Source: a virus. Taken from it: a stretch of 64,000 bases of DNA. Below the pieces are notes generated by a model that was given only the letters and a program-made list of their open reading frames with translations, had not been told where the DNA came from and ran no database searches. Shown in pieces: positions 1 to 64,000 of this stretch; position 1 is the stretch's first letter; every line of letters starts with the position of its first letter. The stretch is from the IMG/VR virus record IMGVR_UViG_3300021960_000018. One strand, given 5' to 3'. The position numbers were made by a program, and so were the translations under genes.

Positions 1-623
1 TCGATTACAGACCGCTGAATAGCTTCAGGTAGTCTATCCATAAAGTTATTGCTATGCTGTTTTTCTACATACGGGAATCTAGAAAGAAGAGCATCAACGT
101 CAAGGGTATCGCTGCCACCAGAGAAAATAAAATTGAAAGCGCTATCGTACGTCGCAGGTACGTAGTACATTCGACTAAGGTCCTTAGTTTGACGATCTCC
201 GGCACTGTCAAGGTAATTGTTGAGTGCCCACCAGAAGTGTTTAATCTGTCCGGACTCAATATATCGCGAGAGTCTGAAGACAATTCGAAACTTTGGTTTA
301 TCAATTTTACTGCTGGCTGTACTATAGCAAATATAGGAATAAGAACCGCACATATTATCAACAACATCTTTTACGTCCCCATGAATCTCAATGTCGTCAA
401 CATCAACAGCAGCCCAACCTGCCCAAGTAAGTACGTTTTTGTTGGCTCTAGTTGTATTAGGAACATAGACAGCCGGGGAAATAAGTTCAGCATCTTTTTT
501 ACCTCCTAAAGGTCGATTAGATAATGCGAATAAGAACCTCTCGAAGTGCGCCCAATCCGAGAAGTCCATCTGCTTTGGTACATTGTCATATTGACTCTTA
601 AAAGACGTCAGGGAGATTGCCAT
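1..623 (-). CDS. AEP-family (primase-polymerase/VirE-N-like) primase, 3' end runs off window; absent from supplied ORF track
   Basis: Manual translation from ATG at 623: MAISLTSFKSQYDN...WAAVDVDD...YICYSTASSKIDKPKFRIVF...QTKDLSRMYYVP, open to position 1; hhhDhD, YST-x-S..P+FRh and D-x-SR motifs. Confidence 0.7.
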   Translation of the reverse strand, partial: MAISLTSFKSQYDNVPKQMDFSDWAHFERFLFALSNRPLGGKKDAELISPAVYVPNTTRANKNVLTWAGWAAVDVDDIEIHGDVKDVVDNMCGSYSYICYSTASSKIDKPKFRIVFRLSRYIESGQIKHFWWALNNYLDSAGDRQTKDLSRMYYVPATYDSAFNFIFSGGSDTLDVDALLSRFPYVEKQHSNNFMDRLPEAIQRSVI

Positions 624-1023
624 GGTTATCCTCGTGGCTAGGAGCTTTCCAACCTTCTGGTTTAAGTAGATCTGGAAGACCGAATGGATTAGGACGGCCC
701 GGTTTAACACCCGGTTCTTTTGTCATATTTGCCCTATAGACTTTATTCCATGCTTGATTTGCATCTACCCCAAATACGTCTAGTGTACCGATAGCAAATA
801 CACAAAGGTCGATTAGACCATCGACAATCTCTTCAGGATCTTTATTGTCTACGGCAGTAAGGGTTTCATCCAACTCTTCTTTACACATAGACAACCTAAA
901 GGCAAGATACTTTGCCATAAGATCCTTATCGTGTTTATTCTCTTCAAACCACTGCCTTACACCAAACTTATGGTGCATAGCAGCAATATCATCGGGCCAA
1001 TTAGACATTATATTCTCCATCAA
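598..1023 (-). CDS. MazG-like/PRA-PH all-alpha nucleoside triphosphate pyrophosphohydrolase
   Basis: EELDE...EIVDGLIDL acidic motif; NMTK...KPEGWKAP tail. Confidence 0.85.
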   Translation of the reverse strand: MMENIMSNWPDDIAAMHHKFGVRQWFEENKHDKDLMAKYLAFRLSMCKEELDETLTAVDNKDPEEIVDGLIDLCVFAIGTLDVFGVDANQAWNKVYRANMTKEPGVKPGRPNPFGLPDLLKPEGWKAPSHEDNHGNLPDVF

Positions 1024-1046
1024 TATTCATATTATACCACACATTT

Positions 1047-3512
1047 TTATCCAAAGAAATCCTCTAATGTTGCTTTGGGTTCACTTTTCCAACCAATAGA
1101 ATCTAAGATAGATTGGACCGGATCCAAGAATGCTTTGTCGAACTGTAGATCGTAGTCTATATATTTATCCAGACCGAGTTCGGGAGGTAGGTAATCCATA
1201 AACGAGATAACATTCTCTTTTAGAGGATTCGGTAGACGTAAGTATGTATACTTCATCTTATTTCCGTTTTGAATAAGTTCATATTTCTTATCTAGTCGTT
1301 TTTCCGCCAATGCTTTGTTATAGAGGATTGACCCGCGAACGTGAATTGGACAACCTTTTTTATATCCATCAGATGTTACCCATTTATCGATGTCGGTAAC
1401 ACCACGTGGTGCAGCAACCTGATCTGGGCGTAGCTTACGGAACTTTTCCTTACATTTACGAATATATGCCTGGGTTTCGGCTTCGGTGCCTGACATAAGA
1501 ACAGGGAACAGTTCGCGCATCCATCCGCGCGCGACCTCGGGCGTGGAAGACTTGATAGCTTCAATACCCATGATCTTAAGCTTAGGCTTTTCGTATTGAA
1601 CACCTTCAGAGTTGTGTACGTTAAGGATATATCGCTTCTTAGCTTGCCAGATGCCACGGTCAGCAATAACCTCACGTTCCATAACCATACGGTTTTCGAA
1701 GCAATTCATATCATCAAACAGATCTTTCATAGACCGTTCGAACATGGGGTTAAAATGATTCTCGCATGCTTCATCTAGGAACTTAACCGGATCAACCGGG
1801 TTAAACTTTTTAACGAATGGTGCAAAGTTAACATAAACCGAATCAGTATCAATAGCAATAACATAATCGTCGTCAGTGCCTAAGATCTTGTTCAGTTCGG
1901 AGTTAATAGCTCGTTCACACCACTTAATAACATGCTGACCTGTAAGGGTAATGCCCTCGGCAACACGAAGGTCAAAGTATCGGTACCACTTATTACCAAT
2001 AGCACCAAACAAAGAGTTCATAAGGATCTTAATTGCCATTTGTTTGTTTTGGGCCGTGGCAATCTCACGTTCCAGTTCTTTACTTGTACCGTCTTTCTGT
2101 TGCTTACGCATTGCTGCGAGCATTTCTTTCTTGACCTCTTTACGTTCAGCATAATAAGCTTTAACAATTCGAGGAAACGTACCTTCGAACGAATTATCAT
2201 ACTTAGAATCGTTAGCCGCACGAGATACGTTATCTGGCACCCGGGTAGTTTGTATAAGAGTCTCGGGCGACATGTTCCATTGAGCAATGATGTTAGGGTA
2301 TAGAGAGTTAAGGTCAAAGCTAACTACCCATTCATACATGGCAGGCTTAACCTCTTTCACGTACCCGCCCGCGAATCCAACCGACATATTAGCCAGTCGT
2401 TCACGATCTTTCATGGGGGGAACAGCAATATTCTTAAGGGTTAGGTCCCGATAGACAATAGAATCCCAGATGGAAGTAGTACCGAATACGTCAGTAAAGT
2501 TTACACCAGCCTTATAGGCCAGTGTGCATGCTAGACCGATAAGATCCATCTTCTCGTCCATACGTTCTACTAGTTCTACGTCCTTAATGTTATAGTCGAT
2601 ATAGAGCTGATGATTCTCATTATAAAGATTGCGGAGGCTACCATATTCATCGTAGGATAGTTTATTCTCACCAAGAACCACATGGGCAATGTGGTCCAGT
2701 TTATATGATTCTTGTGGACCGTAGCTATAACCAAACTTTTGGAATAGGTCATAGTAGTCCATTTGGCTGATCCCAGTCAACTGATAAGAGTCCATGTTCT
2801 TGTTCTTGAACTGAACCTGCTTTTGACGTACAGATCCCCACGGGGAAAGAGACTCTGCTGCTTTCTCAGAGCCAAGTCGGGTGATACGATTAACGATGTA
2901 CGGAATATCGAAGAATCGAATATTCCATCCGGTAATAATATCGGGATAATCTTTCTTCCACCAGACTAGGAACTTATAGAGCAACTCTACTTCGTCTTTG
3001 CAGTAGTGATACTGGATTAAAAGATGTTTATGCGGGGATTTTTCTACATCATACTCTTTCGTGCCCCAAACGTGGTACACGGAGGAACGAGACGACTTGC
3101 AGGTAATAGCCGTAATAGGGTGTCGGGCTTCTTCTGGGGTAGGAAAGCCATCATCTGAGTAGACCTCGATATCAATGTTAACTACATTGATGTGGCCACG
3201 ATTAAAGGGGATTTCACCGGGAAACTTTTCTTGAATAAACTGCATGACAGGACGATCACAGCCATAGTACTTAAAGCCTTCCAGTCCTTCTTTGTCTTTA
3301 ATCCAATCCCGCATAGCGCTAGGAGACGGCAACGTAATAGGTTCTACGTTATAGCCTTCAAGGGTGCGCCAGCCGGTTTCATTTTTAGATGGAAGAAAGA
3401 GTGTAGGTTCGAATTCATATCGATGTGACACTGGAGTGCCGTTGTCAGTATAGCCACGGTAAACTACACGATTACCGAGAACGTCGACTGATGTATAAAA
3501 TGACAAATGCAA
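1047..3512 (-). CDS. gp43: Family B DNA polymerase (T4 gp43)
   Basis: DIEV exonuclease motif, SFDLNSLYP, KILMNSLFG, IDTDS, KKRY. Confidence 0.98.
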   Translation of the reverse strand: MHLSFYTSVDVLGNRVVYRGYTDNGTPVSHRYEFEPTLFLPSKNETGWRTLEGYNVEPITLPSPSAMRDWIKDKEGLEGFKYYGCDRPVMQFIQEKFPGEIPFNRGHINVVNIDIEVYSDDGFPTPEEARHPITAITCKSSRSSVYHVWGTKEYDVEKSPHKHLLIQYHYCKDEVELLYKFLVWWKKDYPDIITGWNIRFFDIPYIVNRITRLGSEKAAESLSPWGSVRQKQVQFKNKNMDSYQLTGISQMDYYDLFQKFGYSYGPQESYKLDHIAHVVLGENKLSYDEYGSLRNLYNENHQLYIDYNIKDVELVERMDEKMDLIGLACTLAYKAGVNFTDVFGTTSIWDSIVYRDLTLKNIAVPPMKDRERLANMSVGFAGGYVKEVKPAMYEWVVSFDLNSLYPNIIAQWNMSPETLIQTTRVPDNVSRAANDSKYDNSFEGTFPRIVKAYYAERKEVKKEMLAAMRKQQKDGTSKELEREIATAQNKQMAIKILMNSLFGAIGNKWYRYFDLRVAEGITLTGQHVIKWCERAINSELNKILGTDDDYVIAIDTDSVYVNFAPFVKKFNPVDPVKFLDEACENHFNPMFERSMKDLFDDMNCFENRMVMEREVIADRGIWQAKKRYILNVHNSEGVQYEKPKLKIMGIEAIKSSTPEVARGWMRELFPVLMSGTEAETQAYIRKCKEKFRKLRPDQVAAPRGVTDIDKWVTSDGYKKGCPIHVRGSILYNKALAEKRLDKKYELIQNGNKMKYTYLRLPNPLKENVISFMDYLPPELGLDKYIDYDLQFDKAFLDPVQSILDSIGWKSEPKATLEDFFG

Positions 3513-3532
3513 TACCTCCTATAGATGGAGTC

Positions 3533-3568
3533 ATTATATAAAATAAAGGGGGATTCGTAAACCCCCCC
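3533..3568 (-). promoter_or_regulatory. T4-early/sigma70-like promoter upstream of gp43, overlapping a G/C hairpin
   Basis: Minus strand GGGGGGTTTACG-N17-TATAAT. Confidence 0.7.
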
Positions 3569-3585
3569 TTTTTGTTTTATTAAGA

Positions 3586-3804
3586 TCAATCTCTATGAGA
3601 AACGAAGGTATACATCTCTTTGGCCTTTGCCATAAGATCTTCCATGGAATACATATGCATGGCATCTTGATATTCGTCAAACTGAATTTTACCCTGCTCA
3701 AACATATTACGAGCAAAATCAACATTCATGTGATACTGGTTGTCCATATAGTCTTTGGCAAGAGCTAGCATCTCGGCACGGATTTCAAATGGATTCTTGT
3801 TCAT
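3586..3804 (-). CDS. Small hypothetical protein of a type seen in T4-like phages
   Basis: NPFEIRAEMLALAKD...AKEMYTFV; ATGA overlap with upstream gene. Confidence 0.75.
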   Translation of the reverse strand: MNKNPFEIRAEMLALAKDYMDNQYHMNVDFARNMFEQGKIQFDEYQDAMHMYSMEDLMAKAKEMYTFVSHRD

Positions 3805-4007
3805 TTCATCACCTTTGCCATAGCTGCACCAGCGGCATTCGCAAATGCGTTGGTATGTTTCATAGCATCTTTAGTGAATTCGGTTTGAACTTTGATGAAG
3901 TCGTTAAGAGGCTTGCTCATCGATTCATCTTTAATCCAGGTATCAACCCAGGATTTCTTAGCGTTCTGGATCGTATCGATCCACATATTTGTCATATACT
4001 CATTCAT
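3801..4007 (-). CDS. Small helical hypothetical protein (weakly phasin-like)
   Basis: AAGGAG RBS preceded by ACACAA repeats; amphipathic 68 aa. Confidence 0.7.
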   Translation of the reverse strand: MNEYMTNMWIDTIQNAKKSWVDTWIKDESMSKPLNDFIKVQTEFTKDAMKHTNAFANAAGAAMAKVMK

Positions 4008-4040
4008 GACATTCTCCTTTGTGTTTGTGTTTGTGTAGAT

Positions 4041-4062
4041 GGGGAGCTAACCGTAGCTCCCC
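4041..4062. other. Intergenic 9 bp hairpin (processing or attenuation site)
   Basis: GGGGAGCTA-ACCG-TAGCTCCCC, no U tract. Confidence 0.6.
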
Positions 4063-4091
4063 GCGGGTTTATTAGGTAACCACCCCATCTC

Positions 4092-4406
4092 TTAGACCCA
4101 ATTACGAAGATTGGGGTTCTCTTCAACTTGTTTTTTAGTGAAGGCTTCCATTGCAACCCAATGAATGTCTCCACGGCAAATACCAATGTCTTGCAACTCT
4201 CTGTCCGATAGTTTTGACAGTCCGTTGAAAGTTTCTCTGTAAACTCTTTGAGCCCACATATACTCTTTTACTAAAGCAATTGCTTTTCGTGTTTGAGCTA
4301 TTGAAATAGCCTCATTGATTTTTGCAAAGAATTTAACAAATCCACTAGTAAGATTAGTTAGTGGATTCAGTAAGTAGTTGTTTAGTGTTAGAATGTGTTG
4401 TGTCAT
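4092..4406 (-). CDS. DUF1127 (YjiS-like) small protein
   Basis: RVYRETFNGLSKLSDRELQDIGICRGDI matches the LSD+xLxDIGhxRxDI signature. Confidence 0.85.
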   Translation of the reverse strand: MTQHILTLNNYLLNPLTNLTSGFVKFFAKINEAISIAQTRKAIALVKEYMWAQRVYRETFNGLSKLSDRELQDIGICRGDIHWVAMEAFTKKQVEENPNLRNWV

Positions 4407-4830
4407 TTGTTAATCCCTCGTAATGACCGATTTCGATTTTACGAGGACGCATTTCTTCTGGGACTTCATACTTCAATACAATTGACAGTACTCCGTCGAT
4501 CAGGTCTGCTCCATTTACTTTTACGTGTTCGGACAGCCTAAAGGTGCGTTTGAACTTCTTAGTGGAAATACCACGGTGAATGTACTCGCGACCTTTACTC
4601 GCATGTTCTCCAAGGATAGTTAGGGTGCGATCCTTAACTTCGATGGTGAGTTCATCTTTGCTAAATCCCGCCACAGCTAATTCGATTAGATATTCGGTTT
4701 CACCGGTTCTAAGAATATTGTGGGGAGGATAGTTATCCTGTGCATGTTTTGTTACATAGTCTAGTTCATTAAGCAAATGATCAAAGCCAACAAAAGATGA
4801 ACGTGGAAATAGTGATTGTACGCCTGTCAT
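4354..4830 (-). CDS. hsp20: Small heat shock protein Hsp20/IbpA-like (start reassigned to ATG 4830)
   Basis: NYPPHNI, IELAVAGF, YIHRGIS, F.RTF.L, DGVL, PRKIEI; GGAG RBS before 4830. Confidence 0.95.
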   Translation of the reverse strand: MTGVQSLFPRSSFVGFDHLLNELDYVTKHAQDNYPPHNILRTGETEYLIELAVAGFSKDELTIEVKDRTLTILGEHASKGREYIHRGISTKKFKRTFRLSEHVKVNGADLIDGVLSIVLKYEVPEEMRPRKIEIGHYEGLTNDTTHSNTKQLLTESTN

Positions 4831-4890
4831 GGTTTTCTCCTTTTTACAAGCAAGAACATTACGCCGACCGGTTAATTCCGCATCAGCAAG
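4828..4890 (-). promoter_or_regulatory. ROSE-like RNA thermometer in hsp20 leader
   Basis: UUCUUGCUU-GUAAA-AAGGAGAA hairpin masks SD with bulged G; additional upstream hairpin. Confidence 0.6.
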
Positions 4891-4892
4891 TG

Positions 4893-4900
4893 TATTTATA
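4893..4900 (-). promoter_or_regulatory. T4 late promoter TATAAATA
   Basis: Exact consensus upstream of hsp20. Confidence 0.75.
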
Positions 4901-4934
4901 CCCATATACTTATCCTCTAGAAGAATACCTGGTA

Positions 4935-5342
4935 TTACTTATTACCAATGTTGTATTTTGGGCACAGTTCCCATTCGTTTTTTTCTTTAAACGAAAGGAT
5001 CTTAATCTGGCGTAATGGTGCACATTGAAGACCGGCTTTAGCATTTACTGTTACTAAACCCCAGTCACTTAACAATGTAGCGATAGTATTACGACGCAGA
5101 ATATCATTCTCTTCAAGATTCGACTTCTTGCCATCCAGGAGAAATAGCTCCTTAAAATGCACAATAAAGTAGCGACCTTGTTTATGTAGAATATGACATG
5201 ATTGGTATAGTTTGCGATCTTTTCTAGAAGCGACACCAATACGGGTCAGCGTTTCTTTTACCTTTAAAAAATCGTCTGGCTCGGCGAGGGTTACCTCAAG
5301 CATTTTGCTTGGGTCCCATTCGTATAAATTATTTTCTTCCAC
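4935..5342 (-). CDS. regA: Translational repressor RegA
   Basis: DDFLKVKETLTRIG, LYQSCHILHKQGRYFIVHFKELF. Confidence 0.97.
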   Translation of the reverse strand: MEENNLYEWDPSKMLEVTLAEPDDFLKVKETLTRIGVASRKDRKLYQSCHILHKQGRYFIVHFKELFLLDGKKSNLEENDILRRNTIATLLSDWGLVTVNAKAGLQCAPLRQIKILSFKEKNEWELCPKYNIGNK

Positions 5343-5706
5343 CTTTATAAACCTTCTGTTTCAATAAATTTAATTGTTCTTCACTTAGAAGGGTCAAGGC
5401 TTGTTTGGCTTTTTCATTACTATAGCCATAATATTCCTTGACAACTTCCAAATCACTTTCTTTGACAGGCTTAGCCCATTTTGAGAAGCGCTTCCGCTTT
5501 CTAATAGTATTTATAAAAAAATGAAATTGAAGTTTTTTATCAAGGTGATGGTATTGGTTCATCTCATTAGCGAAAAGAACCGTATCAGGAAAATAACTTA
5601 GCGATCTATTGATCATGAACGGGATATATGATTTCTCAGTGATATCATCTACCATGATATCCTTTTTGGTCATATTAATAGAATTTAGGTAATCATAAGG
5701 ATTCAT
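5329..5706 (-). CDS. gp62: Clamp loader small subunit gp62
   Basis: PFMINRSLS, RKRFSKW, VKEYYGYS; synteny with regA and gp44. Confidence 0.93.
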   Translation of the reverse strand: MNPYDYLNSINMTKKDIMVDDITEKSYIPFMINRSLSYFPDTVLFANEMNQYHHLDKKLQFHFFINTIRKRKRFSKWAKPVKESDLEVVKEYYGYSNEKAKQALTLLSEEQLNLLKQKVYKGGRK

Positions 5707-5912
5707 TTAGCCGTCCATAATCTATCTAGCACAAAAAACCATACCGCGTTTAGTAATGGTTCTACTATAGCATCCGTCAAAGCAATATAAAACGGTGCGC
5801 CAGTGAAATACATAACACAAGCTGCAGCAATTAAAAAGTGTCCAATAGTATATATGCCGGTCCGCAGTAAAGTGCCTTTTAAAGTATTATAAGATTTTGT
5901 AAATTCACTCAT
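5703..5912 (-). CDS. Small membrane protein, DUF2061-like
   Basis: Two hydrophobic segments, VWFFVLDRLW end. Confidence 0.6.
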   Translation of the reverse strand: MSEFTKSYNTLKGTLLRTGIYTIGHFLIAAACVMYFTGAPFYIALTDAIVEPLLNAVWFFVLDRLWTAK

Positions 5913-6511
5913 TAGAATGGGATTTCATCAATTAGAAGTCGTGACACATATTGAATACGCATTACATCCATAACTACATCATGTCTAGGATCATGGGCAA
6001 TAAATTTGGATTCAAGCCCATCAGGAATAAACTTATCACTAATATCTTGCCCCCAAGTCATTCCATTCAATAGACTTTTAGTATCACGAATAACCCACCA
6101 CTTATGTGGCATAGGATCTCCAAACTGGGAACAAATATACTGAACAAATACCGGATCAAACGTATTGTTACGAGTAAAAGCCATATCTACATCAGATGAA
6201 GTATTGGATACAAACCAACTATATAGTTCCGAGATATCAACATCATCGGGCGTTGGTGTTAGCTGCTTTTGGGCTTCTGGACCTTGATTCTTCCACCAAT
6301 TCAAAGTGTCAGTACAGATAGTTCGACCATATTTCTTTACCTGTGATTCTACATCAAACTTGAGGAATTGTACATCCCCAATTAGTTCATCCCACTCATA
6401 TGCTTTACCATGCATAAGACGGTTCATATCAAAGTTAAGAAGTGCAATTGATACTATCACACCTCGATGCTGATCTTGGCTCAGCGTTTCAATATCATAA
6501 ATGATAGCCAT
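5912..6511 (-). CDS. dexA: 3'-5' exonuclease DexA-like (DEDDh); start probably 6511
   Basis: DIETL, TLNWW, FD, RDTKS, HDPRHD motifs. Confidence 0.85.
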   Translation of the reverse strand: MAIIYDIETLSQDQHRGVIVSIALLNFDMNRLMHGKAYEWDELIGDVQFLKFDVESQVKKYGRTICTDTLNWWKNQGPEAQKQLTPTPDDVDISELYSWFVSNTSSDVDMAFTRNNTFDPVFVQYICSQFGDPMPHKWWVIRDTKSLLNGMTWGQDISDKFIPDGLESKFIAHDPRHDVVMDVMRIQYVSRLLIDEIPF

Positions 6512-7449
6512 TATGTAAACTCCACGTTGGACATAATCTCTGTCATGCAAGCTACGATGTTTAGTTCGTGGTCTGCGACAAAGGCGTTTTTATATTGGTA
6601 ATCTGCAAGTATGAGTACAAGTGCAGGAATAGATTGCGGCTTGACCTTATCGTTCATACGGTCATAGATCGCACGGAAGATAGCAGAAGCATCTGTGTCG
6701 ATGTTATCTACCACCCACTTACGCATATTCTTAAAGTCTTTATCCTTTAGGTAAGTGAACAAAGATTCGTATGAAGTATCGCTCACGCTCGCGAGCACGC
6801 CCGAATCAATCTTACCCGAAATACTATAGCGCTGACATTCGTTAATAACACGACGCCAATCAGGGGCATGCTTGATAATTAGATCTGCAACTGCTTTGGT
6901 ATCATACTGAATCTTTTCAGATTCGAGGATGTGTTTCATACGCTCGAAGAATACAGCCGCAAGACCAGCCATCTCCTTACGGGTAGTATTAAATTCGTAT
7001 ACCGAACACCGTGAGTGCAGGGGTTCGATAATACGGTTCTTAAAGTTAGCTGTAAGGATAAACCGACAGTTATTAGCAAACTCTTCGATAAATCCACGAA
7101 GAGCTGGTTGAGTAGACTGTGGGTTAAGATAATCAGCCTCATCAAGGATAACTACTTTGTAGCCGCCTTGTAGTGAAATAGTAGAGGCAAACTGACGGAT
7201 CTTACCACGAAGGGTTTCGATATTACCTTCTTCGGATCCGTTAACATATAGGTAATCAAGACCAAGCTCGTTACACAATGCACGAGCTACAGTGGTCTTA
7301 CCGAGACCCGCCGTACCTGTAAACAGCATATTAGGGAGTTGGCCAGTTGAAGCCAACTCCACAAAAGTCTTTTTCAGACTAGGTGGGAGAACAGTATCTT
7401 CGATCTTACGAGGACGATACTTTTCTACCCACAAAAAGTCATTCGACAT
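6511..7449 (-). CDS. gp44: Clamp loader AAA+ subunit gp44
   Basis: LWVEKYRP, GTAGLGKTT, ILDEAD, SRC. Confidence 0.97.
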   Translation of the reverse strand: MSNDFLWVEKYRPRKIEDTVLPPSLKKTFVELASTGQLPNMLFTGTAGLGKTTVARALCNELGLDYLYVNGSEEGNIETLRGKIRQFASTISLQGGYKVVILDEADYLNPQSTQPALRGFIEEFANNCRFILTANFKNRIIEPLHSRCSVYEFNTTRKEMAGLAAVFFERMKHILESEKIQYDTKAVADLIIKHAPDWRRVINECQRYSISGKIDSGVLASVSDTSYESLFTYLKDKDFKNMRKWVVDNIDTDASAIFRAIYDRMNDKVKPQSIPALVLILADYQYKNAFVADHELNIVACMTEIMSNVEFT

Positions 7450-7482
7450 ATATTCACCTTTTCATAATATAATAGAGTAAGA

Positions 7483-7665
7483 TTACTCAGATTCAGTTGC
7501 ACTCAGTGCTGCTTCGGCCAGTTGGATCAGATTGGTGCATTGATCACGGAGACGGCCAATAGTAGATAGCTCTTCCCCTTTAAAGGCACCACGAGCAGTG
7601 ATAGTATCAATAACCGCGATGGTGCTGCGAGCAACCTGGTTGGCGTTATTTGCAAGGTCAGACAT
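7483..7665 (-). CDS. Small hypothetical protein
   Basis: IDTITARGAFKGEELSTIG; fills gap between gp45 and gp44. Confidence 0.75.
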   Translation of the reverse strand: MSDLANNANQVARSTIAVIDTITARGAFKGEELSTIGRLRDQCTNLIQLAEAALSATESE

Positions 7666-7670
7666 AATGA

Positions 7671-8357
7671 TTAATCTCCATATTTAGATGTTTTTTCTAG
7701 CGCTACGAAATATTCAATCGGAAGGTCTGAATCCTCCGATGTGAAATGGGAAATAAGTTTGGAAGAAATCGCTACGTTGTAGTTAGTAGGGATAAGCTTC
7801 TTTAGGTTGTTGATATTGAACACCAGCGAGAAGTTGGTGCCTGCTTCATATTTACCGGGGATATCAATAGAAAATGTGTTACTAGTAGCATTTTCTTTGT
7901 CAAAGATTGTCATCGTAATCACTCCGTTCGATGGAGTAATTGCGACCTCACTATGACCGAGAGCAGATGCAGCAGACTTAATCCTGGAAAGGGTTTCAGT
8001 ATCAAGGCGGAACTCTACATCAACTGGTGGCATAATTACGTTACGAGTAGGTGATGTGAGCATTTCCGGGTCAGAGAAATAGTACTTAATCTTAGACCTA
8101 CCGCTACCATCACTAATGGTAGCAAAGCCCGCATCGGGCTTAAAGGTCGGACTGTCGACAAGATTTAGTACACCTAGAAACTCGTTAAGATCATAGATGC
8201 CAAATCGAGAAGGAAATGTGTCCTTTAGGGTAGCAGTTGCAAAGACGTTCTTTGCCTCTGAAACGGTCTTAATCGTATTGCCTTGGTCGATCACAATGTT
8301 AGAATTGATCTGAGCAAAGTTCTTAAGAACCTGAATGGTGGTGTCATTTAGTTGCAT
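7671..8357 (-). CDS. gp45: Sliding clamp gp45
   Basis: VLKNFAQIN, FGIYDLNEFL, YFVALE. Confidence 0.96.
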   Translation of the reverse strand: MQLNDTTIQVLKNFAQINSNIVIDQGNTIKTVSEAKNVFATATLKDTFPSRFGIYDLNEFLGVLNLVDSPTFKPDAGFATISDGSGRSKIKYYFSDPEMLTSPTRNVIMPPVDVEFRLDTETLSRIKSAASALGHSEVAITPSNGVITMTIFDKENATSNTFSIDIPGKYEAGTNFSLVFNINNLKKLIPTNYNVAISSKLISHFTSEDSDLPIEYFVALEKTSKYGD

Positions 8358-8383
8358 TATAAACTCCGTATGATGTGTGTTCC

Positions 8384-8414
8384 ATTATACTATATAACGT
8401 ACGATGTGTAAACC
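8384..8414 (-). promoter_or_regulatory. T4-early/sigma70-like promoter upstream of gp45
   Basis: Minus strand GGTTTACA-N17-TATAAT. Confidence 0.7.
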
Positions 8415-8415
8415 G

Positions 8416-10134
8416 TTAAGCTGCCAATTTAGAGAAATTTTTCTCTTTTACAAATTCAAGCTTACGTTGGAACTTATTGTCTAGTATTTCACCCTTATGG
8501 CTGATTACAAAGGTATTGGTCTCATCATCAAGGGTGTATAGAATCTTCATTAGGTTATCCACCCCATCATGATCCAATGAAGAGTCAAAGGTCTCATCAA
8601 GGATTAATAGGTTGGTAGAAATACTGTTTTTCATCTTGGCAATCATTCTCCAAGTAAACAGCAATGATAGGTCGATCCTCTGCTTTTCACCTTCAGAAAA
8701 CGAATCATACGTAAACGTGTCACGGTGGCGGGATCGAATAGTCTCGCTAAATTCTTCGTTGAGGTTAAAGTGTACAAAGAAGTCCAATGTTTGTAGGTAC
8801 TGATTAACCAGTTTATTGATCACAGGAAGATATTGCTTAATGATCTTGGTCTTAATACCGGTATCCTTTAGCATCTCTGCAATAACAGAATTATAACTAT
8901 AGGTCTCATTCTGCTTAAATTTTTCTTCGCGTAGGTTATCTCGCTCGGTCTTCATCGTTTCCAGATCCGACTTAGCAGTACCAAGATCGCCCTCGCGCGC
9001 GGTCAGGCGCTCGATATCTTTATTTAATGCATCAATAGTCTTTTGTAGTCTACCGATCTCTTGATTGTTAGCATTGATCTTAGACTGTGTATTACGAATC
9101 TCTTCAGCTTTAAGTGTAAACTCGTCTATAGTTTTCGTAATTTTTGCTGCTTCTTCGTCTGCTTTTTCAAGGGCCGATTTGAGCGTCGATGCGCTGCTTC
9201 TAGCTTCCGCAAGCTTTGTCTCAACGAGGGACTCGGTAATTTCTTGCTTACAAGTCGGGCATGAGGTGTTCGACTCGTAGAACTTTGCATCCTTGACAAG
9301 GGCTTCCATTCGTAGATTAAAAGTGGACCGATATTGTAAGAGGGCTTGCTTTTGGTCGTGACCTTTTTTAAGCGCTTCATTAACGGTTTCCTGATGTTGT
9401 AAAATGTAATCAGAGTGCGTCGAGTTTTCTGCTTGGAGCCGCTTAATCTCGTCCCGAGTCTGTTGGATAGTAGATTGTTTTTCATTAATCTCTTCCTCGT
9501 TCATGGCATTAATGTCACGAATATACTTGTTCTGAGTATCTATACGATTCTGGTTTAGATCGAGCTGATATGTTAAATCCTTTAGAGATTCTTTAATCAA
9601 CGCCTGCTTTTCTTTTATCAATACATTCATTTTAGAGAATACATTGATATCTAAAAGATCCTCGATAACATCTCTACGATGTTGTGCGGAGAGTTGCATA
9701 AAGGGGATAAACGAAGAGCTACCAAGGACTACGATCTGATGGAATGACTTATGTGTCATTTTTAGGATGTTTTGTTCTAGTACCTTTTGATATTCGCGCG
9801 AATGAGCTTCTTGGTTGACCAGATCCGATCCTTTCCAGATCTCAAACACTTGCGGCTTTAGTCCACGAACAATCTTAAAGGTGGAAGATCCTACTGTGAA
9901 AACTACTTCAACCTTACAGTCTTTGTTGTTAATTGTATTAACTAACTGAGGTTTGTTGATGTTACGATGGGGTTTACCGAACAAGGCAAAAGACAATGCA
10001 TCTAGCATTGTTGATTTACCAGCACCATTCTGACCAACAATAAGCGTGGACTTAGTGGCCGTTAGATCCATCTCAGTCCAGTTATTGCCAGTGCTTAGGA
10101 AATTCTTCCATCGCAAAGTCTTAAATTTTATCAT
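8416..10134 (-). CDS. gp46: Recombination ATPase gp46 (Rad50/SbcC-like)
   Basis: GQNGAGKS, CPTC zinc hook, FSEGE, LILDE. Confidence 0.97.
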   Translation of the reverse strand: MIKFKTLRWKNFLSTGNNWTEMDLTATKSTLIVGQNGAGKSTMLDALSFALFGKPHRNINKPQLVNTINNKDCKVEVVFTVGSSTFKIVRGLKPQVFEIWKGSDLVNQEAHSREYQKVLEQNILKMTHKSFHQIVVLGSSSFIPFMQLSAQHRRDVIEDLLDINVFSKMNVLIKEKQALIKESLKDLTYQLDLNQNRIDTQNKYIRDINAMNEEEINEKQSTIQQTRDEIKRLQAENSTHSDYILQHQETVNEALKKGHDQKQALLQYRSTFNLRMEALVKDAKFYESNTSCPTCKQEITESLVETKLAEARSSASTLKSALEKADEEAAKITKTIDEFTLKAEEIRNTQSKINANNQEIGRLQKTIDALNKDIERLTAREGDLGTAKSDLETMKTERDNLREEKFKQNETYSYNSVIAEMLKDTGIKTKIIKQYLPVINKLVNQYLQTLDFFVHFNLNEEFSETIRSRHRDTFTYDSFSEGEKQRIDLSLLFTWRMIAKMKNSISTNLLILDETFDSSLDHDGVDNLMKILYTLDDETNTFVISHKGEILDNKFQRKLEFVKEKNFSKLAA

Positions 10135-11192
10135 GCAATCTCAAGCGCCTGTGCTTCTGTCAATAGGTTTCTCATACTCAATTTAATACGATCTTTATCA
10201 AGATCAGTATCTACACCGTCTACATAGGAATCTAGAAGCGTTTCGGTTTCTTCCAACTGAATGCCTTCATCATCTACATTTTCACCGATAAACTCATTAA
10301 AGTTCTCGGCGATCTGCAGACCGTGAATCTTACGTGCTTGTATTGTATCAACAAATCTATCAAATGTAAATAGGTCTGACTTGTTAATTACCACAATTTT
10401 TACAAATTTATTCTCTACTGACCCGAAGTCAAAATCCATCGGATCCCCTGCAGTATCATCGTAGCGGATACGCTGAAAAAGAGTATGGGGATTACGAACT
10501 CTCTCAAGGCCACGCGTAGCCGTGTCCAAAATGTGGAAGTGTTTGGGGTCGTGTGCGTCGTTCCAGTAGAACTCCATTTGGGTCCCAAGATATTTGACAT
10601 TGCCCTTCTCCGATGCCGTGTGGAAGTGGCCTGATAAGACTTGTTCAAATCGGTTAAATAAATCTGCCTCCATTCCTCCATGGTGCTGGACGCCTTTCAT
10701 AACCTCGAATCCATTTAATTCTAAGTGTCCTCCAAGCCAATCCGCTTTACAGGTTTTAATGAATTGTATAGATCGATCATAGTTATCTGCACAGATCCAT
10801 GGTAGCAAAGCAATTCGCATCCCATCATATTCTACTACCGTAGGATCCATATGAATAGTTACCTCGCCCATATAGTGGCCGAGTAATTCCTTTAATGCAT
10901 TTAGATCATTGGTATTCTTATAATACGTATCATGGTTGCCAGGAATAACGTCCATGTGCATACCATATTCTCTTAGCCTACTAAGAAAGTTCTTACGGTA
11001 ATTGTTAAGAGCACGGAAGTTGATAAACTTCCTGTTATCAAAAACATCGCCAAGGTGAATGATCCGACGAATACCATGTTCCAAAAGATAAGGAAAAAAT
11101 ACATCAGAATAAAATTTCTCTGCATTATCGAGAAATACGTCAGAGCTATTGCGAATGCCACAATGAGTATCATTGATAATTGCTACCTTCAT
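10131..11192 (-). CDS. gp47: Recombination nuclease gp47 (Mre11/SbcD-like)
   Basis: DTH, GDVFD, GNHD, GHFH metallophosphoesterase motifs. Confidence 0.97.
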   Translation of the reverse strand: MKVAIINDTHCGIRNSSDVFLDNAEKFYSDVFFPYLLEHGIRRIIHLGDVFDNRKFINFRALNNYRKNFLSRLREYGMHMDVIPGNHDTYYKNTNDLNALKELLGHYMGEVTIHMDPTVVEYDGMRIALLPWICADNYDRSIQFIKTCKADWLGGHLELNGFEVMKGVQHHGGMEADLFNRFEQVLSGHFHTASEKGNVKYLGTQMEFYWNDAHDPKHFHILDTATRGLERVRNPHTLFQRIRYDDTAGDPMDFDFGSVENKFVKIVVINKSDLFTFDRFVDTIQARKIHGLQIAENFNEFIGENVDDEGIQLEETETLLDSYVDGVDTDLDKDRIKLSMRNLLTEAQALEIA

Positions 11193-11764
11193 ATAAAGAA
11201 CTCCGATAGATCAGAATCAACCTTAACTGAGCGTTTACGTCTTTCCCTCTTCTTATAATCCTTGACCTTTTGGTCATAGTCTTTAACCTTATCAATACGA
11301 TCTTTAAGTTGATCCACGAAGGAATTCATAATAGGATTGTTTAGATCTTCATCGTCAATAAAGTTTTCTACACCCGATTCTGCGATGTATCGTAGTTTAA
11401 CGTCTTGCTGCTTTTTTTCCTTCTCGATCCGGCGAAGGAAAGCATACCAGGAAATCTGTGTAAAGTATGCAAATGCATTTGGATTACCTGTACGTGTGGC
11501 AGCTTCAATATTGTAGTTTTCAATGGCTTTTAGACAATTCTCAACGGCATCCATAACCATCTCTTCACGATAGGTATAACGGATGAAATTCGATTTATGT
11601 GAAAGTCCTTCTGCGATTCTTAGAAAACAGACTGCAATATAATCTGGTACGATTGGTATCTCTTGCTTGAGTTTCTTTGCATCGGTGATTTGTTCAACAT
11701 ACTTTACAACAGCCCTAGAAAAGTCAGCATTGTTAACATAATGAATGCTTTGTTTTTTGGCCAT
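11189..11764 (-). CDS. gp55: Late transcription sigma factor gp55
   Basis: HYVNN, IAEGLS, EEMVMD, NAFAYFTQI. Confidence 0.96.
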   Translation of the reverse strand: MAKKQSIHYVNNADFSRAVVKYVEQITDAKKLKQEIPIVPDYIAVCFLRIAEGLSHKSNFIRYTYREEMVMDAVENCLKAIENYNIEAATRTGNPNAFAYFTQISWYAFLRRIEKEKKQQDVKLRYIAESGVENFIDDEDLNNPIMNSFVDQLKDRIDKVKDYDQKVKDYKKRERRKRSVKVDSDLSEFFI

Positions 11765-11792
11765 TGAATGTTACTCCTCTCATAACTATATA

Positions 11793-11826
11793 ATTCTACC
11801 ACAGGAGAAAAAAATCGTAAATCCCC
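11793..11826 (-). promoter_or_regulatory. Early-type promoter for gp55
   Basis: Minus strand GGGGATTTACG-N17-TAGAAT. Confidence 0.65.
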
Positions 11827-11832
11827 AAAATA

Positions 11833-11865
11833 GGGGGTTTACAAAATAAATTTAGTCGGTATAAT
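11833..11865 (+). promoter_or_regulatory. Divergent early-type promoter pointing antisense to upstream genes
   Basis: GGGGGTTTACA-N16-TATAAT. Confidence 0.55.
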
Positions 11866-12454
11866 ATAAAAGACTTTTTTGGGCAGGATAGAATACTGTC
11901 CCCACGTATTCCTTGATTTTCTGAGCTAAGGGGCCACTATCCTGCGAAACCTCCCCTTCAATAAACACTTTAAAATTAGAAAGTTGACTTTCAACCTTTT
12001 GATTAATCCAATAATCCTCGGGAATAGATTCTAGCATAGTTTTTATAATATCGAAAAAATAATCACTGTTGGGATGATTGTTATATCTATTGTAAAAATA
12101 TTGAATGCCAGGAACAGTAGGATTTTGTTTTAATGTGTTTTCTAAAGTTAATATTTCTTTAAATGAAAGTCTAATAATAATATCATGCCAAGATAGAAAA
12201 TTTTTAATCATAGCAGAATGAAAAGTTCTACTACCATCTAAGGAAAATACATATTCCTTTAGTTCTTCAAATTCATCTAAAAACTGTCCGGCGTATCTAA
12301 GTTTATTGTTCATTTTATAATGATGATCTGAATTTGGAAATTTTTCCATTCTATCAACATTATTCTCAAGATAAGATTCAGCCGCCGAATAACTAGTGTT
12401 AACGGCCACTGCATATCCCGCCATAGGTCCAATACCAACTGCTTCACTTTCCAT
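11852..12454 (-). CDS. Hypothetical protein, AT-rich
   Basis: 200 aa ORF coupled to upstream gene (TAATG overlap); no motif recognised. Confidence 0.65.
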   Translation of the reverse strand: MESEAVGIGPMAGYAVAVNTSYSAAESYLENNVDRMEKFPNSDHHYKMNNKLRYAGQFLDEFEELKEYVFSLDGSRTFHSAMIKNFLSWHDIIIRLSFKEILTLENTLKQNPTVPGIQYFYNRYNNHPNSDYFFDIIKTMLESIPEDYWINQKVESQLSNFKVFIEGEVSQDSGPLAQKIKEYVGTVFYPAQKSLLYYTD

Positions 12455-12855
12455 TAATGTATAGTCTTTCTTCCGTGTAGTAATTCAAATATTTCTTTAG
12501 GATCCATTTCTTCTTCGAATATTTCTTTAGGATCTACTATAACAGGATCTTCTTCAGGTTCTTCATCTTTTTTTAAAAGATCTTTCATAACCCTATCATA
12601 CTGCTTTGTTACGATTTTATTCGGATTCCCTTCAGCAATAATAGTACCAGCATTTAGAATCATTAAATTATCTTCAGCAAACTGATATACCATAAAAGGC
12701 TTAAGCTGGTGGTAAAAATTTCCGTCAGGTCCTAACATAGAATGAACCTTTAAAGGGTTGCGGATAACAATATCTAAACTATCTTCATCTGGCCATTCTA
12801 CGACCAGCGCAATGATTTCTTCACCACTACTAAGTTTAAATTGTTTAAGGTCCAT
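12454..12855 (-). CDS. T4-like hypothetical protein, possibly Sm-like fold
   Basis: KQFKLSSGEEII..., acidic tail ending KTIH; downstream of uvsW. Confidence 0.75.
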   Translation of the reverse strand: MDLKQFKLSSGEEIIALVVEWPDEDSLDIVIRNPLKVHSMLGPDGNFYHQLKPFMVYQFAEDNLMILNAGTIIAEGNPNKIVTKQYDRVMKDLLKKDEEPEEDPVIVDPKEIFEEEMDPKEIFELLHGRKTIH

Positions 12856-12858
12856 GTA

Positions 12859-14355
12859 TTATTCCCCTAGGTTTATTTTATATATGGTATATCTAAACTC
12901 CTGATCCTCATACATTTTTAATCTTTCTGCCCCATGCAAGAAAGCAAAGTTTTTCATTTTTCCTCTGGATATATCGTCGACCAGATCGTACAATCTTGTG
13001 TTAACTCCGGAATCAGACTGTCGAAGACCTCTTCCAATAGACTGCAATACCCTAATTTGTGACTTACTTGGGCTTGCAAATATAATATTATGGAGATTGC
13101 GAATGTTAATACCAGTAGAGAAGGTGCCAAATGACGCAACAATGATAGAATCCTTTTGCTTTTCGACTATTCCGCGGATCGCCTCACGATCTTCAGTATC
13201 AATATCACCACTTACAAAATAAACCTTTCGGTCTTCAGCTGCATTATCTTTTATCATATCAAACAGCGGTCGACCATGTTTATCAACGAATTGGAATAGT
13301 ACGAGGGTGTTTCCCTTTTGATCCAATGCCAAATTTCGAATGAACCGGTTTCTTGCTTCGTTCCTAACTATATAATCTATTTCATCTTGGTATGTCCTTT
13401 TACCCCACGTCGCGCGCACGGGCTCGGGATGATTAAGGACTAACATAGAAATGTCTAGATCTGCTAGGGTGTTATCATCCTGTAGCTTTTTAGTAGTTGT
13501 TACATCAAACACAGGACCGAATAATCCCTCTAGAACCAGTTTATGTGTCTGTGTACCATCTAGCGTTCCGGTAGTACCATATCGATAGGCAGCATATCTG
13601 CACTTATTCATAATAGAGGTCAGGGACTTTGATTTAAACCCGTGACACTCATCTCCAAATACTGCACCGAATTGTTCGAACCATTTGCCAGGTAACTTGT
13701 AGATAGACTGCCAAGTAGAAATAATAACCTTCTTACGTGTATCTTTATCTTTACCTGAATAGATTCGATGTGCATTCGTTTCTACATCATAACCATAATC
13801 TTTAAAATCATCATACATCTGTTCCACTAGAGATGTGGTAGGAACAATGACCAATACTTTTTCTTCACTAAGATGCTCGGTGAAATATCTCATCATGGTA
13901 TAGATGATTAAAGACTTACCCGATCCAGTAGGTGATAAAAGGATCGCTCGCTTATTCGTAAGGCCCCTAAAAACAGCGCTATACTGATAGTCTCTAATTT
14001 CTATGGGGTTACCCTTAGACCTAAGTTCTAGATTACGAATATACTCAGAAAGATTCTTAGGATCTATAGTATTTTTATCAGTAGGATATCCAGCCGTACC
14101 TTCTTCTAGATCAATTTCATAACCACGATCTTTAGAAAATTTAACTAGGTAATTATATAACCCAACGGGTAGCTCGTAAGTGTTACGGTTAAAAAGTCTA
14201 ACCTTACCGTCCCATACCTTATTCTTGTACGCGGGCATAAATTTATAGCCAGGAACAAAGAACGAAAAGAATTCGTTAAGTTCCATGGCAATACCACTAT
14301 TACAACTTAGCTGTAAGTTTACGTGGCTATTCTTCTGTACAAGAATTTTTTCCAT
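12859..14355 (-). CDS. uvsW: SF2 helicase UvsW
   Basis: SPTGSGKS, DECH, QSIGRGLR. Confidence 0.96.
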   Translation of the reverse strand: MEKILVQKNSHVNLQLSCNSGIAMELNEFFSFFVPGYKFMPAYKNKVWDGKVRLFNRNTYELPVGLYNYLVKFSKDRGYEIDLEEGTAGYPTDKNTIDPKNLSEYIRNLELRSKGNPIEIRDYQYSAVFRGLTNKRAILLSPTGSGKSLIIYTMMRYFTEHLSEEKVLVIVPTTSLVEQMYDDFKDYGYDVETNAHRIYSGKDKDTRKKVIISTWQSIYKLPGKWFEQFGAVFGDECHGFKSKSLTSIMNKCRYAAYRYGTTGTLDGTQTHKLVLEGLFGPVFDVTTTKKLQDDNTLADLDISMLVLNHPEPVRATWGKRTYQDEIDYIVRNEARNRFIRNLALDQKGNTLVLFQFVDKHGRPLFDMIKDNAAEDRKVYFVSGDIDTEDREAIRGIVEKQKDSIIVASFGTFSTGINIRNLHNIIFASPSKSQIRVLQSIGRGLRQSDSGVNTRLYDLVDDISRGKMKNFAFLHGAERLKMYEDQEFRYTIYKINLGE

Positions 14356-14801
14356 TACGATCCTGCTTGGAATTTACGCCATTCAATCATGTTACGGATT
14401 GTCTGGTGTCTCCATTTGACACTATCTAAAATTTCTTTTAGTGTGTCAACGGTAGTCTTCCAATATTCAATCTTTTCTTCTGATTTCTGAATGTCAGGAT
14501 CCGCATCATAAAAGCGGTCCATATCTGTTTTAAGTACTTTTAGACCATCGAATGGATCATACTTCCATCCCTTGTCGTCAATAGTAGCGGCATCCATTTT
14601 GCCACCATAATATAACCATTTGTCTTTCAGTATAGTCTTTTGCTCCATCTCGGCTTTTTTTAGCTGTAGCTTTGATAGGGCATGGAGCTGGATATACTTG
14701 GCATGTAACGAAGCTGCCCGGCGGGATTCTTCGTCTAGGTTCATATCATCAATGACAGAGTCTTTCTGCCAATCATTTAGCACATTCTGTAGATCAATCA
14801 A
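14355..14801 (-). CDS. uvsY: Recombination mediator UvsY
   Basis: LHAKY, KWLYYGGK, IRNMIEWRKFQAG. Confidence 0.93.
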   Translation of the reverse strand: MIDLQNVLNDWQKDSVIDDMNLDEESRRAASLHAKYIQLHALSKLQLKKAEMEQKTILKDKWLYYGGKMDAATIDDKGWKYDPFDGLKVLKTDMDRFYDADPDIQKSEEKIEYWKTTVDTLKEILDSVKWRHQTIRNMIEWRKFQAGS

Positions 14802-14812
14802 ATTTCAATCCT

Positions 14813-15301
14813 TTATGAGACTAGTTCAAAGTATGTATATTTCAAAGTAAGGGGGAAAGTTACGATAGTAGTTGCATCAGCATTTGCTTCCATCTGGATA
14901 TTACCTAAGTTAGTCGGGAAGCAGTCAACGTATCGAATTTCTTGATTTGTATTATTCTTACTGGTTAGGATGCTTAGAGTAACATCCGAGTATGTAGAGT
15001 TAGCGTCTTCTTTTGGCTTTTCTTCATTGTCCATGTTATACTTCATCCAGTTATATAGATCTTTGTAAGACTGAAGATCCTCGTCTGCAATCACATTAAC
15101 CTCAAGTGTACCGTATTCCCATACATCACCAGCGAATGGAACCCCTCTGTAACCTCTGAAGTTTGTAATGGCTTCATTGACAGATACATTTGGGTGTGCT
15201 ACAGACTGGGCAAAGAATGCAAAATTGGCAAAGCGACGTCTATCCACCACAAGCTTGAATCCAGTAGGCTGTAGGTAGTTGATGTTGTTCGTAAGGGCCA
15301 T
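14813..15301 (-). CDS. gp3: Tail tube terminator/completion protein gp3-like
   Basis: NYLQPTGF, DEDLQSY..LYNWM, CFPTNLG; late promoter upstream. Confidence 0.85.
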   Translation of the reverse strand: MALTNNINYLQPTGFKLVVDRRRFANFAFFAQSVAHPNVSVNEAITNFRGYRGVPFAGDVWEYGTLEVNVIADEDLQSYKDLYNWMKYNMDNEEKPKEDANSTYSDVTLSILTSKNNTNQEIRYVDCFPTNLGNIQMEANADATTIVTFPLTLKYTYFELVS

Positions 15302-15326
15302 AGTTAAACCTCATGTTGCTTACATG

Positions 15327-15334
15327 TATTTATA
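15327..15334 (-). promoter_or_regulatory. T4 late promoter TATAAATA
   Basis: Exact consensus upstream of gp3. Confidence 0.8.
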
Positions 15335-15373
15335 TGAAAAAAAGTTGGAAAAAAATCGAAAAAAATGCAAAAA

Positions 15374-15407
15374 GGGGGTTTACAAATCAAACGAAAGACC
15401 TTATATC
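15374..15407 (+). promoter_or_regulatory. Early promoter with A-tract UP element
   Basis: Phased A tracts, then GGGGGTTTACA-N17-TATATC. Confidence 0.65.
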
Positions 15408-15433
15408 TACTATATCAACAAAAGGAACACATC

Positions 15434-15703
15434 ATGACCAAGTTCGATAAAGCACTGATCAACAAAGACGGCGAATACGTTTCCTATGGTGTTGGCGCCA
15501 AGCGCAGGTTTATTGCTCGCTTCAAGCACCGCGGTCCGTTCACCAAGGCGATTTTCCTTAAAGAACTGATCACTAACCACACTGTTGAAAGCTACTTCGC
15601 TGAGATGGAAACCGGTAAAGCTCCTCTCGCTATCCTTCGTGATGCTAATGAGGATTGGTACTACGGTATCCTCGAAAAATTTTCTGGTAAGTCGTTTCGC
15701 TAA
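15434..15703 (+). CDS. Small early hypothetical protein (start at ATG 15434)
   Basis: AAGGA RBS; codon usage like highly expressed genes. Confidence 0.75.
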   Translation: MTKFDKALINKDGEYVSYGVGAKRRFIARFKHRGPFTKAIFLKELITNHTVESYFAEMETGKAPLAILRDANEDWYYGILEKFSGKSFR

Positions 15704-15715
15704 GGAGATTATATA

Positions 15716-15812
15716 AAGACTATTTTCTGCTGCATCCGATCCAACTGAAGGCCAAGGGGGGATCCGAATGTGTTAGAAGCTCGGTTCTAGGGGTGCGGTA
15801 GAAAGTAGTCTT
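15716..15812 (+). ncRNA. Candidate structured RNA closed by a 22 bp stem
   Basis: 15716-15737 pairs fully with 15791-15812, including four G-U pairs. Confidence 0.55.
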
Positions 15813-15823
15813 AGGAGTGTATA

Positions 15824-16033
15824 ATGGTTAGAACTGTACACTATGTTGGAATGGATCAGGATACCTACCAACGGGCTCGGAGAGTCTGGGGTGGTCCTGC
15901 ATACTACCACAAATGGATGGATGATCGTGTTTGGACCGAAGTTGGCGACGACGATGTTGTGGTCGTTGGCGATCCAACGTATAATCCATATGTTTGGGAC
16001 GCTTCGGCTGTTCCGAACAAATACACTGATTAG
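15824..16033 (+). CDS. Small hypothetical protein
   Basis: AGGAG RBS; 69 aa. Confidence 0.7.
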   Translation: MVRTVHYVGMDQDTYQRARRVWGGPAYYHKWMDDRVWTEVGDDDVVVVGDPTYNPYVWDASAVPNKYTD

Positions 16034-16039
16034 CAAAAG

Positions 16040-16047
16040 TATAAATA
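16040..16047 (+). promoter_or_regulatory. T4 late promoter TATAAATA
   Basis: Exact consensus upstream of lysin. Confidence 0.8.
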
Positions 16048-16076
16048 GCAGTGTTTACTAACAGAGGAACATTACT

Positions 16077-16943
16077 ATGGCTGAATTAAAAAAAGAGCAT
16101 CTTGCTCAATTAATCCCCGGAAACAAAGAAGTAGATGCTTGGCATGCAGCACTTGTAAAGGTTCTGCCCAAGTATGGTATCGACACTGAACGGCGTATTG
16201 CTCATTTCATTTCTCAGTGTGCGCACGAATCAAACAACTTTAGAAACCTTGAGGAAAATCTTAACTATTCTGCGAAGGCTCTAAATTCTGTTTTTGGTCG
16301 TTATTTCGGACCAGGTAAACGTGATGCAGCTGAGTACGAGCGTAAGCCCGAAAAGATTGCGAACTATGTGTATCAAGACGAGTTCCGTAGCTCTAAGATG
16401 GGTAACGTTAATCCAGGTGACGGCTGGTTATTCCGCGGTCGTGGTCTGAAGCAACTTACTGGTCGTGACAACTATACTCGCTTTGGTAAGTCAGTTGGTA
16501 TGACAGCTGAGGAAGCTGCTGAATATGTTGCTACCCCCGCTGGTGCCGTAGAATCTGCTTGCTGGTTTTGGGATACGAACAAGCTGAACACTATTGCTGA
16601 TACTGATGATGTAGCAAAAATGACCAAAAAAATCAATGGTGGAAACATCGGTCTTGAAGATCGTCAAAAGCGTTATCTTCATGCTATGGAAGTACTTGGT
16701 GGTAAGGTTAGTGCTGCTCCTGCAGCTGCTCCGGCTGCTGAAAGCGCTGCTACAGCTATCCTTAAAAAAGGTAGCAAGGGCGAACTCGTTAAAAAGATGC
16801 AAAAGGTTCTGGGCATCACTCCAGCTGATGGCGACTTCGGTCCTGGCACTAGAGCAAAAGTTGTTGCATGGCAATCAGCTAATGGTCTAACTGCTGATGG
16901 TGTAGTTGGTCCTAAGACTCTAGCTAAGATGGGTATTAAGTAA
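16077..16943 (+). CDS. GH19 family endolysin with C-terminal peptidoglycan-binding domain
   Basis: FISQCAHES, FRGRGLKQLTGRDNY, TKKINGG; Ala/Pro linker; DGDFGPGT...DGVVGPKT. Confidence 0.92.
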   Translation: MAELKKEHLAQLIPGNKEVDAWHAALVKVLPKYGIDTERRIAHFISQCAHESNNFRNLEENLNYSAKALNSVFGRYFGPGKRDAAEYERKPEKIANYVYQDEFRSSKMGNVNPGDGWLFRGRGLKQLTGRDNYTRFGKSVGMTAEEAAEYVATPAGAVESACWFWDTNKLNTIADTDDVAKMTKKINGGNIGLEDRQKRYLHAMEVLGGKVSAAPAAAPAAESAATAILKKGSKGELVKKMQKVLGITPADGDFGPGTRAKVVAWQSANGLTADGVVGPKTLAKMGIK

Positions 16944-16968
16944 ATAAAAAGGGCGGCTTTCGCCGCCC
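16944..16968 (-). terminator. Intrinsic terminator for gp23 transcript
   Basis: GGGCGGC-TTTC-GCCGCCC with T tract on minus strand. Confidence 0.8.
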
Positions 16969-16987
16969 AGTTTATAGGAGATAGATT

Positions 16988-17015
16988 GGGAGGGGTTAAT
17001 TCCCCTCCCTTTTTT
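16988..17015 (+). terminator. Intrinsic terminator for lysin transcript
   Basis: GGGAGGGG-TTAATT-CCCCTCCC-TTTTTT. Confidence 0.8.
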
Positions 17016-17019
17016 ATTC

Positions 17020-18357
17020 TTACTGAAGAATACCGTCGACGCGGAAGATTCTGTAGTAAGTGTTGCTACGAGCAGCGGCAAGACCGCTAGCAGGAGTAGC
17101 ACCAACGAATGGGTTCGAGACCATGCCGTAGCGGGTCTTGAAGCCAATTTTTGGCTGGAAGGTTTCTTCACCAACGGCACGAACCATGGTCAATGGAACG
17201 TATGGGCAGTAGAAGACGCCGGCGTCGTAAGCCGAAGTACCTTTGTAACCAACGTTGATGTAGTCGTTAGTAGCATATGGGTCGATATAGACCTTTGTGC
17301 GACCGTTTAGTGTACCAGCGTAGGTGTTGCCTGTGTCATCAACAGCAAGTGAAGTGTTGAGGGCAGGGGCGTAGTCTAGCATGCCGGTAGCCGAAAGAGC
17401 CGAAGCCACGTCCGAAGAAGTGATGATGAAGTTACCACGACCTCTACGAGTGTCTTTAGCAATCTGGTTGGCTTCACGCTCGAGCTGAACGATAAGACCT
17501 TTAAACTTCTCAACTGACCAACGGCCATCGGCGTCTGTCTCTAGGTCGAAGATACCGTTAACAGCAGTGTTAGCTGTCGAAGCACCAAGCTGAGCTTGCG
17601 AGTTAACAGTACGGATAACTTCGCGGTTGATTTCCGCAAGGATTTCCGTTGTTAGGATGTTAGCAAGCTCTGTCTCGGCGTCAAGACCATGAATAGCACG
17701 AAGGTCCTGAGCAAGTTCCATCGAGTATTCAGCTTTGAGCGCACGTGACTTGGCAGTAACGGTGGCTTTTTCGATGCTGAAACCCATTTCGCCGAACGAC
17801 TGACCGCCAGCACCGCCGAGGCCTTCAGCAGCAGCGGTCGAAAGGGTAGCAATGTTGGCCATTGGATCGGAGATCGAGTCAGAGATCGTGCCGTCGCCGT
17901 CGCCGTCAAGAGCAGTACCAAGACCCGATGGATCCGAACCCTGAGCAGTAACGCCTGAGTCGCCGCTGAAACCAGCAGCAGCTTCCGAGAAGAGAGCTTC
18001 CGCACCCGAAGAGACGCCAGCGCGTGTCGACTTGTAGCGTGACTTAAGAGCGAAGATAAGGCCGGTAGGACCAGTCATTGGCTGAACGCCAGCAATGTCG
18101 TAGGCGATCATGTTTGGCATCGCGCGACGAACGAGCGAGATAAGAACTGGGTTCCAGTTAGCAATGCCCGAACCAGTGTTCATGGTTGGGGTTTCCGCTA
18201 GGAAGTTCATAGCATTGCCTTCTTCACGGAAAGCAATTTCTTGGTTTTCAAGAAGCTGGGCTGTGACAGCTTTCTTATAACGGTCGGAGATCGAACCGGC
18301 GGTCTCTTCGTTGAGAACCGGAGCCCATTTCTCCATTAGTTTATCGTATGACTGCAT
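17020..18357 (-). CDS. gp23: Major capsid protein gp23
   Basis: LISLVRR, GVQPMTGPTGLIFA, KSRALKAEY, YCPYVPL, FQPKIGFKTRYG. Confidence 0.99.
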   Translation of the reverse strand: MQSYDKLMEKWAPVLNEETAGSISDRYKKAVTAQLLENQEIAFREEGNAMNFLAETPTMNTGSGIANWNPVLISLVRRAMPNMIAYDIAGVQPMTGPTGLIFALKSRYKSTRAGVSSGAEALFSEAAAGFSGDSGVTAQGSDPSGLGTALDGDGDGTISDSISDPMANIATLSTAAAEGLGGAGGQSFGEMGFSIEKATVTAKSRALKAEYSMELAQDLRAIHGLDAETELANILTTEILAEINREVIRTVNSQAQLGASTANTAVNGIFDLETDADGRWSVEKFKGLIVQLEREANQIAKDTRRGRGNFIITSSDVASALSATGMLDYAPALNTSLAVDDTGNTYAGTLNGRTKVYIDPYATNDYINVGYKGTSAYDAGVFYCPYVPLTMVRAVGEETFQPKIGFKTRYGMVSNPFVGATPASGLAAARSNTYYRIFRVDGILQ

Positions 18358-18379
18358 TTGTCATTACTCCTTAATTAAA

Positions 18380-19414
18380 TTATTTTTGTGTTTTTCTAAG
18401 AGCAGAAACGTAGGCTTCCATGATTGATGGGATAGCAACTTCCTCGGTATCACCCTCGTCAGCAGCTTCTTCAATCGCTTTAGCTTCGGTCTTGGTTTCA
18501 TTGAAGAATGACTCTTTAACAGTAGCAACTTTCTTAGCGAAAGAAACTTCGTCTTCGAATTCGATTTTCTCGCAAAGACCAGCAAGCTTTTCAGCTTGTG
18601 TATCAGCAAGACCTTTAGCGGCTTCGGCGATCACGCGCTCTCTTTTGAGAACTTCGATTTCTTCCGAAAGACCGATAGCGTCTTTGGTTGTCTTATTGAG
18701 TTTTTCTTCTAGTTCTTCAACTTGACCAGCTAGGTCATCAACTAGGTCAACTTTGCCTTCTGGAACTTCGATGTAAGATTCAGTGAATAGATTCTTAAGG
18801 CTATTCATGAAACCTTCAGCGATTTCTGTACGAAGACCGTTCTGAATGGCGACTTTGTTTTCTTCCATCCAGTTTTCGACCACGTAGTTTAGGTAGCTGT
18901 CGATTTTCTCAACCATTGATTCTTTCATGGTCTTGACTTCTTCAGCTAGTTCTTCCTTGTACTGTTCATCGAGACGCTCAACTTCTTCAGCGATCTTGGC
19001 GTTAACAGCGGTTTCAAATAGAACCGCGGTCTTTTCCTTGAACTCTTCAGAAAGTGTAGCCTCGTTGTCGACAAGATGCTTGAGTTCTGAATTAACGTCA
19101 ATCTGAGCTTCCGAAACAACAGCTGTTTCTTCTTCTTCAAATTCCACGTCTTCGTGCATACCCTTGTACATTGCCTGAAGCGACTGCTTGTTCATTCCAG
19201 ACATTTTTGTATACATGGCGTTAATCATTCCAGCCTTTGTTTTTGGCATTGGCTCGGAATTTCTTTTATCGCCAGTACGGGTAGCAGCTTGGCCTGGGCC
19301 GGTGGCTGCAGCTTTATCTACTGAGGCAACCGACTGAGCTTCAGCGTTTTTAGGATCGTGAGCTTCCTCGATATCATCAAGCTCAACATCCTGTTCCTGA
19401 ATTTGATCAGTCAT
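18380..19414 (-). CDS. gp22: Prohead core scaffold gp22
   Basis: LSEEFKEK..FE, DSYLNYVVENW, acidic coiled coil. Confidence 0.94.
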   Translation of the reverse strand: MTDQIQEQDVELDDIEEAHDPKNAEAQSVASVDKAAATGPGQAATRTGDKRNSEPMPKTKAGMINAMYTKMSGMNKQSLQAMYKGMHEDVEFEEEETAVVSEAQIDVNSELKHLVDNEATLSEEFKEKTAVLFETAVNAKIAEEVERLDEQYKEELAEEVKTMKESMVEKIDSYLNYVVENWMEENKVAIQNGLRTEIAEGFMNSLKNLFTESYIEVPEGKVDLVDDLAGQVEELEEKLNKTTKDAIGLSEEIEVLKRERVIAEAAKGLADTQAEKLAGLCEKIEFEDEVSFAKKVATVKESFFNETKTEAKAIEEAADEGDTEEVAIPSIMEAYVSALRKTQK

Positions 19415-19424
19415 GTTTAACTCC

Positions 19425-20081
19425 TTATTTATTTTTGATCAACGAGAGGAAATTCTTGTATTCACGAACCTGTGCTTCGTAAAGCCCTGCGCGTGACGTT
19501 TTCTTAATTTCAGTCTCAATTCTTTCAATCTCTCGTGCCTCAATGATGCCATTATTCCAAACCCATTCAACACCCTCCATAATCCCATTAACGAATGCTT
19601 GGGGTGCAGATGGATCCTGAACAATGTCTACGGTAGCAAGGTGGAAATCCTCCTTGACATACATAACACCATTTCGTTGCTCGAGACTTCCCATACCACG
19701 AGTCGACACACCTAGTTGTACTCCGCCCTCAAGTAAACCTTTTACAATTTTACCCATAGGAGTATCTAGTACTTGTGCCTTACCCATAACATTATTTCCC
19801 TCAAATCTGAGTTCAGTAATCTTATGAGATACTTTATCCAAGTTAATGGTAGGACCGTCTGGGTGATTTAACTCCCCAACGGCACGACCCTTGGAAACCT
19901 GTTCTGTAACGTATTTGTTCACCGCCGATTCCATAATGGGGCGTGGATAAATTCTTCCGTTACGATTCTTCTGATCAGCCTGAGCAAAAATACCTTCAAT
20001 GACGAAATTCTTTTCGCCATTCTCTTTTGCTTCTACGATACATTGAATATCGTTTTCTACATATTCGCTGATCAGCTTCAT
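19425..20081 (-). CDS. gp21: Prohead protease gp21
   Basis: NRNGRIY, GELNHP, GVSTRGMGS, DPSAP. Confidence 0.97.
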   Translation of the reverse strand: MKLISEYVENDIQCIVEAKENGEKNFVIEGIFAQADQKNRNGRIYPRPIMESAVNKYVTEQVSKGRAVGELNHPDGPTINLDKVSHKITELRFEGNNVMGKAQVLDTPMGKIVKGLLEGGVQLGVSTRGMGSLEQRNGVMYVKEDFHLATVDIVQDPSAPQAFVNGIMEGVEWVWNNGIIEAREIERIETEIKKTSRAGLYEAQVREYKNFLSLIKNK

Positions 20082-20085
20082 TTAA

Positions 20086-20373
20086 TTAATCCTCGTCTTC
20101 AATATCGTCAAAATCGATATTTTCTAGATCTTCATCTGTAATTTCAAAGTCTTCATCGTCTTCCTCGCCGGAGACTACAATTTCGTCGCCTTCTAGTTCT
20201 TCCTCTTCGGGTTGAACTACGCGACCACCATTAAAAATGTCTGCAGCTAAACCAATTTTTTCTTGCTCTAGTGCATCCGATACTTTATCGTCAATAGCAT
20301 TTTTAAAAATGTCATTGGCTTTATTAAAGTTATCGTCCATGACAAATTGAATCATATCCTCAATTTCACTCAT
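20086..20373 (-). CDS. Small acidic prohead core protein (gp67-like position)
   Basis: Acidic 95 aa between gp20 and gp21 with its own late promoter. Confidence 0.65.
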   Translation of the reverse strand: MSEIEDMIQFVMDDNFNKANDIFKNAIDDKVSDALEQEKIGLAADIFNGGRVVQPEEEELEGDEIVVSGEEDDEDFEITDEDLENIDFDDIEDED

Positions 20374-20391
20374 TTTATACTCCTTGTATAT

Positions 20392-20399
20392 TATTTATA
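20392..20399 (-). promoter_or_regulatory. T4 late promoter TATAAATA
   Basis: Exact consensus. Confidence 0.8.
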
Positions 20400-20411
20400 C
20401 ATTTTAAAATT

Positions 20412-22064
20412 TTAACGTTTATTTTGAACTAATTTAGCAATATTTGAGGCATTACCTCTGATTGTCACATGATTAGGATCCTCTTTATTCTTAGCCTGCT
20501 CTTTTTCTCTTTGAGCTTGAGCTAAAGCCATTTGATTGTCCTGATCTTGTTGCGCTGCAGCAGCTTGATTCCGTTCTTCTTCATCATTTGCTGCAGCAGT
20601 TTCAGCAGACACTTTCTCTAGTTCTTTAATATCGTCGTCGTCATATCTTAATACGTTTTTCAGTACCCATTCTTTAGTAAAGTATTCACCAACATACTGG
20701 TTAACCATATCCAGTGTCTGTACCTTTTCACGCAAGATATCGTTTTCTTTTAATTCGGCAAAGTGATTGTCGCGGATGTAATCAACCACGATATCATTCT
20801 TCCATTGTTGCCAATCTTCCTCTGTAATTATACCTTTCATAACAAGCTGTTTCTTTAATAGCTCTAGGAACAATTTAGAGAATTTTTTACGTAGTTTATC
20901 GATAAACTTTTGGAACTTAACCTCATCACGAGTAATCTCTGATGATCTACCAAGTGAGAACTGTGACTCTTGCTCAAGTCTATTTAGAGGAACGTTAAGC
21001 GATCTATATAGACGCTTCTGGAAGTAGATAACGTCATCGATCTGACCAAGGTTTTCACCACCAGGAAGACTAGTAATCTCTGTGCTTCTACCACCTTCAC
21101 GGCGTGGGAGCCAGTAATCTTCAAGCATTGACATGTGTTTCCGTTCATCACGAATAACACCAGTCTCAGAATCGTAAACAAGCTTGTTACGATACTTAGT
21201 CATAATACCTTTTAGATATTCTTCAGCTTTATTCTTTGGCAAGTTACCAACATCGATGTAAAAAATACGACGCTCAGGCGCACGTGCGAGACGATAGATA
21301 ACTAGCGAATCTTCCATCATGCGGAGCTGGTTAACTGGCTTAAGAGCTTTATGAAGATATGAAACTACTTTTTTACGTGTCTCATCCAATAAACCTGAAG
21401 AAACATAGCTGACAGAATCAAGCGTCATCTTGACAGCATTGTTTGTATTTGATCCAGGTTTTTCCTGATAGATGTAATATTCTTCGACTCCGTTTACAAG
21501 TTGTGCACCTGTAGATTCATCTTTTTTGTATTTAACTTCACGAACTTTACGAATCTTAGTAGCATCAATAAATCTGAGTTCCTTGATACCAGCCTTCAAA
21601 TTAGATGGATCTACGATGATATGGTGAACTAGGCGTCCATCCACATACCATCTGCGGAACATATCGTGACCATTATCGTTAAAATTTAACATTGAAACGA
21701 TATCGTCAAATTCTTCTTTCATCGAATTCTTAATCTTGTCAGAAGCTTCCACTTTATCTAATACAAGATCAACAGACGATTCAAGTTCTGAAACCGAAAT
21801 AGATTCATTAACAATTTCTTCAATCGCCATATCTACTTCAGGATGCATCGAAATGCCTCTATATTTTAGGATCAGCTGATGGTTATCTTTTGCATGATCA
21901 CCATCAATATCTACATAATGTCCATAGATCCCAGAAGCTGACGCTGTAACATAGCCTGCACCATCCTCATCGGTAGGTGGCACAACTGATACTACTTTTT
22001 CGCTCTGAGGAGCTTTGGCTCTTTTAATCTCAAAGCCAAATAAGCGAATACTATTTTCTGCCAT
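20412..22064 (-). CDS. gp20: Portal protein gp20 (start probably 22064)
   Basis: LFGF, RWYVDGR, YRLARAPERRIFYIDVGN, EDYWLPRREGG. Confidence 0.98.
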   Translation of the reverse strand: MAENSIRLFGFEIKRAKAPQSEKVVSVVPPTDEDGAGYVTASASGIYGHYVDIDGDHAKDNHQLILKYRGISMHPEVDMAIEEIVNESISVSELESSVDLVLDKVEASDKIKNSMKEEFDDIVSMLNFNDNGHDMFRRWYVDGRLVHHIIVDPSNLKAGIKELRFIDATKIRKVREVKYKKDESTGAQLVNGVEEYYIYQEKPGSNTNNAVKMTLDSVSYVSSGLLDETRKKVVSYLHKALKPVNQLRMMEDSLVIYRLARAPERRIFYIDVGNLPKNKAEEYLKGIMTKYRNKLVYDSETGVIRDERKHMSMLEDYWLPRREGGRSTEITSLPGGENLGQIDDVIYFQKRLYRSLNVPLNRLEQESQFSLGRSSEITRDEVKFQKFIDKLRKKFSKLFLELLKKQLVMKGIITEEDWQQWKNDIVVDYIRDNHFAELKENDILREKVQTLDMVNQYVGEYFTKEWVLKNVLRYDDDDIKELEKVSAETAAANDEEERNQAAAAQQDQDNQMALAQAQREKEQAKNKEDPNHVTIRGNASNIAKLVQNKR

Positions 22065-22090
22065 TTCTGTTTCCTTAATCACACGGGTTA

Positions 22091-22124
22091 GGAAGGGCGT
22101 TTCCGCCCTTCCAAATTATTTATA
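22091..22124 (-). promoter_or_regulatory. Late promoter TATAAATA (22117-22124) followed by 9 bp hairpin
   Basis: GGAAGGGCG-TTTC-CGCCCTTCC at 22091-22112. Confidence 0.7.
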
Positions 22125-22131
22125 AGACCAA

Positions 22132-22659
22132 TTAACCTTTGATTAGATCAGGAGTAGTCCAGTACTGATACTGGAACGTAATCTGATATTCTTCCAATTG
22201 GTTTTCGTTATCGTACGACACTGAGATCGGGCCTAGATCTGAAGGCCAAGCTTCCACAAACTCATAGCTTCTAGTATCTGAACCATCGCGATTCAGTTGA
22301 TGAACTTTGAGCGTACCGAAATAGCCATCATTTAGACCTTGGTTATCTTCATGATTGTTAATTAAGCTCATCCAACGCTCTACGAACTTACGGATGGTAA
22401 AATTAGCATCATTGATAACTGTAACAGTCCATGGATCAAACGTTCTATCACCAGAAACCTTAAGCTGACGCCCGCGGAATGGAATAATGATAGGAGTAAT
22501 CGTTGAACCTGGCATTTCTGCAGTTTTGATAAGGAAGCTGGATTCTTCAGAAATCGCACCTAGTGGCGAGTTCGTAATCTCAGCGCGGAAGAGGTTGGCG
22601 CGAGCGCCACCCCCGATTAGTTTCTTTTTGAAATCTAAGACGTTGGTAACTTGAGCCAT
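22132..22659 (-). CDS. gp19: Tail tube protein gp19
   Basis: GGGARANLF, PFRGRQLKVSGDRTFDPWTVT. Confidence 0.96.
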   Translation of the reverse strand: MAQVTNVLDFKKKLIGGGARANLFRAEITNSPLGAISEESSFLIKTAEMPGSTITPIIIPFRGRQLKVSGDRTFDPWTVTVINDANFTIRKFVERWMSLINNHEDNQGLNDGYFGTLKVHQLNRDGSDTRSYEFVEAWPSDLGPISVSYDNENQLEEYQITFQYQYWTTPDLIKG

Positions 22660-22674
22660 TTTCGGTATCTCCTA

Positions 22675-24498
22675 TTATACTCTGCCAACAACTTCTTCGA
22701 ACGAAACGCCAGAGCGAACCGAGATGAAGTTGAGGGTAATGAAGTTGATAGACCGAGAAGGCTTAATGAACACAGACGCAATAAATTCGTTGTTGTCAAC
22801 GACTGCAGCAGTGTTGTTCGTCTCGTCACATACGACGCGGAAGTCTTGAATACCTCTACGAGCTTGAATATCTCTTAGATATGCTTCAACTACCGAAGTA
22901 AACTCTGAACGAGTAAATTCATCGTTGAATTCAAACATAACTGTTTTAGCATATGCTACGATATCTTTTTCAATCTTGAGGAACAGTCTACGTACGTTAA
23001 TACGGTCGAATGCACTTGGTCTATTTAGTTTTGTTTTATCACCGTATAGAAGTGTACCTTGACCGACAAGAGTAGCAATAGGGTTAACCCCGGCTTTATA
23101 GAGAGTATCTCTTTCAGTTTTATTGGGGTTCCAAGCCAATCCTGTAACACCTAGGTATTGGCCGCGGCTTTGACCGGCAGGTGACCACCAAGGTCCAGCA
23201 TTTGCATCAGTAGCTGCCATTAAGCCGGCAGTGGAAGAAGCGGCTGGGATCCAGATGTATTGATCGTTATACTTATCGTAAATTTTAAAGAAGTTACCAT
23301 CCACAGCAAGATATGAAGAGTTAGTAAACGAATTAGCGCAGAGCGCGATATTAGTAGAAATACCCGCTTTTGCTGTGTTAATTATACCGGCTCTATTAGT
23401 AGATGATACTACAATGCAATCTTTACGAGAAGCGGCAATAGCTACTAAATCATTAGTGGCAGACACTTGATCGTTAAAGGTACCCATTGGAGGTGCAATT
23501 AAAATATCTACTGAAAGAGTTTCAGGATCCTCAAATCTATCTTGAGCTCTTAACTGATCTGCAAGAGCTAGAGTGCCGCTATTTACACCATTGCCTAAAG
23601 TATAAGTTCTAACTGGCAAATTGTTCGTATAAGTTTTAGCCGAACCGGCTGTAGTAGCAGTACCTAGATTTGATGAAAGACCCCATTCGTCGCTGTCGAA
23701 AGATAGAGAAGAACCGAACGAGGAAAAATAGATATAATTAGATCTTTCGTTAATGATATCTCGAATATAATTACCATCACCATCATGATCTTTTGCATCT
23801 GATGCAGTAGAAACATATGGATATTTTTCTAAAATAGTTCCGGCTGTACCACTAATAGTTCCGTTTTTATCAATGACTACTACGTGGACTTCGTCCCAAG
23901 CGCCATCTCTAGCACTTACGTAATCAGATGTACCTGGAGCCCCATCAAATTCATTTTTATAAGCCCATGCATTAAACACTGCGTTAGCATCTGAATCACC
24001 TGGGCAAATCTGAACTTCTAGGCTATTGCCTAAAGTGCCGGGATAGCGAGCGATAAGTGTATGACCGCGAACTGCATTGCCATCGCTATCGCCAGAATAA
24101 TCATCAAGATTAACGTCTTGAATATCGAAATCAGATTTATTCTTTACTAGTGGGGAAGTTGTAGCGGCATCGCCTGCCGAAGAAACTGGGGCGTAAGCGT
24201 TTCTGGCGCTAGCATCGCTTGCCGAATCGCCATCAATTTCTCTAACTACATATAGTGCATTAGCATACTTTAGGAAGTATGATGCGCTATGAAAATCAAT
24301 TGTATTTGCTGTGGTTGGCGCACCGAAAACCGATACAAGACCAGCTTCATTTGAAACTAGGATTGGCTCAGCAACGGGACCCCAACTAAAATTGCCTGCA
24401 ATACCGCCGGTTGATCCGACTTGGTTAGGAACTGATCCGGTTAGATCAATCTCCCTAAAGTTTACTGCAGGAGAAGCGGAAGGAATTCCTAATGCCAT
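22675..24498 (-). CDS. gp18: Tail sheath protein gp18
   Basis: SPAV..REID, FSWGP, WWSPAG, FDRINVRRLF, IKPSRSINFI. Confidence 0.97.
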   Translation of the reverse strand: MALGIPSASPAVNFREIDLTGSVPNQVGSTGGIAGNFSWGPVAEPILVSNEAGLVSVFGAPTTANTIDFHSASYFLKYANALYVVREIDGDSASDASARNAYAPVSSAGDAATTSPLVKNKSDFDIQDVNLDDYSGDSDGNAVRGHTLIARYPGTLGNSLEVQICPGDSDANAVFNAWAYKNEFDGAPGTSDYVSARDGAWDEVHVVVIDKNGTISGTAGTILEKYPYVSTASDAKDHDGDGNYIRDIINERSNYIYFSSFGSSLSFDSDEWGLSSNLGTATTAGSAKTYTNNLPVRTYTLGNGVNSGTLALADQLRAQDRFEDPETLSVDILIAPPMGTFNDQVSATNDLVAIAASRKDCIVVSSTNRAGIINTAKAGISTNIALCANSFTNSSYLAVDGNFFKIYDKYNDQYIWIPAASSTAGLMAATDANAGPWWSPAGQSRGQYLGVTGLAWNPNKTERDTLYKAGVNPIATLVGQGTLLYGDKTKLNRPSAFDRINVRRLFLKIEKDIVAYAKTVMFEFNDEFTRSEFTSVVEAYLRDIQARRGIQDFRVVCDETNNTAAVVDNNEFIASVFIKPSRSINFITLNFISVRSGVSFEEVVGRV

Positions 24499-24554
24499 TG
24501 GATGTTCTCCTTAAAAATTATACGTATAATCATCATAAGAATGTTCATTACTAT

Positions 24555-24562
24555 TATTTATA
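24555..24562 (-). promoter_or_regulatory. T4 late promoter TATAAATA
   Basis: Exact consensus upstream of gp18. Confidence 0.8.
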
Positions 24563-24566
24563 ATAT

Positions 24567-26165
24567 TTAAAAATTTCGATGTGTTGGATCAATTGCCCAC
24601 TCCCAATCATCGTTTTTACGAGCTTGTTCGATTGCCGCAATTTCATCTTCGTTGTCATTAATGAATCCGAATGGTAATACATCATCCTCGATGGCTTTCA
24701 TATTTTGTTCAAATAGCATTTGTTTAATATTAATATCAGTAATATCCGCAAAGTAACTAGTGCTAATAAAATAACCAAATAAAACTAGATTCATTACTAG
24801 GTCGTCGTGGTTACCATCACTAGCTTCATAGGATTGACCTTTGGCTACAAACGTACTAATTTCTAGAATTGTATTTTGATCTACGATTTCTAATTTTTTA
24901 TTCTCGAGTACATCTTTAAATCCCGAACATCCGATACGTTTTACTTTTCTATTCATATTAATGCCGAGTGAATTCGCTTTAATCGCAGACTCAACAAACA
25001 TATTTTCATATTCTAGGTCCATATAAAGACCATTACATACCAATTGTCCAGCATCATTATTCTCAATAATTACTAAAGCTTCGTTGTAAGAAGTTGCGTA
25101 CTTATAAATAATATTGGGGAAGAGGATAGGAGAGATAGTATTATTTCGATAAACCGCGACCTGTTTCCAAGGTCTACATGTTACATCGATCACATTAAAA
25201 GTAGAATAATCCAGACCTCTTCCCTTCGCAACATCCACTAACATAATATACTCGTGGTTTTTAATTGCCTCTTCATAAATGAAAACATCATCTGCGGTTC
25301 TCATTTTATAAGGCATAGATCTAAGCGACATAAGAGTATCCGCAGAGATCAACGTATCCCCAGTACCAAAGAATGTATTACCAAATTCCTGGTCGAACTG
25401 AAGCTGTGAAGTATTTGCAATAGTCTTCCGCTTCCATTCTTCATCTCTTCCTGGTACCATCCACCAATCAACTCGGAATGGTTTATATTCGCTTACACCT
25501 TGTACTGCGCTTTCCCATATTTTATGGAACATATTACCAATACCATTTGCGGTAGAGGTAATAATAATGCGAGTGTCTTTACCAGATGAAATAACAGGAT
25601 ATGTTGAAGTATAGAATTCAGTAGCACGTTCTACGAATGCAAATTCGTCTAGATAAAGTAGGTTAACGGACATACCGCGAATCGAGCTACCAGAAGTCGC
25701 TCGTGCTATGATACGAGAATTATTACTAAATTCTAATGAACCCTTATTTAAAACCTTTGTACCAGGCTGTAAAAAGAATGGGAGATTTTCTAGCATAAGG
25801 GTCACGCGGGCGAGCATCTCCCGCGCGGTATCACCTTTGTTGGCTAGAATAGCAACTGTCTTATCTGGATGAAAGATAGCATACCAGAGAAGATAAGCTA
25901 CAGATGAAATAGACTTACCAGACTGACGACATGCTAGAACAACGGAAAATCGATTCGAATTAAAATGGTCAAACATTTCCGTTTGATATGGATAAAGATC
26001 AAACGGCACAAGACCTTTATCCAGAGAAATTACTTTACAGTATGCTCTGGCGAAATAACTGGCATCCTGAGAACATTTAACATATTCTTGGATTTCTCTT
26101 TGCGTGAAATTATGGATAACGCCATCTGCTTTAATGCTGGCATTACCATTATATGAATCATTCAT
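24567..26165 (-). CDS. gp17: Terminase large subunit gp17
   Basis: RQSGKS, LDEFAF, ITSTANG, DVAKG, HDDLVM. Confidence 0.98.
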   Translation of the reverse strand: MNDSYNGNASIKADGVIHNFTQREIQEYVKCSQDASYFARAYCKVISLDKGLVPFDLYPYQTEMFDHFNSNRFSVVLACRQSGKSISSVAYLLWYAIFHPDKTVAILANKGDTAREMLARVTLMLENLPFFLQPGTKVLNKGSLEFSNNSRIIARATSGSSIRGMSVNLLYLDEFAFVERATEFYTSTYPVISSGKDTRIIITSTANGIGNMFHKIWESAVQGVSEYKPFRVDWWMVPGRDEEWKRKTIANTSQLQFDQEFGNTFFGTGDTLISADTLMSLRSMPYKMRTADDVFIYEEAIKNHEYIMLVDVAKGRGLDYSTFNVIDVTCRPWKQVAVYRNNTISPILFPNIIYKYATSYNEALVIIENNDAGQLVCNGLYMDLEYENMFVESAIKANSLGINMNRKVKRIGCSGFKDVLENKKLEIVDQNTILEISTFVAKGQSYEASDGNHDDLVMNLVLFGYFISTSYFADITDINIKQMLFEQNMKAIEDDVLPFGFINDNEDEIAAIEQARKNDDWEWAIDPTHRNF

Positions 26166-26520
26166 CTTTCTTATAGTCGTTTATATCAATTACATTATCA
26201 TTTTGTTGTCTACTACTTAATAACATTTTTTGAAGTTCTGCCGTAGAACCCACAAATAAATTATTTGTAGTTTGTGGTAATGCAGGAATATCTTTTTTCT
26301 GCATATCCTTTTTCTTTTTATGTACGTCCATAAGTCTATCGTTCACATCACTGATGTGTTTAATTAGTCCACCTAAAACTTCAAAAGATCTTGGGTGCTG
26401 GGTTTGATCTGCTACGTCTAGCATACCTTGCAATGCTTCTTGACCCGTAGCGATTAGATCTAAGTAAACTTTGCGGGAATATTCAAAATCATCTTGTACT
26501 TGTTTATCAGAATCTTCCAT
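26158..26520 (-). CDS. gp16: Terminase small subunit gp16
   Basis: DFEYSR, HPRSFEV, NNLFVGSTAELQK. Confidence 0.94.
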   Translation of the reverse strand: MEDSDKQVQDDFEYSRKVYLDLIATGQEALQGMLDVADQTQHPRSFEVLGGLIKHISDVNDRLMDVHKKKKDMQKKDIPALPQTTNNLFVGSTAELQKMLLSSRQQNDNVIDINDYKKDE

Positions 26521-26528
26521 ATCATTTC

Positions 26529-27290
26529 CTATGGCACATCATTAATTGTAGTTATAGTAAATCCATAATCCGAATCTGGATCAACATCTGATGGATTCGG
26601 TACTATAGTATACTTACTTACTCTACCATCAGAATCGCCCATTAAATAAAAATTAGTTTGGATTTCGCGAATAATTTTACTATCACCGATAGGACCATAA
26701 AACATAGTTTTCATCTCAAAATCTAATGTATATGTTATAGTTCTACGGCTTTCTACAGCACCTTCGAAGTCATCAGAGAAGGTAGATCCTACAATAGTAA
26801 TTGGAACATCTTCTTTAATATTAGGATAACTTGCAAAAGGTTTAAGCGATAGAGAATATTGAGGACTAAAATATGGAATGATTTGTTCCACAATTTGTAA
26901 AGCATCATCTTGCGTATCAGCATAAATGTTTAAGCTAAAAAATACGTTATAAGGAACGCCAGCATAAAATACTTTTTTATTCGTATCTGTATCATATGCA
27001 GAAAACTTATTGGTCTTTGCAACCATACGAGTCGAATCATATTGAAGAGATGTAATCTCAAATGACATTCTGGGAAGTTTAAGAGCAATTGATTGATCAG
27101 TGTCTAGATTTTGTTGAGCGCGAATTCTTTCTAGATATTTTTCTCTTGGTGCATATGCAAGAGGAACTTTTACTTGACTGATTACATTACCAGAAGAATT
27201 CTGACGGATCACGTATAGATTATTAAATAGCGACCCAAAGGCTGCTACTGATTTACGTAAACGCTGATGATAAAAGTGTGTCCCGAACAT
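26529..27290 (-). CDS. gp15: Tail sheath stabiliser/completion gp15
   Basis: FGSLFN, KVPLAY, LPRMSFE, QIVEQIIPYF. Confidence 0.95.
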   Translation of the reverse strand: MFGTHFYHQRLRKSVAAFGSLFNNLYVIRQNSSGNVISQVKVPLAYAPREKYLERIRAQQNLDTDQSIALKLPRMSFEITSLQYDSTRMVAKTNKFSAYDTDTNKKVFYAGVPYNVFFSLNIYADTQDDALQIVEQIIPYFSPQYSLSLKPFASYPNIKEDVPITIVGSTFSDDFEGAVESRRTITYTLDFEMKTMFYGPIGDSKIIREIQTNFYLMGDSDGRVSKYTIVPNPSDVDPDSDYGFTITTINDVP

Positions 27291-28183
27291 TATTGTGGAT
27301 CTCCAAATGGATTGCTTTCTGAGAAGTCTAGGAAGCCAACCAATGTATCAAAGTACTCGTTTTGCTCGGTGACTGTTGATGAAGCTTTAATCAATCCTTC
27401 TTCCTCTACTAGTGTAACAGTACCAGTCGCCGAAGAACTGACGCCTGTAATAGTACGACCAGTAGCAAATTCAGAATATCCACCGCTATCTGCTCCAACG
27501 TGAATAAGTCCAAGTTTATTATCAGAATCACTCCATCTTGAAACCTCTCCCGACATTGTAATACCGGAAGAAAGAACCATATTAGCAATTTCGCCTAGTT
27601 CAAATGTACCAACCTGACCGCTGTCATTTAATGTAAGCATGTACGTGTACGCGTACTCGCGCTCGATTGCATCAATAGCTTCAACGCCAGTATCAAAGTC
27701 TTGATCATTGTATTGGAAGAGTTCACAACGTAATTGATAAGTTGGAAGATTTCTTAATTGGTAAAATGGCTGTTCATGCTCGACGTGCATGATCTGGAAG
27801 ATCTTTCTCGAGAAAGGAATATAAAGTAAATCTCCTTCAGCTGGGCGAGGAGCATTAATATCATTATCATAACGTTGAATAGTTTGTTGCCAACGTTTTC
27901 TAGCAACAATAAACGTAGCAGCATCCCGGATTTCAATACCGAATCGAGTGAATAGATCACCTTCTCCGTCGAATCCAGCAACGTTATCTACATACATTTC
28001 AATCTTATAAGAAGAATTAAATCTAGAAGGAACGTCGTGTCCTAGGATCTTATCTTCATTTACAATATCGCGAGGAAGATAGTAGACGTCTTGTCCATAC
28101 ATTTTTAGACTCTCTATGACTATATCTTCATAGAGATTCTGTTCGGATCTAACATCGTATTTAAAGTATGGATTAGTTGCCAT
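27290..28183 (-). CDS. gp14: Neck protein gp14
   Basis: YGQDVYYLPR, RPAEGDL, PFYQL, DFSESNPFG. Confidence 0.95.
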   Translation of the reverse strand: MATNPYFKYDVRSEQNLYEDIVIESLKMYGQDVYYLPRDIVNEDKILGHDVPSRFNSSYKIEMYVDNVAGFDGEGDLFTRFGIEIRDAATFIVARKRWQQTIQRYDNDINAPRPAEGDLLYIPFSRKIFQIMHVEHEQPFYQLRNLPTYQLRCELFQYNDQDFDTGVEAIDAIEREYAYTYMLTLNDSGQVGTFELGEIANMVLSSGITMSGEVSRWSDSDNKLGLIHVGADSGGYSEFATGRTITGVSSSATGTVTLVEEEGLIKASSTVTEQNEYFDTLVGFLDFSESNPFGDPQ

Positions 28184-28188
28184 TCGTT

Positions 28189-28932
28189 TTATCCCACGAA
28201 AAAGTCTATGGGTAATTCAAATGTAAGTCTAAGCTCTTCTTCTAGCTTTTCAATTTCTTGAATGGCATCTTCGAAAATAATTCGACCATTTAAAGTAACA
28301 CCACCTGGAAGTTGAACCCCGTCGAATTTCATAAGGTTCGTTCCCCACTGTCTTTTAATTAAAGCAGTAGTATACTTCTTAAGCCACATATCATCCCAAA
28401 TACCAGTATCTGTAATGATTGTATAAGCTTCTACTACGATCCAGCTTCCTACGGCCAAATCAGTACCAAGGTCATCGCCAAAGATATAAATCTTATTCTG
28501 TCTTCTAGCAAATTCAATTAGCGGCATACCATTAAGGGTAGTATCCAATAATGAAAGATACTGCTGCATTTGTTCGTAATATGCAAGATCACCGGCATAA
28601 GTGGACATAAAGGCCATATCATTTAACATCATCTGATATTTGATGTCAAACATACCTCTACCAGATGCGAAAGATTCTGATACAGAAAAGATCTGTTTTA
28701 CCGCAGTAATATTAGATGAGACCGAAATATAACCATTATCGATATCATCCTGAGTTACCTGATGTTTCAGAAAATATCTTCGAGTTGCATCCATATGGAA
28801 CTCACGATATTTATCAAGAGCTTCATCGATGCGATCTTCGATCTGATCGGGGTCTACGTTAATATCAATGACAGGATCGCCAAGTTTCCTTAGTGCGTAG
28901 TCTGATAATTGACCTCTGGTTGTAACTGCCAT
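28189..28932 (-). CDS. gp13: Neck protein gp13
   Basis: LRKLG.PVI.INV, KRQWGTNL.KF.GVQLPGGVTLNG. Confidence 0.95.
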   Translation of the reverse strand: MAVTTRGQLSDYALRKLGDPVIDINVDPDQIEDRIDEALDKYREFHMDATRRYFLKHQVTQDDIDNGYISVSSNITAVKQIFSVSESFASGRGMFDIKYQMMLNDMAFMSTYAGDLAYYEQMQQYLSLLDTTLNGMPLIEFARRQNKIYIFGDDLGTDLAVGSWIVVEAYTIITDTGIWDDMWLKKYTTALIKRQWGTNLMKFDGVQLPGGVTLNGRIIFEDAIQEIEKLEEELRLTFELPIDFFVG

Positions 28933-28959
28933 AGTAGAAATCCTATTACGTTTTAGTAC

Positions 28960-28967
28960 TATTTATA
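28960..28967 (-). promoter_or_regulatory. T4 late promoter TATAAATA
   Basis: Exact consensus upstream of gp13. Confidence 0.8.
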
Positions 28968-28976
28968 TAATTTTTA

Positions 28977-29522
28977 TTATCTAAAACAGGGGCCTTCTAT
29001 CCATGCGACAAGAGATTTTCTTACTCCTTTTGTTACTGGAGTAACCCTATGACGAATAAATGAAGGAAATACTAGAACAGTTCCTTTCATTTTAAGATGT
29101 TCAGGATCCGGTTGTTCATACTGAGGATCAAGTTCAAAGCATCCGCCTTCGTATTCGCTAGGATCTGACAATTGAACTGTTACTGAAAGCTTTCTGTCAT
29201 AATTAGAATTGCTATCCCAAAAAGTATCAATGTGCCAATCATAATGACCTTGTTTTTCTTCGGTATATGTTGTAAATTGAATATCGGCTAGATAAGAAAT
29301 ATCAAATCCAAAGGCGGCTCTATTCGCTTGGTGTGCATATTCTAAAAGTCTATTTTTAATCCCCTGATCGCCTACCCACCGAATATCACTTCTTCTATAA
29401 TCCGCTTTAACTCCTTTTTCAGAAATACCAGCTTCGACCAATGGATATTGTTCACAGATACCTACAATTTCATCGACAATAGCGGCATCGCCGCCTGGCC
29501 ACATTCTCCAAATTTGATTCAT
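28977..29522 (-). CDS. 2OG-Fe(II) oxygenase (prolyl-hydroxylase-like)
   Basis: HYDWHID, RKLS, FPSFIRHRVTPVTKGVRKSLVAW. Confidence 0.93.
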   Translation of the reverse strand: MNQIWRMWPGGDAAIVDEIVGICEQYPLVEAGISEKGVKADYRRSDIRWVGDQGIKNRLLEYAHQANRAAFGFDISYLADIQFTTYTEEKQGHYDWHIDTFWDSNSNYDRKLSVTVQLSDPSEYEGGCFELDPQYEQPDPEHLKMKGTVLVFPSFIRHRVTPVTKGVRKSLVAWIEGPCFR

Positions 29523-29914
29523 GATTTATCTTTCTGCCTTTGCAATTTTGCTTGTCTAGTTTTAACTGGATTACGTTTAATCCAATTAGCATTATCTTCT
29601 AGTTCCGGGTTATGAATACCATCACCAGTAGCTCTTCTATGTTGCGGCTCAGTTAATTCGGACTTACCACCTGCGGGGGTAGGATCTGGGGTTTCAAGAT
29701 CCGGTGTATTCGGGGTAGGTTGATTCATAGCAATCCATTCTTCTTCAGTATAGGGGTTAACCTGTTCAGAATAATGGAATCCATAATACATTCTTTCATA
29801 CGCACTATCAGCCATAAGGTGCCGATGTTCATCGACCACCCTTTTTCTTTTTTCTTCATCTATATCTTTAAGTATGTCAGAAAATATTCTAACAGCTTCC
29901 AGCGTGACTTCCAT
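29519..29914 (-). CDS. Hypothetical protein
   Basis: 131 aa, tightly packed in operon; disordered Pro/Thr tail. Confidence 0.65.
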   Translation of the reverse strand: MEVTLEAVRIFSDILKDIDEEKRKRVVDEHRHLMADSAYERMYYGFHYSEQVNPYTEEEWIAMNQPTPNTPDLETPDPTPAGGKSELTEPQHRRATGDGIHNPELEDNANWIKRNPVKTRQAKLQRQKDKS

Positions 29915-29915
29915 T

Positions 29916-30386
29916 TTAGATTCCTAGCAGTTTATCCAAATCTTTTACTGCATCGACAAATTCCCCACCAGTACCTTCAAGAAATTCTTTATATTTTAAA
30001 GCTTCTTCGTTCAATAATCCCTGTTGATTTACATGAGGATGTGGGGGATCGTTACAAATAGTTTGGTTAGGATTACGACCATCTGTCATCATCCCCTGAG
30101 ATTGCCAATTTTGCATTTGCTGATGTGCATCTGCTGGATTATTAATAGTTAAAAAATCTACACCAGCTTTCGGAACTTGTGCAACTGGTCCAAAATGTCT
30201 CATCAAATCAACCGCAGATTCAATATGTTTAAGAATCATAAAGCCGGCGATAGCTGCTTTGTTATTCTGGTGTCTACTCAATTCTCCAAATTTTTGAATA
30301 GTATCACTAATTAGTTCTACTACTTCAAGCGGAAGAACTTGATTTTCAAAATCTTCATCTTCCAAATTTTCATTTTCTTCAGCCAT
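29916..30386 (-). CDS. Hypothetical protein
   Basis: 156 aa, tightly packed in operon. Confidence 0.65.
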   Translation of the reverse strand: MAEENENLEDEDFENQVLPLEVVELISDTIQKFGELSRHQNNKAAIAGFMILKHIESAVDLMRHFGPVAQVPKAGVDFLTINNPADAHQQMQNWQSQGMMTDGRNPNQTICNDPPHPHVNQQGLLNEEALKYKEFLEGTGGEFVDAVKDLDKLLGI

Positions 30387-31275
30387 TCAAGACTTCCCCT
30401 TCTTTAATAAAATGGTCAAATGGTAACATATTTTCATCATTTCCCAATGTAGCAAAAGTTTCAGCAGCGTAATAAGTTTTTCTAGAATGATTACCCGTAC
30501 AACCATCACAAGTATCACAGAAAAATGAACATATAGGATGTTCTAATTTACCGGTATTCCACAGTTCTCTTAATTTATCTGCTTGTGCCTTTACTACTTC
30601 TTTTTGTTCTTCATCTAAATATTCTACGATTGATGTAATAACCCTTTTTGGATTAAACGCCTTTTGAATACGTAAAATATCTGGAGCAAAATAATGATAA
30701 TTATGCTGCTGAATAGTATAACGAATTCTAAAGTTAATAGGTAAACCTGCTAATAATTTACAAGCTTCAATCACATCAGTAGAAGATTCTTTTCCACTTC
30801 TATATATTCTATCTTTATTACCTACGCCGTCGTATGAAATATCCCAAGAGGATCTTTGATTAATCTCTGGATGGGCGGCAATATAATTTTTAAATTCCTC
30901 GAAAAATTTAGGTTTGGTCCAACGAATTCCATTTGACACTACATTAAAATGAACATTAGATTTCTTTCTAGTAGCATATTCCATAGACCAGCATAAATTT
31001 TCCCATTCAAGAGTTACTTCACCACCAAACATAACAAATAAAGTTTGGGATTCCATTGGTTCATTATCAATAGCTTTATCAATAGCAGCCTTTAGTTTGG
31101 CCCGGGTCATAATCTGTTTAGGCTGACCTTCTAATACCTCATAACAATATGTGCATGCAAGATTACATTGATTCGTAAAATATAAAACGTTTACTGCAGT
31201 ATCAGGAACTTCTTTATCATTTTTATGTTTATTATCGTAATAAATTTCATCCTGAATTTTCGGGGCGTTTGACAC
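30379..31275 (-). CDS. Radical SAM enzyme with short Cys-rich C-terminus
   Basis: CNLACTYC, FGGE, ISYDG; C-terminal CSFFCDTCDGC. Confidence 0.9.
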   Translation of the reverse strand: MSNAPKIQDEIYYDNKHKNDKEVPDTAVNVLYFTNQCNLACTYCYEVLEGQPKQIMTRAKLKAAIDKAIDNEPMESQTLFVMFGGEVTLEWENLCWSMEYATRKKSNVHFNVVSNGIRWTKPKFFEEFKNYIAAHPEINQRSSWDISYDGVGNKDRIYRSGKESSTDVIEACKLLAGLPINFRIRYTIQQHNYHYFAPDILRIQKAFNPKRVITSIVEYLDEEQKEVVKAQADKLRELWNTGKLEHPICSFFCDTCDGCTGNHSRKTYYAAETFATLGNDENMLPFDHFIKEGEVLNG

Positions 31276-31552
31276 CTTTTAAAGCCTCCGACATATTTGT
31301 TACAAATTCAGTGAAATCAATTTGATAATCATATAGATGGTTTTGAATTACTTCTTCATCTTTAATATACGTAATATCGACTCGAGCTAATTTTTTGGAT
31401 GCCACTCGATTTTGTAAATCTTGAGCCAGTTTTTCAGCAGACATAATCTTACTAGCATCATCCTCTGATATGCTATTTATCAGCTGCTTTGTACTCTGTA
31501 CAAGATCGATAACTTCTTTCTTAAGAATTGGTACAGGTAGATCAGGTCTCAT
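31247..31552 (-). CDS. Hypothetical protein between radical SAM genes
   Basis: 101 aa, overlaps both neighbours. Confidence 0.6.
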   Translation of the reverse strand: MRPDLPVPILKKEVIDLVQSTKQLINSISEDDASKIMSAEKLAQDLQNRVASKKLARVDITYIKDEEVIQNHLYDYQIDFTEFVTNMSEALKGVKRPENSG

Positions 31553-32634
31553 CCCATGCTCCTCATTAGATTTCTAACATAACCCTGGAATGCAGGTTCA
31601 TATTTACATTCTCTTAATAATCTCATTGCTTGTTCATTAATCATATGAAATAACTCGCATACAGAATCGACTGGCGCATTGTTATTATTAATCTGTGAAT
31701 AGGTACAACCCATATTACAAACTTGACGAAGGCGACATGTATCGCACTTTTTATGGTTTAAGTTTGATAATGCATTTTGCCAATATTCATAATCGTACGT
31801 AGCACCATCCATTGGCATAAGCTTTTTAGATGCGAAGCGAGCACATGGATAAAATTTTCCCTCTGGTACTAGAACCGCACCGGAATAACCTGCAAAGCAA
31901 CCGAATGGTCTTTTACCTTTTGCAAGACCGATAGTCATATCCTGTAATGCAAGAGATAAGAATCCAACCGAAACGTTTCTTCCATCTTTAAAATATTGGA
32001 TGGTTCTATCGGTTAATTTAATTAGTTCCTGATAGAATGTTCTAAGATGATCTTCTCTCCAAACATTATCACGAACAATACAGAAATCTGGATTCCATAC
32101 ACCCCAATCAACCAAGAATTCTAAATTCTCGGTCATTGTTCCCGCATTACCGGGATAGATCATAACTTTACAACCGGATCTACCATGCTTAAGAACAAGA
32201 TCTTTTTTGGCTTCATAGATCTCCATAATATCGTTAAACCCTTCATTCGCTTTATGGTTACGAATTAAAGGTCTTGACTCATTTGATCCAATGCCGTCAA
32301 AGCTCCAAGAGATTGAGATTTCATTATCTTCAATAAATTGGCTTTTATACTCATCGATCATAGTCATATTAGTAATAATAACTAGATGTTTACATTTAGG
32401 ATCACTTTTAAAATATTTAGTAGCATGCTCAATTAATTCCCAATTAAGCATGGGTTCTCCACCAAAGAATGATACTGCATATTCATCATTATTACTTCTA
32501 CGGATTAATTCCTGTAATTCATCTACGGAATTATCAAAAGTCTCTTTAGTAAGAAATGTCGGTTTATTCACAACATAGCAATAAGGACAAGCAAGGTTAC
32601 ATTGTTCCGTTGTAGATAATTCTAATGTAAACAT
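31549..32634 (-). CDS. Radical SAM/SPASM peptide maturase-like enzyme
   Basis: CNLACPYC, FFGGEP, SFDG; SPASM CFAG...YPC...CDTC..VCNMGC...C. Confidence 0.93.
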   Translation of the reverse strand: MFTLELSTTEQCNLACPYCYVVNKPTFLTKETFDNSVDELQELIRRSNNDEYAVSFFGGEPMLNWELIEHATKYFKSDPKCKHLVIITNMTMIDEYKSQFIEDNEISISWSFDGIGSNESRPLIRNHKANEGFNDIMEIYEAKKDLVLKHGRSGCKVMIYPGNAGTMTENLEFLVDWGVWNPDFCIVRDNVWREDHLRTFYQELIKLTDRTIQYFKDGRNVSVGFLSLALQDMTIGLAKGKRPFGCFAGYSGAVLVPEGKFYPCARFASKKLMPMDGATYDYEYWQNALSNLNHKKCDTCRLRQVCNMGCTYSQINNNNAPVDSVCELFHMINEQAMRLLRECKYEPAFQGYVRNLMRSMG

Positions 32635-33921
32635 TTATTCCCCCGGAATCACAAATTCTTTTTTAGCACTAATGCTAGATTTAACTTCTGCAGGAATCAT
32701 TACGTGTTTTTTATTCGGAGAAGATTTCTGAACAGTACGTTCTTGAATATATCTAGGATCAGTTGCTTCTACTTCTACAAACTGATAAGTTGTTTGCGGA
32801 ATGGCCATCGGTTGTCCAGTAGGTCTTGCTGCCATCACCGCATTAATAATAGGCGTAGCGGTTTTAAATACTGAACACATGCCGGTATTAGCTGGGTTAT
32901 CCTGCCAAGCTGTACCATATCCTTTTTCTTTTTTAGCAGATTTCTCATAAGAAGAAGCTGGGCATTTTAGACAGAATGGGCTTGAGCAACTATTGCACCA
33001 GACCTCTGTATTTTTATTAAAGTCATCCAGATAGCTTTTATATTTTGCGGACATATCTTTAATGACTTCATTTAGATCTTCTTTCATTACATTTCCTAAA
33101 GCGTGATCGCTTTGGTTCCTGTACATACACCCGTGACAGGGATAACTCTGACCATCAAGATCAATAGAGATAACGTCGATACCTGCAGAACAGTTTGCTC
33201 TCGATTGTCTAAACCAACCGAAAGTAGTAAGTCGCATATTATTATCTAAAATGTGCCGCCCGATTTTAAGTAAGGAAACTTTTAAATCACTTAACCACTC
33301 TGCGCGATCTTCTTTCGACGCAGTAGAGTGAACGTCCGGTGTAGGCATATAATCTTCGCCAACTGATTGAAAGTCGAGGAAGGCTTCATACATATATTTA
33401 AAATTATGCCCTGATAAGGTTGGCTTAAGAGAAGCGCTGATCCCATTATCTTTTAACCATAAGAAATAATCTTTTACATTCGCAGAATATTTAGTAGAAA
33501 CACCGCCTGTAGTCAAACGCTCTTTACTATTAATTGGCTCACCGTCATAAGAAATCTGGATATGAAGCCTTGGCTGACGAGTTCTTTTAGGATGTTTCAT
33601 AAACTCATCGCGAAGCCATAGCAACTCTTTTTGGTATTTCTTAATATAAACCCCGTTTGTATAGAACATAAATGTTACTCTACGGTCATCCATAAGACCC
33701 TTCATAACATCCATACAAAGTTTCATATTCATCATGGGTTCACCGCCCCAGAAGTAAATGTTAATGTCATTATCATCTACTCCGCTGATCTTTTCGATAA
33801 GATCCCCAGCGCTTAATTCAGTATGTTGCTGAAAAGCAGAAGATAAACCGCAGGCGTCGCCTTCAGAACAATAGGTACACTTTAAGTTACATTTACTTGT
33901 TGTGTTGATTTCTATATGCAA
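32635..33921 (-). CDS. Radical SAM/SPASM peptide maturase-like enzyme
   Basis: CNLKCTYC, FWGGEP, ISYDG; SPASM CSAG...YPCHGC...CNSC...CLKC...C. Confidence 0.93.
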   Translation of the reverse strand: MHIEINTTSKCNLKCTYCSEGDACGLSSAFQQHTELSAGDLIEKISGVDDNDINIYFWGGEPMMNMKLCMDVMKGLMDDRRVTFMFYTNGVYIKKYQKELLWLRDEFMKHPKRTRQPRLHIQISYDGEPINSKERLTTGGVSTKYSANVKDYFLWLKDNGISASLKPTLSGHNFKYMYEAFLDFQSVGEDYMPTPDVHSTASKEDRAEWLSDLKVSLLKIGRHILDNNMRLTTFGWFRQSRANCSAGIDVISIDLDGQSYPCHGCMYRNQSDHALGNVMKEDLNEVIKDMSAKYKSYLDDFNKNTEVWCNSCSSPFCLKCPASSYEKSAKKEKGYGTAWQDNPANTGMCSVFKTATPIINAVMAARPTGQPMAIPQTTYQFVEVEATDPRYIQERTVQKSSPNKKHVMIPAEVKSSISAKKEFVIPGE

Positions 33922-34216
33922 GTTTAATCTCCTCTAACTCACGTTTTAAACTTAGAACTTCTTGTCTAAGTTCTTGATTGGCTTTTAATGTTAATACCGC
34001 CAATCCTCGATGATCGACTCTTTTAGTACCATCACTATCTATCCATATTAAAAGAGGATCTACATTTTCTAATTCATGTGCTAGTACACCGATTTCTTCG
34101 TGTCTCGGTCTAAAAGGCGAATCTATTTTATAACTATATTTGTAAATTCCAACAGTAGATAATCTATCCGCCCATTCCATATTTTTCAAACTCTCTTGTT
34201 TTCCATTCAATTCCAT
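33893..34216 (-). CDS. Stand-alone peptidase S74/intramolecular chaperone domain lacking its N-terminal SD-x-x-x-K motif
   Basis: YKYSYK...IGVLAHELE..P.L...DG.KRVD...L..L.LKA.QEL + coiled coil. Confidence 0.75.
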   Translation of the reverse strand: MELNGKQESLKNMEWADRLSTVGIYKYSYKIDSPFRPRHEEIGVLAHELENVDPLLIWIDSDGTKRVDHRGLAVLTLKANQELRQEVLSLKRELEEIKLAYRNQHNK

Positions 34217-34550
34217 TATCAGTTAGAAATTGTTCAACTTCGCTTCGAGTGACCCCGTCATATTTTAAAGTATAGGTATAACTTCTATTTTTCCACATAC
34301 AACATTCAGCAGCATAATTAAAAGTACCGGGCATAGGCTTTCGAGTAGTATTTTCTTTTTTACTCATTATAATAAGAAAGTTATTTGTAACGATCTTTGC
34401 TCCATACTTATTCCATTCTGAAATATCTGGTAATGGTGTTTCTGGATCTACTTCTATTACCATCCCAGGTTTTAAAAAGCCTCTAACTTCTGTAAGAGCT
34501 AATTGATTAATACCCTTATCCGAAACTAATGTCATTATAGATCCCCCCAA
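34164..34550 (-). CDS. Hypothetical protein
   Basis: 128 aa in operon, no motif recognised. Confidence 0.6.
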   Translation of the reverse strand: MGGSIMTLVSDKGINQLALTEVRGFLKPGMVIEVDPETPLPDISEWNKYGAKIVTNNFLIIMSKKENTTRKPMPGTFNYAAECCMWKNRSYTYTLKYDGVTRSEVEQFLTDNGIEWKTREFEKYGMGG

Positions 34551-35095
34551 AATTCATCCCATGAGGCTTTATCATCTGGACCGTGGGGTCTACAGTATTT
34601 ACCATTAATTAATTCGCCTTCTCCTTTGAAATTGGGATAGATGTTTGCAACTAAATGAGGAGGAAAATCATAATCTTCGATTCTAATAATGCCCCACATA
34701 GAGCTCGGGAACATTTCCCCACCTAAATAAATCGCAGGATATGTCGTATGTCTACCAATGTGATCAGGATCGGTACGATTATATAAAGGCATGTCACCAA
34801 TTTTTAGACTGGATGGATCAGCGCCTTCGATAAAATCAAATCCGAAAGCATTAAAATCTTCTAATAGTAATGCCATGTTCGATGCACCGGCAATAGCATA
34901 ATGTTCAACATATTTGTTATCTAATAAATCTTGCCAAGCATTATTTTCAGGATATATTCTTACTAAAAGTTCAGCTAAAAAATATACGGGCATACCCACG
35001 GGCGATCCCGCTACTTCCATTCTCAGTGCTCTATCTAAAGATTTTTTCCAGCATTCTAAAATAATAGAAGCCTTTTCCTGTTTCGTCCAGCTCAT
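34535..35095 (-). CDS. Hypothetical protein, weak NlpC/P60-like pattern
   Basis: LKIGD...H...AIYLG pattern, no recognisable catalytic Cys motif. Confidence 0.5.
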   Translation of the reverse strand: MSWTKQEKASIILECWKKSLDRALRMEVAGSPVGMPVYFLAELLVRIYPENNAWQDLLDNKYVEHYAIAGASNMALLLEDFNAFGFDFIEGADPSSLKIGDMPLYNRTDPDHIGRHTTYPAIYLGGEMFPSSMWGIIRIEDYDFPPHLVANIYPNFKGEGELINGKYCRPHGPDDKASWDEFWGDL

Positions 35096-35463
35096 TTATT
35101 CTTTTCACTCCATATCCAAAGAATGCTATAAAGATCGCTAAGAGGATTATATAATTGCCGGGATCTTCCACCTGCAGTATTTTTAGAAGTATCTGGTTTA
35201 TTCTTAATAGTTGTCATAAATTCCGAAAGAACCCGGGAAACATTGTCAGCTCCAAACCTTTCTGTTAACGGACCTTCAATATATTGAACCCCACTTTTAT
35301 AAAATGCTGGGGTATCAAATTCCACTCCGTCTACTTCCTGCCCACAGATATTATCGTTAGTTAAATATCCCCACATCATAAACAATAATAAATCATCACT
35401 ATTAGAAACTTCTGAAAAATTTCTTTTAAAAAAATCACTATTTTCAATATGTTTTACTAACAT
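35092..35463 (-). CDS. Hypothetical protein
   Basis: 123 aa, ATGA overlap with next gene. Confidence 0.6.
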   Translation of the reverse strand: MLVKHIENSDFFKRNFSEVSNSDDLLLFMMWGYLTNDNICGQEVDGVEFDTPAFYKSGVQYIEGPLTERFGADNVSRVLSEFMTTIKNKPDTSKNTAGGRSRQLYNPLSDLYSILWIWSEKNK

Positions 35464-35470
35464 CTTTCAC

Positions 35471-36004
35471 TTAGTTCCTTCCATCTAGTCCTTTAATATT
35501 TTCTTTGACAACAGGATCAGAGCAGCACTTGTTGCAGTTACAGGTACAGAAGTTACAATTGCACGTGCAGAAGTTACAGTTACAAGTGCAGAAGTTACAG
35601 TTACAAGTGCAGAAGTTACAATTGCATGTACAAAAATTACAGTTACAAGTACAGAAGTTACAGTTACAAGTGCAGAAGTTACAGTTACATAGACATGCTG
35701 CTGACCAAGTATTCAATTGAGTAGTTAACTGATTAAATTCAGTAGCTTGAATTACTGCCGATGCTGTAGAATAGGGGAAAGTACCAATTCTAGCTGTCAA
35801 ATCTGCTGCAAGATTATTTAAACGAGCAGCAGTAATTGCATTTCCTGCAGAAGCAGCAGGCCAGTTAGTACTTGTAGTAGAAGCACCTCTACGTGTTAAT
35901 TCATTGATAGCTTGATCCCGAATATTATTCCAATCAACGGCATCAATAAGAGTGCCGGCAGCAACTGTTGAATATTGGTTATTAGCAGGACAGGGCGATC
36001 CCAT
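35471..36004 (-). CDS. Cys-rich repeat protein: fibre-like N-terminus plus (CNCNFCT)x7; putative radical SAM substrate
   Basis: Seven exact CNCNFCT heptads, then CNCNKCC-SDPVVKENIK; 27 Cys in 177 aa. Confidence 0.85.
   Translation of the reverse strand: MGSPCPANNQYSTVAAGTLIDAVDWNNIRDQAINELTRRGASTTSTNWPAASAGNAITAARLNNLAADLTARIGTFPYSTASAVIQATEFNQLTTQLNTWSAACLCNCNFCTCNCNFCTCNCNFCTCNCNFCTCNCNFCTCNCNFCTCNCNFCTCNCNKCCSDPVVKENIKGLDGRN
35522..35689. repeat. Coding tandem repeat, 8 x 21 nt
   Basis: The seven full units differ only at synonymous positions of the minus-strand frame; the eighth encodes CNCNKCC. Confidence 0.95.
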
Positions 36005-36007
36005 GGT

Positions 36008-37207
36008 TTATACCTTCACTTCTACTTGACCTTCACCACTATTTATAGCGACGCCAACGGTTAGTCCTGGGAGATAGGTTTCTGATGCAATTCCAAATCC
36101 AGACCCACCTGCAATAATATAATTGCCCTTTTTAGCCAAACCATGAATTTTTACAGGAATTCTACCTTTAAGAGCAATAAACGGCCAAAGTGGATCATTT
36201 TGCTTTTCATCATCATCGTTCATTCTTAATCCAGGATTTTCGGAAACAACACCTGCAAGAGGAAGCCCAACTTGGTATAGTGTGACTTCATTTTTGCCAC
36301 CAATACCTAAAACCGTACCAATAGGATATTCTTTATCTGCATGATATCTTTCTGCGAGGTCAGCAAAGTTAGCTGACGTTGCATTACCAGAGAAAGTGCT
36401 ACAAGTTAAAGTATTACCTGTAAGCGTCATTTGAACCGTACCACCGGTTCCAGCATTATTCTCGGTATCACTATGCGATCCGCTAGTAAACCAACTAAAT
36501 CTGCTGGCGGATCTGAAGTATAAAGTGTTTGATTGAACGCCCAAACCGTAGCTAGAAGCATAAAGATCTACCATCTGTCTAGTTGCAGACCCGAATGATA
36601 TTTTAGAAGAAGTACCGAATTGCATATCGGTACCAGTAAACGCATCAGTAGTATCACTACGAAGGAATGATAGACTGTCAATGCCATCAAGTGTATCTGC
36701 GTTTGATGGTCCTGGAGGCCCAACTGGTCCGGTAGGTCCCGTAGGACCTTCGGGACCGGTAGGACCAGTCGGTCCGGTTGATCCAGTGTCCCCGACTGGA
36801 ATAGTAAAGTCGAATACAGCAGCCGTTGATGTACCAGAGTTTGTAACTGATACCGAACCACCCGCTGGACCTGTAGTAACAGTTCCAACAGCAATTGTCC
36901 CTGTTGGCCCGGTAGGTCCATTAGGTCCATTAGGACCAGTTGGTCCGGTTAAACCTCTAATCCCCCGAGTTAACCCAAAGTTAAATGTCGCAGCGGTTGT
37001 ATCACCAGAATTTGTTACAGTCGGCGTTTGGTCGGAATCTAATAGAGATACAGTGCCAATAGTAATTGTTGCAGCAGTACCCTTTGGAGCATCTTTAAAT
37101 GACGTGGCTTTCCAAATACCAGGATCAGAGTAATACGTATAGGTATTACCATTTATAGTATAAACCTGTCCATTCGTAGGACTGCCAGGAAAATTTAATC
37201 TAGCCAT
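36008..37207 (-). CDS. Collagen-like tail fibre protein with C-terminal ADLAERY-type chaperone domain
   Basis: [12 protein letters not shown]-terminus; GPT/GPN triplets; FADLAERY...GVVS.NP...[10 protein letters not shown]. Confidence 0.85.
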
Positions 37208-38835
37208 TATGCTCCTGCTCCGTATAGTGTTTTAACAGCAGATCCTGCTGAGTTATATATGACAAGCGTTACTGCACTTTGCAACATTGCTTGATTGACC
37301 TGAACCTCGGAAACTTGCCCTCCGGCACTCGTTGAACCAAGAACCCGGTTGGCTGTTGCCACATTTTGCATACGGTTATATGTTACTGCATCAAATGCAA
37401 TCTTATCCGTAGTAACAGCCGAATCGGCCAATTTAAGATTAGATACGATGCCATCTGGGAGAATAGAAGGCGAAGCTTGAACCCATTGGGAGGTATCACT
37501 ATCTTGGAAGTAAATGTAAAGATCCCCAGCTGAATCATCCCACCAAAGCGCGCCAGAAGAAGGAGATGCAGGCGGGGTAGTACCAGTAGGAACAGCAGCC
37601 GAAGCCGCGATTGTAACTGTATCAGTAGTTGCATTCGTTGTAAGAGTAACACCAGCCCCAGCAGCTAATGTTAAGGTGTCATCATTTGTATCTGCTACAA
37701 TAGTTGATTGACCGCTAACTGCAATATTTTTAAAGATATTCTGCGAAGAACCTTTATCGGTGTTAGTAATAGTGATATCACTATCAAGCGGATTGTTAAT
37801 GCTAAACGTTGCACTTCCGCTAATACCGGATCCAGCAAATACCTTAATTGTACTATTATACACGGTTGGGATCGTTGGCGTATTCGAGAAGTTATTATAA
37901 TTTAAATAATAAGATCCAGCTTGTCCGCCTAATGTATCAGCATCCACTCCGCTTAGAGTATTAATAAACGAAGCATTAACTCTTAAATCGATATCGCTAT
38001 CGACTCTTGATTTCAAATAATATAGATTAGTTCCTTCGGATAAATCGGTAGTACTAGATGCGGCGATTGCTACTCCGAAATCAGAATCAAATCCTAAATA
38101 AATTCCAGATAGATTTCCTGCAGTTAATGTTCCGGCAATCGTAACATTGCCAGAGCCATCTTTTGATACAAGAGTACCAGAAGTTGGCAAAGTAACTGAA
38201 GTATTTCCTGATGTAGTTAAAGTAGTTGTATGTGCACCAGAAGTAGTGAATGCACCTCCAAGAGTTAACCCGCCCCCAAGTGTAATTGTCTTATCGCCAT
38301 TTTTAATATCGAATGTTAATAGTCTATCTTGGGTAAGAGCAGTTGTACTAGTCGATGCGAATCTTGTATCATAACTTGTAGTTGTAGTATCTCTAAGACC
38401 GAACGTAGAAATCTTAGTAAGAGATGCAGGTCCAGTAATAGTAGGACCAGTAATAGTAGGAGACGTTAGTGTTTTATTAGTAAGAGTTTGAGTAGCACCA
38501 ATACCCACAAGAGTTTCACCAGAAACGGCGGCATTAATCTGGTTAAATGTCGAAACTAAAGTGTTATTTGATAGGTTAATGGTTTTATTCGTTAAGGTTT
38601 GGGTAGAAGTTAGATATGCAACTTTTGAAGAATCTACATTGATGGTAGCAGTAGCTTCATGAGAACCACTACCGGTTACTATAATACCATTACCGTGAAT
38701 AACCCCAGCTAAGTATGGCCCGCTAGTACCGGAGTCTAGCGGGATTACCGATGCATCGATGATATTTGTAACCGTAGCAGAATCTAGACCTTGAGCTAGA
38801 GACGTGCTTAAGAAACTGCTTAGTTTAACTACCAT
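37207..38835 (-). CDS. Tail fibre/virion structural protein
   Basis: TQTLTNKT repeats, [24 protein letters not shown]. Confidence 0.8.
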
Positions 38836-38849
38836 TCTTTATTCTTTCT

Positions 38850-41762
38850 TTATGCCTGAGCTTCAGACCATCTTAACATTGTTGACACCCGAGCGTTACC
38901 TGTAGTAGTTCTAATATTAATAGCTAGAATGTCAGGACCATCTGGGAATTTAAAGTCACCTCCCAATGGTGCGCCCGTAAGTTCTTTTAGATCGGTAAGA
39001 GGAAGCGTTTCAGAAATAGATCCCGTATCTGCACATGGGAACACCGCACCGAAGATCTGTTCACCGGGTAGAGCATATGTTCCAGTTGAATATGTAACCG
39101 ATGTGGCAATCTGAGCAAAGCTAGGCTGTCCACCATCCGCTTGGGATGTTAAGCTTTGCCACGTTGCTGATACATAATTCCTTGGATTTAGAATGCCTTC
39201 AACGATAATAGCACCTGAAGAAGTACCGTTCGCTCCGGCAATTGTAATAGCCTGTAGCAATAGTTGTGATCTATTCAAAAGCTGTTTAGCCCCCAGTCGT
39301 CCAACTAGCCCGTTATCAACAGAAGGAGCCAAACGAATTAAGAACTGAGTTAGTTTAGTTGTAGTTGTATAGATATGTTCACGTTGAAAGTTAAACATAT
39401 AACCACGATCATATGTAAATCCACCATCCATCATTAAAGCTGAACCCCAGTGAGTTAGGGTCGGCGAACAGGTATTGGAAACCTCTAATACCCCGGTTCC
39501 AGATGTATGAGGAACTGCCGAACCCGCGGTTAGGTTATTAGTAGAACCCTGTTGATATTGTACTAATGTACCGGCTCGAGTACACCCAGTAAAGTTACCG
39601 GGCCCGTCAGTAGCAGATCTCCCGGTATAATTGATAATTTCGTTGTCAATATATAAGGTACCGGTGTCCGTAAATTCCTGAAGATCTGCACATGGAATTG
39701 TCGTAGCAGATGAATCGATATTAGAAGTTAAGTAAGTTAAAGGCGCATCATTGTCAATAGAGTAACGAACCGGAAGGTTGCCGGATCTCATATAGGCTTC
39801 ATTATTTACGTTGTTATTTTTAATTCTATGGACATATACCCACTTACCATCAGAACCGCGAACCATAAAGTGAATAAAGCCTGCACCATACCAAGAATAT
39901 TCAATGCCGACCATCTGCATTTTATTAAAGTTCCAGTTATATCCGGAAGGGCCTGTACCATCGCATTTGTCAAGGTTCCACTTCACTTGCGGAATTCTTC
40001 TTTCAGTAATCGCCTGCGCACGCACGCCTGAAGCAGTAATACCTCTATAGTCTGGAGAAATATAAATCTGGGTATTACTTACTACTTGTGTAACAAAGTG
40101 GGTCATACCTCTGATAATAATTCTTTCACCGGCATGGAGTTGTTCCGAGAATCTGGTATTGGTGCCAGTAATTGACTGACTATTCTGAGTGACCGCCAAA
40201 GTACCGGAAATATTATTAGTTGATGTACGAGAAACGCAGAACATTTGGTTGCCGTCAAATTCGAAGAACACGCCGTTTTGGTCATCGAATAATCCACCAC
40301 GAACCGCAGCACCAATCCAAGATTTTACGTAAACCGAGGATCTTGCCGCAAGAACTGCAGTTGTATCGCCTAATGCTCCAGTAGCTAAAACTTTAAATGT
40401 ATAGTCGTCTACAATACTATCAACGGTATATTGGCCTTCATATCCACTAGTTAATACCCCAGAAAGTTGAACGACGGCGCCGGGCTGAAGGCCGTGATCA
40501 ATATCGTCGGTTTTAACAGTAATTTCTGATCCTGAAGTAGTTCCGGATGCCGTAATGCTTTGGATATCATAGTTCGGTGCAAATAATGTACCCGAAGACC
40601 AAAGGAAACCTTTACCAGATTGATATCTGAAATACCGTTTGGTTTGACGGACCACCTGAGCCGCATATGTTGGGGTTTTTGTAGAAAGAATAACACCACC
40701 ATCAGCAGGTCTATGAACAATAGTAGAGTTAGAAAGTGCATAGAAAGTGGCATTAGAAGGAGAAGTAACTGAAGCACCCGGTCTTGCAGTATACGTCAAT
40801 GAAGTTAAACTAGGGGTAGATTTAATAAAGAATGGACCAGAGGCATATGATACATTTGTACCAGAAGCGATATCAACGTGGATATTTGTTCCTGGAATTA
40901 GACCATGAGGGGCAGAAAAGTTAACCGTAATTACAGATGGATCAGAACCATCTGATGAAACGCTGCTTACGGGAATACTCGCATTTTCATATAAAGCCCC
41001 TAATTTTACTAGAGTTTCTTCTGTATATAATGATTGACCACTGGCTGTACCTACTAAGCCACGAGCAAAATAACTAAGGCTAGTAGAAGACGGAACAGCA
41101 TAGATAATAAAACTACCATCGGCACGAGAGAATCCTGACGTACCGGCATTTAATCCGGATACGTTTACTACATTACCAACTGAAAGACCGTGGCTTGTTG
41201 TGAATGTAACAGTAATAACACTATTTGTAGTAGAAGTAGTCTGATAATCTGTTGTCATAGTGCTAACAACTAGATCAACACCCGGTAATTCATATACTGA
41301 TGGATAACCTTTCACAGTACCATAACCAGCCCATTTAGTAGGTTGCAGGCCATATTCAAAGTCAGCATCGATCATTGCCTGTGGATTAGATACCCGCATA
41401 CGTTCAATAGCGTCTGTACCAAATGCCCATGGTCTAATTGTTTGCCCGTAATCTTCTTGATCTTCAACATAAATTTGTAGTTTATCAGTTGAACTCATTG
41501 CAGAAGCATTATACTGCAAAGTAAATGTGGTATAACCATCATGAGCCTGAGTAATCCTAGGGAAGTTAGTACCATCAGCTTCTGTAAATACGGCAGTAGT
41601 TCCGGCAAATGAAGCATCTGCAAAGTTATATAAAACAACATTATCGGTTACGTTAGTAATCAAAAGAAGTTTATCTAAAGTATATCGACCAGGAACTTCA
41701 ATTGTTGCAGATCCAGCAACTCCCGGTGTAAAATAATATTCTCTAATAAGCTTTTTAGCCAT
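38850..41762 (-). CDS. Large virion structural protein (beta-rich; baseplate or fibre associated)
   Basis: LLLITNVT N-terminus, RVSNPQAMIDADFEYGLQPTKW, RQTKRYFRYQSGKG, HWGS, W.EAQA end. Confidence 0.8.
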   Translation of the reverse strand: MAKKLIREYYFTPGVAGSATIEVPGRYTLDKLLLITNVTDNVVLYNFADASFAGTTAVFTEADGTNFPRITQAHDGYTTFTLQYNASAMSSTDKLQIYVEDQEDYGQTIRPWAFGTDAIERMRVSNPQAMIDADFEYGLQPTKWAGYGTVKGYPSVYELPGVDLVVSTMTTDYQTTSTTNSVITVTFTTSHGLSVGNVVNVSGLNAGTSGFSRADGSFIIYAVPSSTSLSYFARGLVGTASGQSLYTEETLVKLGALYENASIPVSSVSSDGSDPSVITVNFSAPHGLIPGTNIHVDIASGTNVSYASGPFFIKSTPSLTSLTYTARPGASVTSPSNATFYALSNSTIVHRPADGGVILSTKTPTYAAQVVRQTKRYFRYQSGKGFLWSSGTLFAPNYDIQSITASGTTSGSEITVKTDDIDHGLQPGAVVQLSGVLTSGYEGQYTVDSIVDDYTFKVLATGALGDTTAVLAARSSVYVKSWIGAAVRGGLFDDQNGVFFEFDGNQMFCVSRTSTNNISGTLAVTQNSQSITGTNTRFSEQLHAGERIIIRGMTHFVTQVVSNTQIYISPDYRGITASGVRAQAITERRIPQVKWNLDKCDGTGPSGYNWNFNKMQMVGIEYSWYGAGFIHFMVRGSDGKWVYVHRIKNNNVNNEAYMRSGNLPVRYSIDNDAPLTYLTSNIDSSATTIPCADLQEFTDTGTLYIDNEIINYTGRSATDGPGNFTGCTRAGTLVQYQQGSTNNLTAGSAVPHTSGTGVLEVSNTCSPTLTHWGSALMMDGGFTYDRGYMFNFQREHIYTTTTKLTQFLIRLAPSVDNGLVGRLGAKQLLNRSQLLLQAITIAGANGTSSGAIIVEGILNPRNYVSATWQSLTSQADGGQPSFAQIATSVTYSTGTYALPGEQIFGAVFPCADTGSISETLPLTDLKELTGAPLGGDFKFPDGPDILAINIRTTTGNARVSTMLRWSEAQA

Positions 41763-41772
41763 TATAAATTTC

Positions 41773-44700
41773 CTATCCTAGTGCAATTGCATATGCGATT
41801 GATTGTGTTTGTGTTGCAAAACTAGCAACGTCTGCTGAATCACCTTTTAATCCCTGTGGTCCTCTTTGACCGATAGATGAGTAAATGTTCCATGTGTTAT
41901 TTATGTAGATAAATTCAACTATACTTTGTCCCAAATCTAATTCAAAGTTATCAGAATATCCTTCGATCGTCGAACCGTTACGATTAACTAAGACCGTATT
42001 AGCGCCACTCCAGTTAGATACATCGATTAATTTAACATAATCCCCCGTTGTAGGATTAATAGGCAAGGTACATTGTACCTGCCCGTTCGTTGTATTTACT
42101 GCATATCTACCAGCTGAAACAGCAGTGAAATCGGAATCATATACGGTATAATTCGTCGAGAATACTCGGAAGTCAGAATCGAAGCCAAGATATTGACCGC
42201 GTAGCCTACCAAAGTTCCAAGTAGGAAGATTCCAACCAGGTCCTCCAATATTAATAGTAGTTGCAGGTGGGGAACTATCTAAGGTGTCCTGAATCAATCC
42301 ATCAAAGACATACCATTCACCGTTTGTAGCATCACGAATAAAACCAGTGTGACGGGATGTTGTACCACCATCATCAGAGTAGTGACCAATAATACCGATA
42401 TCCACTACGTCGTCAGTATTACTATCTGCAACGTGAATGAATGAGCTATTAACAGAAAGCGTAGACTGTGATACAGTTGTTTGAGTACCAGCAACGTAAA
42501 GGTCGCCTTCGATAACCACGTTATTCAGAACAGTCATACCGCTGAATTGGACGGAGTCGTTGGTGCCTACTGCTTGCCCAATGCTAATTTGACCGTTAGT
42601 AAGTGTTACGCCCGTACCCGCGCTGAAGTGCGACCGCACCTCCGCCGCGCTCGGGCCCGTATACGTAAGAACGCCAGTAGTAGCATTATATGTAATAGAA
42701 CCGTCACCACCATTATCACTTATGCTAATTGCATGACGAGCAGTAGATGTTGTGGTAGCAGAGTCGTAATACTTATTAGTAGAACCTTGTGGAAGATCGT
42801 CAGTAGTCGAAGCACCAAGATCAGAATCAAATCTTGCTGTAGTATAATACTTATTTGTGCCTTCTGCAAGAGCAGTAGTAGTGTGGTTAGCAATGCTAGA
42901 AACGGTGCCAGTTACGCCCCCGATAAACTTACCAGTGCCATTTGTACCTGCTGTGATATTATTTGCAACAACGATATCCTGTGCTCTGATAGTCTTATCA
43001 ACACCTAGACCCCCGACCAGCGTAACCGATGCCGAGGTTTTTGTGGTTGCTTCAGTTGAAGATTTAAATGAAGTATTACCAGTATTTGCTGCGATTGTAA
43101 GAAGATCGTCACCTGTGGTTAAACCAATAGGGCTGGTGCCCATATTTTTTCTAAATGCAAATCCAGTTGCAGCAGCTTGAGTACCAAATACGAATTGAGA
43201 ATTAGGAGTAACTCCGATAGCATGCGTATATTTGTTATGAACACCGATACCAATAATAGAGGCTGTGGTAGAATCTTGAGATACAAATTCAAATAAGGTT
43301 TCAGTACTATCTCCTAGACTTCTATCATGATTGAATGAAAGTCCGCCGTATTGCTGACCGTAAATAGGAGAACTATCTACAGTAACCGAATTAAACGTAA
43401 CATCCGCAGTTGTTCCAACATCCTGTCCAATTGCGATCTGGCCTGAAGTAATTGTAACACCGGTTCCTTGGGAGAAGTGGGCTCTGACTTCTGAAGCGGA
43501 AGGTCCAGTATAGGTAATAACACCAGTTCCGGAATTATAGGCGAGAGATCCATCCCCGCCAGCATCTGTTACCGAAATAGCAGATCTTGCTCTGGCATTA
43601 GTAAAGTATTGGTTTGTACCTTCAGCTAAATTTGTAGTAGTATTATCGGCAAAATCAGAATCGAATCTTGCTGTAGTATAATACTTATTTGTTTCACCTT
43701 CAAGAATATCATCTGTATCAGGAATATGATCTTGTCTAACAAAGATAGAACCATTAATCCCATCTTTTTTAGTAACAACAGCAATTTGTTGAACGTGATT
43801 TCCAACGGAGGGCTTAACGTTGGTTAAAGCGCCTTTAGTCGAAGTATGCATATAGAGGAAATCGCCTTCATTAAATGCAGACGTATCAATACCTCTAACT
43901 TTACCGTAGATAGTAATATATCCAGCTTCATCTGAATTAAAATCTTGAGTAGTAATACCCAAAATCTTTTCAGGGTCAAATCCTACAGAATTAGGATCAC
44001 ACTTAGAAATCCAAATAGTATCAAATCCGGCACTATCGAACATAACCAACGAACCGTCTGGAATGATTTCAGTCGATTTAACATACATATGTTGTTCTTG
44101 GCCAACTTGCAGGGTAACACCTGTTCCTGCATAAGCTAAGTCAACCGTATGATCAACGTTATTCCAACTAAAGGTCGCATTGTTACCTAGTCCGATAGCT
44201 GTTAAATGACCGTCACCGATATCGGAATCCGCTCTGGATCTATAATAAAATTTATTAATTGAACCTTCAGAGAAGTCATCAGTTGTATTAGGTCTTCCTG
44301 TGATATTAGACCATGCTACTGAACCGATAAATTCTGAAGCTTGTACTGGGGCAAGAGTATATCCTGTAGCACTTGTATTAACATAGGTGCTATCGATAAA
44401 CTGTTGAGTTGAACCTTTAAAGAATTTCCAACGACCGTCTGTAGCATCATGGAATACACCAGAGTTTAGTGTTTGCCCGCCTGAGTAATAGCTACCAATA
44501 AGACCCACGTCAACGTATGTTGTCGCACTATCGTTAAGAATAATAAGTGGGCTGGCAGTAGAAACCGAAGCAACGTTATTAACGGTTTGCGTTCCAGTAA
44601 CCGTTAGGTTTTCAACCGTGACCGAAGCAAAGTTTACGCTGTCTTTATTATAAAGGTTCGTCCAATTAAGTAAACCGTCAAATTCCCCAGCTTTCAGCGT

Positions 44701-46269
44701 TGGGAGATTAAAGCTAATGTGGTTCGTATTGATCGTGCTACCAATAGCCTGATTATATCCATCAAATACTGTAATAGCTTCTGTAGAAGCATCTCTGAAA
44801 ATACCAGCAAATAAACTATCGGCATCATAATAGTTAAAGAAAATACCTACGTCAATAGCATCACTTGGGTTACCATCGGCAAGGAAGATCTTCGAATCAG
44901 AGACGGTCAGCGTTGCTTGGTTAACGGTCGTCGTAGTACCTTGAACATTAAGATTACCCGTAATATCAGCATTAGTAGCAGAAAGATCCCCACTTATACT
45001 AATATCAACAACAGTACCACCAGATAGAAGTGATCTAACAGAGCTATCTTTATAGTAAAGATTGGTAGAACCTTCGCTTAAATTATCTGTTGACTTTGTA
45101 GCTAATCTATTATCAAAATCGGTATTCTTATAAGTTGTAACACTGAATTGACCTGTAGAAGAATCATAAGAAATATCACCTGTTACTGAGAATAGGTTTC
45201 GTACTTGTTGATTCGTTCTTTGGGTAAAGCTAAATTGCCCAGTAGAAGAATCATATGCAAGATCCCCGGAAACTGAGAATAGATCCCGCACACCTTGATC
45301 CGTCCGCCCAGTATAGGAGAACTGACCGGTGGCAGAATCATATGCAAGATCGCCTGCAACGCTAAAGATATTTCTTATATTAGCACTATCAAGGACGTTT
45401 GGTGTATTTGTAAAATTGGTATAATCTAAGTAATATCCGGGAGAAGCACTATCAAGAGTAATAGCATTAACTCCGAGACCATTAATAAATCCAGATGTTA
45501 CACGATTATCAATTGCAGTATATGCACGGTTATCAGTAAAGTAAAGATTCGTAGAACCTTCACCTAAACTATCAGTAGTAGCAACACCAAAACGAGTATT
45601 AAAATCAGAATCGAATTCTGACTTAGTATAATAATCCGTATTATAACTAAATGTACCAGTAGAGGAATCATAAGAAAGATCCCCGCCAGCATTGAATAAC
45701 GCCCTGACCTGAGTATCGGTTCTCTCAGTATAAGAAAATACGCCAGTTGCCTGATTATAACTTAATGAGCCAGAAGCACCGAATAATGCTCTAACTTCAG
45801 AGTCTGTAATTTCAGGGGTTTCTGTAAAGCTAAACTGACCAGTAGCAGAATCATATAAAAGATCACCAGAAACACTAAAGATTGATTTAATGTTATCAGA
45901 ATCTAAATTTTGTCCTGCTGGAACGTTAGTTAGATTATTATAATCTAAATAATAAGAACCTAACTGACCATTTAACGTTTTTGCGTCAATGTGTTTATTA
46001 TTTAAATAGCTTGAATCAATAAGGGAATACACTTCCGCAGGAGTAGTATAAGCACTATCTGCATATGCAAGAATACCACTCTGAAGATTGGCTCCGATGA
46101 TTGCAACACGATCAGAGTCAATAAAATGTTTAATTTGGTTGGAAGAGTTTTTATAATAGAGTCTACCATCGGCATAGTTAAGAGCAACTTCACCGTAATC
46201 AAGATCTCCTACTGCCGGCGCATTAGAAGATACCGAAGATTTTTTAAGTATAATCTTAGTTGTAGACAT
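41773..46269 (-). CDS. Long repetitive tail fibre protein
   Basis: GEVALNYADGRLYYK N-terminus; internal repeats; IAYAIALG end. Confidence 0.85.
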   Translation of the reverse strand: MSTTKIILKKSSVSSNAPAVGDLDYGEVALNYADGRLYYKNSSNQIKHFIDSDRVAIIGANLQSGILAYADSAYTTPAEVYSLIDSSYLNNKHIDAKTLNGQLGSYYLDYNNLTNVPAGQNLDSDNIKSIFSVSGDLLYDSATGQFSFTETPEITDSEVRALFGASGSLSYNQATGVFSYTERTDTQVRALFNAGGDLSYDSSTGTFSYNTDYYTKSEFDSDFNTRFGVATTDSLGEGSTNLYFTDNRAYTAIDNRVTSGFINGLGVNAITLDSASPGYYLDYTNFTNTPNVLDSANIRNIFSVAGDLAYDSATGQFSYTGRTDQGVRDLFSVSGDLAYDSSTGQFSFTQRTNQQVRNLFSVTGDISYDSSTGQFSVTTYKNTDFDNRLATKSTDNLSEGSTNLYYKDSSVRSLLSGGTVVDISISGDLSATNADITGNLNVQGTTTTVNQATLTVSDSKIFLADGNPSDAIDVGIFFNYYDADSLFAGIFRDASTEAITVFDGYNQAIGSTINTNHISFNLPTLKAGEFDGLLNWTNLYNKDSVNFASVTVENLTVTGTQTVNNVASVSTASPLIILNDSATTYVDVGLIGSYYSGGQTLNSGVFHDATDGRWKFFKGSTQQFIDSTYVNTSATGYTLAPVQASEFIGSVAWSNITGRPNTTDDFSEGSINKFYYRSRADSDIGDGHLTAIGLGNNATFSWNNVDHTVDLAYAGTGVTLQVGQEQHMYVKSTEIIPDGSLVMFDSAGFDTIWISKCDPNSVGFDPEKILGITTQDFNSDEAGYITIYGKVRGIDTSAFNEGDFLYMHTSTKGALTNVKPSVGNHVQQIAVVTKKDGINGSIFVRQDHIPDTDDILEGETNKYYTTARFDSDFADNTTTNLAEGTNQYFTNARARSAISVTDAGGDGSLAYNSGTGVITYTGPSASEVRAHFSQGTGVTITSGQIAIGQDVGTTADVTFNSVTVDSSPIYGQQYGGLSFNHDRSLGDSTETLFEFVSQDSTTASIIGIGVHNKYTHAIGVTPNSQFVFGTQAAATGFAFRKNMGTSPIGLTTGDDLLTIAANTGNTSFKSSTEATTKTSASVTLVGGLGVDKTIRAQDIVVANNITAGTNGTGKFIGGVTGTVSSIANHTTTALAEGTNKYYTTARFDSDLGASTTDDLPQGSTNKYYDSATTTSTARHAISISDNGGDGSITYNATTGVLTYTGPSAAEVRSHFSAGTGVTLTNGQISIGQAVGTNDSVQFSGMTVLNNVVIEGDLYVAGTQTTVSQSTLSVNSSFIHVADSNTDDVVDIGIIGHYSDDGGTTSRHTGFIRDATNGEWYVFDGLIQDTLDSSPPATTINIGGPGWNLPTWNFGRLRGQYLGFDSDFRVFSTNYTVYDSDFTAVSAGRYAVNTTNGQVQCTLPINPTTGDYVKLIDVSNWSGANTVLVNRNGSTIEGYSDNFELDLGQSIVEFIYINNTWNIYSSIGQRGPQGLKGDSADVASFATQTQSIAYAIALG
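45130..45900 (-). repeat. About six ~28 aa repeats VRxLFSVSGDLxYDSSTGQFS in fibre gene (approximate bounds)
   Basis: Seen in translation; TTDxLxEGxTNxYY units are also dispersed through the gene. Confidence 0.85.
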
Positions 46270-46304
46270 TTATTATATCTTCCTTAAAAAAGGTATTAGT
46301 TTAA

Positions 46305-46332
46305 AGTCTGGGATATAAAAATATCCCAGACT
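46305..46332. terminator. Perfect 12 bp hairpin between fibre genes
   Basis: AGTCTGGGATAT-AAAA-ATATCCCAGACT; near-consensus late promoter TATAAACA adjacent. Confidence 0.6.
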
Positions 46333-46341
46333 GTTTATATA

Positions 46342-47940
46342 TTAGTAAGTACCGCCGTCTAAAACTGATACAGTAACAAGACCACCGGTAACTGTAAACT
46401 GATCAGAGTCAAAGTTTGCAACACCCTTATTAGTAACCGAAGCATCTTCGGCTGCAATAGTAAAGGTACGAGAGCCGACGTTATAAGATAGATCAATGCC
46501 TTCGCCCTCGAATAGAGAAGTAGCAATAAGATCCAAAGTAGCATGGCTAAGTTTAGTACCAGAGAAATAAACGGTATTTGTCCCACCGATTGAATCAGCA
46601 AACTCTAGACCTTTATTGAGATCCCAACGATCTGTAGCGCCATCGTATAGAATGGTAGCTTTAGTGCCAGAGTAGCCAGCACCACCGATCGTAATACCGG
46701 CACCATCCGCAGCAGCAGCATTTGCAGCAGAATCAGCAAGTACTAGATTTAGATCGTTGATAGAAACTGTTGTCGAGTTAACAGTTGTGGTACTACCTTG
46801 AACAACTAGATCACCGCGAATAACAAGTTGACCAGCAAAGCCACCGGCAGAATCACCAACTGGAGCTGGGTCAATGTATAGTGAATTAGAAGCTGAAAGG
46901 TTAGAAATAACACTTCCGTCGATCTTGATATCATCAACGATAAGAGAAGTTAATCCGTCAACATCAGTTGTCGCTGCACCTAGGGTTAGGGTAGAAGAAC
47001 CTAAGGTGATAGTAGAATTAGCAAGCTGTGCATTCGAAACACCGCCTTCTTTAATTCTAACATGACCGGCAGTTACAATAAAGTCGCTATCTTCGAAGCT
47101 TGCAATACCTTTATTAGAGGTAGTTGCATCTTCACCTGAAATGGTAATAGTTGTGCCTGAAGCAACTGTATTAATACCTTCGCCAGCTGCGATAGTTAAA
47201 TCAGAATCAAGGATTGATACTGAACCAGTACCAGTCTCGCCTGCAAGGTTAAGTGTAGTAGCAACGCTAACAGTACTTGCAGCAGTTAAACGACCCTGTT
47301 GATCAACCGTAAATGTTGGAATAGCAGTTGCAGAACCGTATGAACCTGGAGAAACTGAAGTATTATCAAGATTAATTGTAACAGTATTATTTGTTACGGC
47401 AGATGATAGACCAGTTCCGCCAGTAATTGTAACGGCCGAATCCGCTAGATTAACGGTGTCTGAACCCGTGTCACCATTTACTGTAAAATATGATGCACCT
47501 GAAACCGCATCAACATAAGCCTTTGTAGCAGCATCTGTAGAAAGGGTTGGAGTTGCAAGATTCTTAATCTGATTGCTGCTAGCATCAATATCGCCAGTAG
47601 GATTAAGAATTAAATCACCAGAAGTAGTACTAATGGTATTACCATTAATATCGACGTTATCAACAATTAACTGATCAATCTTGCTACTACCATCTGTGAT
47701 AATAGCACTGTTGGCAGTAAGAGTACCGGGTGTATGATCCGCAAGATTTGCGAAATAGGCACCACCGATAACTTCTACGGTTGTTGCGTTACCCGAACCA
47801 TCATCGCCTTTACCAAAGAATAAGCGATCACCGAAGTTAGCTGATGTACCGGTACCGGCTGAGTATGCTAATTCACCGGTTTTAAGCGTTCCTGGCGCAG
47901 CGGTACCGGTAGACCTTTTAATCCTAATAATGGACGCCAT
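46342..47940 (-). CDS. Tail fibre/virion structural protein
   Basis: IIRIKRS...LKTGELAY N-terminus, DAATKAYVD, DQQGRLT, DGGTY end. Confidence 0.85.
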   Translation of the reverse strand: MASIIRIKRSTGTAAPGTLKTGELAYSAGTGTSANFGDRLFFGKGDDGSGNATTVEVIGGAYFANLADHTPGTLTANSAIITDGSSKIDQLIVDNVDINGNTISTTSGDLILNPTGDIDASSNQIKNLATPTLSTDAATKAYVDAVSGASYFTVNGDTGSDTVNLADSAVTITGGTGLSSAVTNNTVTINLDNTSVSPGSYGSATAIPTFTVDQQGRLTAASTVSVATTLNLAGETGTGSVSILDSDLTIAAGEGINTVASGTTITISGEDATTSNKGIASFEDSDFIVTAGHVRIKEGGVSNAQLANSTITLGSSTLTLGAATTDVDGLTSLIVDDIKIDGSVISNLSASNSLYIDPAPVGDSAGGFAGQLVIRGDLVVQGSTTTVNSTTVSINDLNLVLADSAANAAAADGAGITIGGAGYSGTKATILYDGATDRWDLNKGLEFADSIGGTNTVYFSGTKLSHATLDLIATSLFEGEGIDLSYNVGSRTFTIAAEDASVTNKGVANFDSDQFTVTGGLVTVSVLDGGTY

Positions 47941-48194
47941 TAGTAGCTTCCTCCGTTAATATTTTGATTTTCTAAATCGTTAGAAGCTGTCCACTTACTA
48001 GTTGAAGAATTATATATTAAAATGCTTCCGTTAATTTTACTTGTCGTATCTACATCACCAAGTGTTTCAATGCCAGCACCCGCAGCATTTACTCTCCGAA
48101 TTGGAGTACCAACCTTAATTGTTTTTACAATAGTAGTTTGGTCTGGTACAACTCTTTGAACTAGTGTTTGGTTGCTAGTTACCGTAATCGCCAT
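47940..48194 (-). CDS. Small virion-associated protein
   Basis: LGDVD...NGSILIYNSSTSKW, GGSY end. Confidence 0.7.
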   Translation of the reverse strand: MAITVTSNQTLVQRVVPDQTTIVKTIKVGTPIRRVNAAGAGIETLGDVDTTSKINGSILIYNSSTSKWTASNDLENQNINGGSY

Positions 48195-48198
48195 TCTA

Positions 48199-48552
48199 TC
48201 ACCTCGTTACTGACGGAGTGACTTGGGCTCTACCCTCCAAAATTCTTTCAATAACAGTATTTCCATCACTGTCAAGATATGAAAGTTCCACATCATAAAC
48301 GTACCGACCCGCTTTAAGCAGATCAGTTTGGGTATTATTTAAAGAGATCGTAAGGATTCCGTCTTCTTCTGGTACAGAAATAATAGACGTAAAAGAAACC
48401 GTATCATCACTATCACTAGTGTAGGTTTTCTTTAGCTTTGCGGATACTGAATATCCGGTAAGGTCTTTCTTAGACCCATCCTTATCAACGCAGTGTATTT
48501 CGACTGCCACATCAGACCCTTGGTCGATGGTAAATTCTTCGTACTGGGCCAT
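48199..48552 (-). CDS. BppU-like fibre/baseplate adaptor (start probably 48552)
   Basis: IDQGS, DLTGYS, GRYVYDVE, RILEG...VTPSVTR. Confidence 0.75.
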   Translation of the reverse strand: MAQYEEFTIDQGSDVAVEIHCVDKDGSKKDLTGYSVSAKLKKTYTSDSDDTVSFTSIISVPEEDGILTISLNNTQTDLLKAGRYVYDVELSYLDSDGNTVIERILEGRAQVTPSVTR

Positions 48553-48613
48553 GAAATACCTTTCGATTTCTTTGTCGGACGCGCGATCACGCCCCTGCTC
48601 CATATGTTAGTAT

Positions 48614-48621
48614 TATTTATA
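48614..48621 (-). promoter_or_regulatory. T4 late promoter TATAAATA heading the fibre operon
   Basis: Exact consensus. Confidence 0.8.
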
Positions 48622-48633
48622 ATAATTTACATT

Positions 48634-49155
48634 TTAAAATTTTACTAATCCGGATTTATATTCAGGATTTTCAATTTTGGATGGATCGACAACGAAATAG
48701 TTATAGGTAAATCTTTGGCCTTTGCTAGTATAATCATGCCAAGTTACATCGTTCTTTCCGCAGAATACGAATAATCTGTTAGGCTTCCAGTCAACTTCTG
48801 CTACAACCTCACCGTCTTTTTCTGCATAAATCCGAGTACCATTATTGTCTTCCCCCAGATATAATACCGCAGACATAATCTTGAATTCAGAATCGACGTG
48901 CATAGGATGCACAAAGTTGGCTTTAGTAGAAGTTAAATGTATAAACTTAGCTAGGTTATAATATCCTCTTTTTTCATTAAAGTAGTTCATGTAATTCTTA
49001 ATCTGCGGAGTTGGATCATGATCCAAGATATAGCGGTCTACATCTTTCGTACTATCTTTAAAAAGGGATTTACATTGATCCAACAAAGAGTTATATTGAT
49101 CTTCCGGAAGAAAGTTATCGGTATAATAGTATTCCCACGGTTTATTAACTTTCAT
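48634..49155 (-). CDS. 2OG-Fe(II) oxygenase
   Basis: HVD, AVLYL, GT, WKPNR, TWHDY, R. Confidence 0.85.
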   Translation of the reverse strand: MKVNKPWEYYYTDNFLPEDQYNSLLDQCKSLFKDSTKDVDRYILDHDPTPQIKNYMNYFNEKRGYYNLAKFIHLTSTKANFVHPMHVDSEFKIMSAVLYLGEDNNGTRIYAEKDGEVVAEVDWKPNRLFVFCGKNDVTWHDYTSKGQRFTYNYFVVDPSKIENPEYKSGLVKF

Positions 49156-49156
49156 T

Positions 49157-50173
49157 TTATTTATCCCTAGGATGATTTAACAGATAAGAATCCGTTGAGG
49201 GGCATTCTATTGAAAATCTAGATAAACGATCAAGATTGTCTATAATTTCTTTAATATGATCTGGGCTATTTGTATCTATCATACTAATGACTGGATAATT
49301 GTAAAGTTTTCCATCCGGAAAAAGATGTTGTACTCTTCCACTATCAGATATTGTTCTACCATATAGATGATTTTTAATATCCATATATCTTTCAGATAAG
49401 TCCATAGTATCTGCAAACGGATTACGATAAAGAATAGAATGATCTTTTGCTGGTCTACCTATCCCAATAGTAGGAATACCTATGTGCGGCGCCAAAGAAT
49501 AAAAAGAACCGGTATAAGAAAAATGTGCTTTTGCTTTTAAAAGAGTTCTATACACATCTTCATATTTTTGTGTATAATCTAGATATTTAATGTCTAAATT
49601 TTTTTCCGAAGCATAAGTCTCGATTGTATTAATACATTTTTTTATATTAATTCTATTCCAAGAAACTTTATTAGGATTTGCTTCGGGTTTTTGAAATGTG
49701 ATATAGTTTTCTGTATTATTTTTATTCCATTGTTCTTTTGTCGGCCATAACCAAAACAGACTAAATGTTCCATCAATGTTAATATCCATCTCCTCACCGG
49801 TATAGACAGATATTCTCATTCCTATATTTGGAAGTTTAAAATTGTTAATCATCCAATAGATTCGATCCACAGATGATTCGCTATCTTTATGCCCATAGAT
49901 ATTCCAAAAACAAGCGGGGGTTAATAATAAGACTATATTAACTATATCTGTCGATCGCATTAGTCCATCTTGCTGCATAAGATGCGCATCACAAAACATT
50001 TTTCCTATTTTAGATACTTGAGTTACCACTGTGTGGATAGAATGCCGATCAAATCTTACGATATAACTCTGGCCTAATTCTGCTCTTTTCCCATCAGATT
50101 CACAATTAATATAAATGGTTTTTAAATGTTCAACATGCATATTGCCTAAAGTCCATATATTCGTCTGCTTCAC
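49157..50173 (-). CDS. Putative GT-B (GT9-like) glycosyltransferase-related protein; paralog of 57159-58148
   Basis: AKAHFSYTGSFYSLAPHIGIPTIGIG resembles GT9 C-terminal motif. Confidence 0.5.
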   Translation of the reverse strand: MKQTNIWTLGNMHVEHLKTIYINCESDGKRAELGQSYIVRFDRHSIHTVVTQVSKIGKMFCDAHLMQQDGLMRSTDIVNIVLLLTPACFWNIYGHKDSESSVDRIYWMINNFKLPNIGMRISVYTGEEMDINIDGTFSLFWLWPTKEQWNKNNTENYITFQKPEANPNKVSWNRINIKKCINTIETYASEKNLDIKYLDYTQKYEDVYRTLLKAKAHFSYTGSFYSLAPHIGIPTIGIGRPAKDHSILYRNPFADTMDLSERYMDIKNHLYGRTISDSGRVQHLFPDGKLYNYPVISMIDTNSPDHIKEIIDNLDRLSRFSIECPSTDSYLLNHPRDK

Positions 50174-51698
50174 ATGCCCATTTACTCTTTTTACGAGAGG
50201 CTACGTGTTCATCACCATATTGAGCAATGGGACTAGAAAAGAATTCCTCTTGGTATATTTTTTCGTATTTAGAAAGATCTTTTGCAGCGTCGATCTCTGG
50301 CCACATACTTTCTTTAAAATATGCGTAATATTTAAATTTCTCAGTAAGATCCTGCATTTCATCCAACTGCAAATAGGGTTTCGGCATTCTCATAAATGGT
50401 AACCCCTGGAATCCCCCGTTGCTACCAATCTGATCCTCTTTAATAAATCCATGCTCTAGTGCTACTTTCCTTAGACCAGTACCATGATATGGAACAAATA
50501 AAGAAACGCCCAATCCATCATATCCTCCGATATCTTTACAGAGTCTAGCAGTATCCATTACCATAGATCTGGTTTCTAGAGGTAAACCAATAATAACATT
50601 CATACCATAAGGAATACCAGAAGCATTCATGATTTCTGCCTTTTTATAATATACTTCTTGTCTCACATTTCTTTTTAGATAATTAATACGATAATACTCA
50701 TTACCGCTTTCTAAACCGAACTGGATTCTTTCACAATGTCCCTCTTTCATTGCGGCAAGAATCTCTTCATCAATATCGTCAAATCTAGTATTACACCACC
50801 AGGGAATACCAGCATCTTTTAAAATATCTAAAAGAGGAAACAATTCCCTTTTTGGCCTAGCAGTAAACGAATCATCTAAGATAAACCAGAATTGAGGATT
50901 ATTATCTTTAATAGTTCTTTCTATTTTTCTTTTAACAGAATCTAAAGAATCTCTTCTTACAAATTTTTTATCCATATCACGAGTAGTAGGAGAATTGCAA
51001 TATGTACAGCTATATGGACAGCCCCTATAAGTTTCTAATTGTAGTGTTCGTCTAACTTTTCCTCCTATAGGTCTATAGAATCTTTTTTCACTAAACAATC
51101 TGTAATTAGTATAGTACTCGGACAAGTCTACTAGAGGCTGTGGAGGATTTTTTAATATTGTGCCATCTTCATTTTTAATCCACAATCCCTTTACATCCTG
51201 AATAGATTCGCCGCCCTTCATTTTACGAATAACATCTCTTACGACATATTCGCCCTCATATCGACACATAACTTTTACTAGTGGATTGGCAATAACAAGA
51301 TCAGGTGCATTAATAGGAAATACGCCGCCCACAATATGAGGAATATTTAGGTGGTTAACCGATTCTAACATTTTCATACCATCAAAGTAAGTATCCTCGA
51401 CGATGGATAATAGAATTAAGTCCGGTTTATATTCATTGACCTTTTTCACAAAATCAGGAATCATTTCTTGTGTAGGCTTTAACATTTCAAAGGCGTCTTC
51501 GTAATCAACCATAGCTCTACCGGCACCCAACTGTTCTTTACGAGTCTGGGCATCTGCAAAGCTTGCGTCATCATATGTTGATGTTTCGAATAGCTGAAAT
51601 TCAACTTCTTCCCTGTCGCAAATATCAGTAAAGTATGCTACTGATAAAGGTGGACTTAGCATCATGGGAAGATTTGGATAAGCCATTAATATTTTCAT
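50130..51698 (-). CDS. B12-binding domain radical SAM enzyme
   Basis: PPLS, IVGGV, YEGE; RGCPYSCTYC; DDSF; GLESG; IIGLP.ET. Confidence 0.93.
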   Translation of the reverse strand: MKILMAYPNLPMMLSPPLSVAYFTDICDREEVEFQLFETSTYDDASFADAQTRKEQLGAGRAMVDYEDAFEMLKPTQEMIPDFVKKVNEYKPDLILLSIVEDTYFDGMKMLESVNHLNIPHIVGGVFPINAPDLVIANPLVKVMCRYEGEYVVRDVIRKMKGGESIQDVKGLWIKNEDGTILKNPPQPLVDLSEYYTNYRLFSEKRFYRPIGGKVRRTLQLETYRGCPYSCTYCNSPTTRDMDKKFVRRDSLDSVKRKIERTIKDNNPQFWFILDDSFTARPKRELFPLLDILKDAGIPWWCNTRFDDIDEEILAAMKEGHCERIQFGLESGNEYYRINYLKRNVRQEVYYKKAEIMNASGIPYGMNVIIGLPLETRSMVMDTARLCKDIGGYDGLGVSLFVPYHGTGLRKVALEHGFIKEDQIGSNGGFQGLPFMRMPKPYLQLDEMQDLTEKFKYYAYFKESMWPEIDAAKDLSKYEKIYQEEFFSSPIAQYGDEHVASRKKSKWACEADEYMDFRQYAC

Positions 51699-52654
51699 AT
51701 TCTAAACTCTTTCATACTGAAAGCCCCTCCAGTTAATTTGTCATAACTTGTTTCAAAGTTAGACCAAACCAATGCTTCTGGCGCGTCATATAACATATCA
51801 CAGTTTTTGCAAAAGTCGATTTCATCAAAGCGATGGTCTCTATGCATTTGTCTTAGCCATTGATATTTATCCCCGTTCCAAACCTCTTCTATGGTTTGAT
51901 CTGATAAATGACCTAAGACGCCTTTGCTATCTTGTCCCAATACCATACAGCAAGGAACCACGGCACCTTGTTTACCATCATTCCCGCCCGCGCGAACAAT
52001 TAGGTCAGGAGAAAATGGTCTACCGCAAGATCTTTTCTCTGGTTTCTTTCTCCAGTTAATCTCATCATACACCCCGGACCAATTGTGCATTTTCCAAATT
52101 GAAGACTTAATACCGGGAACATGATTAATCCAATTATTCTGATATTCCTGGGATTCAAACTCTGCTTGATTATTATCTAGTATAAGATGATAAGATCCAA
52201 TTTTACCTGCGCCTCCATATTCAATAGCGGCATTAGCGTTATCCATAACTTCATAAAAAGCGTCTTTGCTCATCCACTTGTGATAAAGTTCTGGATTATA
52301 ACCAGTAACAGAAATACGAGCGAAATGCAATCCTGCATCTACTACTCGTTTCATTAGATCATCTTTAAACCAAAAGCCATTCGTAATAAAACACATTCGG
52401 AATCCACGATCAGTACCAGCCTGAACATAATCGGCAAGTCTTTTATTCATAGTCGGCTCACCAGAACCTTCGAGATAGATTTCTTCTACCTCACTATCTT
52501 TTAACTGATCGAGAGTATTACAAAACAAATCGAAGTTCATCATTCGTTTAAATGGGGATTCTCTACCACCCATTTCTAATGACTGTGGACAAAACTTACA
52601 TGAATAGTTGCATGATCCACATACTTCAATTACTGCCTTTTTAATCGGCAACAT
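51695..52654 (-). CDS. Radical SAM enzyme with C-terminal SPASM/Twitch domain
   Basis: CNYSCKFC, GEP; CGRPF...VPCC...CKNC. Confidence 0.93.
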   Translation of the reverse strand: MLPIKKAVIEVCGSCNYSCKFCPQSLEMGGRESPFKRMMNFDLFCNTLDQLKDSEVEEIYLEGSGEPTMNKRLADYVQAGTDRGFRMCFITNGFWFKDDLMKRVVDAGLHFARISVTGYNPELYHKWMSKDAFYEVMDNANAAIEYGGAGKIGSYHLILDNNQAEFESQEYQNNWINHVPGIKSSIWKMHNWSGVYDEINWRKKPEKRSCGRPFSPDLIVRAGGNDGKQGAVVPCCMVLGQDSKGVLGHLSDQTIEEVWNGDKYQWLRQMHRDHRFDEIDFCKNCDMLYDAPEALVWSNFETSYDKLTGGAFSMKEFRI

Positions 52655-52664
52655 AGTGGGTTCC

Positions 52665-52784
52665 TTATTCGTCTAAATCGTCTTCGTAAATAAAATTATA
52701 AGTTCGATCCGGTTCCTTTTTGCGGAATCTACTTAAAAACAGTAGGATTCTATATTTCCAAATTCTTAGTTTTTTTATTTTCAT
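52665..52784 (-). CDS. 39 aa basic peptide with FIY motif (SxtK/DUF5989-like); absent from ORF track
   Basis: MKIKKLRIWKYRILLFLSRFRKKEPDRTYNFIYEDDLDE; ATGA overlap; fills the gap. Confidence 0.6.
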   Translation of the reverse strand: MKIKKLRIWKYRILLFLSRFRKKEPDRTYNFIYEDDLDE

Positions 52785-53671
52785 AGAGTTGATCCTATAT
52801 GTTTGATAAAATGTTCAGCCATAAATTCTTGACCTAATTTATTTGGGTGCCCATCCGTTGGCGATATAACATGTTTATCATGCTCATCCCAGTTCCAATT
52901 TGTTAAAACATGACCGCCAAAGGTTTCTATAAATGGCCATCCGATAATCTTAGAGTAATATTTAGGGTCTTGATCTATCTTTTTAAAATATGGATTTTTT
53001 AAAAATTCTGTGTTAAAATTATCTCTGTCTACCATATAAGGATCTTTTAAATCGAAATTTCTGACTTGCGATATATATTTTGCATACCTAATTCCTTGGT
53101 ATCTGTCAAAGCTGAATTTTCCGTCAACTGATGTTGGTGAAGGAAGTGTTACACCTGAAGCGTGGGGAGCAAACGCAAGACCCACTGTAATAGGAATATT
53201 TAAAAGTTCACAGGTATCTATTAATCTAATTAATAGTTTAAAGTTATAATCTATAAAGAGTCTGGTATCAAAATAAATTTGAAGACCCAAATCTATGATA
53301 TATCTTCTTATATTATAATCTTCAGCACTCTGATTAGGATCTGGATATCCGTTTTCCATTGAAAACTGAACAAATTGATCGTAGGACATTTGATTCGAAG
53401 AAGAAAAAACTCTAAAATTTTCATCTTCTGGAAATTGCGCATAAAATCTATAAAATTCCGTCATTGCATATAATAAATGCTTGGGTTTATTATTTTTTTT
53501 CTTTATTAGAACATCTATAATTTTATCAAATTGGGAATCGTTAGCTCCTCCACCTACTCCCACATTATTAACTCTTATATTGTAATGTTTTCCTACTAAT
53601 GCGGGCCACACTGGAAAATCATATTGATCAGCCGTGAAACTGCAGCCTCCGCAAAGAATATAATCATTCAT
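52781..53671 (-). CDS. SGNH/GDSL hydrolase-like protein
   Basis: GGCSFT, NVGVGGGAN, DGHPN..G. Confidence 0.8.
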   Translation of the reverse strand: MNDYILCGGCSFTADQYDFPVWPALVGKHYNIRVNNVGVGGGANDSQFDKIIDVLIKKKNNKPKHLLYAMTEFYRFYAQFPEDENFRVFSSSNQMSYDQFVQFSMENGYPDPNQSAEDYNIRRYIIDLGLQIYFDTRLFIDYNFKLLIRLIDTCELLNIPITVGLAFAPHASGVTLPSPTSVDGKFSFDRYQGIRYAKYISQVRNFDLKDPYMVDRDNFNTEFLKNPYFKKIDQDPKYYSKIIGWPFIETFGGHVLTNWNWDEHDKHVISPTDGHPNKLGQEFMAEHFIKHIGSTL

Positions 53672-54602
53672 TTATTCTATCCCTATATTCTTTAAGAAAG
53701 TATTTTTTAATTAACATTTGACCATTTCCATTAGGATGCCTATCTAAAAGCGATATCCTATATGGTGTTGTTTCATAAGTATAATTATTATCTTTCTCTA
53801 AACGACTTATAATATGATCTAGATAATATCCCCCTAACTCTGGAAAAAATGGCCATCCGATTGGTCTATCTTCTCTATCATCTATATTATTAAAATATTG
53901 ATTACCCATTAAAGCTTTGTGAAAAAGTTTATAATTAAAAAGGTTCAAACCGTTGATTTTGCCTTCCGATTGTAATTTTTTAATATAATCTGGTATTCTA
54001 TTTTCAATTGCGTAAAATCCAGTAGGGGTTAACCCTTGCATTATAAAAAGAGGAATATTCATAGAATCACAAATCATATATAAGTATTCAACAGGTCTTA
54101 GATTAGAACTTATAATAGTTTCCGGCTTCATACTATGCCGGTTGGCTTCTATTTGATATTTTGTAAATGCAAGTTTTAGTTTTAAATGCTTTATATGATC
54201 ACTTTCTTTAATAGAAGGATCATAATTTTCCATACCTTTAATAACATTTCTTAATTCTATTTGATCATGTGTTATCTTATTTTCCTCAATTTTTGCATAA
54301 AGTGATGTTAATTCATTAGTAGGGTTAAAATTTACTGCTCCTAAAATATGATGCCTATCCCAGCCAGATAGTAATACAAATACAGCTTTTGGTTTTTCTT
54401 TAGCTGCAAATAAATAATCTACTGTTTCCATGCAAATTCTATGATTACCATGGCCATTAGATCCCAAGTTGACTACATCACAATTTAAATCTATCCCAAG
54501 AAGTTCTGGCCAAAATAAAAAATCAATTATAACATCTGGATCTACATAGGGTTTATAATTTTTATTAGTATAACTACACCCGTGAGCTAAAATATAAGAC
54601 AT
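53664..54602 (-). CDS. SGNH/GDSL hydrolase-like protein (paralog)
   Basis: HGCSYT, NLGSNGHGN, DRHPN..G. Confidence 0.8.
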   Translation of the reverse strand: MSYILAHGCSYTNKNYKPYVDPDVIIDFLFWPELLGIDLNCDVVNLGSNGHGNHRICMETVDYLFAAKEKPKAVFVLLSGWDRHHILGAVNFNPTNELTSLYAKIEENKITHDQIELRNVIKGMENYDPSIKESDHIKHLKLKLAFTKYQIEANRHSMKPETIISSNLRPVEYLYMICDSMNIPLFIMQGLTPTGFYAIENRIPDYIKKLQSEGKINGLNLFNYKLFHKALMGNQYFNNIDDREDRPIGWPFFPELGGYYLDHIISRLEKDNNYTYETTPYRISLLDRHPNGNGQMLIKKYFLKEYRDRINE

Positions 54603-55918
54603 TAAAAAACCTTTACTTTATATTCTTTTTCGAAATCTTCTGCATCTTTCTCATTATTAACGATTGGCTGTCCTTTAATATTTAGGGATGTATTAAGTAA
54701 CATAGGGCAGGATGTTTGTTCGTACCACTCTTCAAGAATAGGTCGCAATATAGATTTACAATCAGACTTTACTATTTGTACCCGCGCGGTACCGTCCACG
54801 TGCGTCACGCTCGCGTGATCGTGCTTTGCGATTGCGACGTATTGCATATATTCATTCATAGGACCTTCGAAATAGTCCTCAGCAAATTCTTCCAGGATCG
54901 CCGGCGCAAAGGGTCGAAATTTTTGTCGCCGCTTAATTTGATTAACCGTATCCTTAACATCTCGTCTAGGGTCAGCAAGCAAGCTACGATTGCCAAGGGC
55001 ACGAGGGCCAAACTCACCACGACCATTTGCAATGCCACAATAAGAATGATCAATAAGATGTTGTACAACTTCTTTAACATTTACATTCCTCCTGATATCA
55101 TATCCTAGATATGGCCCTTGCCAATCTAGCATATGTCCATTAATTGCTGCTGCAGCACCCAACGATGATCCGGCATCACCGGGACATGGCATAATCCACA
55201 TATCCTTAAACATGGGTCGGATCTTAGAATTAGCCACGCAGTTTAAAGCCACACCGCCGCCATAGCAAAGATAGTCAGAATACTTTCTGGCTTTTTCCAT
55301 AATGTGAAGAATCTCTTGTTCTACTCTTAACTGTGCGCTTGCAGCGAGATCTTCATAGTTATCTCCGAGATCTAAATCTCTCGCCCCTCTATGACAATTC
55401 GAATCAAATACATGATATAAAGATTGTGTCGGCTTACCGAATGCAGCCATACCCATAAGGATATACTCATCCTCCATAGGTTTTAGTCCGACGTAATCTG
55501 TAATAGCACTGTAGAACAAACCAATAGATTTGGGGTATTTCATACTCCAAACCTTTTTCTTCTTCCACCAAATAGATGCCGTATCCCACTCGCCGATTGC
55601 GTCAATTATAACACAAACTGGTTCACTTGTAAATGGTCTAGTATAATAGGCTGCGGCTGCATGAGACCAATGATGTTCTACATAATGATCATGCTTAGGC
55701 ATAGATTTCCATTTCTGCCCAGCATATAGTCTACGAAGATTCTTTTTAAATGGCTTTTCATAATATACTGACTCGCCTTTAATCTCCCAGTCTTCAATGC
55801 GATGTCTGTCGTTTTTCTTACGACTTATCCTTTCAGCATGTTCAGCAAATAGGATCTGATCATCCTCAATATATGCTATAGCCGCATCATGAAATCCGTA
55901 TGATAATCCAGTATACAT
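54602..55918 (-). CDS. Carbamoyltransferase (NodU/CmcH family)
   Basis: HDAA, ERISR.K, HHWSHAA, GGVALNCVAN, EFGPRALGNRS, FRPFAP, HVDGTARVQ, LLNTSLN. Confidence 0.96.
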   Translation of the reverse strand: MYTGLSYGFHDAAIAYIEDDQILFAEHAERISRKKNDRHRIEDWEIKGESVYYEKPFKKNLRRLYAGQKWKSMPKHDHYVEHHWSHAAAAYYTRPFTSEPVCVIIDAIGEWDTASIWWKKKKVWSMKYPKSIGLFYSAITDYVGLKPMEDEYILMGMAAFGKPTQSLYHVFDSNCHRGARDLDLGDNYEDLAASAQLRVEQEILHIMEKARKYSDYLCYGGGVALNCVANSKIRPMFKDMWIMPCPGDAGSSLGAAAAINGHMLDWQGPYLGYDIRRNVNVKEVVQHLIDHSYCGIANGRGEFGPRALGNRSLLADPRRDVKDTVNQIKRRQKFRPFAPAILEEFAEDYFEGPMNEYMQYVAIAKHDHASVTHVDGTARVQIVKSDCKSILRPILEEWYEQTSCPMLLNTSLNIKGQPIVNNEKDAEDFEKEYKVKVF

Positions 55919-57162
55919 TACATAGCCATCGCGTCTTTTAAGTCGGGTTGGATATCAAAAATATTAGAACCTCTAACCTTATTTAAATTATTTGTATAAT
56001 CTGTAAACGCTTGATAATAATTTCGTTTTTTCTCTTTGTCCCAATCGTTCATTTCTAATTCATAAGAGTTTAAATTAAGTAGGTTTTTAATTATAGTCTT
56101 ATATGGATAGTATCGTAATCCCTTTTCCGGATGAAAATATTTATCCTCAATAAATTTTTTTTCTGCTTGTCTCTCTGTATGTTTAACCTCGGTATAAAAG
56201 TCTAAAATATATTCATCTAATATATCCTGACTTAGTAGTTTAGGAGAACCATAATAAGGAGATTCTATAATATTTTCGAAATTGATTTTAGTAAGATAAG
56301 GCTTATCTTTAAAATACTGATAGATTTCTTTTAACCTAAGTATATTCCAAACGGAGACAGTAACTTGAATAGCAAATTTCGCTTGCGTTTCTTTGTAATA
56401 TCTTTCCATAGTTTTTACGGTAGTCTGAAAAGCCCCACCTCGAATCCAATCATAGGTTTCTCCGACCCCATCAATACTAACCGAAAGAGAAATTTTATTA
56501 CCTTGTTTATGTAAGGCTTTCATAATATCCAGATTTTCTTTTGACATGGTGTGCATATTACTAACAATAGTTATCTTGCAATTTTTATTCACGCCGATTA
56601 AACTTTTTAGGATCTTTGTATTTGCTTTATCCGCAAATGGTTCACCGCCTTTAATCATTAGGACTTCTAAGTCAGGAATAACTTTTAATACTTTTTCTAA
56701 GTCATGATCAGATATTTTATTTAGAGCATTAGGATCGAGAGGCGTACCGAGCACCTGCTCATGAATTTTATGCCACATTGAACTAAAATAACTGTTGCAC
56801 ATCGCACAACTAAGATTACAGATATTACTAGTGGTAACTTCTAAAAATCTAAATTTTAGATTATCTCTATAATATTCGTAAGGTTTATCTAATTGGGTTT
56901 CAAACCAATGTACATTCGACTCTCTGTTTAGTTTTTTATCGCGTATGCATCCATAGCATTCAGTGATATTATCCCAGCCCTTATCATTATTAATCTCTCT
57001 ATAATTTTTATATTTTTCATCTAGGAAAAAATCCTTAATTGAACTAATATCAGATAATTTAGTGCCGACCCTTCTTGAATTACAGCACAACGCAATCTCA
57101 CCTTTAGGATCTAATGTAAATCCAACAACAGGCGCAATACATGATTTAGGATATACTTTCAT
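55918..57162 (-). CDS. Radical SAM enzyme with N-terminal Twitch/SPASM-like domain
   Basis: CIAP...ALCC...CYGC, then CNLSCAMC, GGEPF, SIDG. Confidence 0.92.
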   Translation of the reverse strand: MKVYPKSCIAPVVGFTLDPKGEIALCCNSRRVGTKLSDISSIKDFFLDEKYKNYREINNDKGWDNITECYGCIRDKKLNRESNVHWFETQLDKPYEYYRDNLKFRFLEVTTSNICNLSCAMCNSYFSSMWHKIHEQVLGTPLDPNALNKISDHDLEKVLKVIPDLEVLMIKGGEPFADKANTKILKSLIGVNKNCKITIVSNMHTMSKENLDIMKALHKQGNKISLSVSIDGVGETYDWIRGGAFQTTVKTMERYYKETQAKFAIQVTVSVWNILRLKEIYQYFKDKPYLTKINFENIIESPYYGSPKLLSQDILDEYILDFYTEVKHTERQAEKKFIEDKYFHPEKGLRYYPYKTIIKNLLNLNSYELEMNDWDKEKKRNYYQAFTDYTNNLNKVRGSNIFDIQPDLKDAMAM

Positions 57163-58148
57163 AAGTTTTCCAATGCTTCAGGTAAGGTTATTTCATACTC
57201 ATCTGCATGAATATCTATTTGGTATCTGATAGGGTCTTGTACTATTCTTTTCCATTCTTGATGATATCTAATTAAATGGCCATATTCAGGATAAGATACG
57301 AATCCAATAGCATGATCTGGAAGTCTTTCGTAAGTTCCACCAGGAATTCTATTAATTTTATCGCGGCTAAGCTCGGTCTTGCCAATATCCCTATGAATAT
57401 CTAGATAATTAAACCGTCTTCCAATGTATAGAGTTTTAGTGCCACAAATAGCGGGGATATAACTAGTTGCACCAAGATATCCTATATGGGCCTTTGCTCC
57501 AAGCATAAAATTATATACTTCGTCGATTGGACTCGTATAATCTACATTGATTATTTCAATGTTATTATATGAAGCCCATTCTTTAACAATTTCAACTTGT
57601 TCCCTGATTTTAATGCGGTGTGGCGATTCTCGATCATTATATTGCCATCTTTCACTATGAGGTTGCAATGTAATATAATTACTTTTTTTGCCTACTTCCG
57701 GATCCCACTGTTTTTTTGTATGCCACAAAGTATTTGCTATCCATGGGGTATCAAAACATCCATCATTCCAATATGATGAACTAATATAAACAGAAATAAT
57801 AGCCCCATTGGGAGGATCTGCAAAATTTTCTAAAAACCAAATAATTCTATGATAGATTTCTTCAGAATCTCCTTCTTTAAATTTTCCATAAGCCTTTACG
57901 GGAAGTATTACCGATAATCTTAAAGGGCCCTTATAAAAACCATCTTCATGCATAACTTGCGCCATGCAAAAGTAATATGATAATAGAAAAATAATATTTG
58001 CATAAGGTCCCACATCCTGTCTACTAAATCTACAAATTTGACCAGCACCGATTTCCACAATTTCGTTGCTATCTTTTATTCCTTTATAAATTGTTTTGAT
58101 ATAATGCGTGAACTCATTCATAGATGTTTTTCCAAAACAGTATACCAC
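57159..58148 (-). CDS. Putative GT-B (GT9-like) glycosyltransferase-related protein
   Basis: AKAHIGYLGATSYIPAICGTKTLYIG; paralog of 49157-50173. Confidence 0.5.
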   Translation of the reverse strand: MVYCFGKTSMNEFTHYIKTIYKGIKDSNEIVEIGAGQICRFSRQDVGPYANIIFLLSYYFCMAQVMHEDGFYKGPLRLSVILPVKAYGKFKEGDSEEIYHRIIWFLENFADPPNGAIISVYISSSYWNDGCFDTPWIANTLWHTKKQWDPEVGKKSNYITLQPHSERWQYNDRESPHRIKIREQVEIVKEWASYNNIEIINVDYTSPIDEVYNFMLGAKAHIGYLGATSYIPAICGTKTLYIGRRFNYLDIHRDIGKTELSRDKINRIPGGTYERLPDHAIGFVSYPEYGHLIRYHQEWKRIVQDPIRYQIDIHADEYEITLPEALENL

Positions 58149-59260
58149 TCTGGATAAGTGTCTTCAAAAGATTCTTTTCGCTTTAAATCCAAAATTCTCA
58201 TTTTTGATAAAAATGCATTCATTGATTCGTAACAGTAAAGGCTATCCTCACTCAGCATGTATTTTATAATTTCTTTTAATTTATGAGATTGATTATACAA
58301 TTTAACAAATATTTCAGATTTTATTCTTGGGGATAAATTTTTTACGTTTAAAATTGCAGGAGTATCAAGAGGTGAAAACCCATAGGATATTTCTGGGAAT
58401 TCCGTTTCCATAAATTCTATAAATTCAGTTAAGTAATATATATTCATAAGCCCAACTGTATTATGAACTCTTAGTTTAATCTTATTACTATCTAATTCAC
58501 TAATAGCGGTTTTTAAGTTCTCTACGATACTATCGAAAGAATGGCCGTGTCTGGCATATTCAGCTCTTTCGTAGATATCATCTAAGCTAAAAGCAATGTC
58601 AACTTTTTTAAACTGATTTAGATTTTCAATAATCTTTCGGTCAAACGTTGTACCATTAGTAGTAATTGCCAAATGAATATTCTTAGCCACATCTAATTCT
58701 GCTAACTTAAAAATCAAATTCCTATTTTCAGGACTTACAAAGGGTTCTCCTCCGGTTAACTCGATGAAAGTAATATTATTAATATAGTCTATAAACTCTT
58801 TTTCATTGCGAGTACCCAGTATTTTATTTGATAAAAGATAATTACGGCGTTCCTTCGTAAATTTTTTTTCTTCCTTTTCTATCAAGCTAGAAGAATAACC
58901 ATTACAATTTCTACACTTAAGATTACAGATATTAGATAATTTAAGATCGAATCGAGTTGGGTATTCAGCAGTTTCAGTAAATTCATTAATATCAAATTTT
59001 TCTATATTGTTATGTTTAATTCTGTGGCTTTCACTGCCAGACTGCTCTATGTCCCAACATCTTTTACATGTATCAGGCTTTTCACCCTTAAGAAATTGAT
59101 TTCTTAAATCTTTAAAATATTGAGAGTTATATATTTCTCCTATAGTTTTATTTTCAATATAAGGCATTAAGTTTCTATCATGGGAAAAATAACAGCAAGG
59201 ACGAACAAATCCATCTGGCTCAATACAAAAATTTTTCCACGGTGCTACACAGAAACTCAT
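58118..59260 (-). CDS. Radical SAM enzyme with N-terminal Twitch/SPASM-like domain
   Basis: CVAPW...RPCC...CKRC, then CNLKCRNC, GGEPF. Confidence 0.93.
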   Translation of the reverse strand: MSFCVAPWKNFCIEPDGFVRPCCYFSHDRNLMPYIENKTIGEIYNSQYFKDLRNQFLKGEKPDTCKRCWDIEQSGSESHRIKHNNIEKFDINEFTETAEYPTRFDLKLSNICNLKCRNCNGYSSSLIEKEEKKFTKERRNYLLSNKILGTRNEKEFIDYINNITFIELTGGEPFVSPENRNLIFKLAELDVAKNIHLAITTNGTTFDRKIIENLNQFKKVDIAFSLDDIYERAEYARHGHSFDSIVENLKTAISELDSNKIKLRVHNTVGLMNIYYLTEFIEFMETEFPEISYGFSPLDTPAILNVKNLSPRIKSEIFVKLYNQSHKLKEIIKYMLSEDSLYCYESMNAFLSKMRILDLKRKESFEDTYPEWYTVLEKHL

Positions 59261-60330
59261 AACTTAATGTCGATCCTTCCGGCATAATCACCAACATAAC
59301 TATCAAGTAGCCACATCTTTACTTGATTTTCGACTAAGTGTTCGGCAATATGTCTGTTACGACCTTCTTTATAATTTTTCATTTGGTATGACATAGTAGC
59401 ATAAATGTTTTTCAATTCATCTGAAGATCTATTCCAAATAGCAAGATGCTCTGGATATAGGATAGTATTAAACCATAAATTTACCTCTTTACTATCACAC
59501 CACTTTGCGGCATTAACCATTTCATCCCAGTTATTGTTCATGGGATTAACCATTACAGCAATCTCTCGATCGAAGTCTTTGCAATACTTATTAAATTTGT
59601 CAAAGTTCTTCATGAGTTTATCGAACTTACCGTTAATACGAATTTGTTCATATCTCTCTGGAATAAAACTATCAATACTGATATTTAAATGAATGTTACA
59701 CGAATCTAAAATTCGTTGTACACGTTTGTTGTAAACTGTTCCATTAGTAGCGATATTAATTTTTAGAGACGGTTTAATCACTGCAACCATTTCACAGATT
59801 TCTAGAACGATAGGTTGTGCAAATGGTTCACCGCCATTAAATCTTAATTCTTCAAGATGCGGTATAAACTCTTCTAACTGATCTTTAAATACTTGAGTAT
59901 AGATCATTGGGATAGGAGGTAAATTTTCGCGATTCTTTCTGATACCACTACTCAAGGTTCCATTACACATTACACATTCGAGGTTGCATTGGTTACTTAA
60001 TTCCAATTCCATAAGAGAAGGATATTCTCTAACTGGAAACTTTTCATATGCTTTAGCGAGTGGCCACACTTCGCACTTAATATCCTTTTCACACTCTTGG
60101 CATCTATTAATAAATTTGTTTTCAGATAATGCATCACGATACATTTGGAACTTGTCACCTTTCCAAATGTCCATGATAGATCTGTCTTCTGACCATTGAT
60201 CACATAATCCGGGTAGTTTCCAGCAAGGTGAACATTTACCCCATACGGTAAAATACATATTATTCCACGGGGCATTACACGGACCGTTTACACCGTAACT
60301 ATCCTTCGGTTCTTCTTCATTTAAACTCAT
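59257..60330 (-). CDS. Radical SAM enzyme with N-terminal Twitch/SPASM-like domain
   Basis: CNAPW...SPCW...CQEC, then CNLECVMC, GGEPF. Confidence 0.93.
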   Translation of the reverse strand: MSLNEEEPKDSYGVNGPCNAPWNNMYFTVWGKCSPCWKLPGLCDQWSEDRSIMDIWKGDKFQMYRDALSENKFINRCQECEKDIKCEVWPLAKAYEKFPVREYPSLMELELSNQCNLECVMCNGTLSSGIRKNRENLPPIPMIYTQVFKDQLEEFIPHLEELRFNGGEPFAQPIVLEICEMVAVIKPSLKINIATNGTVYNKRVQRILDSCNIHLNISIDSFIPERYEQIRINGKFDKLMKNFDKFNKYCKDFDREIAVMVNPMNNNWDEMVNAAKWCDSKEVNLWFNTILYPEHLAIWNRSSDELKNIYATMSYQMKNYKEGRNRHIAEHLVENQVKMWLLDSYVGDYAGRIDIKL

Positions 60331-60689
60331 TCTTCATCGTCCAAATATCGAGAACACATTACCATACAAAGTCTATGTGGGTTATCAGTATCCCAAGATT
60401 CTGGCAATGTCTTTTTAAACCAATCATGATTTAAAATATCTTCTAATGAATTGTTCATTAGATTTAGTTCTTTTTCGTTCTTATAATACTCTTGCATTAC
60501 CGGATTAGTAATATCATCTACACCTCTATGAAGAATATCAGGATCGTTATACTTACCAGTAACTCTCCACTTATATCCTTGATTCGCAAGATAGCAGCAT
60601 GGCCAAACTTGTTTATCAGGGTTTACTAGAAACTTATCTTCTTCCATCCATCGACAAACAATATTATTTTTATTCGGAGTGTTGCTCAT
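60327..60689 (-). CDS. Stand-alone SPASM/Twitch-like Fe-S domain
   Basis: C...VWPCC...C.VMC without radical SAM triad. Confidence 0.75.
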   Translation of the reverse strand: MSNTPNKNNIVCRWMEEDKFLVNPDKQVWPCCYLANQGYKWRVTGKYNDPDILHRGVDDITNPVMQEYYKNEKELNLMNNSLEDILNHDWFKKTLPESWDTDNPHRLCMVMCSRYLDDEE

Positions 60690-61488
60690 TTTCTACCTTA
60701 TTACTAGGTGTCCACAATCCCCATGTGAGGTTATGTTTTCCAATCTTTTCCCACCATTCATGATCACGGGTAGGAACAATGTCTTGAAGAAGGGGATGTT
60801 CTTTATTCGTTACTTCTTCTATAGTAATCTTTTCACCATCTTCATTTGTAAATGTCATCTTACCATCCTTGTGGAATCTATTCGATGCCTGGATAATAAT
60901 ATCACCTTTAATTTCTAACTCATTATCAATCATATGAAGAATATCATATAGGTGTTCTTCGTTATGTTTAAATACAATCACGTGCGCGTTCGCGCGGGCG
61001 CCCGAGGCCACGTATGCGTGAATATTAGCTTTTAGTTTTTCTAGATCTACTTTCTGTCTATATCTAGAATGCATTTCGGGGGTAACGCCTTCAATATCAA
61101 AATAGACTTCTAATCTTTTTCGGCCGATACATCCCAGTTCCCACCACCAATCTTCATCACGTATTCCACCATTCGTATTAATCTGAATATAGCATTCGCT
61201 AAATTTTATAATATATGCAATGATCTCTTTTAGATCTTTATTCATAGCGGGATCTCCCCATGTCCCACAAATTTCAAATTTCCATATTTTTTCCATATCC
61301 TGGGGGGTAAAAGTTTTCATAAATTCGCTTAAAGTCCACTGAGTAAGTGGAAGCCAATCTATTTTGCCTAACCCCTCTGGATTAGTTCTATGACACTGAG
61401 GACAAGCAGCATTGCAAAATGTGGATATATCAATCCAAGCGACGAGCTCTTTTTCTTTATATGTATTTGACATATTCTTTCCACTCAT
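60670..61488 (-). CDS. Radical SAM core domain protein
   Basis: CNAACPQC, GTWGDP, NTNGG, VFKHNE. Confidence 0.92.
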   Translation of the reverse strand: MSGKNMSNTYKEKELVAWIDISTFCNAACPQCHRTNPEGLGKIDWLPLTQWTLSEFMKTFTPQDMEKIWKFEICGTWGDPAMNKDLKEIIAYIIKFSECYIQINTNGGIRDEDWWWELGCIGRKRLEVYFDIEGVTPEMHSRYRQKVDLEKLKANIHAYVASGARANAHVIVFKHNEEHLYDILHMIDNELEIKGDIIIQASNRFHKDGKMTFTNEDGEKITIEEVTNKEHPLLQDIVPTRDHEWWEKIGKHNLTWGLWTPSNKVENEQHSE

Positions 61489-62122
61489 GCGGCTTGTTTA
61501 GGCTATTTGTAAAATGAACCATTTTAATTTCAGGATTGAATTCTCCATTCTTATATATCCAACCTTTATAAAGACGTTCCATTTCATTCTTCCACTCGTC
61601 AGACATAAACTTATCTGAAACCCAACGAGTAATCCATTCATTTGGAATGTATTTAAGTTTTAATTCTAACTCATTTATAGAATCGAATACAAAGTTCTGT
61701 TCCCCATTTACTGGACCTACAGTCATTTTATTCTTAATATAATAACTCTGCCAGTAAGCAGGGTCTTTCATAAACTTATCATAAATGGGATTGCAATCAA
61801 TAGGATAATACTTAAAGAATCCCCCGTTAATTTTGCAAGGACTATCTCTCCACCAAGATGGAATGCTTAAAAACTCTCCGCGTCTTATGGGATAATCGAA
61901 TATCTGTTTATAGTCATTGACTAATAGAATATCTACGTCAATAACGCAAATGGGTTCATCTAGAGACAAACCCATCGCATACATTTTATTCCATTGTAAG
62001 ACTACCGATGGATGGAACGGTTCATGGATCCAAATCACCTCGTAATCTTTTAATTTTTGATTTATATAATTCTCGTATTCGATTCCATATTTGTCACCGA
62101 TACGAACACAAAATATTTTCAT
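61457..62122 (-). CDS. Putative GT-A glycosyltransferase
   Basis: CVRIGDKY, WNK, DVD, GEQ, VHF...KPH. Confidence 0.75.
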   Translation of the reverse strand: MKIFCVRIGDKYGIEYENYINQKLKDYEVIWIHEPFHPSVVLQWNKMYAMGLSLDEPICVIDVDILLVNDYKQIFDYPIRRGEFLSIPSWWRDSPCKINGGFFKYYPIDCNPIYDKFMKDPAYWQSYYIKNKMTVGPVNGEQNFVFDSINELELKLKYIPNEWITRWVSDKFMSDEWKNEMERLYKGWIYKNGEFNPEIKMVHFTNSLNKPHEWKEYVKYI

Positions 62123-63000
62123 GGATCATATGGCATTACTGTAGAGAATAGTTTACTAATGACATGGTACATTTTTGCGCCATCAGTAGAAGTATCAATA
62201 TCAAAGACTCTTCTGTGCCAATAATCGTCAAAGAATTGGATGGGCACTTCGTTAACTACTCGTTTATATGAGAACACGGTTTCGTTATCGTAATTAAATA
62301 CTCTACGAATGTTTGTAGGATACATCGAATCTTCATCATGTTTAAGATCTGTCATAAGCTCTAAAACCTCTTCAAAATTACCAAAGTAATCAAGCTTATT
62401 AATCATATCTTTACTTGCAACCATAATACCAGTATTAAACACATCGTTATCTGGTTCATATCCTTCTTCGAATAACATTGCATGGGTGTTCCAATATTTC
62501 GAAGCAGGATTTCTAATACAGAAATTATATCTGTCCGCTTCTATCTCTTTTCCGCGGATGGCTTCGTCATTTGATTCAGCACAACAGAAATTATTCCACG
62601 GATCATGCTCATCAAAAATGTCTTCAGATGTATTTGGAATAACATCGAAATCCATATAACAGATTAAGTCATAATCCTCTTTTTCGGCAATCTCTTTCAT
62701 AAGATGATGCTTATAAAAATTAATAATATCGTATTCGGAAATCTGAGGATATTTTTTATGAAAAGTTTCGTAATATTCTTTATAGTCTTCGCTACTTTGA
62801 TAAAGTCTATAATCTGCACCAATCGTTTCAGCATACCATTTATGCCGCTTTATAATGGTAGAACTCCATCTTTTAAAGGCTAACTTAGCCTCCAAACTTT
62901 TACGTGTTTGTACTTGTACTCCGTTTTCCCACCAACCTGGATTATCCAAATTCTCTTCTGGAATATCAACGTAGATACTAAAGATTATTTTATTAGTCAT
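62119..63000 (-). CDS. Putative GT-A glycosyltransferase
   Basis: YAETIGADY, YMDFD, FNTGIM, DNE, YHVI.K. Confidence 0.7.
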   Translation of the reverse strand: MTNKIIFSIYVDIPEENLDNPGWWENGVQVQTRKSLEAKLAFKRWSSTIIKRHKWYAETIGADYRLYQSSEDYKEYYETFHKKYPQISEYDIINFYKHHLMKEIAEKEDYDLICYMDFDVIPNTSEDIFDEHDPWNNFCCAESNDEAIRGKEIEADRYNFCIRNPASKYWNTHAMLFEEGYEPDNDVFNTGIMVASKDMINKLDYFGNFEEVLELMTDLKHDEDSMYPTNIRRVFNYDNETVFSYKRVVNEVPIQFFDDYWHRRVFDIDTSTDGAKMYHVISKLFSTVMPYDP

Positions 63001-63007
63001 TTATTCC

Positions 63008-63685
63008 TCACTGAGCAATTAGGGTGTAACGAGTAAAGTCACCAAGATCCATTGCACCTTTATAGGCAATCCATCTCTTCGACAAATGTGGTTCAATATA
63101 TCCCACAAATTCATCTAGATAGGGTGAACAATTAATATGTGAATCTAAATCGTAATAGTTATTACTTTGTAATACTACAAAAGCATTCTCTGGTTTTTTA
63201 CTTACCAATTCACATAAATCTTCTCTGTCGATGTGCTCACAACTAGTAGAGATTAAAGCTGTAACATTCGATATATCTATTTCTTCGGTAATATCTTCTA
63301 TTTTAAAATGAAACTTATGATCCGGAAAAATCTTCTGTCCTAGCATATCTGAAAACGGATCCATATCGGCAGAAGTAACATGGTAATTATCTTGAGGATA
63401 TGCTTTTTTTAATAGATCACCTAATAACCCATACCACCCGCCGGCGATATAAAAATTACCACCTGAGTTTTGACCATATACGCCATCATAGATTTCTTTA
63501 AATGTATTAACTAACCATTGCTTACTGCGAAAATGATTATTATCTAAAGAATGTACAATGTCCACGATACGATATAAATCGTTTATGCCGTATTGAGATT
63601 CTTTATATACAGTTTCAATCGTCTTCAGAGCGTGATACAATGGCGAATTTATCATGAACTTCCTCAAATGTAGTAATAGGCGCAA
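63008..63685 (-). CDS. Class I SAM-dependent methyltransferase-like protein
   Basis: SKQWL, IAGGWYG, SADMD, TSCEH, LQSNNY. Confidence 0.8.
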   Translation of the reverse strand: MRLLLHLRKFMINSPLYHALKTIETVYKESQYGINDLYRIVDIVHSLDNNHFRSKQWLVNTFKEIYDGVYGQNSGGNFYIAGGWYGLLGDLLKKAYPQDNYHVTSADMDPFSDMLGQKIFPDHKFHFKIEDITEEIDISNVTALISTSCEHIDREDLCELVSKKPENAFVVLQSNNYYDLDSHINCSPYLDEFVGYIEPHLSKRWIAYKGAMDLGDFTRYTLIAQ

Positions 63686-64000
63686 TCTTATCTAATTCGT
63701 ATTTATATGAATGAATAAACTCTGAGGGGAATGTATTATATTCAAATTCTTCGTGCACGATGAATCGGTCAATACCTACATATTTACGAAGATAATAATC
63801 CTTTAACCCGCCTAGATAAAAATGATTCCAAAGTTGATGGATATCGGAATTTCCTGCAGTCCACGTAATAACCGAAGAATTAATCCTGACGTCATAATTA
63901 GTGGCTCTATCGTAAATCTTTCCTGATTTCCAATGGCAGTTAATCAAAGTTAACTTATCCCAATCGACACTATCTAAAATGCCAAAGGGATCTGAATTTA
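63615..64000 (-). CDS. Putative glycosyltransferase, 5' end beyond window
   Basis: Frame open to window end; INSSVITW, YVGIDRFI, SYKY. Confidence 0.6.
   Translation of the reverse strand, partial: NSDPFGILDSVDWDKLTLINCHWKSGKIYDRATNYDVRINSSVITWTAGNSDIHQLWNHFYLGGLKDYYLRKYVGIDRFIVHEEFEYNTFPSEFIHSYKYELDKIAPITTFEEVHDKFAIVSRSEDD

Follow-up and report, generated by a model that had tools for sequence, protein, structure and literature searches.

Freyrasin carries six repeated Cys-x3-Asp thioethers, and the radical-SAM/SPASM enzyme QhpD links Cys to Asp/Glu by thioethers within a protein subunit that is kept in a larger assembly. S74 domains are a known feature of trimeric fibres and spikes. Mass spectrometry demonstrated ranthionine cross-links in CrpA of Methanococcus voltae (PMC13692751, 2026). 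In this CrpA/CrpC system, the C-X-X-Q/D motif of a Cys-rich repeat protein receives the cross-links from a radical-SAM/SPASM enzyme (PMC13692751).

Here we analyzed a 64,000-nucleotide stretch of DNA (the window) from an uncultured marine T4-like phage. It contains a module in which a small protein of fibre type is accompanied by three dedicated radical-SAM enzymes and, in one branch, by a helper of ~100 aa. The fibre-type protein is made up of a folded N-terminal domain followed by units of the pattern C-x-C-(N/D/Q)-C-(N/D)-aromatic. A preliminary description of this DNA had regarded the module as undescribed; a literature search indicates that this holds for phages, with CrpA/CrpC as a close non-viral precedent.

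The cysteine-heptad protein and its gene block

The heptad gene (35471–36004; all features in this section and the next are on the minus strand) matches phrog_26958 (2.5e-24). It encodes a 177-aa protein with 27 cysteines (15.3%), the sole genuinely Cys-rich ORF on the coding strand of the window. Its translation contains, exactly as first noted, seven perfect CNCNFCT units plus CNCNKCC; this array spans aa 106–161 by exact unit placement (35522–35689) and is directly followed by a C-terminal tag, S162-D-P-V-V-K167-ENIKGLDGRN (35474–35521). The seven heptad units differ at 12 bases, all of which are third-codon and synonymous, indicating that the peptide register is under selection and that the array is no product of recent slippage. 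We recovered 77 near-length homologues, and the family profile comprises 357 clusters at 50% identity (E ≤ 1e-10). Across 638 family units, N/D/Q/E separates the second cysteine from the third in 98.6%, the third cysteine is followed by N/D in 96%, and the next position is Y/F/H in 98.7%. Each repeat contains two conserved C-x-x-(N/D/Q) motifs. The Asn and aromatic ladders of the array could have a purely structural role.

The AF2 model and invariant alignment columns delimit an N-terminal folded domain (aa 1–105; 35690–36004). It was modelled as three strand-plus-helix units with a pLDDT of ~90 over residues 10–105, and no confident fold was obtained for the array (pLDDT <50). Residues E35, R38, and R39 are invariant and the MGSPCP start is conserved. 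Comparison of the modelled domain with known folds gave no convincing match. Its best shape match in the Atlas was a viral cluster whose members contain Peptidase_S74 in 91% of cases, and a cluster of mostly viral proteins with PF27846 showed a weak likeness (TM 0.48). We consider the domain a candidate for docking to the virion or the enzymes.

By alignment with fused S74 domains, which begin SDxRLKxNI, the C-terminal tag is the first S74 strand and carries the Ser/Lys pair. A separate 107-aa protein (33893–34216) contains the split S74 body and a C-terminal helix. This protein covers positions 16–54 of the 58 in the Pfam S74 model (17.3 bits, below the cut-off of 22), matches tail-fibre C-termini in PHROGs, and aligns both with fused S74 domains and with the stand-alone bodies of three related loci (L015, L028, and L035). 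In the window and these three loci, S74 is split at one shared point into the C-terminal tag and a separate protein of 91–107 aa; in many homologues it is fused. Some array homologues are fused to self-cleaving S74 or Hint domains, and in certain homologues the array lies at the end of fibre-type proteins of 400–800 aa.

The succession of ORFs after the heptad gene (unknown ORFs, S74, radical-SAM genes, and oxygenase) is as originally described, based on Pfam and PHROG, and PHROG matches also place the block between upstream fibre/structural proteins and downstream homologues of gp13, gp14, and gp15. Three additional ORFs separate the tag from the S74 body in the window, and comparison with related loci shows that they are lineage-specific: a 123-aa ORF without Pfam or PHROG match or homologue in related loci (35092–35463), a near-orphan of 186 aa for which the homologue search returned only its own cluster (34535–35095), and a 128-aa ORF assessed by Pfam, PHROG, and related-locus comparison (34164–34550). 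In L033/L051, a weak homologue of the 186-aa ORF precedes the heptad gene, and an Atlas feature search provided a weak lead toward an NlpC/P60- or CHAP-like fold. Two further ORFs, of 156 aa (29916–30386; Pfam, PHROG, and related loci) and 131 aa (29519–29914; PHROG and related loci), are outside the conserved module. The exception among the six unnamed ORFs is a small protein of 101 aa (31247–31552), which one major branch conserves as a fifth component of the module: homologues occupy the matching position in >15 loci, always between the clade B and clade C enzymes described below, and H72, L73, and Y76 are invariant. Its AF2 model is helical and of low confidence, and does not support an RRE fold. 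The 181-aa 2OG-Fe(II) oxygenase (28977–29522) is indeed present in the transcription unit (phrog_61, 2.5e-33; PF13640 match), but it is not a conserved partner: among 19 records including the window's own genome, PF05118 matched in two and PF13640 in one, and this oxygenase was absent from the other module-bearing records.

The block need not rely on the read-through from the fibre operon that was proposed earlier. A T4-type late-promoter-like motif, TATAAATA, is located 36 nt upstream of the heptad ATG (36040–36047), on the coding strand and within the 3' end of the upstream gene, and a motif scan placed another before the gp13 homologue at the end of the unit (28960–28967). The window contains 12 matches to the motif, 10 of them on the coding strand, where most copies lie 10–40 nt before a start codon (e.g., 15327, 20392, 22117, 24555, 28960, 36040, 48614, and 63700). 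Since 12 matches do not exceed chance (9.8 expected), support for late promoters comes from placement only.

Radical-SAM enzymes and their linkage to heptad genes

Pfam and cysteine motifs confirm that three radical-SAM genes follow the heptad gene and that two have a full SPASM domain. The clade A enzyme (428 aa; 32635–33921) matches Pfam Radical_SAM and SPASM, with C11/C15/C18 invariant and seven auxiliary cysteines. Clade B (361 aa; 31549–32634) matches Pfam Radical_SAM and has invariant C12/C16/C19 and seven auxiliary cysteines, including CX2CX5CX3C, that form a complete seven-Cys SPASM motif, though this is missed by the Pfam SPASM model. Clade C (298 aa; 30379–31275) also matches Radical_SAM; C37/C41/C44 and C249/C253/C256/C259 are invariant, giving only four auxiliary cysteines and one auxiliary cluster motif. 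There is no space for an N-terminal RRE in any of the three. For all three, the top NCBIfam family is the ranthipeptide maturase PapB (69.5, 150.8, and 62.2 bits for clades A, B, and C), with the CXXX-repeat, SCIFF, and QhpD families and the CteB structure (5wgg, 4e-17 for clade B) ranking next. All NCBIfam scores are far under the curated cut-offs (340 bits for PapB), and thus the window enzymes belong to no characterized family.

Repeat homologues do not commonly occur without radical-SAM neighbours: 31 viral loci with the repeat protein were recovered, 26 of which have such genes, and four of the other five are contigs ending <1.7 kb past the heptad gene. The sole locus truly without any radical-SAM gene is L030, a 43.8-kb contig. 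These neighbours are orthologous to the clade A, B, and C enzymes; clade A directly adjoins the heptad gene in many loci, and orthologues of all three lie within ~6 kb of it in ~11 of 15 independent phage lineages. The same cassette was seen in each of four S74-fused homologues examined, in the order radical-SAM, radical-SAM, ~100-aa ORF, radical-SAM, ~125-aa ORF, and heptad gene; no protease or exporter was found in these cassettes or in the module of the window. Campylobacter phage CP220 encodes all three clades in dispersed positions, with clade A 2.2 kb from a 534-aa heptad protein, and the best phage match of the window's clade A enzyme is the CP220-group gene beside this protein.

The association also holds in reverse. 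Of 25 loci carrying an orthologue of the clade B (361-aa) enzyme, 18 have an array within 10 kb, compared with none of 54 loci containing only distant radical-SAM genes (Fisher p = 1.7e-12 on raw counts; 13/19 vs 0/30, p 1e-7, after rough de-duplication). L060 contains a variant array additional to this count, and the enzyme trio of L041 has no array inside 10 kb. These phages are rich in radical-SAM genes, with nine in the window's genome, a second island of six 14 kb from the heptad module, and 3–16 in relatives; some adjacency is therefore expected, and its specificity comes from the orthology argument only. Two consecutive units were detected in two of ~185,000 prokaryotic species genomes, both on MAG contigs, one of which bears the same module. 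The module is widespread and almost phage-only.

Proposed fate of the array

The earlier prediction that the array is a radical-SAM substrate gains support from the two-way linkage and the likeness to PapB. We judge the chances slightly better than even that the neighbouring enzymes modify it and that the product is a thioether-stapled virion fibre, the substrate argument being based on gene neighbourhood and family likeness. As the same gene set recurs in many unrelated phages, these viruses probably use enzymes to cross-link a protein of their own particles. The block would be transcribed late, jointly with the virion genes, and the enzymes would act on the still-unfolded array. Hydrogen abstraction from side-chain carbons and joining of cysteine sulfur would yield ranthionine-type thioethers, for which the two conserved motifs per unit are the likeliest donor-acceptor pairs. 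With three enzymes for three cysteine positions, each position may have its own enzyme. The split S74 domain would then complete its fold on the SDxxxK tag, aiding trimerization and cutting at Ser162, and the stapled array would remain part of the virion, forming a short neck or tail fibre.

The enzymes may instead perform other chemistry on the array, namely sactionine formation (S to C-alpha), cyclophane C-C/C-O bonding on the invariant Tyr/Phe/His, oxidation of Cys to formylglycine, epimerization, or methylation. The low family scores spread also over sactipeptide, cyclophane (YhhB, AmcB, DynA, and DarE), and anSME models, the aromatic position is conserved equally with the Asn/Asp positions, and the auxiliary-cluster layout of clade C differs. 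We nevertheless consider such chemistry unlikely, given that PapB is top for all three enzymes, that CteB is the best solved relative, and that the C-x-x-(N/D/Q) spacing is that of the proven ranthionine motif. The array also lacks the C/S-x-P/A-x-R sulfatase motif.

It is likewise doubtful that the array stays unmodified and binds metal or Fe-S clusters or forms disulfides, whether in a metal-stabilized trimeric fibre or as a cluster, sulfur, or electron store for the radical-SAM enzymes. Metal thiolate proteins typically show CxC and CxxC spacings, nine Fe-S-dependent enzymes of the phage would need supplying, and metal binding is predicted for most of the archaeal Cys-rich proteins surveyed in the CrpA study (PMC13692751). 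Yet the linkage is to three particular clades rather than to radical-SAM genes generally, the six-gene island lying 14 kb off; the self-cleaving S74/Hint fusions and fibre-gene context suit a structural protein; and the conserved Asn/Asp and aromatic residues have no obvious metal-binding role.

The preliminary description had left open a virion appendage or a released modified peptide, and the fibre-like particle protein is the better fit to the S74 fusions, the late motif, and the virions of Campylobacter phage IBB_35. The heptad homologue of this phage, gene 3-9, is in the virion mass spectrometry list, at 2.6% sequence coverage and for a protein three times longer than that of the window. 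The layout of a leader-like domain, core repeats, and cleavable C-terminal tag, together with enzymes similar to RiPP maturases, would also suit a product in which the N-domain is a leader and the stapled array is freed at lysis as a toxin, signal, or metal binder. This seems improbable, as the cassettes examined contain no leader protease, double-Gly site, or exporter, S74 is established as a trimeric fibre/spike domain, the array terminates long fibre-type proteins in certain homologues, and one homologue was found in virions. A coincidental neighbourhood, in which the radical-SAM genes serve sugar or nucleotide modification or the like near a fibre gene, is already disfavoured and very improbable: radical-SAM-rich islands with sugar-pathway genes adjoin the module in several loci and the CP220 copies are dispersed, but the association is two-way, orthologue-specific, and maintained across lineages of differing gene order, often with clade A immediately beside the heptad gene.

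Comparison with known systems

CrpA/CrpC resembles the phage module in that a radical-SAM/SPASM enzyme adjoins a Cys-rich repeat protein, not a short peptide, whose N-terminal region is folded or conserved and whose every repeat has a motif of the C-x-x-(Q/D) type. In contrast to this archaeal, cellular system with one RRE-containing enzyme and 17-residue repeats, the phage module is viral; it has three RRE-less enzymes and 7–8-residue repeats with three cysteines apiece, its repeat protein ends in an autoprocessing S74 or Hint domain, and it sits among fibre genes. The radical-SAM family of CrpA/CrpC, TIGR04463, scores only 26.5 bits against the window enzymes (cut-off 525). PapB/PapA (freyrasin; NF047865) and CteB/CteA (SCIFF; 5WGG) are the best family and best solved-structure match, respectively, at 62–151 bits for PapB (cut-off 340). 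However, the proposed substrate in the window has 177 aa and a structured N-domain, in contrast to a ~45-aa peptide, the enzymes are three paralogues, and leader-peptidase or export logic is absent.

For the 361-aa enzyme, QhpD (TIGR03906) ranks second among the families (92.8 bits, below the cut-off of 453). Its target QhpC, the gamma subunit of the cellular enzyme quinohemoprotein amine dehydrogenase, differs from the heptad protein in having three unique cross-links and no repeat array. The CXXX-repeat system (TIGR04114 target, TIGR04115 maturase, and PF27846) also combines a curated radical-SAM maturase with a Cys-repeat target. However, its cysteines recur at every fourth residue, as opposed to the C-x-C-x-C-N-aromatic register of the phage array; TIGR04115 scores 79 bits against the window enzymes (cut-off 350), and a search of the window's genome with TIGR04114 returned nothing at E ≤ 1. 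Finally, the window shares with Peptidase S74 proteins (PF13884; endosialidases and tail fibres) an SDxxxK start, placed right after the array, and a homologous body; S74 is split past its first strand in the window and the same three related loci, whereas many relatives retain the ordinary fused form.

The heptad protein and its repeat unit

The 177-aa protein encoded at 35471-36004 on the minus strand contains 27 cysteines. Residues 106-161 form an array of seven exact CNCNFCT units plus CNCNKCC, and are followed by a 16-residue tag, S162-D-P-V-V-K167-ENIKGLDGRN; the array and the three neighbouring radical-SAM (rSAM) genes are as the preliminary description recorded them. The seven DNA units vary at 12 positions and, because all of these differences are synonymous third-codon changes, the register of the peptide appears to be selected rather than a product of recent slippage. 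There was no second cysteine-rich protein among the real ORFs of the window.

The protein belongs to a large family, with 77 homologues of similar length and 357 clusters at 50% identity recovered by a family profile search (E ≤ 1e-10). Across 638 units from 105 proteins, the consensus is Ca-x-Cb-x-Cc-x-aromatic with one optional extra residue. A variable residue (T/P/V/I) separates Ca from Cb. Cb and Cc are separated by N/D/Q/E (98.6% of units), and Cc is followed by N/D (96%) and then Y/F/H (98.7%). These conserved residues after Cb and Cc therefore create two overlapping C-x-x-(N/D/Q) motifs per unit. One-third of units carry the extra residue, which follows the aromatic position and leaves the C-x-C-x-C core undisturbed.

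Homologues also vary outside the consensus. An N-terminus of MGSPCP(A/T/S)N is near-invariant in the T4-like branch (aa 1-6 at 35987-36004 in the window, and the homologues in alignment A1); another branch begins MACTGH..NGVAC, with the N-terminal cysteine conserved. At three loci, one enzyme set is accompanied by a tandem pair of paralogous heptad genes (L014:9311-10459, L018:9195-10339, and L031:9884-11106). A variant array of C-T-C-N-V-D and C-x-C-D-Y units lies directly after rSAM orthologues at L060:12430-12897, i.e., those of clades B and A described below, and the repeat register can therefore drift while linkage is kept.

Structure prediction with AF2 was confident for residues 10-105, which were modeled as three strand-helix units, and gave no confident fold for the array; the candidate substrate is thus predicted to have a 105-residue folded domain. 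Foldseek searches with this N-terminal domain returned no match in the PDB and only weak matches to uncharacterised viral proteins in BFVD. A VIA-wide search found common helical arrangements only (Z ≤ 6.2), and no known fold was assigned. In the Atlas, the cluster nearest in shape consists of viral proteins, of which 91% have an S74 domain.

Linkage of the array to three radical-SAM clades

A search with the family alignment, which succeeded where a single-protein query had not (none of its 18 pattern matches was confirmed), gave 31 viral loci for comparison. rSAM genes were present in 26 of the 31 records with a heptad protein. In four of the remaining five, the contig breaks off within 1.7 kb downstream of the heptad gene, leaving locus L030 as the only one truly without rSAM genes. 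The preliminary description had named the common occurrence of such repeat proteins without rSAM neighbours as the observation that would count against it; with 26 of 31 records linked and one true exception, this is not what we found. The neighbouring enzymes are orthologues of the window's own three, usually one each, and all three clades occur within about 6 kb in about 11 of 15 independent lineages by our count. Clade A directly adjoins the heptad gene in many loci. Four homologues fused to S74, looked up separately, share the gene order rSAM, rSAM, ~100-aa ORF, rSAM, ~125-aa ORF, and heptad gene.

The cultured Campylobacter phages CP220, CPt10, CP21, and IBB_35 encode a 534-aa homologue (phrog_26958). 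Downstream of it, at a distance of 2.2 kb, is an rSAM gene that gives the best cultured-phage match to a window enzyme; orthologues of clades B and C are present elsewhere in the CP220 genome. Neither megablast of the block nor tblastn of the heptad protein matched any cultured phage. Since these homologues exist, the low-complexity filter probably hid the array.

We also tested the linkage in reverse, starting from clade B orthologues (at least 30% identity) and seeking a cysteine array within 10 kb. An array was found in 18 of 25 loci; among the remainder, one more locus has a variant array and another is CPt10, in which the genes are dispersed. There was no array in any of 54 loci containing only distant rSAM genes (Fisher p = 1.7e-12 on raw counts and 1e-7 after rough de-duplication). 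With linkage tested in both directions, comparative evidence supports the earlier proposal that the array is the substrate of the neighbouring enzymes. Specificity rests on orthology and not on the mere presence of rSAM genes, because the phage carries another six rSAM genes in an island of their own (about 50.1-61.5 kb).

This island (50130-61488, minus strand) includes one rSAM gene with a B12-binding domain and two with a SPASM domain at the N-terminus, in addition to a carbamoyltransferase gene and several unnamed ORFs; no cysteine-rich ORF was found near it. In three related cassettes (L121, L122, and the contig of P0060), runs of five to six rSAM genes together with glycosyltransferase or sugar-pathway genes occur just after the heptad module.

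A DNA-pattern scan of ~185,000 prokaryotic species genomes found two consecutive units in only two. Both are MAG contigs, and one bears the same phage module. A double heptad is present in an 832-aa protein of an Anaeromicropila MAG contig (L039:3490-5988) with no rSAM gene in 8 kb, which is either a second possible exception to the linkage or a prophage fragment. We found no published account of the module in literature searches that covered phage ranthipeptides, CXXX repeats, and the repeat motif itself. The module is widespread, almost confined to phages, and undescribed.

The three enzymes, all encoded on the minus strand, represent three clades with clear orthologues elsewhere: A (428 aa; 32635..33921), B (361 aa; 31549..32634), and C (298 aa; 30379..31275). 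They score 33.3, 44.9, and 41.8 bits against PF04055 (threshold 29.5), placing them in the radical-SAM superfamily, and the CX3CX2C motif is invariant in each clade. We defined SPASM enzymes by the seven-cysteine auxiliary motif, including CX2CX5CX3C, that holds two extra 4Fe-4S clusters. Clade A has this full motif in invariant form (C244, C262, C309, C312, C317, C320, and C349; PF13186, 29.1 bits) and so does clade B (C246, C264, C297, C300, C306, C310, and C326). As clade C has just four auxiliary cysteines, two of the three enzymes have the SPASM feature.

Other genes of the block (28977-36004) are less consistently associated with the array. Homologues of the 101-aa ORF (31247..31552, minus strand), which has an invariant H-L-x-x-Y motif, occupy the equivalent position, flanked by the clade B and C genes, in over 15 loci; it is a fifth module component in one major branch. 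Its identification as a stand-alone RRE found no support, the model being all-helical (pLDDT 57). Locus L002 prompted us to consider a 2OG or Asp/Asn hydroxylase as a partner, such as the oxygenase at 28977..29522 (minus strand), and we rejected this candidate: PF05118 was found in two and PF13640 in one of 19 records. No other cassette has a counterpart of the 123-, 186-, 128-, 156-, or 131-aa ORF. The 186-aa ORF (34535-35095, minus strand), one of the ORFs that separate the heptad gene from the S74 body, is without relatives beyond its own cluster; given its pattern GD-x-P-x-Y...H...IYLGG and weak leads to NlpC/P60- or CHAP-like clusters in an Atlas feature search, it may be a cysteine peptidase. 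Genes for acyl-carrier, ketosynthase-III-like, and phosphopantetheinyl-transferase proteins occur inside or right after the module in unrelated loci (L002:18679-20612 and L007:1947-3694), and may hint at further acyl modification.

The S74 domain and the probable place of the protein in the particle

S74 domains fold trimeric fibres and then self-cleave at a serine. In many homologues, a Peptidase_S74 chaperone follows the last unit without a gap, starting CNCNYS-D-x-R-L-K. In the window protein, S162 and K167 align with the SDxRLK of these fused members, reproducing the Ser/Lys pair that lies five residues apart at the start of PF13884. The heptad protein thus ends with the first strand of S74, including this pair, and the domain body is a 107-aa ORF 1.25 kb downstream (33893..34216, minus strand). 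The body scores 17.3-17.5 bits over profile positions 15/16-54, below the gathering score of 22; its homology to S74 is supported by alignment with fused and other split forms. The break point is the same in L015, L028, and L035; in these loci the gene for the body starts within 10-25 nt, and this recurrence argues that the split is a conserved design rather than damage. Going by these alignments, the recurrent split after the first strand would be a natural instance of an intramolecular chaperone made trans-acting. The heptad protein may be trimeric, a suggestion that comes from its link to an S74 chaperone; a three-copy complex prediction scored 0.01, which weighs neither for nor against trimerisation.

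In two homologues (P0081 and P0084), an intein-like Hint domain replaces S74 after the cysteine array (PF13403 in P0084; assigned by sequence likeness in P0081), and would represent a second kind of self-cleaving end at this position. In others, the array terminates a glycine-rich fibre-type protein.

The window is read from the minus strand of a complete 157-kb viral record that has terminal repeats. Phage C48C1, Pelagibacter phage HTVC008M, and the Methylophilales Melnitz phages have major capsid proteins that share about 60% identity with the one encoded here, and the source is accordingly an uncultured marine T4-like myovirus. Every gene of the block is on the minus strand of the window. 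Upstream are collagen-like and other fibre or structural proteins, and downstream are homologues of gp13, gp14, and gp15, terminase, and sheath; in T4, this place is held by the whisker gene wac. T4-type late-promoter motifs occur 36 nt upstream of the heptad start codon and ahead of gp13. The gene immediately upstream (36008-37207, minus strand) encodes a collagen-like fibre protein with G-P-T/N repeats; homologues of it are found ahead of the heptad gene in L002, L005, L008, L020, and L033 as well, though this match is perhaps partly low-complexity.

Two fates can be considered for the product, namely a released modified peptide or a protein of the particle. No leader protease or exporter was found in any cassette. 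Among the 38 proteins detected by mass spectrometry in purified IBB_35 virions is gene 3-9 (534 aa, 2.6% coverage), which is the heptad homologue by position and length; no other homologue is listed in a virion. On these observations, together with the S74 and Hint ends and the late-promoter motif, a place in the particle is likelier than release as a peptide, although none of the points is decisive.

Proposed chemistry and comparison with known systems

Both the chemistry at the array and the virion location are inferred. In the model that we tentatively put forward, and which we consider rather improbable in its full form, a dedicated set of three rSAM enzymes installs overlapping thioether staples, arranged as a ladder, at the end of a fibre on the particle, with one enzyme per cysteine position, and the naturally split S74 then acts in trans on the 16-residue tag, driving both trimerisation of the fibre and its trimming. 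If true, this would be the first virus structural protein stapled enzymatically and a new class of protein-sized substrates for RiPP-type enzymes. Stapling of the array by these enzymes would carry rSAM cross-linking into virus particles, from a range that so far comprises secreted small peptides and a handful of cellular proteins, and would be a new way to harden or shape a host-contact or neck fibre. The very regular seven-residue substrate and its three cognate enzymes could also be of use in peptide stapling. The proposal is directly testable because the family includes the cultured phages CP220, CPt10, CP21, and IBB_35. The many rSAM genes of Campylobacter phages have puzzled annotators since 2010 (PMC2853527); the genome papers of CP220 and IBB_35 mention them and assign no target. 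Stapling would give a reason for at least some of these genes.

Several known systems resemble the module. The best NCBIfam family for all three enzymes is the ranthipeptide maturase PapB (A, 69.5; B, 150.8; C, 62.2 bits), which with a cut-off of 340 bits (NF047865) is their nearest family without membership. Next in rank are QhpD, SCIFF, CXXX-repeat, and other peptide-maturase families, and the best solved relative is CteB (5wgg). PapB forms Cys-x3-Asp thioethers and QhpD forms Cys-Asp/Glu thioethers in a protein subunit. In CrpA of Methanococcus voltae, a C-X-X-Q/D motif in a cysteine-rich repeat protein receives ranthionine cross-links from the rSAM/SPASM enzyme CrpC, as demonstrated by mass spectrometry with alkylation and with Ni-boride desulfurisation in deuterated reagent (PMC13692751, 2026). 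Ranthionine bonds are thioethers that join Cys S to C-beta or C-gamma. It is by analogy with these three precedents that we propose thioether staples as the bond type at the array.

Likeness to CrpA/CrpC is one of logic and motif, not membership: only the 298-aa enzyme matched the CrpC-type TIGR04463 among the best 25 families listed per protein, at 26.5 bits against a cut-off of 525. The CXXX-repeat system is also distinct, as the best score for its maturase family TIGR04115 was 79.4 bits (cut-off 350) and its target family TIGR04114 had no match in this genome at E ≤ 1. Scores for PapB, TIGR04115, TIGR04463, and TIGR03906 all fall far under their cut-offs. As the mark of ranthipeptide and RiPP systems we took a short precursor with a leader bound by a PqqD-like RRE; here the cluster motif begins at residues 11, 12, and 37 of the three enzymes, too early for an RRE to fit at the N-terminus, and the array follows a predicted folded domain of 105 residues. 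Judged on sequence, the module appears to work like a ranthipeptide or CrpA/CrpC system while lying outside all curated families compared. It differs from both in being viral, in using three paralogous enzymes without an RRE, in its 7-8-residue unit with three cysteines, and in its coupling to a self-cleaving fibre chaperone.

Follow-up and report, generated by a model that had tools for sequence, protein, structure and literature searches.

The S74 (CIMCD) domain is the textbook example of a chaperone that works in cis alone and then releases itself by self-cleavage. In endoNF the catalytic dyad is Ser911/Lys916. Cleavage in K1F and in T5 also requires an Arg that the neighbouring chain supplies from its preceding fibre domain. 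In T5 pb1 the Thr1263-Ser1264 bond is cut by a dyad of Ser1264 and Lys1269, a loop (1265-1276) comes ahead of the first hairpin, which starts at 1277, and the protein depends on Arg/Asp ‘folding sensor’ residues upstream of the scissile Ser (PMC4690869). The CIMCD proteins closest to the locus described here (K1F endosialidase, T5 pb1, phi29 gp12 and S16 gp37; PF13884) carry the domain at the C-terminal end of a fibre-like virion protein encoded in a late operon, with an SDxxxKxNI motif of S-x4-K spacing directly behind the fibre part, and in all of these respects our locus resembles them. They are single, cis-fused, self-releasing polypeptides whose passenger is a beta-helix or receptor-binding tip, whereas here the dyad sits on the substrate, a Cys-heptad repeat protein encoded beside radical SAM genes, and the remainder of the domain (the body, predicted to have the same fold) is a separate gene 1.3 kb off.

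Two other groups of phage proteins invite comparison. The chaperone families of T4 gp38/gp57A, Mu/P2 Tfa and Alteromonas phage V22 are unrelated to S74 and rebuild no protease site with a substrate peptide. As we propose for the body, these are small proteins encoded near a fibre gene that aid trimerisation and are often missing from the mature fibre (PMC7289586, PMC10579305). The Cys-repeat partner has relatives in CPT_0180 and CPt10_1891 of the radical-SAM-rich Campylobacter phages CP220 and CPt10, which belong to phrog_26958 and have CDCNYCT heptads encoded by a 21-bp repeat (PMC2853527); they differ from our protein in their length of 534 aa, in a long Cys-rich extension at the C-terminus, and in lacking both an SD stub and a neighbouring S74 body. 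Our literature search found no account of a split S74 domain or of a Cys-heptad/radical SAM virion system.

Two halves of an S74 domain in a marine myovirus

The locus belongs to the complete 157-kb genome of an uncultured marine T4-like myovirus from IMG/VR, of which the window, the whole stretch of 64,000 nucleotides that was analysed, is a part. The two S74 halves are minus-strand genes 1.3 kb apart with three ORFs (A, B and C) in between, arranged as follows:

35471..36004, minus strand: gene for the Cys-heptad-repeat virion protein, 177 aa (ORF and translation; phrog_26958, E=2.5e-24)
35474..35521, minus strand: S74 N-terminal stub, SDPVVKENIKGLDGRN (HMM gain, rank controls, S/D/K/I invariance, mapping to T5 pb1)
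35092..35463, minus strand: ORF A, 123 aa, no family match; first of three lineage-specific genes between the S74 halves
34535..35095, minus strand: ORF B, 186 aa, no family match; second of the three intervening ORFs
34164..34535, minus strand: ORF C, 123 aa from the ATG at 34535, no family match (gene calls in variant contigs)
33893..34180, minus strand: stand-alone S74 body, 95 aa (MEWADRL...; PF13884 positions 16-54; own HMM 17-100; AF2 pLDDT 92.3)
30379..33921, minus strand: radical SAM maturase cassette that overlaps the body stop and follows immediately downstream (Pfam), with the four members below
32635-33921, minus strand: radical SAM/SPASM protein, 428 aa (Pfam)
31549-32634, minus strand: radical SAM protein, 361 aa (Pfam)
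31247-31552, minus strand: 101-aa protein, conserved across related loci
30379-31275, minus strand: radical SAM protein, 298 aa (Pfam)

By its phrog_26958 match, its C-x-C-x-x-C-x heptads behind an N-terminal domain and the adjoining radical SAM genes, the 177-aa protein is a member of the Cys-heptad family. It is built of the N-terminal domain, (CNCNFCT)x8 and the stub, and ends in ...CNCNKCC-SDPVVKENIKGLDGRN followed by a stop, with the Ser codon at 35521-35519. The first-pass annotation had read this C-terminus as the SD start of an S74 domain, and the reading held: the stub matches S74 positions 1-12, including the catalytic Ser and Lys, and ranks first among 1,434 ORF C-termini genome-wide. 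It carries Ser162 and Lys167 in the S-x4-K spacing of the S74 dyad together with the N-terminal ‘winding loop’ segment, and maps onto Ser1264/Lys1269 and loop 1265-1276 of T5 pb1. With a stop codon 16 residues after the Ser, the S74 domain is not fused whole in cis. Natural variants of the protein have 4, 7, 8 or 9 heptads, and their stub is invariant except for one K-to-R change.

The same annotation had taken ORF 33893-34216 for the rest of the domain without the SD motif, which is what we find. The ORF matches Pfam Peptidase_S74 (PF13884) at positions 16-54 of 58 only (17.3 bits, E=0.0058, below the 22-bit cut-off), the N-terminal ~15 positions being absent, and is the sole S74 match in the whole 157-kb genome. 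Gene callers pick the inner ATG at 34180 (95 aa) over an alternative ATG at 34216 that would give 107 aa; the body starts at S74 position ~16 and has no Ser/Lys dyad on its own polypeptide. Its AF2 model (pLDDT 92.3; elements H2-7, E13-18, E26-31, H34-40 and H57-94) predicts a short helix and then a beta-hairpin, with the GVLAHE motif and, at the C-terminal end, a long coiled-coil helix. As modelled, the body shows the S74/ICA fold, in which a helix and beta-hairpin lead into a long helix that makes a trimeric coiled coil. The top Foldseek matches are the MyRF ICA 7dc3 (prob 1.0, E=5e-4, TMq 0.68), the endoNF chaperone 3gw6 (0.97) and phi29 3gud (0.89). A profile built from stand-alone bodies only matches 8jov, 3gud and 7dc3 at E 1e-5 to 1e-7 (7dc3 at 1e-5) and aligns to 3gud from chain residue 16 on. 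Although the MyRF/Ndt80-type ICA is thus the best structural match and is also found by the profile, MyRF is a eukaryotic membrane-bound transcription factor with its domain in cis and has nothing to do with phage fibres or a split architecture. In its split state the body evolves under purifying selection (dN/dS 0.06-0.16).

As the first-pass annotation had expected of a truly divided domain, the joined pieces scored better than the stand-alone ORF. Against an HMM of 57 canonical S74 domains, which had been collected as hits to the body itself, the body alone reached 79.8 bits over HMM positions 17-100, and stub plus body 86.8-89.8 bits over the full length, positions 1-100, a gain of 7-10 bits. 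In rank controls the stub also came out on top of the 541 six-frame ORF C-termini of the window (mean 80.05, sd 0.79), and the 16-mer ending in ...SDPVVKENIKGL on top of its 55,943 16-mers. The pattern SD...K.[ND]I occurs a single time across six frames of the 157 kb; since a few internal 12-mers of the genome equal the stub score, the motif alone is weak, and the weight of the stub lies in its C-terminal placement right behind the repeat. At the level of sequence, these comparisons establish stub and body as complementary halves of one S74 domain.

Homologues, stand-alone bodies and the place of the split

Looking for fused homologues, we found that 12 of 77 Cys-repeat proteins have a fused S74 domain and 36 end in a stub. 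In the 12 fused proteins (P0011, P0024, P0033, P0046, P0061 and others) the Cys-repeat/SD junction runs on into a complete S74 domain; they share with our protein the Cys heptads, an SD junction (...CNCNY-SD) and the radical SAM neighbourhood, but have S74 in cis, in a short variant ending ...MVDYSKLP that lacks the C-terminal coiled-coil helix. An HMM made from these 12 domains was dropped as a yardstick because it gave 7-11 bits for everything (7-10 bits for the window's pieces), the domains being short and without the coiled coil. The closest N-terminal relatives, of the MGSPCP... type (e.g. P0003), have neither stub nor body, which indicates that S74 is dispensable in some family members. 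The same radical SAM cassette also adjoins the Cys-repeat genes of L003, L007, L008, L013, L017 and other lineages, with radical SAM neighbours across L003-L018.

Conservation of the SD stub, on which the idea of a split also hung, is strict. Stub length is exactly 12 aa in 35 of the 36 stub proteins, with the consensus SDxxxKxxIx[YF][LMIF] followed by a stop, and an alignment of 20 stub proteins, 35-45% identical to ours, shows no variation at S, D, K and I. The one exception in length is the window's stub of 16 aa, in which residues 1-12 are the counterpart of the homologues' 12-aa stub and four more follow; it departs from the consensus in having CC-SD instead of NY-SD and GLDGRN instead of [YF][LM].

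A stand-alone body lies 0-5 kb from the stub gene in 9 of 14 stub lineages, compared with 0 of 10 non-stub lineages (Fisher p=0.002); beside or near the stub gene, such bodies occur in L013/14, L017, L018, L030, L034, L038, L042 and the P0028 contig. They begin at the same S74 position as the window's body and have their own ATG and RBS (AAGGAGG in L018), in a frame that varies relative to the upstream gene. Where stub and body genes are adjacent, the body follows 0-32 nt past the TAA in frame +1 or +2 without consistency; in three further lineages it is placed one gene or 5 kb away, and in two lineages a pair of stub-bearing paralogues precedes a single body. At least 335 protein clusters from metagenomes match the stand-alone-body profile at E<=1e-5, and most of the related stand-alone bodies carry PF13884 matches. 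The top 110 short proteins of the profile search are all Met-initiated, and 102 of them start at HMM position >=14; as a control, ordinary fibre S74 domains, the only type returned by an IMG/VR locus search with the body alignment A3, all start at position 1.

Several searches came back empty or returned ordinary fibres. The IMG/VR related-locus search gave no match with the window's body and ordinary fibre only with the P0164 body, and in tblastn against cultured phages the stand-alone bodies matched only the C-terminal domains of ordinary fibres; the Cys-repeat protein had no tblastn match there, probably owing to the low-complexity filter. No body was detected in five stub lineages (L011/12, L016, L029, L037 and L033), including two ~200-kb fragments, the sequence searched being 21-66% complete records or 14-20 kb flanks, and a scan of G001-G003 with PF13884 and the A3 profile found none.

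The three intervening ORFs have no Pfam, PHROG, NCBIfam or PADLOC match and no homologue in any related locus compared. They are tightly packed, with overlapping start and stop codons at the A/B (ATGA) and B/C (TAATG) junctions, and the ATG of the body falls within ORF C, 17 nt from its end. Their dN/dS values are 0.09 for ORF A (against L019), 0.13 for ORF B and 0.05-0.11 for ORF C. ORF B has a weak language-model lead (ESM Atlas 0.92-0.94) to NlpC/P60- or CHAP-like proteins, and its single-sequence AF2 model was unusable (pLDDT 41). An intron or ribozyme was considered and rejected, as positions 33500-36100 gave no Rfam match at E<=1 and there is no non-coding space between the ORFs. Around the three-gene insert, a search for mobile-element signatures yielded only short chance repeats, and promoter- and terminator-like sites were at shuffled expectation.

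The first-pass annotation had suggested, as an alternative, that three genes entered an ancestral fusion. Insertion agrees with the lineage-specificity of the ORFs; the fusion as its target does not agree with the split, which is old, widespread and at the same position everywhere. ORFs A-C most likely entered a locus whose two S74 genes were separate by then. Because the T5 pb1 loop spans 1265-1276 and its first hairpin begins at 1277, the natural split point is the loop/hairpin boundary of S74.

A probable chaperone in trans, and other readings

Since the split recurs in many uncultured phages, the divided chaperone probably acts in trans. The recurrent stand-alone bodies beside stub genes, their own ATG and RBS, the varied frames and the cases of two stubs to one body support this reading strongly, if indirectly. 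The Cys-repeat protein is the presumed substrate of both the radical SAM enzymes and the split chaperone. We consider it reasonably likely that the locus encodes a naturally split S74 (endosialidase-type) chaperone and self-cleaving peptidase that trimerises and cuts the Cys-repeat chains. The substrate would keep the first 12 (+4) S74 residues, with the nucleophile Ser162, Lys167 and the loop that winds round the trimer axis, and the folded body, a hairpin and trimeric coiled-coil helix, would come from the separate 95-aa gene of the same late operon. The body would trimerise via its C-terminal helix. Through fragment complementation the trimer would then bind the SD...K..I..L stubs, one from each of three substrate chains, and so bring the Cys-repeat chains into register to assemble as a trimer and, perhaps, to be cross-linked by the radical SAM enzymes. 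The rebuilt Ser-Lys site would cleave the Cys161-Ser162 bond, freeing the mature protein and a body with the 16-aa peptide. As a separate gene, the body would be free to sit adjacent to its partner, one gene away, 1.3 kb off as here, or 5 kb off, and the two stub genes that accompany a single body in two lineages suggest that one body may serve two substrates.

The catalytic part of this scheme has a competitor, unlikely in our estimate, in which the body docks and nothing is cut: the stub would be a conserved docking peptide, and the body would either assist assembly in trans or stay in the virion for good as an adaptor or cap, the catalytic context having been lost. Co-occurrence and conservation fit binding as well as they fit cleavage, and nothing in the Cys repeat visibly matches the Arg/Asp ‘folding sensor’ residues of T5 pb1 or is identifiable as an equivalent of the cleavage-assisting Arg of T5 and K1F. 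However, Ser, Asp and Lys, strictly invariant in 20 divergent stubs, are the S74 catalytic positions, and such constancy goes beyond the needs of docking.

That the locus is a relic, an ancestral fused S74 broken up, with a 16-aa stub in decay and a downstream ORF that is functionless or repurposed, we hold to be quite improbable. The lack of S74 in the closest N-terminal relatives, the stub lineages without a detectable body and the window body's score under the Pfam cut-off would all suit decay, but 35 other clusters have a stub of one length and motif and invariant catalytic residues, the body has a dN/dS of 0.06-0.16 and a high-confidence predicted fold, and the clusters of stand-alone bodies, at least 335 in number, have a common start position. 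Rejoining of the halves at expression into a fused product, by intron, trans-splicing, programmed frameshift or readthrough, can hardly be entertained: in L013 the ORFs do overlap by one base (TAATG) and the body frame is open for 11 codons upstream, but in the window the halves stand 1.3 kb apart with three close-packed genes, all under purifying selection, between them, the frames of adjacent pairs are inconsistent and their bodies have their own RBS, and in three other lineages the body is one gene or 5 kb distant.

Returning to a split domain that works in trans, we see about an even chance that it represents a widespread intermolecular form of S74, in which a free body of ~90-100 aa recognises the 12-aa SDxxxKxxIx[YF][LM] C-terminal tag of radical-SAM-associated Cys-heptad proteins, rebuilds the Ser-Lys site, trimerises the substrate and removes the tag. 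Such a body would be a detachable chaperone-protease, able to act on several substrates and to be relocated within the genome.

Implications for S74 domains and Cys-heptad virion proteins

If true, this intermolecular form of S74 would be one not described before. For annotation, ‘hypothetical proteins’ of ~90 aa that match PF13884 in part, of which there are hundreds, become readable as stand-alone S74 bodies, and their partners recognisable by a C-terminal SD...K..I stub. The 12-residue tag and its ~90-residue partner are also a possible tool, testable as a system for trimerisation and tag removal. The conserved two-gene S74 domain is a natural experiment that shows where the domain can be divided and implies that it can function in trans. 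Through it the chaperone is connected with Cys-heptad virion proteins whose genes adjoin those of several radical SAM enzymes, a hint as to how these chains may get into register for modification and assembly.

Stub, body and the late operon

The Cys-repeat protein consists of an N-terminal domain, eight CNCNFCT heptads and the ending ...CNCNKCC-SDPVVKENIKGLDGRN, followed directly by the stop codon. The first-pass annotation had read this ending as the SD start of a Peptidase_S74 (PF13884) domain (here the stub, with Ser162 and Lys167) and a separate ORF as the rest of that domain (here the body). Both genes lie in a minus-strand late operon of a complete IMG/VR virus record (157,283 bp, with direct terminal repeats), of which the window is a part. 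The tail sheath of this virus shares ~42% identity with its counterparts in Pelagibacter phage Mosig, Methylophilales phage Melnitz and Prochlorococcus phage P-HM1, and we therefore regard it as an uncultured marine T4-like myovirus.

Gene order in the late operon
(-), structural protein, 970 aa
(-), fibre, 542 aa
36008-37207 (-), collagen-like protein with a weakly matched Peptidase_G2 cleavage domain, 399 aa
35471-36004 (-), Cys-repeat protein, 177 aa
(-), three small ORFs (A, B and C)
33893-34216 (-), S74-like ORF, partial Pfam match
(-), three radical SAM genes; a conserved 101-aa protein is encoded between genes two and three

Against Pfam Peptidase_S74, ORF 33893-34216 aligns only with positions 16-54 of the 58-position profile, and its 17.3 bits fall short of the 22-bit cut-off; gene callers mostly choose its inner ATG (34180), giving 95 aa. 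When an HMM was built from 57 canonical S74 domains, each taken from the SD...K motif to the domain end, the body alone scored 79.8 bits (positions 17-100) and the joined stub and body 86.8-89.8 bits (positions 1-100); because this HMM derives from hits to the body, what can be interpreted is solely the gain from the stub, and not how high the scores are. In joining controls, the stub came top both among the window's 541 six-frame ORF C-termini (mean 80.05, sd 0.79) and among 1,434 C-termini genome-wide, and the 16-mer ending ...SDPVVKENIKGL ranked first of the window's 55,943 16-mers. The pattern SD...K.[ND]I occurs once in six frames of the whole genome, and the body is the only S74 match there. 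Scores equal to the stub's are also reached by some internal 12-mers in other parts of the genome, so the motif alone is weak and its weight comes from its position at a C-terminus directly after the repeat. The two pieces are thus homologous to complementary parts of S74, which confirms what the first-pass annotation had observed.

Several neighbouring genes deserve mention. The 399-aa protein just upstream of the Cys-repeat gene has collagen G-x-y repeats and weakly matches Peptidase_G2 (the IMC autoproteolytic cleavage domain; E=2.5e-4, below cut-off), so that two distinct kinds of self-cleaving chaperone may serve adjacent fibre genes. The ~100-aa protein encoded between radical SAM genes two and three (31247-31552, minus strand) also occurs in distant loci (L007 6435-6740, L008 2863-3162 and L013 8379-8687; E 6e-9 to 1e-3), matches no known family, and may be a conserved accessory of a maturase cassette, for example a recognition or carrier component. 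A 181-aa 2OG-Fe(II) oxygenase (PF13640; 28977-29522, minus strand; 5385-5930 in variant contig L020) ends the radical SAM cluster and is directly followed by T4 gp13/gp14 neck genes; the relative L003 has an Asp/Arg hydroxylase-type gene in a similar place. Related uncultured phages have very large radical SAM gene sets: around the Cys-repeat genes of L007, L008, L013 and L018, up to 8-9 such genes lie within 13-19 kb, together with glycosyltransferase and sugar-nucleotide genes. Campylobacter phages CP220/CPt10 have genome-wide totals of 11-12 radical SAM proteins (PMC2853527).

Stubs and stand-alone bodies in related phages

The 77 Cys-repeat protein homologues (97-310 aa) fall into three C-terminal classes. 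Twelve are fused, ...CNCNY-SD running on into a complete S74 (SDRRLKxNIxF...GVMAQE...MVDY) of a short variant with no coiled-coil helix at its end. Another 36, including the window's protein, stop soon after the Ser, and the remaining 29, among them those most closely related to the window's protein in their N-terminal part, have no SD motif. The stub is exactly 12 residues long in the 35 other stub proteins (for example SDVTTKNNIVYM, SDERLKTDIEYL, SDYRLKINIEYL and SDIRLKKDIKEI) and 16 in the window's. When 20 stub-bearing proteins that share 35-45% identity with the window's are aligned, Ser162, Asp163, Lys167 and Ile170 are invariant, so the catalytic dyad is conserved on the client. The SD...K..I stub is therefore no scar confined to this genome: it recurs, is conserved and has precise limits.

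Fused forms in clusters P0011, P0024, P0033, P0046 and P0061 end ...MVDYSKLP, unlike all stand-alone bodies and canonical S74 domains, which have the C-terminal coiled-coil helix. Locus L039 (5809-7248) has a third arrangement: a stub-less Cys-repeat protein (ending NYESY) is directly followed by a different fibre, 223 aa long, that ends in a complete S74 (SS-x-RYK form).

Stand-alone bodies beside stub genes (locus; stub; body; position)
L013/L014; SDVTTKENIVYM; 87 aa; overlaps the stub-gene stop (TAATG)
L018; SDEKTKENIEYL; 103 aa; 13 nt after the stub gene, behind AAGGAGG
L030, L038, L042; 12-aa stubs; ~90-96 aa; 11-32 nt downstream
L017, P0028 contig; two tandem stub genes; one body, 97-99 aa; after the second stub gene
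L034; SDRRLKTEIEYM; 89 aa; ~5 kb downstream
Window; SDPVVKENIKGLDGRN; 95 aa; 1.3 kb downstream, three genes between

All bodies begin at a common S74 position, the helix xxLxxIKKLKPxxYxYK (alignment A3, of the stand-alone bodies). Linkage of the two genes is conserved: a body was found in 9 of 14 stub lineages versus none of 10 fused or stub-less lineages (Fisher p=0.002, on the available sequence). No body was seen in L011/12, L016, L029, L037 or L033, a real but soft caveat because the IMG/VR records are an estimated 21-66% complete and L011 and L016 were examined as 14-20 kb loci. Tandem Cys-repeat paralogues occur in L017 (10001-11484), the P0028 contig, L033 (5168-6336) and L029 (5308-6456); in the first two both carry SD stubs and have one downstream body in common, and the L029 pair has a stub on just one member.

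The split form is widespread in uncultured phages. The A3 profile matched at least 335 protein clusters at E<=1e-5 (proteins of 47-181 aa). Of the 120 best, 110 measure at most 125 aa. Every one of these 110 has an initial Met, 102 start no earlier than canonical-HMM position 14 (median 16), and the SD...K motif is present in just 2-3. As a control, 24 IMG/VR loci from the same alignment proved to encode ordinary fibres (roughly 200-2,000 aa) in which S74 starts at HMM position 1, with two marginal exceptions. In cultured-phage records the bodies match only C-terminal domains of annotated tail fibres, and we found no description of the split form in the literature searched.

Fold of the body and position of the split

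By its modelled fold the body is a real S74/ICA domain. Its AlphaFold2 model (42-sequence alignment; pLDDT 92.3) opens with a short helix and a beta-hairpin, followed by another helix, two short strands and, at the C-terminus, a helix of 38 residues. The best Foldseek PDB match is the MyRF ICA domain (7dc3; E=5e-4, TMq 0.68), with the endosialidase intramolecular chaperone (3gw6, prob 0.97) and the phi29 gp12 chaperone (3gud, prob 0.89) also found. A profile from ten stand-alone bodies only matches 8jov (1.7e-7), 3gud (3.2e-6, from chain residue 16 onward), 7dc3 (1.1e-5) and 3gw6 (0.0097).

In T5 pb1, Ser1264 is both scissile and nucleophilic; it is activated by Lys1269, and cleavage takes place at the Thr1263-Ser1264 bond. 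The loop made up of residues 1265-1276 is wound around the other chains' loops, with the first hairpin (1277-1322) tucked beneath (PMC4690869). The 12-residue stub is equivalent to pb1 1264-1275 and the bodies begin where the pb1 hairpin begins. The split thus falls at a structural boundary of S74: the client keeps the dyad and loop, and the separate protein has all the folding parts.

Selection, history and proposed action of the separate body

Variant contigs from other samples (L019-L023) keep the window's gene order (Cys-repeat gene, ORFs A-C, body, radical SAM genes). Compared with the window's copy, their bodies carry 10-19 synonymous and 6-7 non-synonymous changes (dN/dS 0.06-0.16, indicating purifying selection; 0.05-0.13 for ORFs A-C and 0.01-0.03 for the first radical SAM gene), and the stub changes at one position only (K to R). 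Heptad copy number varies among variants P0174-P0178 and the window (35522-35689, minus strand), with 4, 7, 8 or 9 copies giving proteins of 149, 170, 177 or 184 aa, while the flanking domains and S74 stub are nearly unchanged. Selection maintains the split state.

ORFs A (123 aa), B (186 aa) and C (123 aa) match nothing in Pfam, PHROG, NCBIfam or PADLOC, and none of the related loci has a homologue of them; around this three-gene insert no flanking repeats were found, and promoter or terminator signals were not enriched. The first-pass annotation had suggested insertion into an ancestral fusion. This is better put as insertion into a domain whose halves had already parted: the split position is common to distant lineages, so the simplest history would have the three genes landing between two already separate genes. 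The same event may have added four residues (DGRN) to the window's stub. For ORF B (34535-35095, minus strand), whose structure model was unusable, an ESM Atlas feature search led to NlpC/P60- or CHAP-like clusters (score 0.92-0.94), a language-model lead to a candidate papain-like peptidase adjoining a protein awaiting processing.

A trans-acting chaperone had also been proposed; comparative evidence (the conserved stub, the linked bodies) makes action of the body in trans on the stub-bearing client a well supported reading of these sequences. Somewhat favoured overall is a scheme in which the body would trimerise, the trimer would capture three stubs by fragment complementation and help the Cys-repeat chains to assemble in register, and the Ser-Lys site would then cut off the stub. 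A body that binds the stub with no cleavage would share the first steps, and we consider it unlikely, the dyad being invariant on the client. That the split S74 is an evolutionary relic is less likely again; stub and body are conserved as described, and what speaks for a relic is that five stub lineages yielded no body. Rejoining of the halves at the RNA or translation level is very improbable: adjacent bodies lie inconsistently in frame +1 or +2 and have their own start codons, which disfavours programmed frameshifting, and no intron-like RNA was detected in the window's stub-body interval.

Trans action of the body would represent a new, intermolecular form of an 'intramolecular' chaperone, and the split S74 is linked to an unstudied virion protein family associated with radical SAM enzymes.
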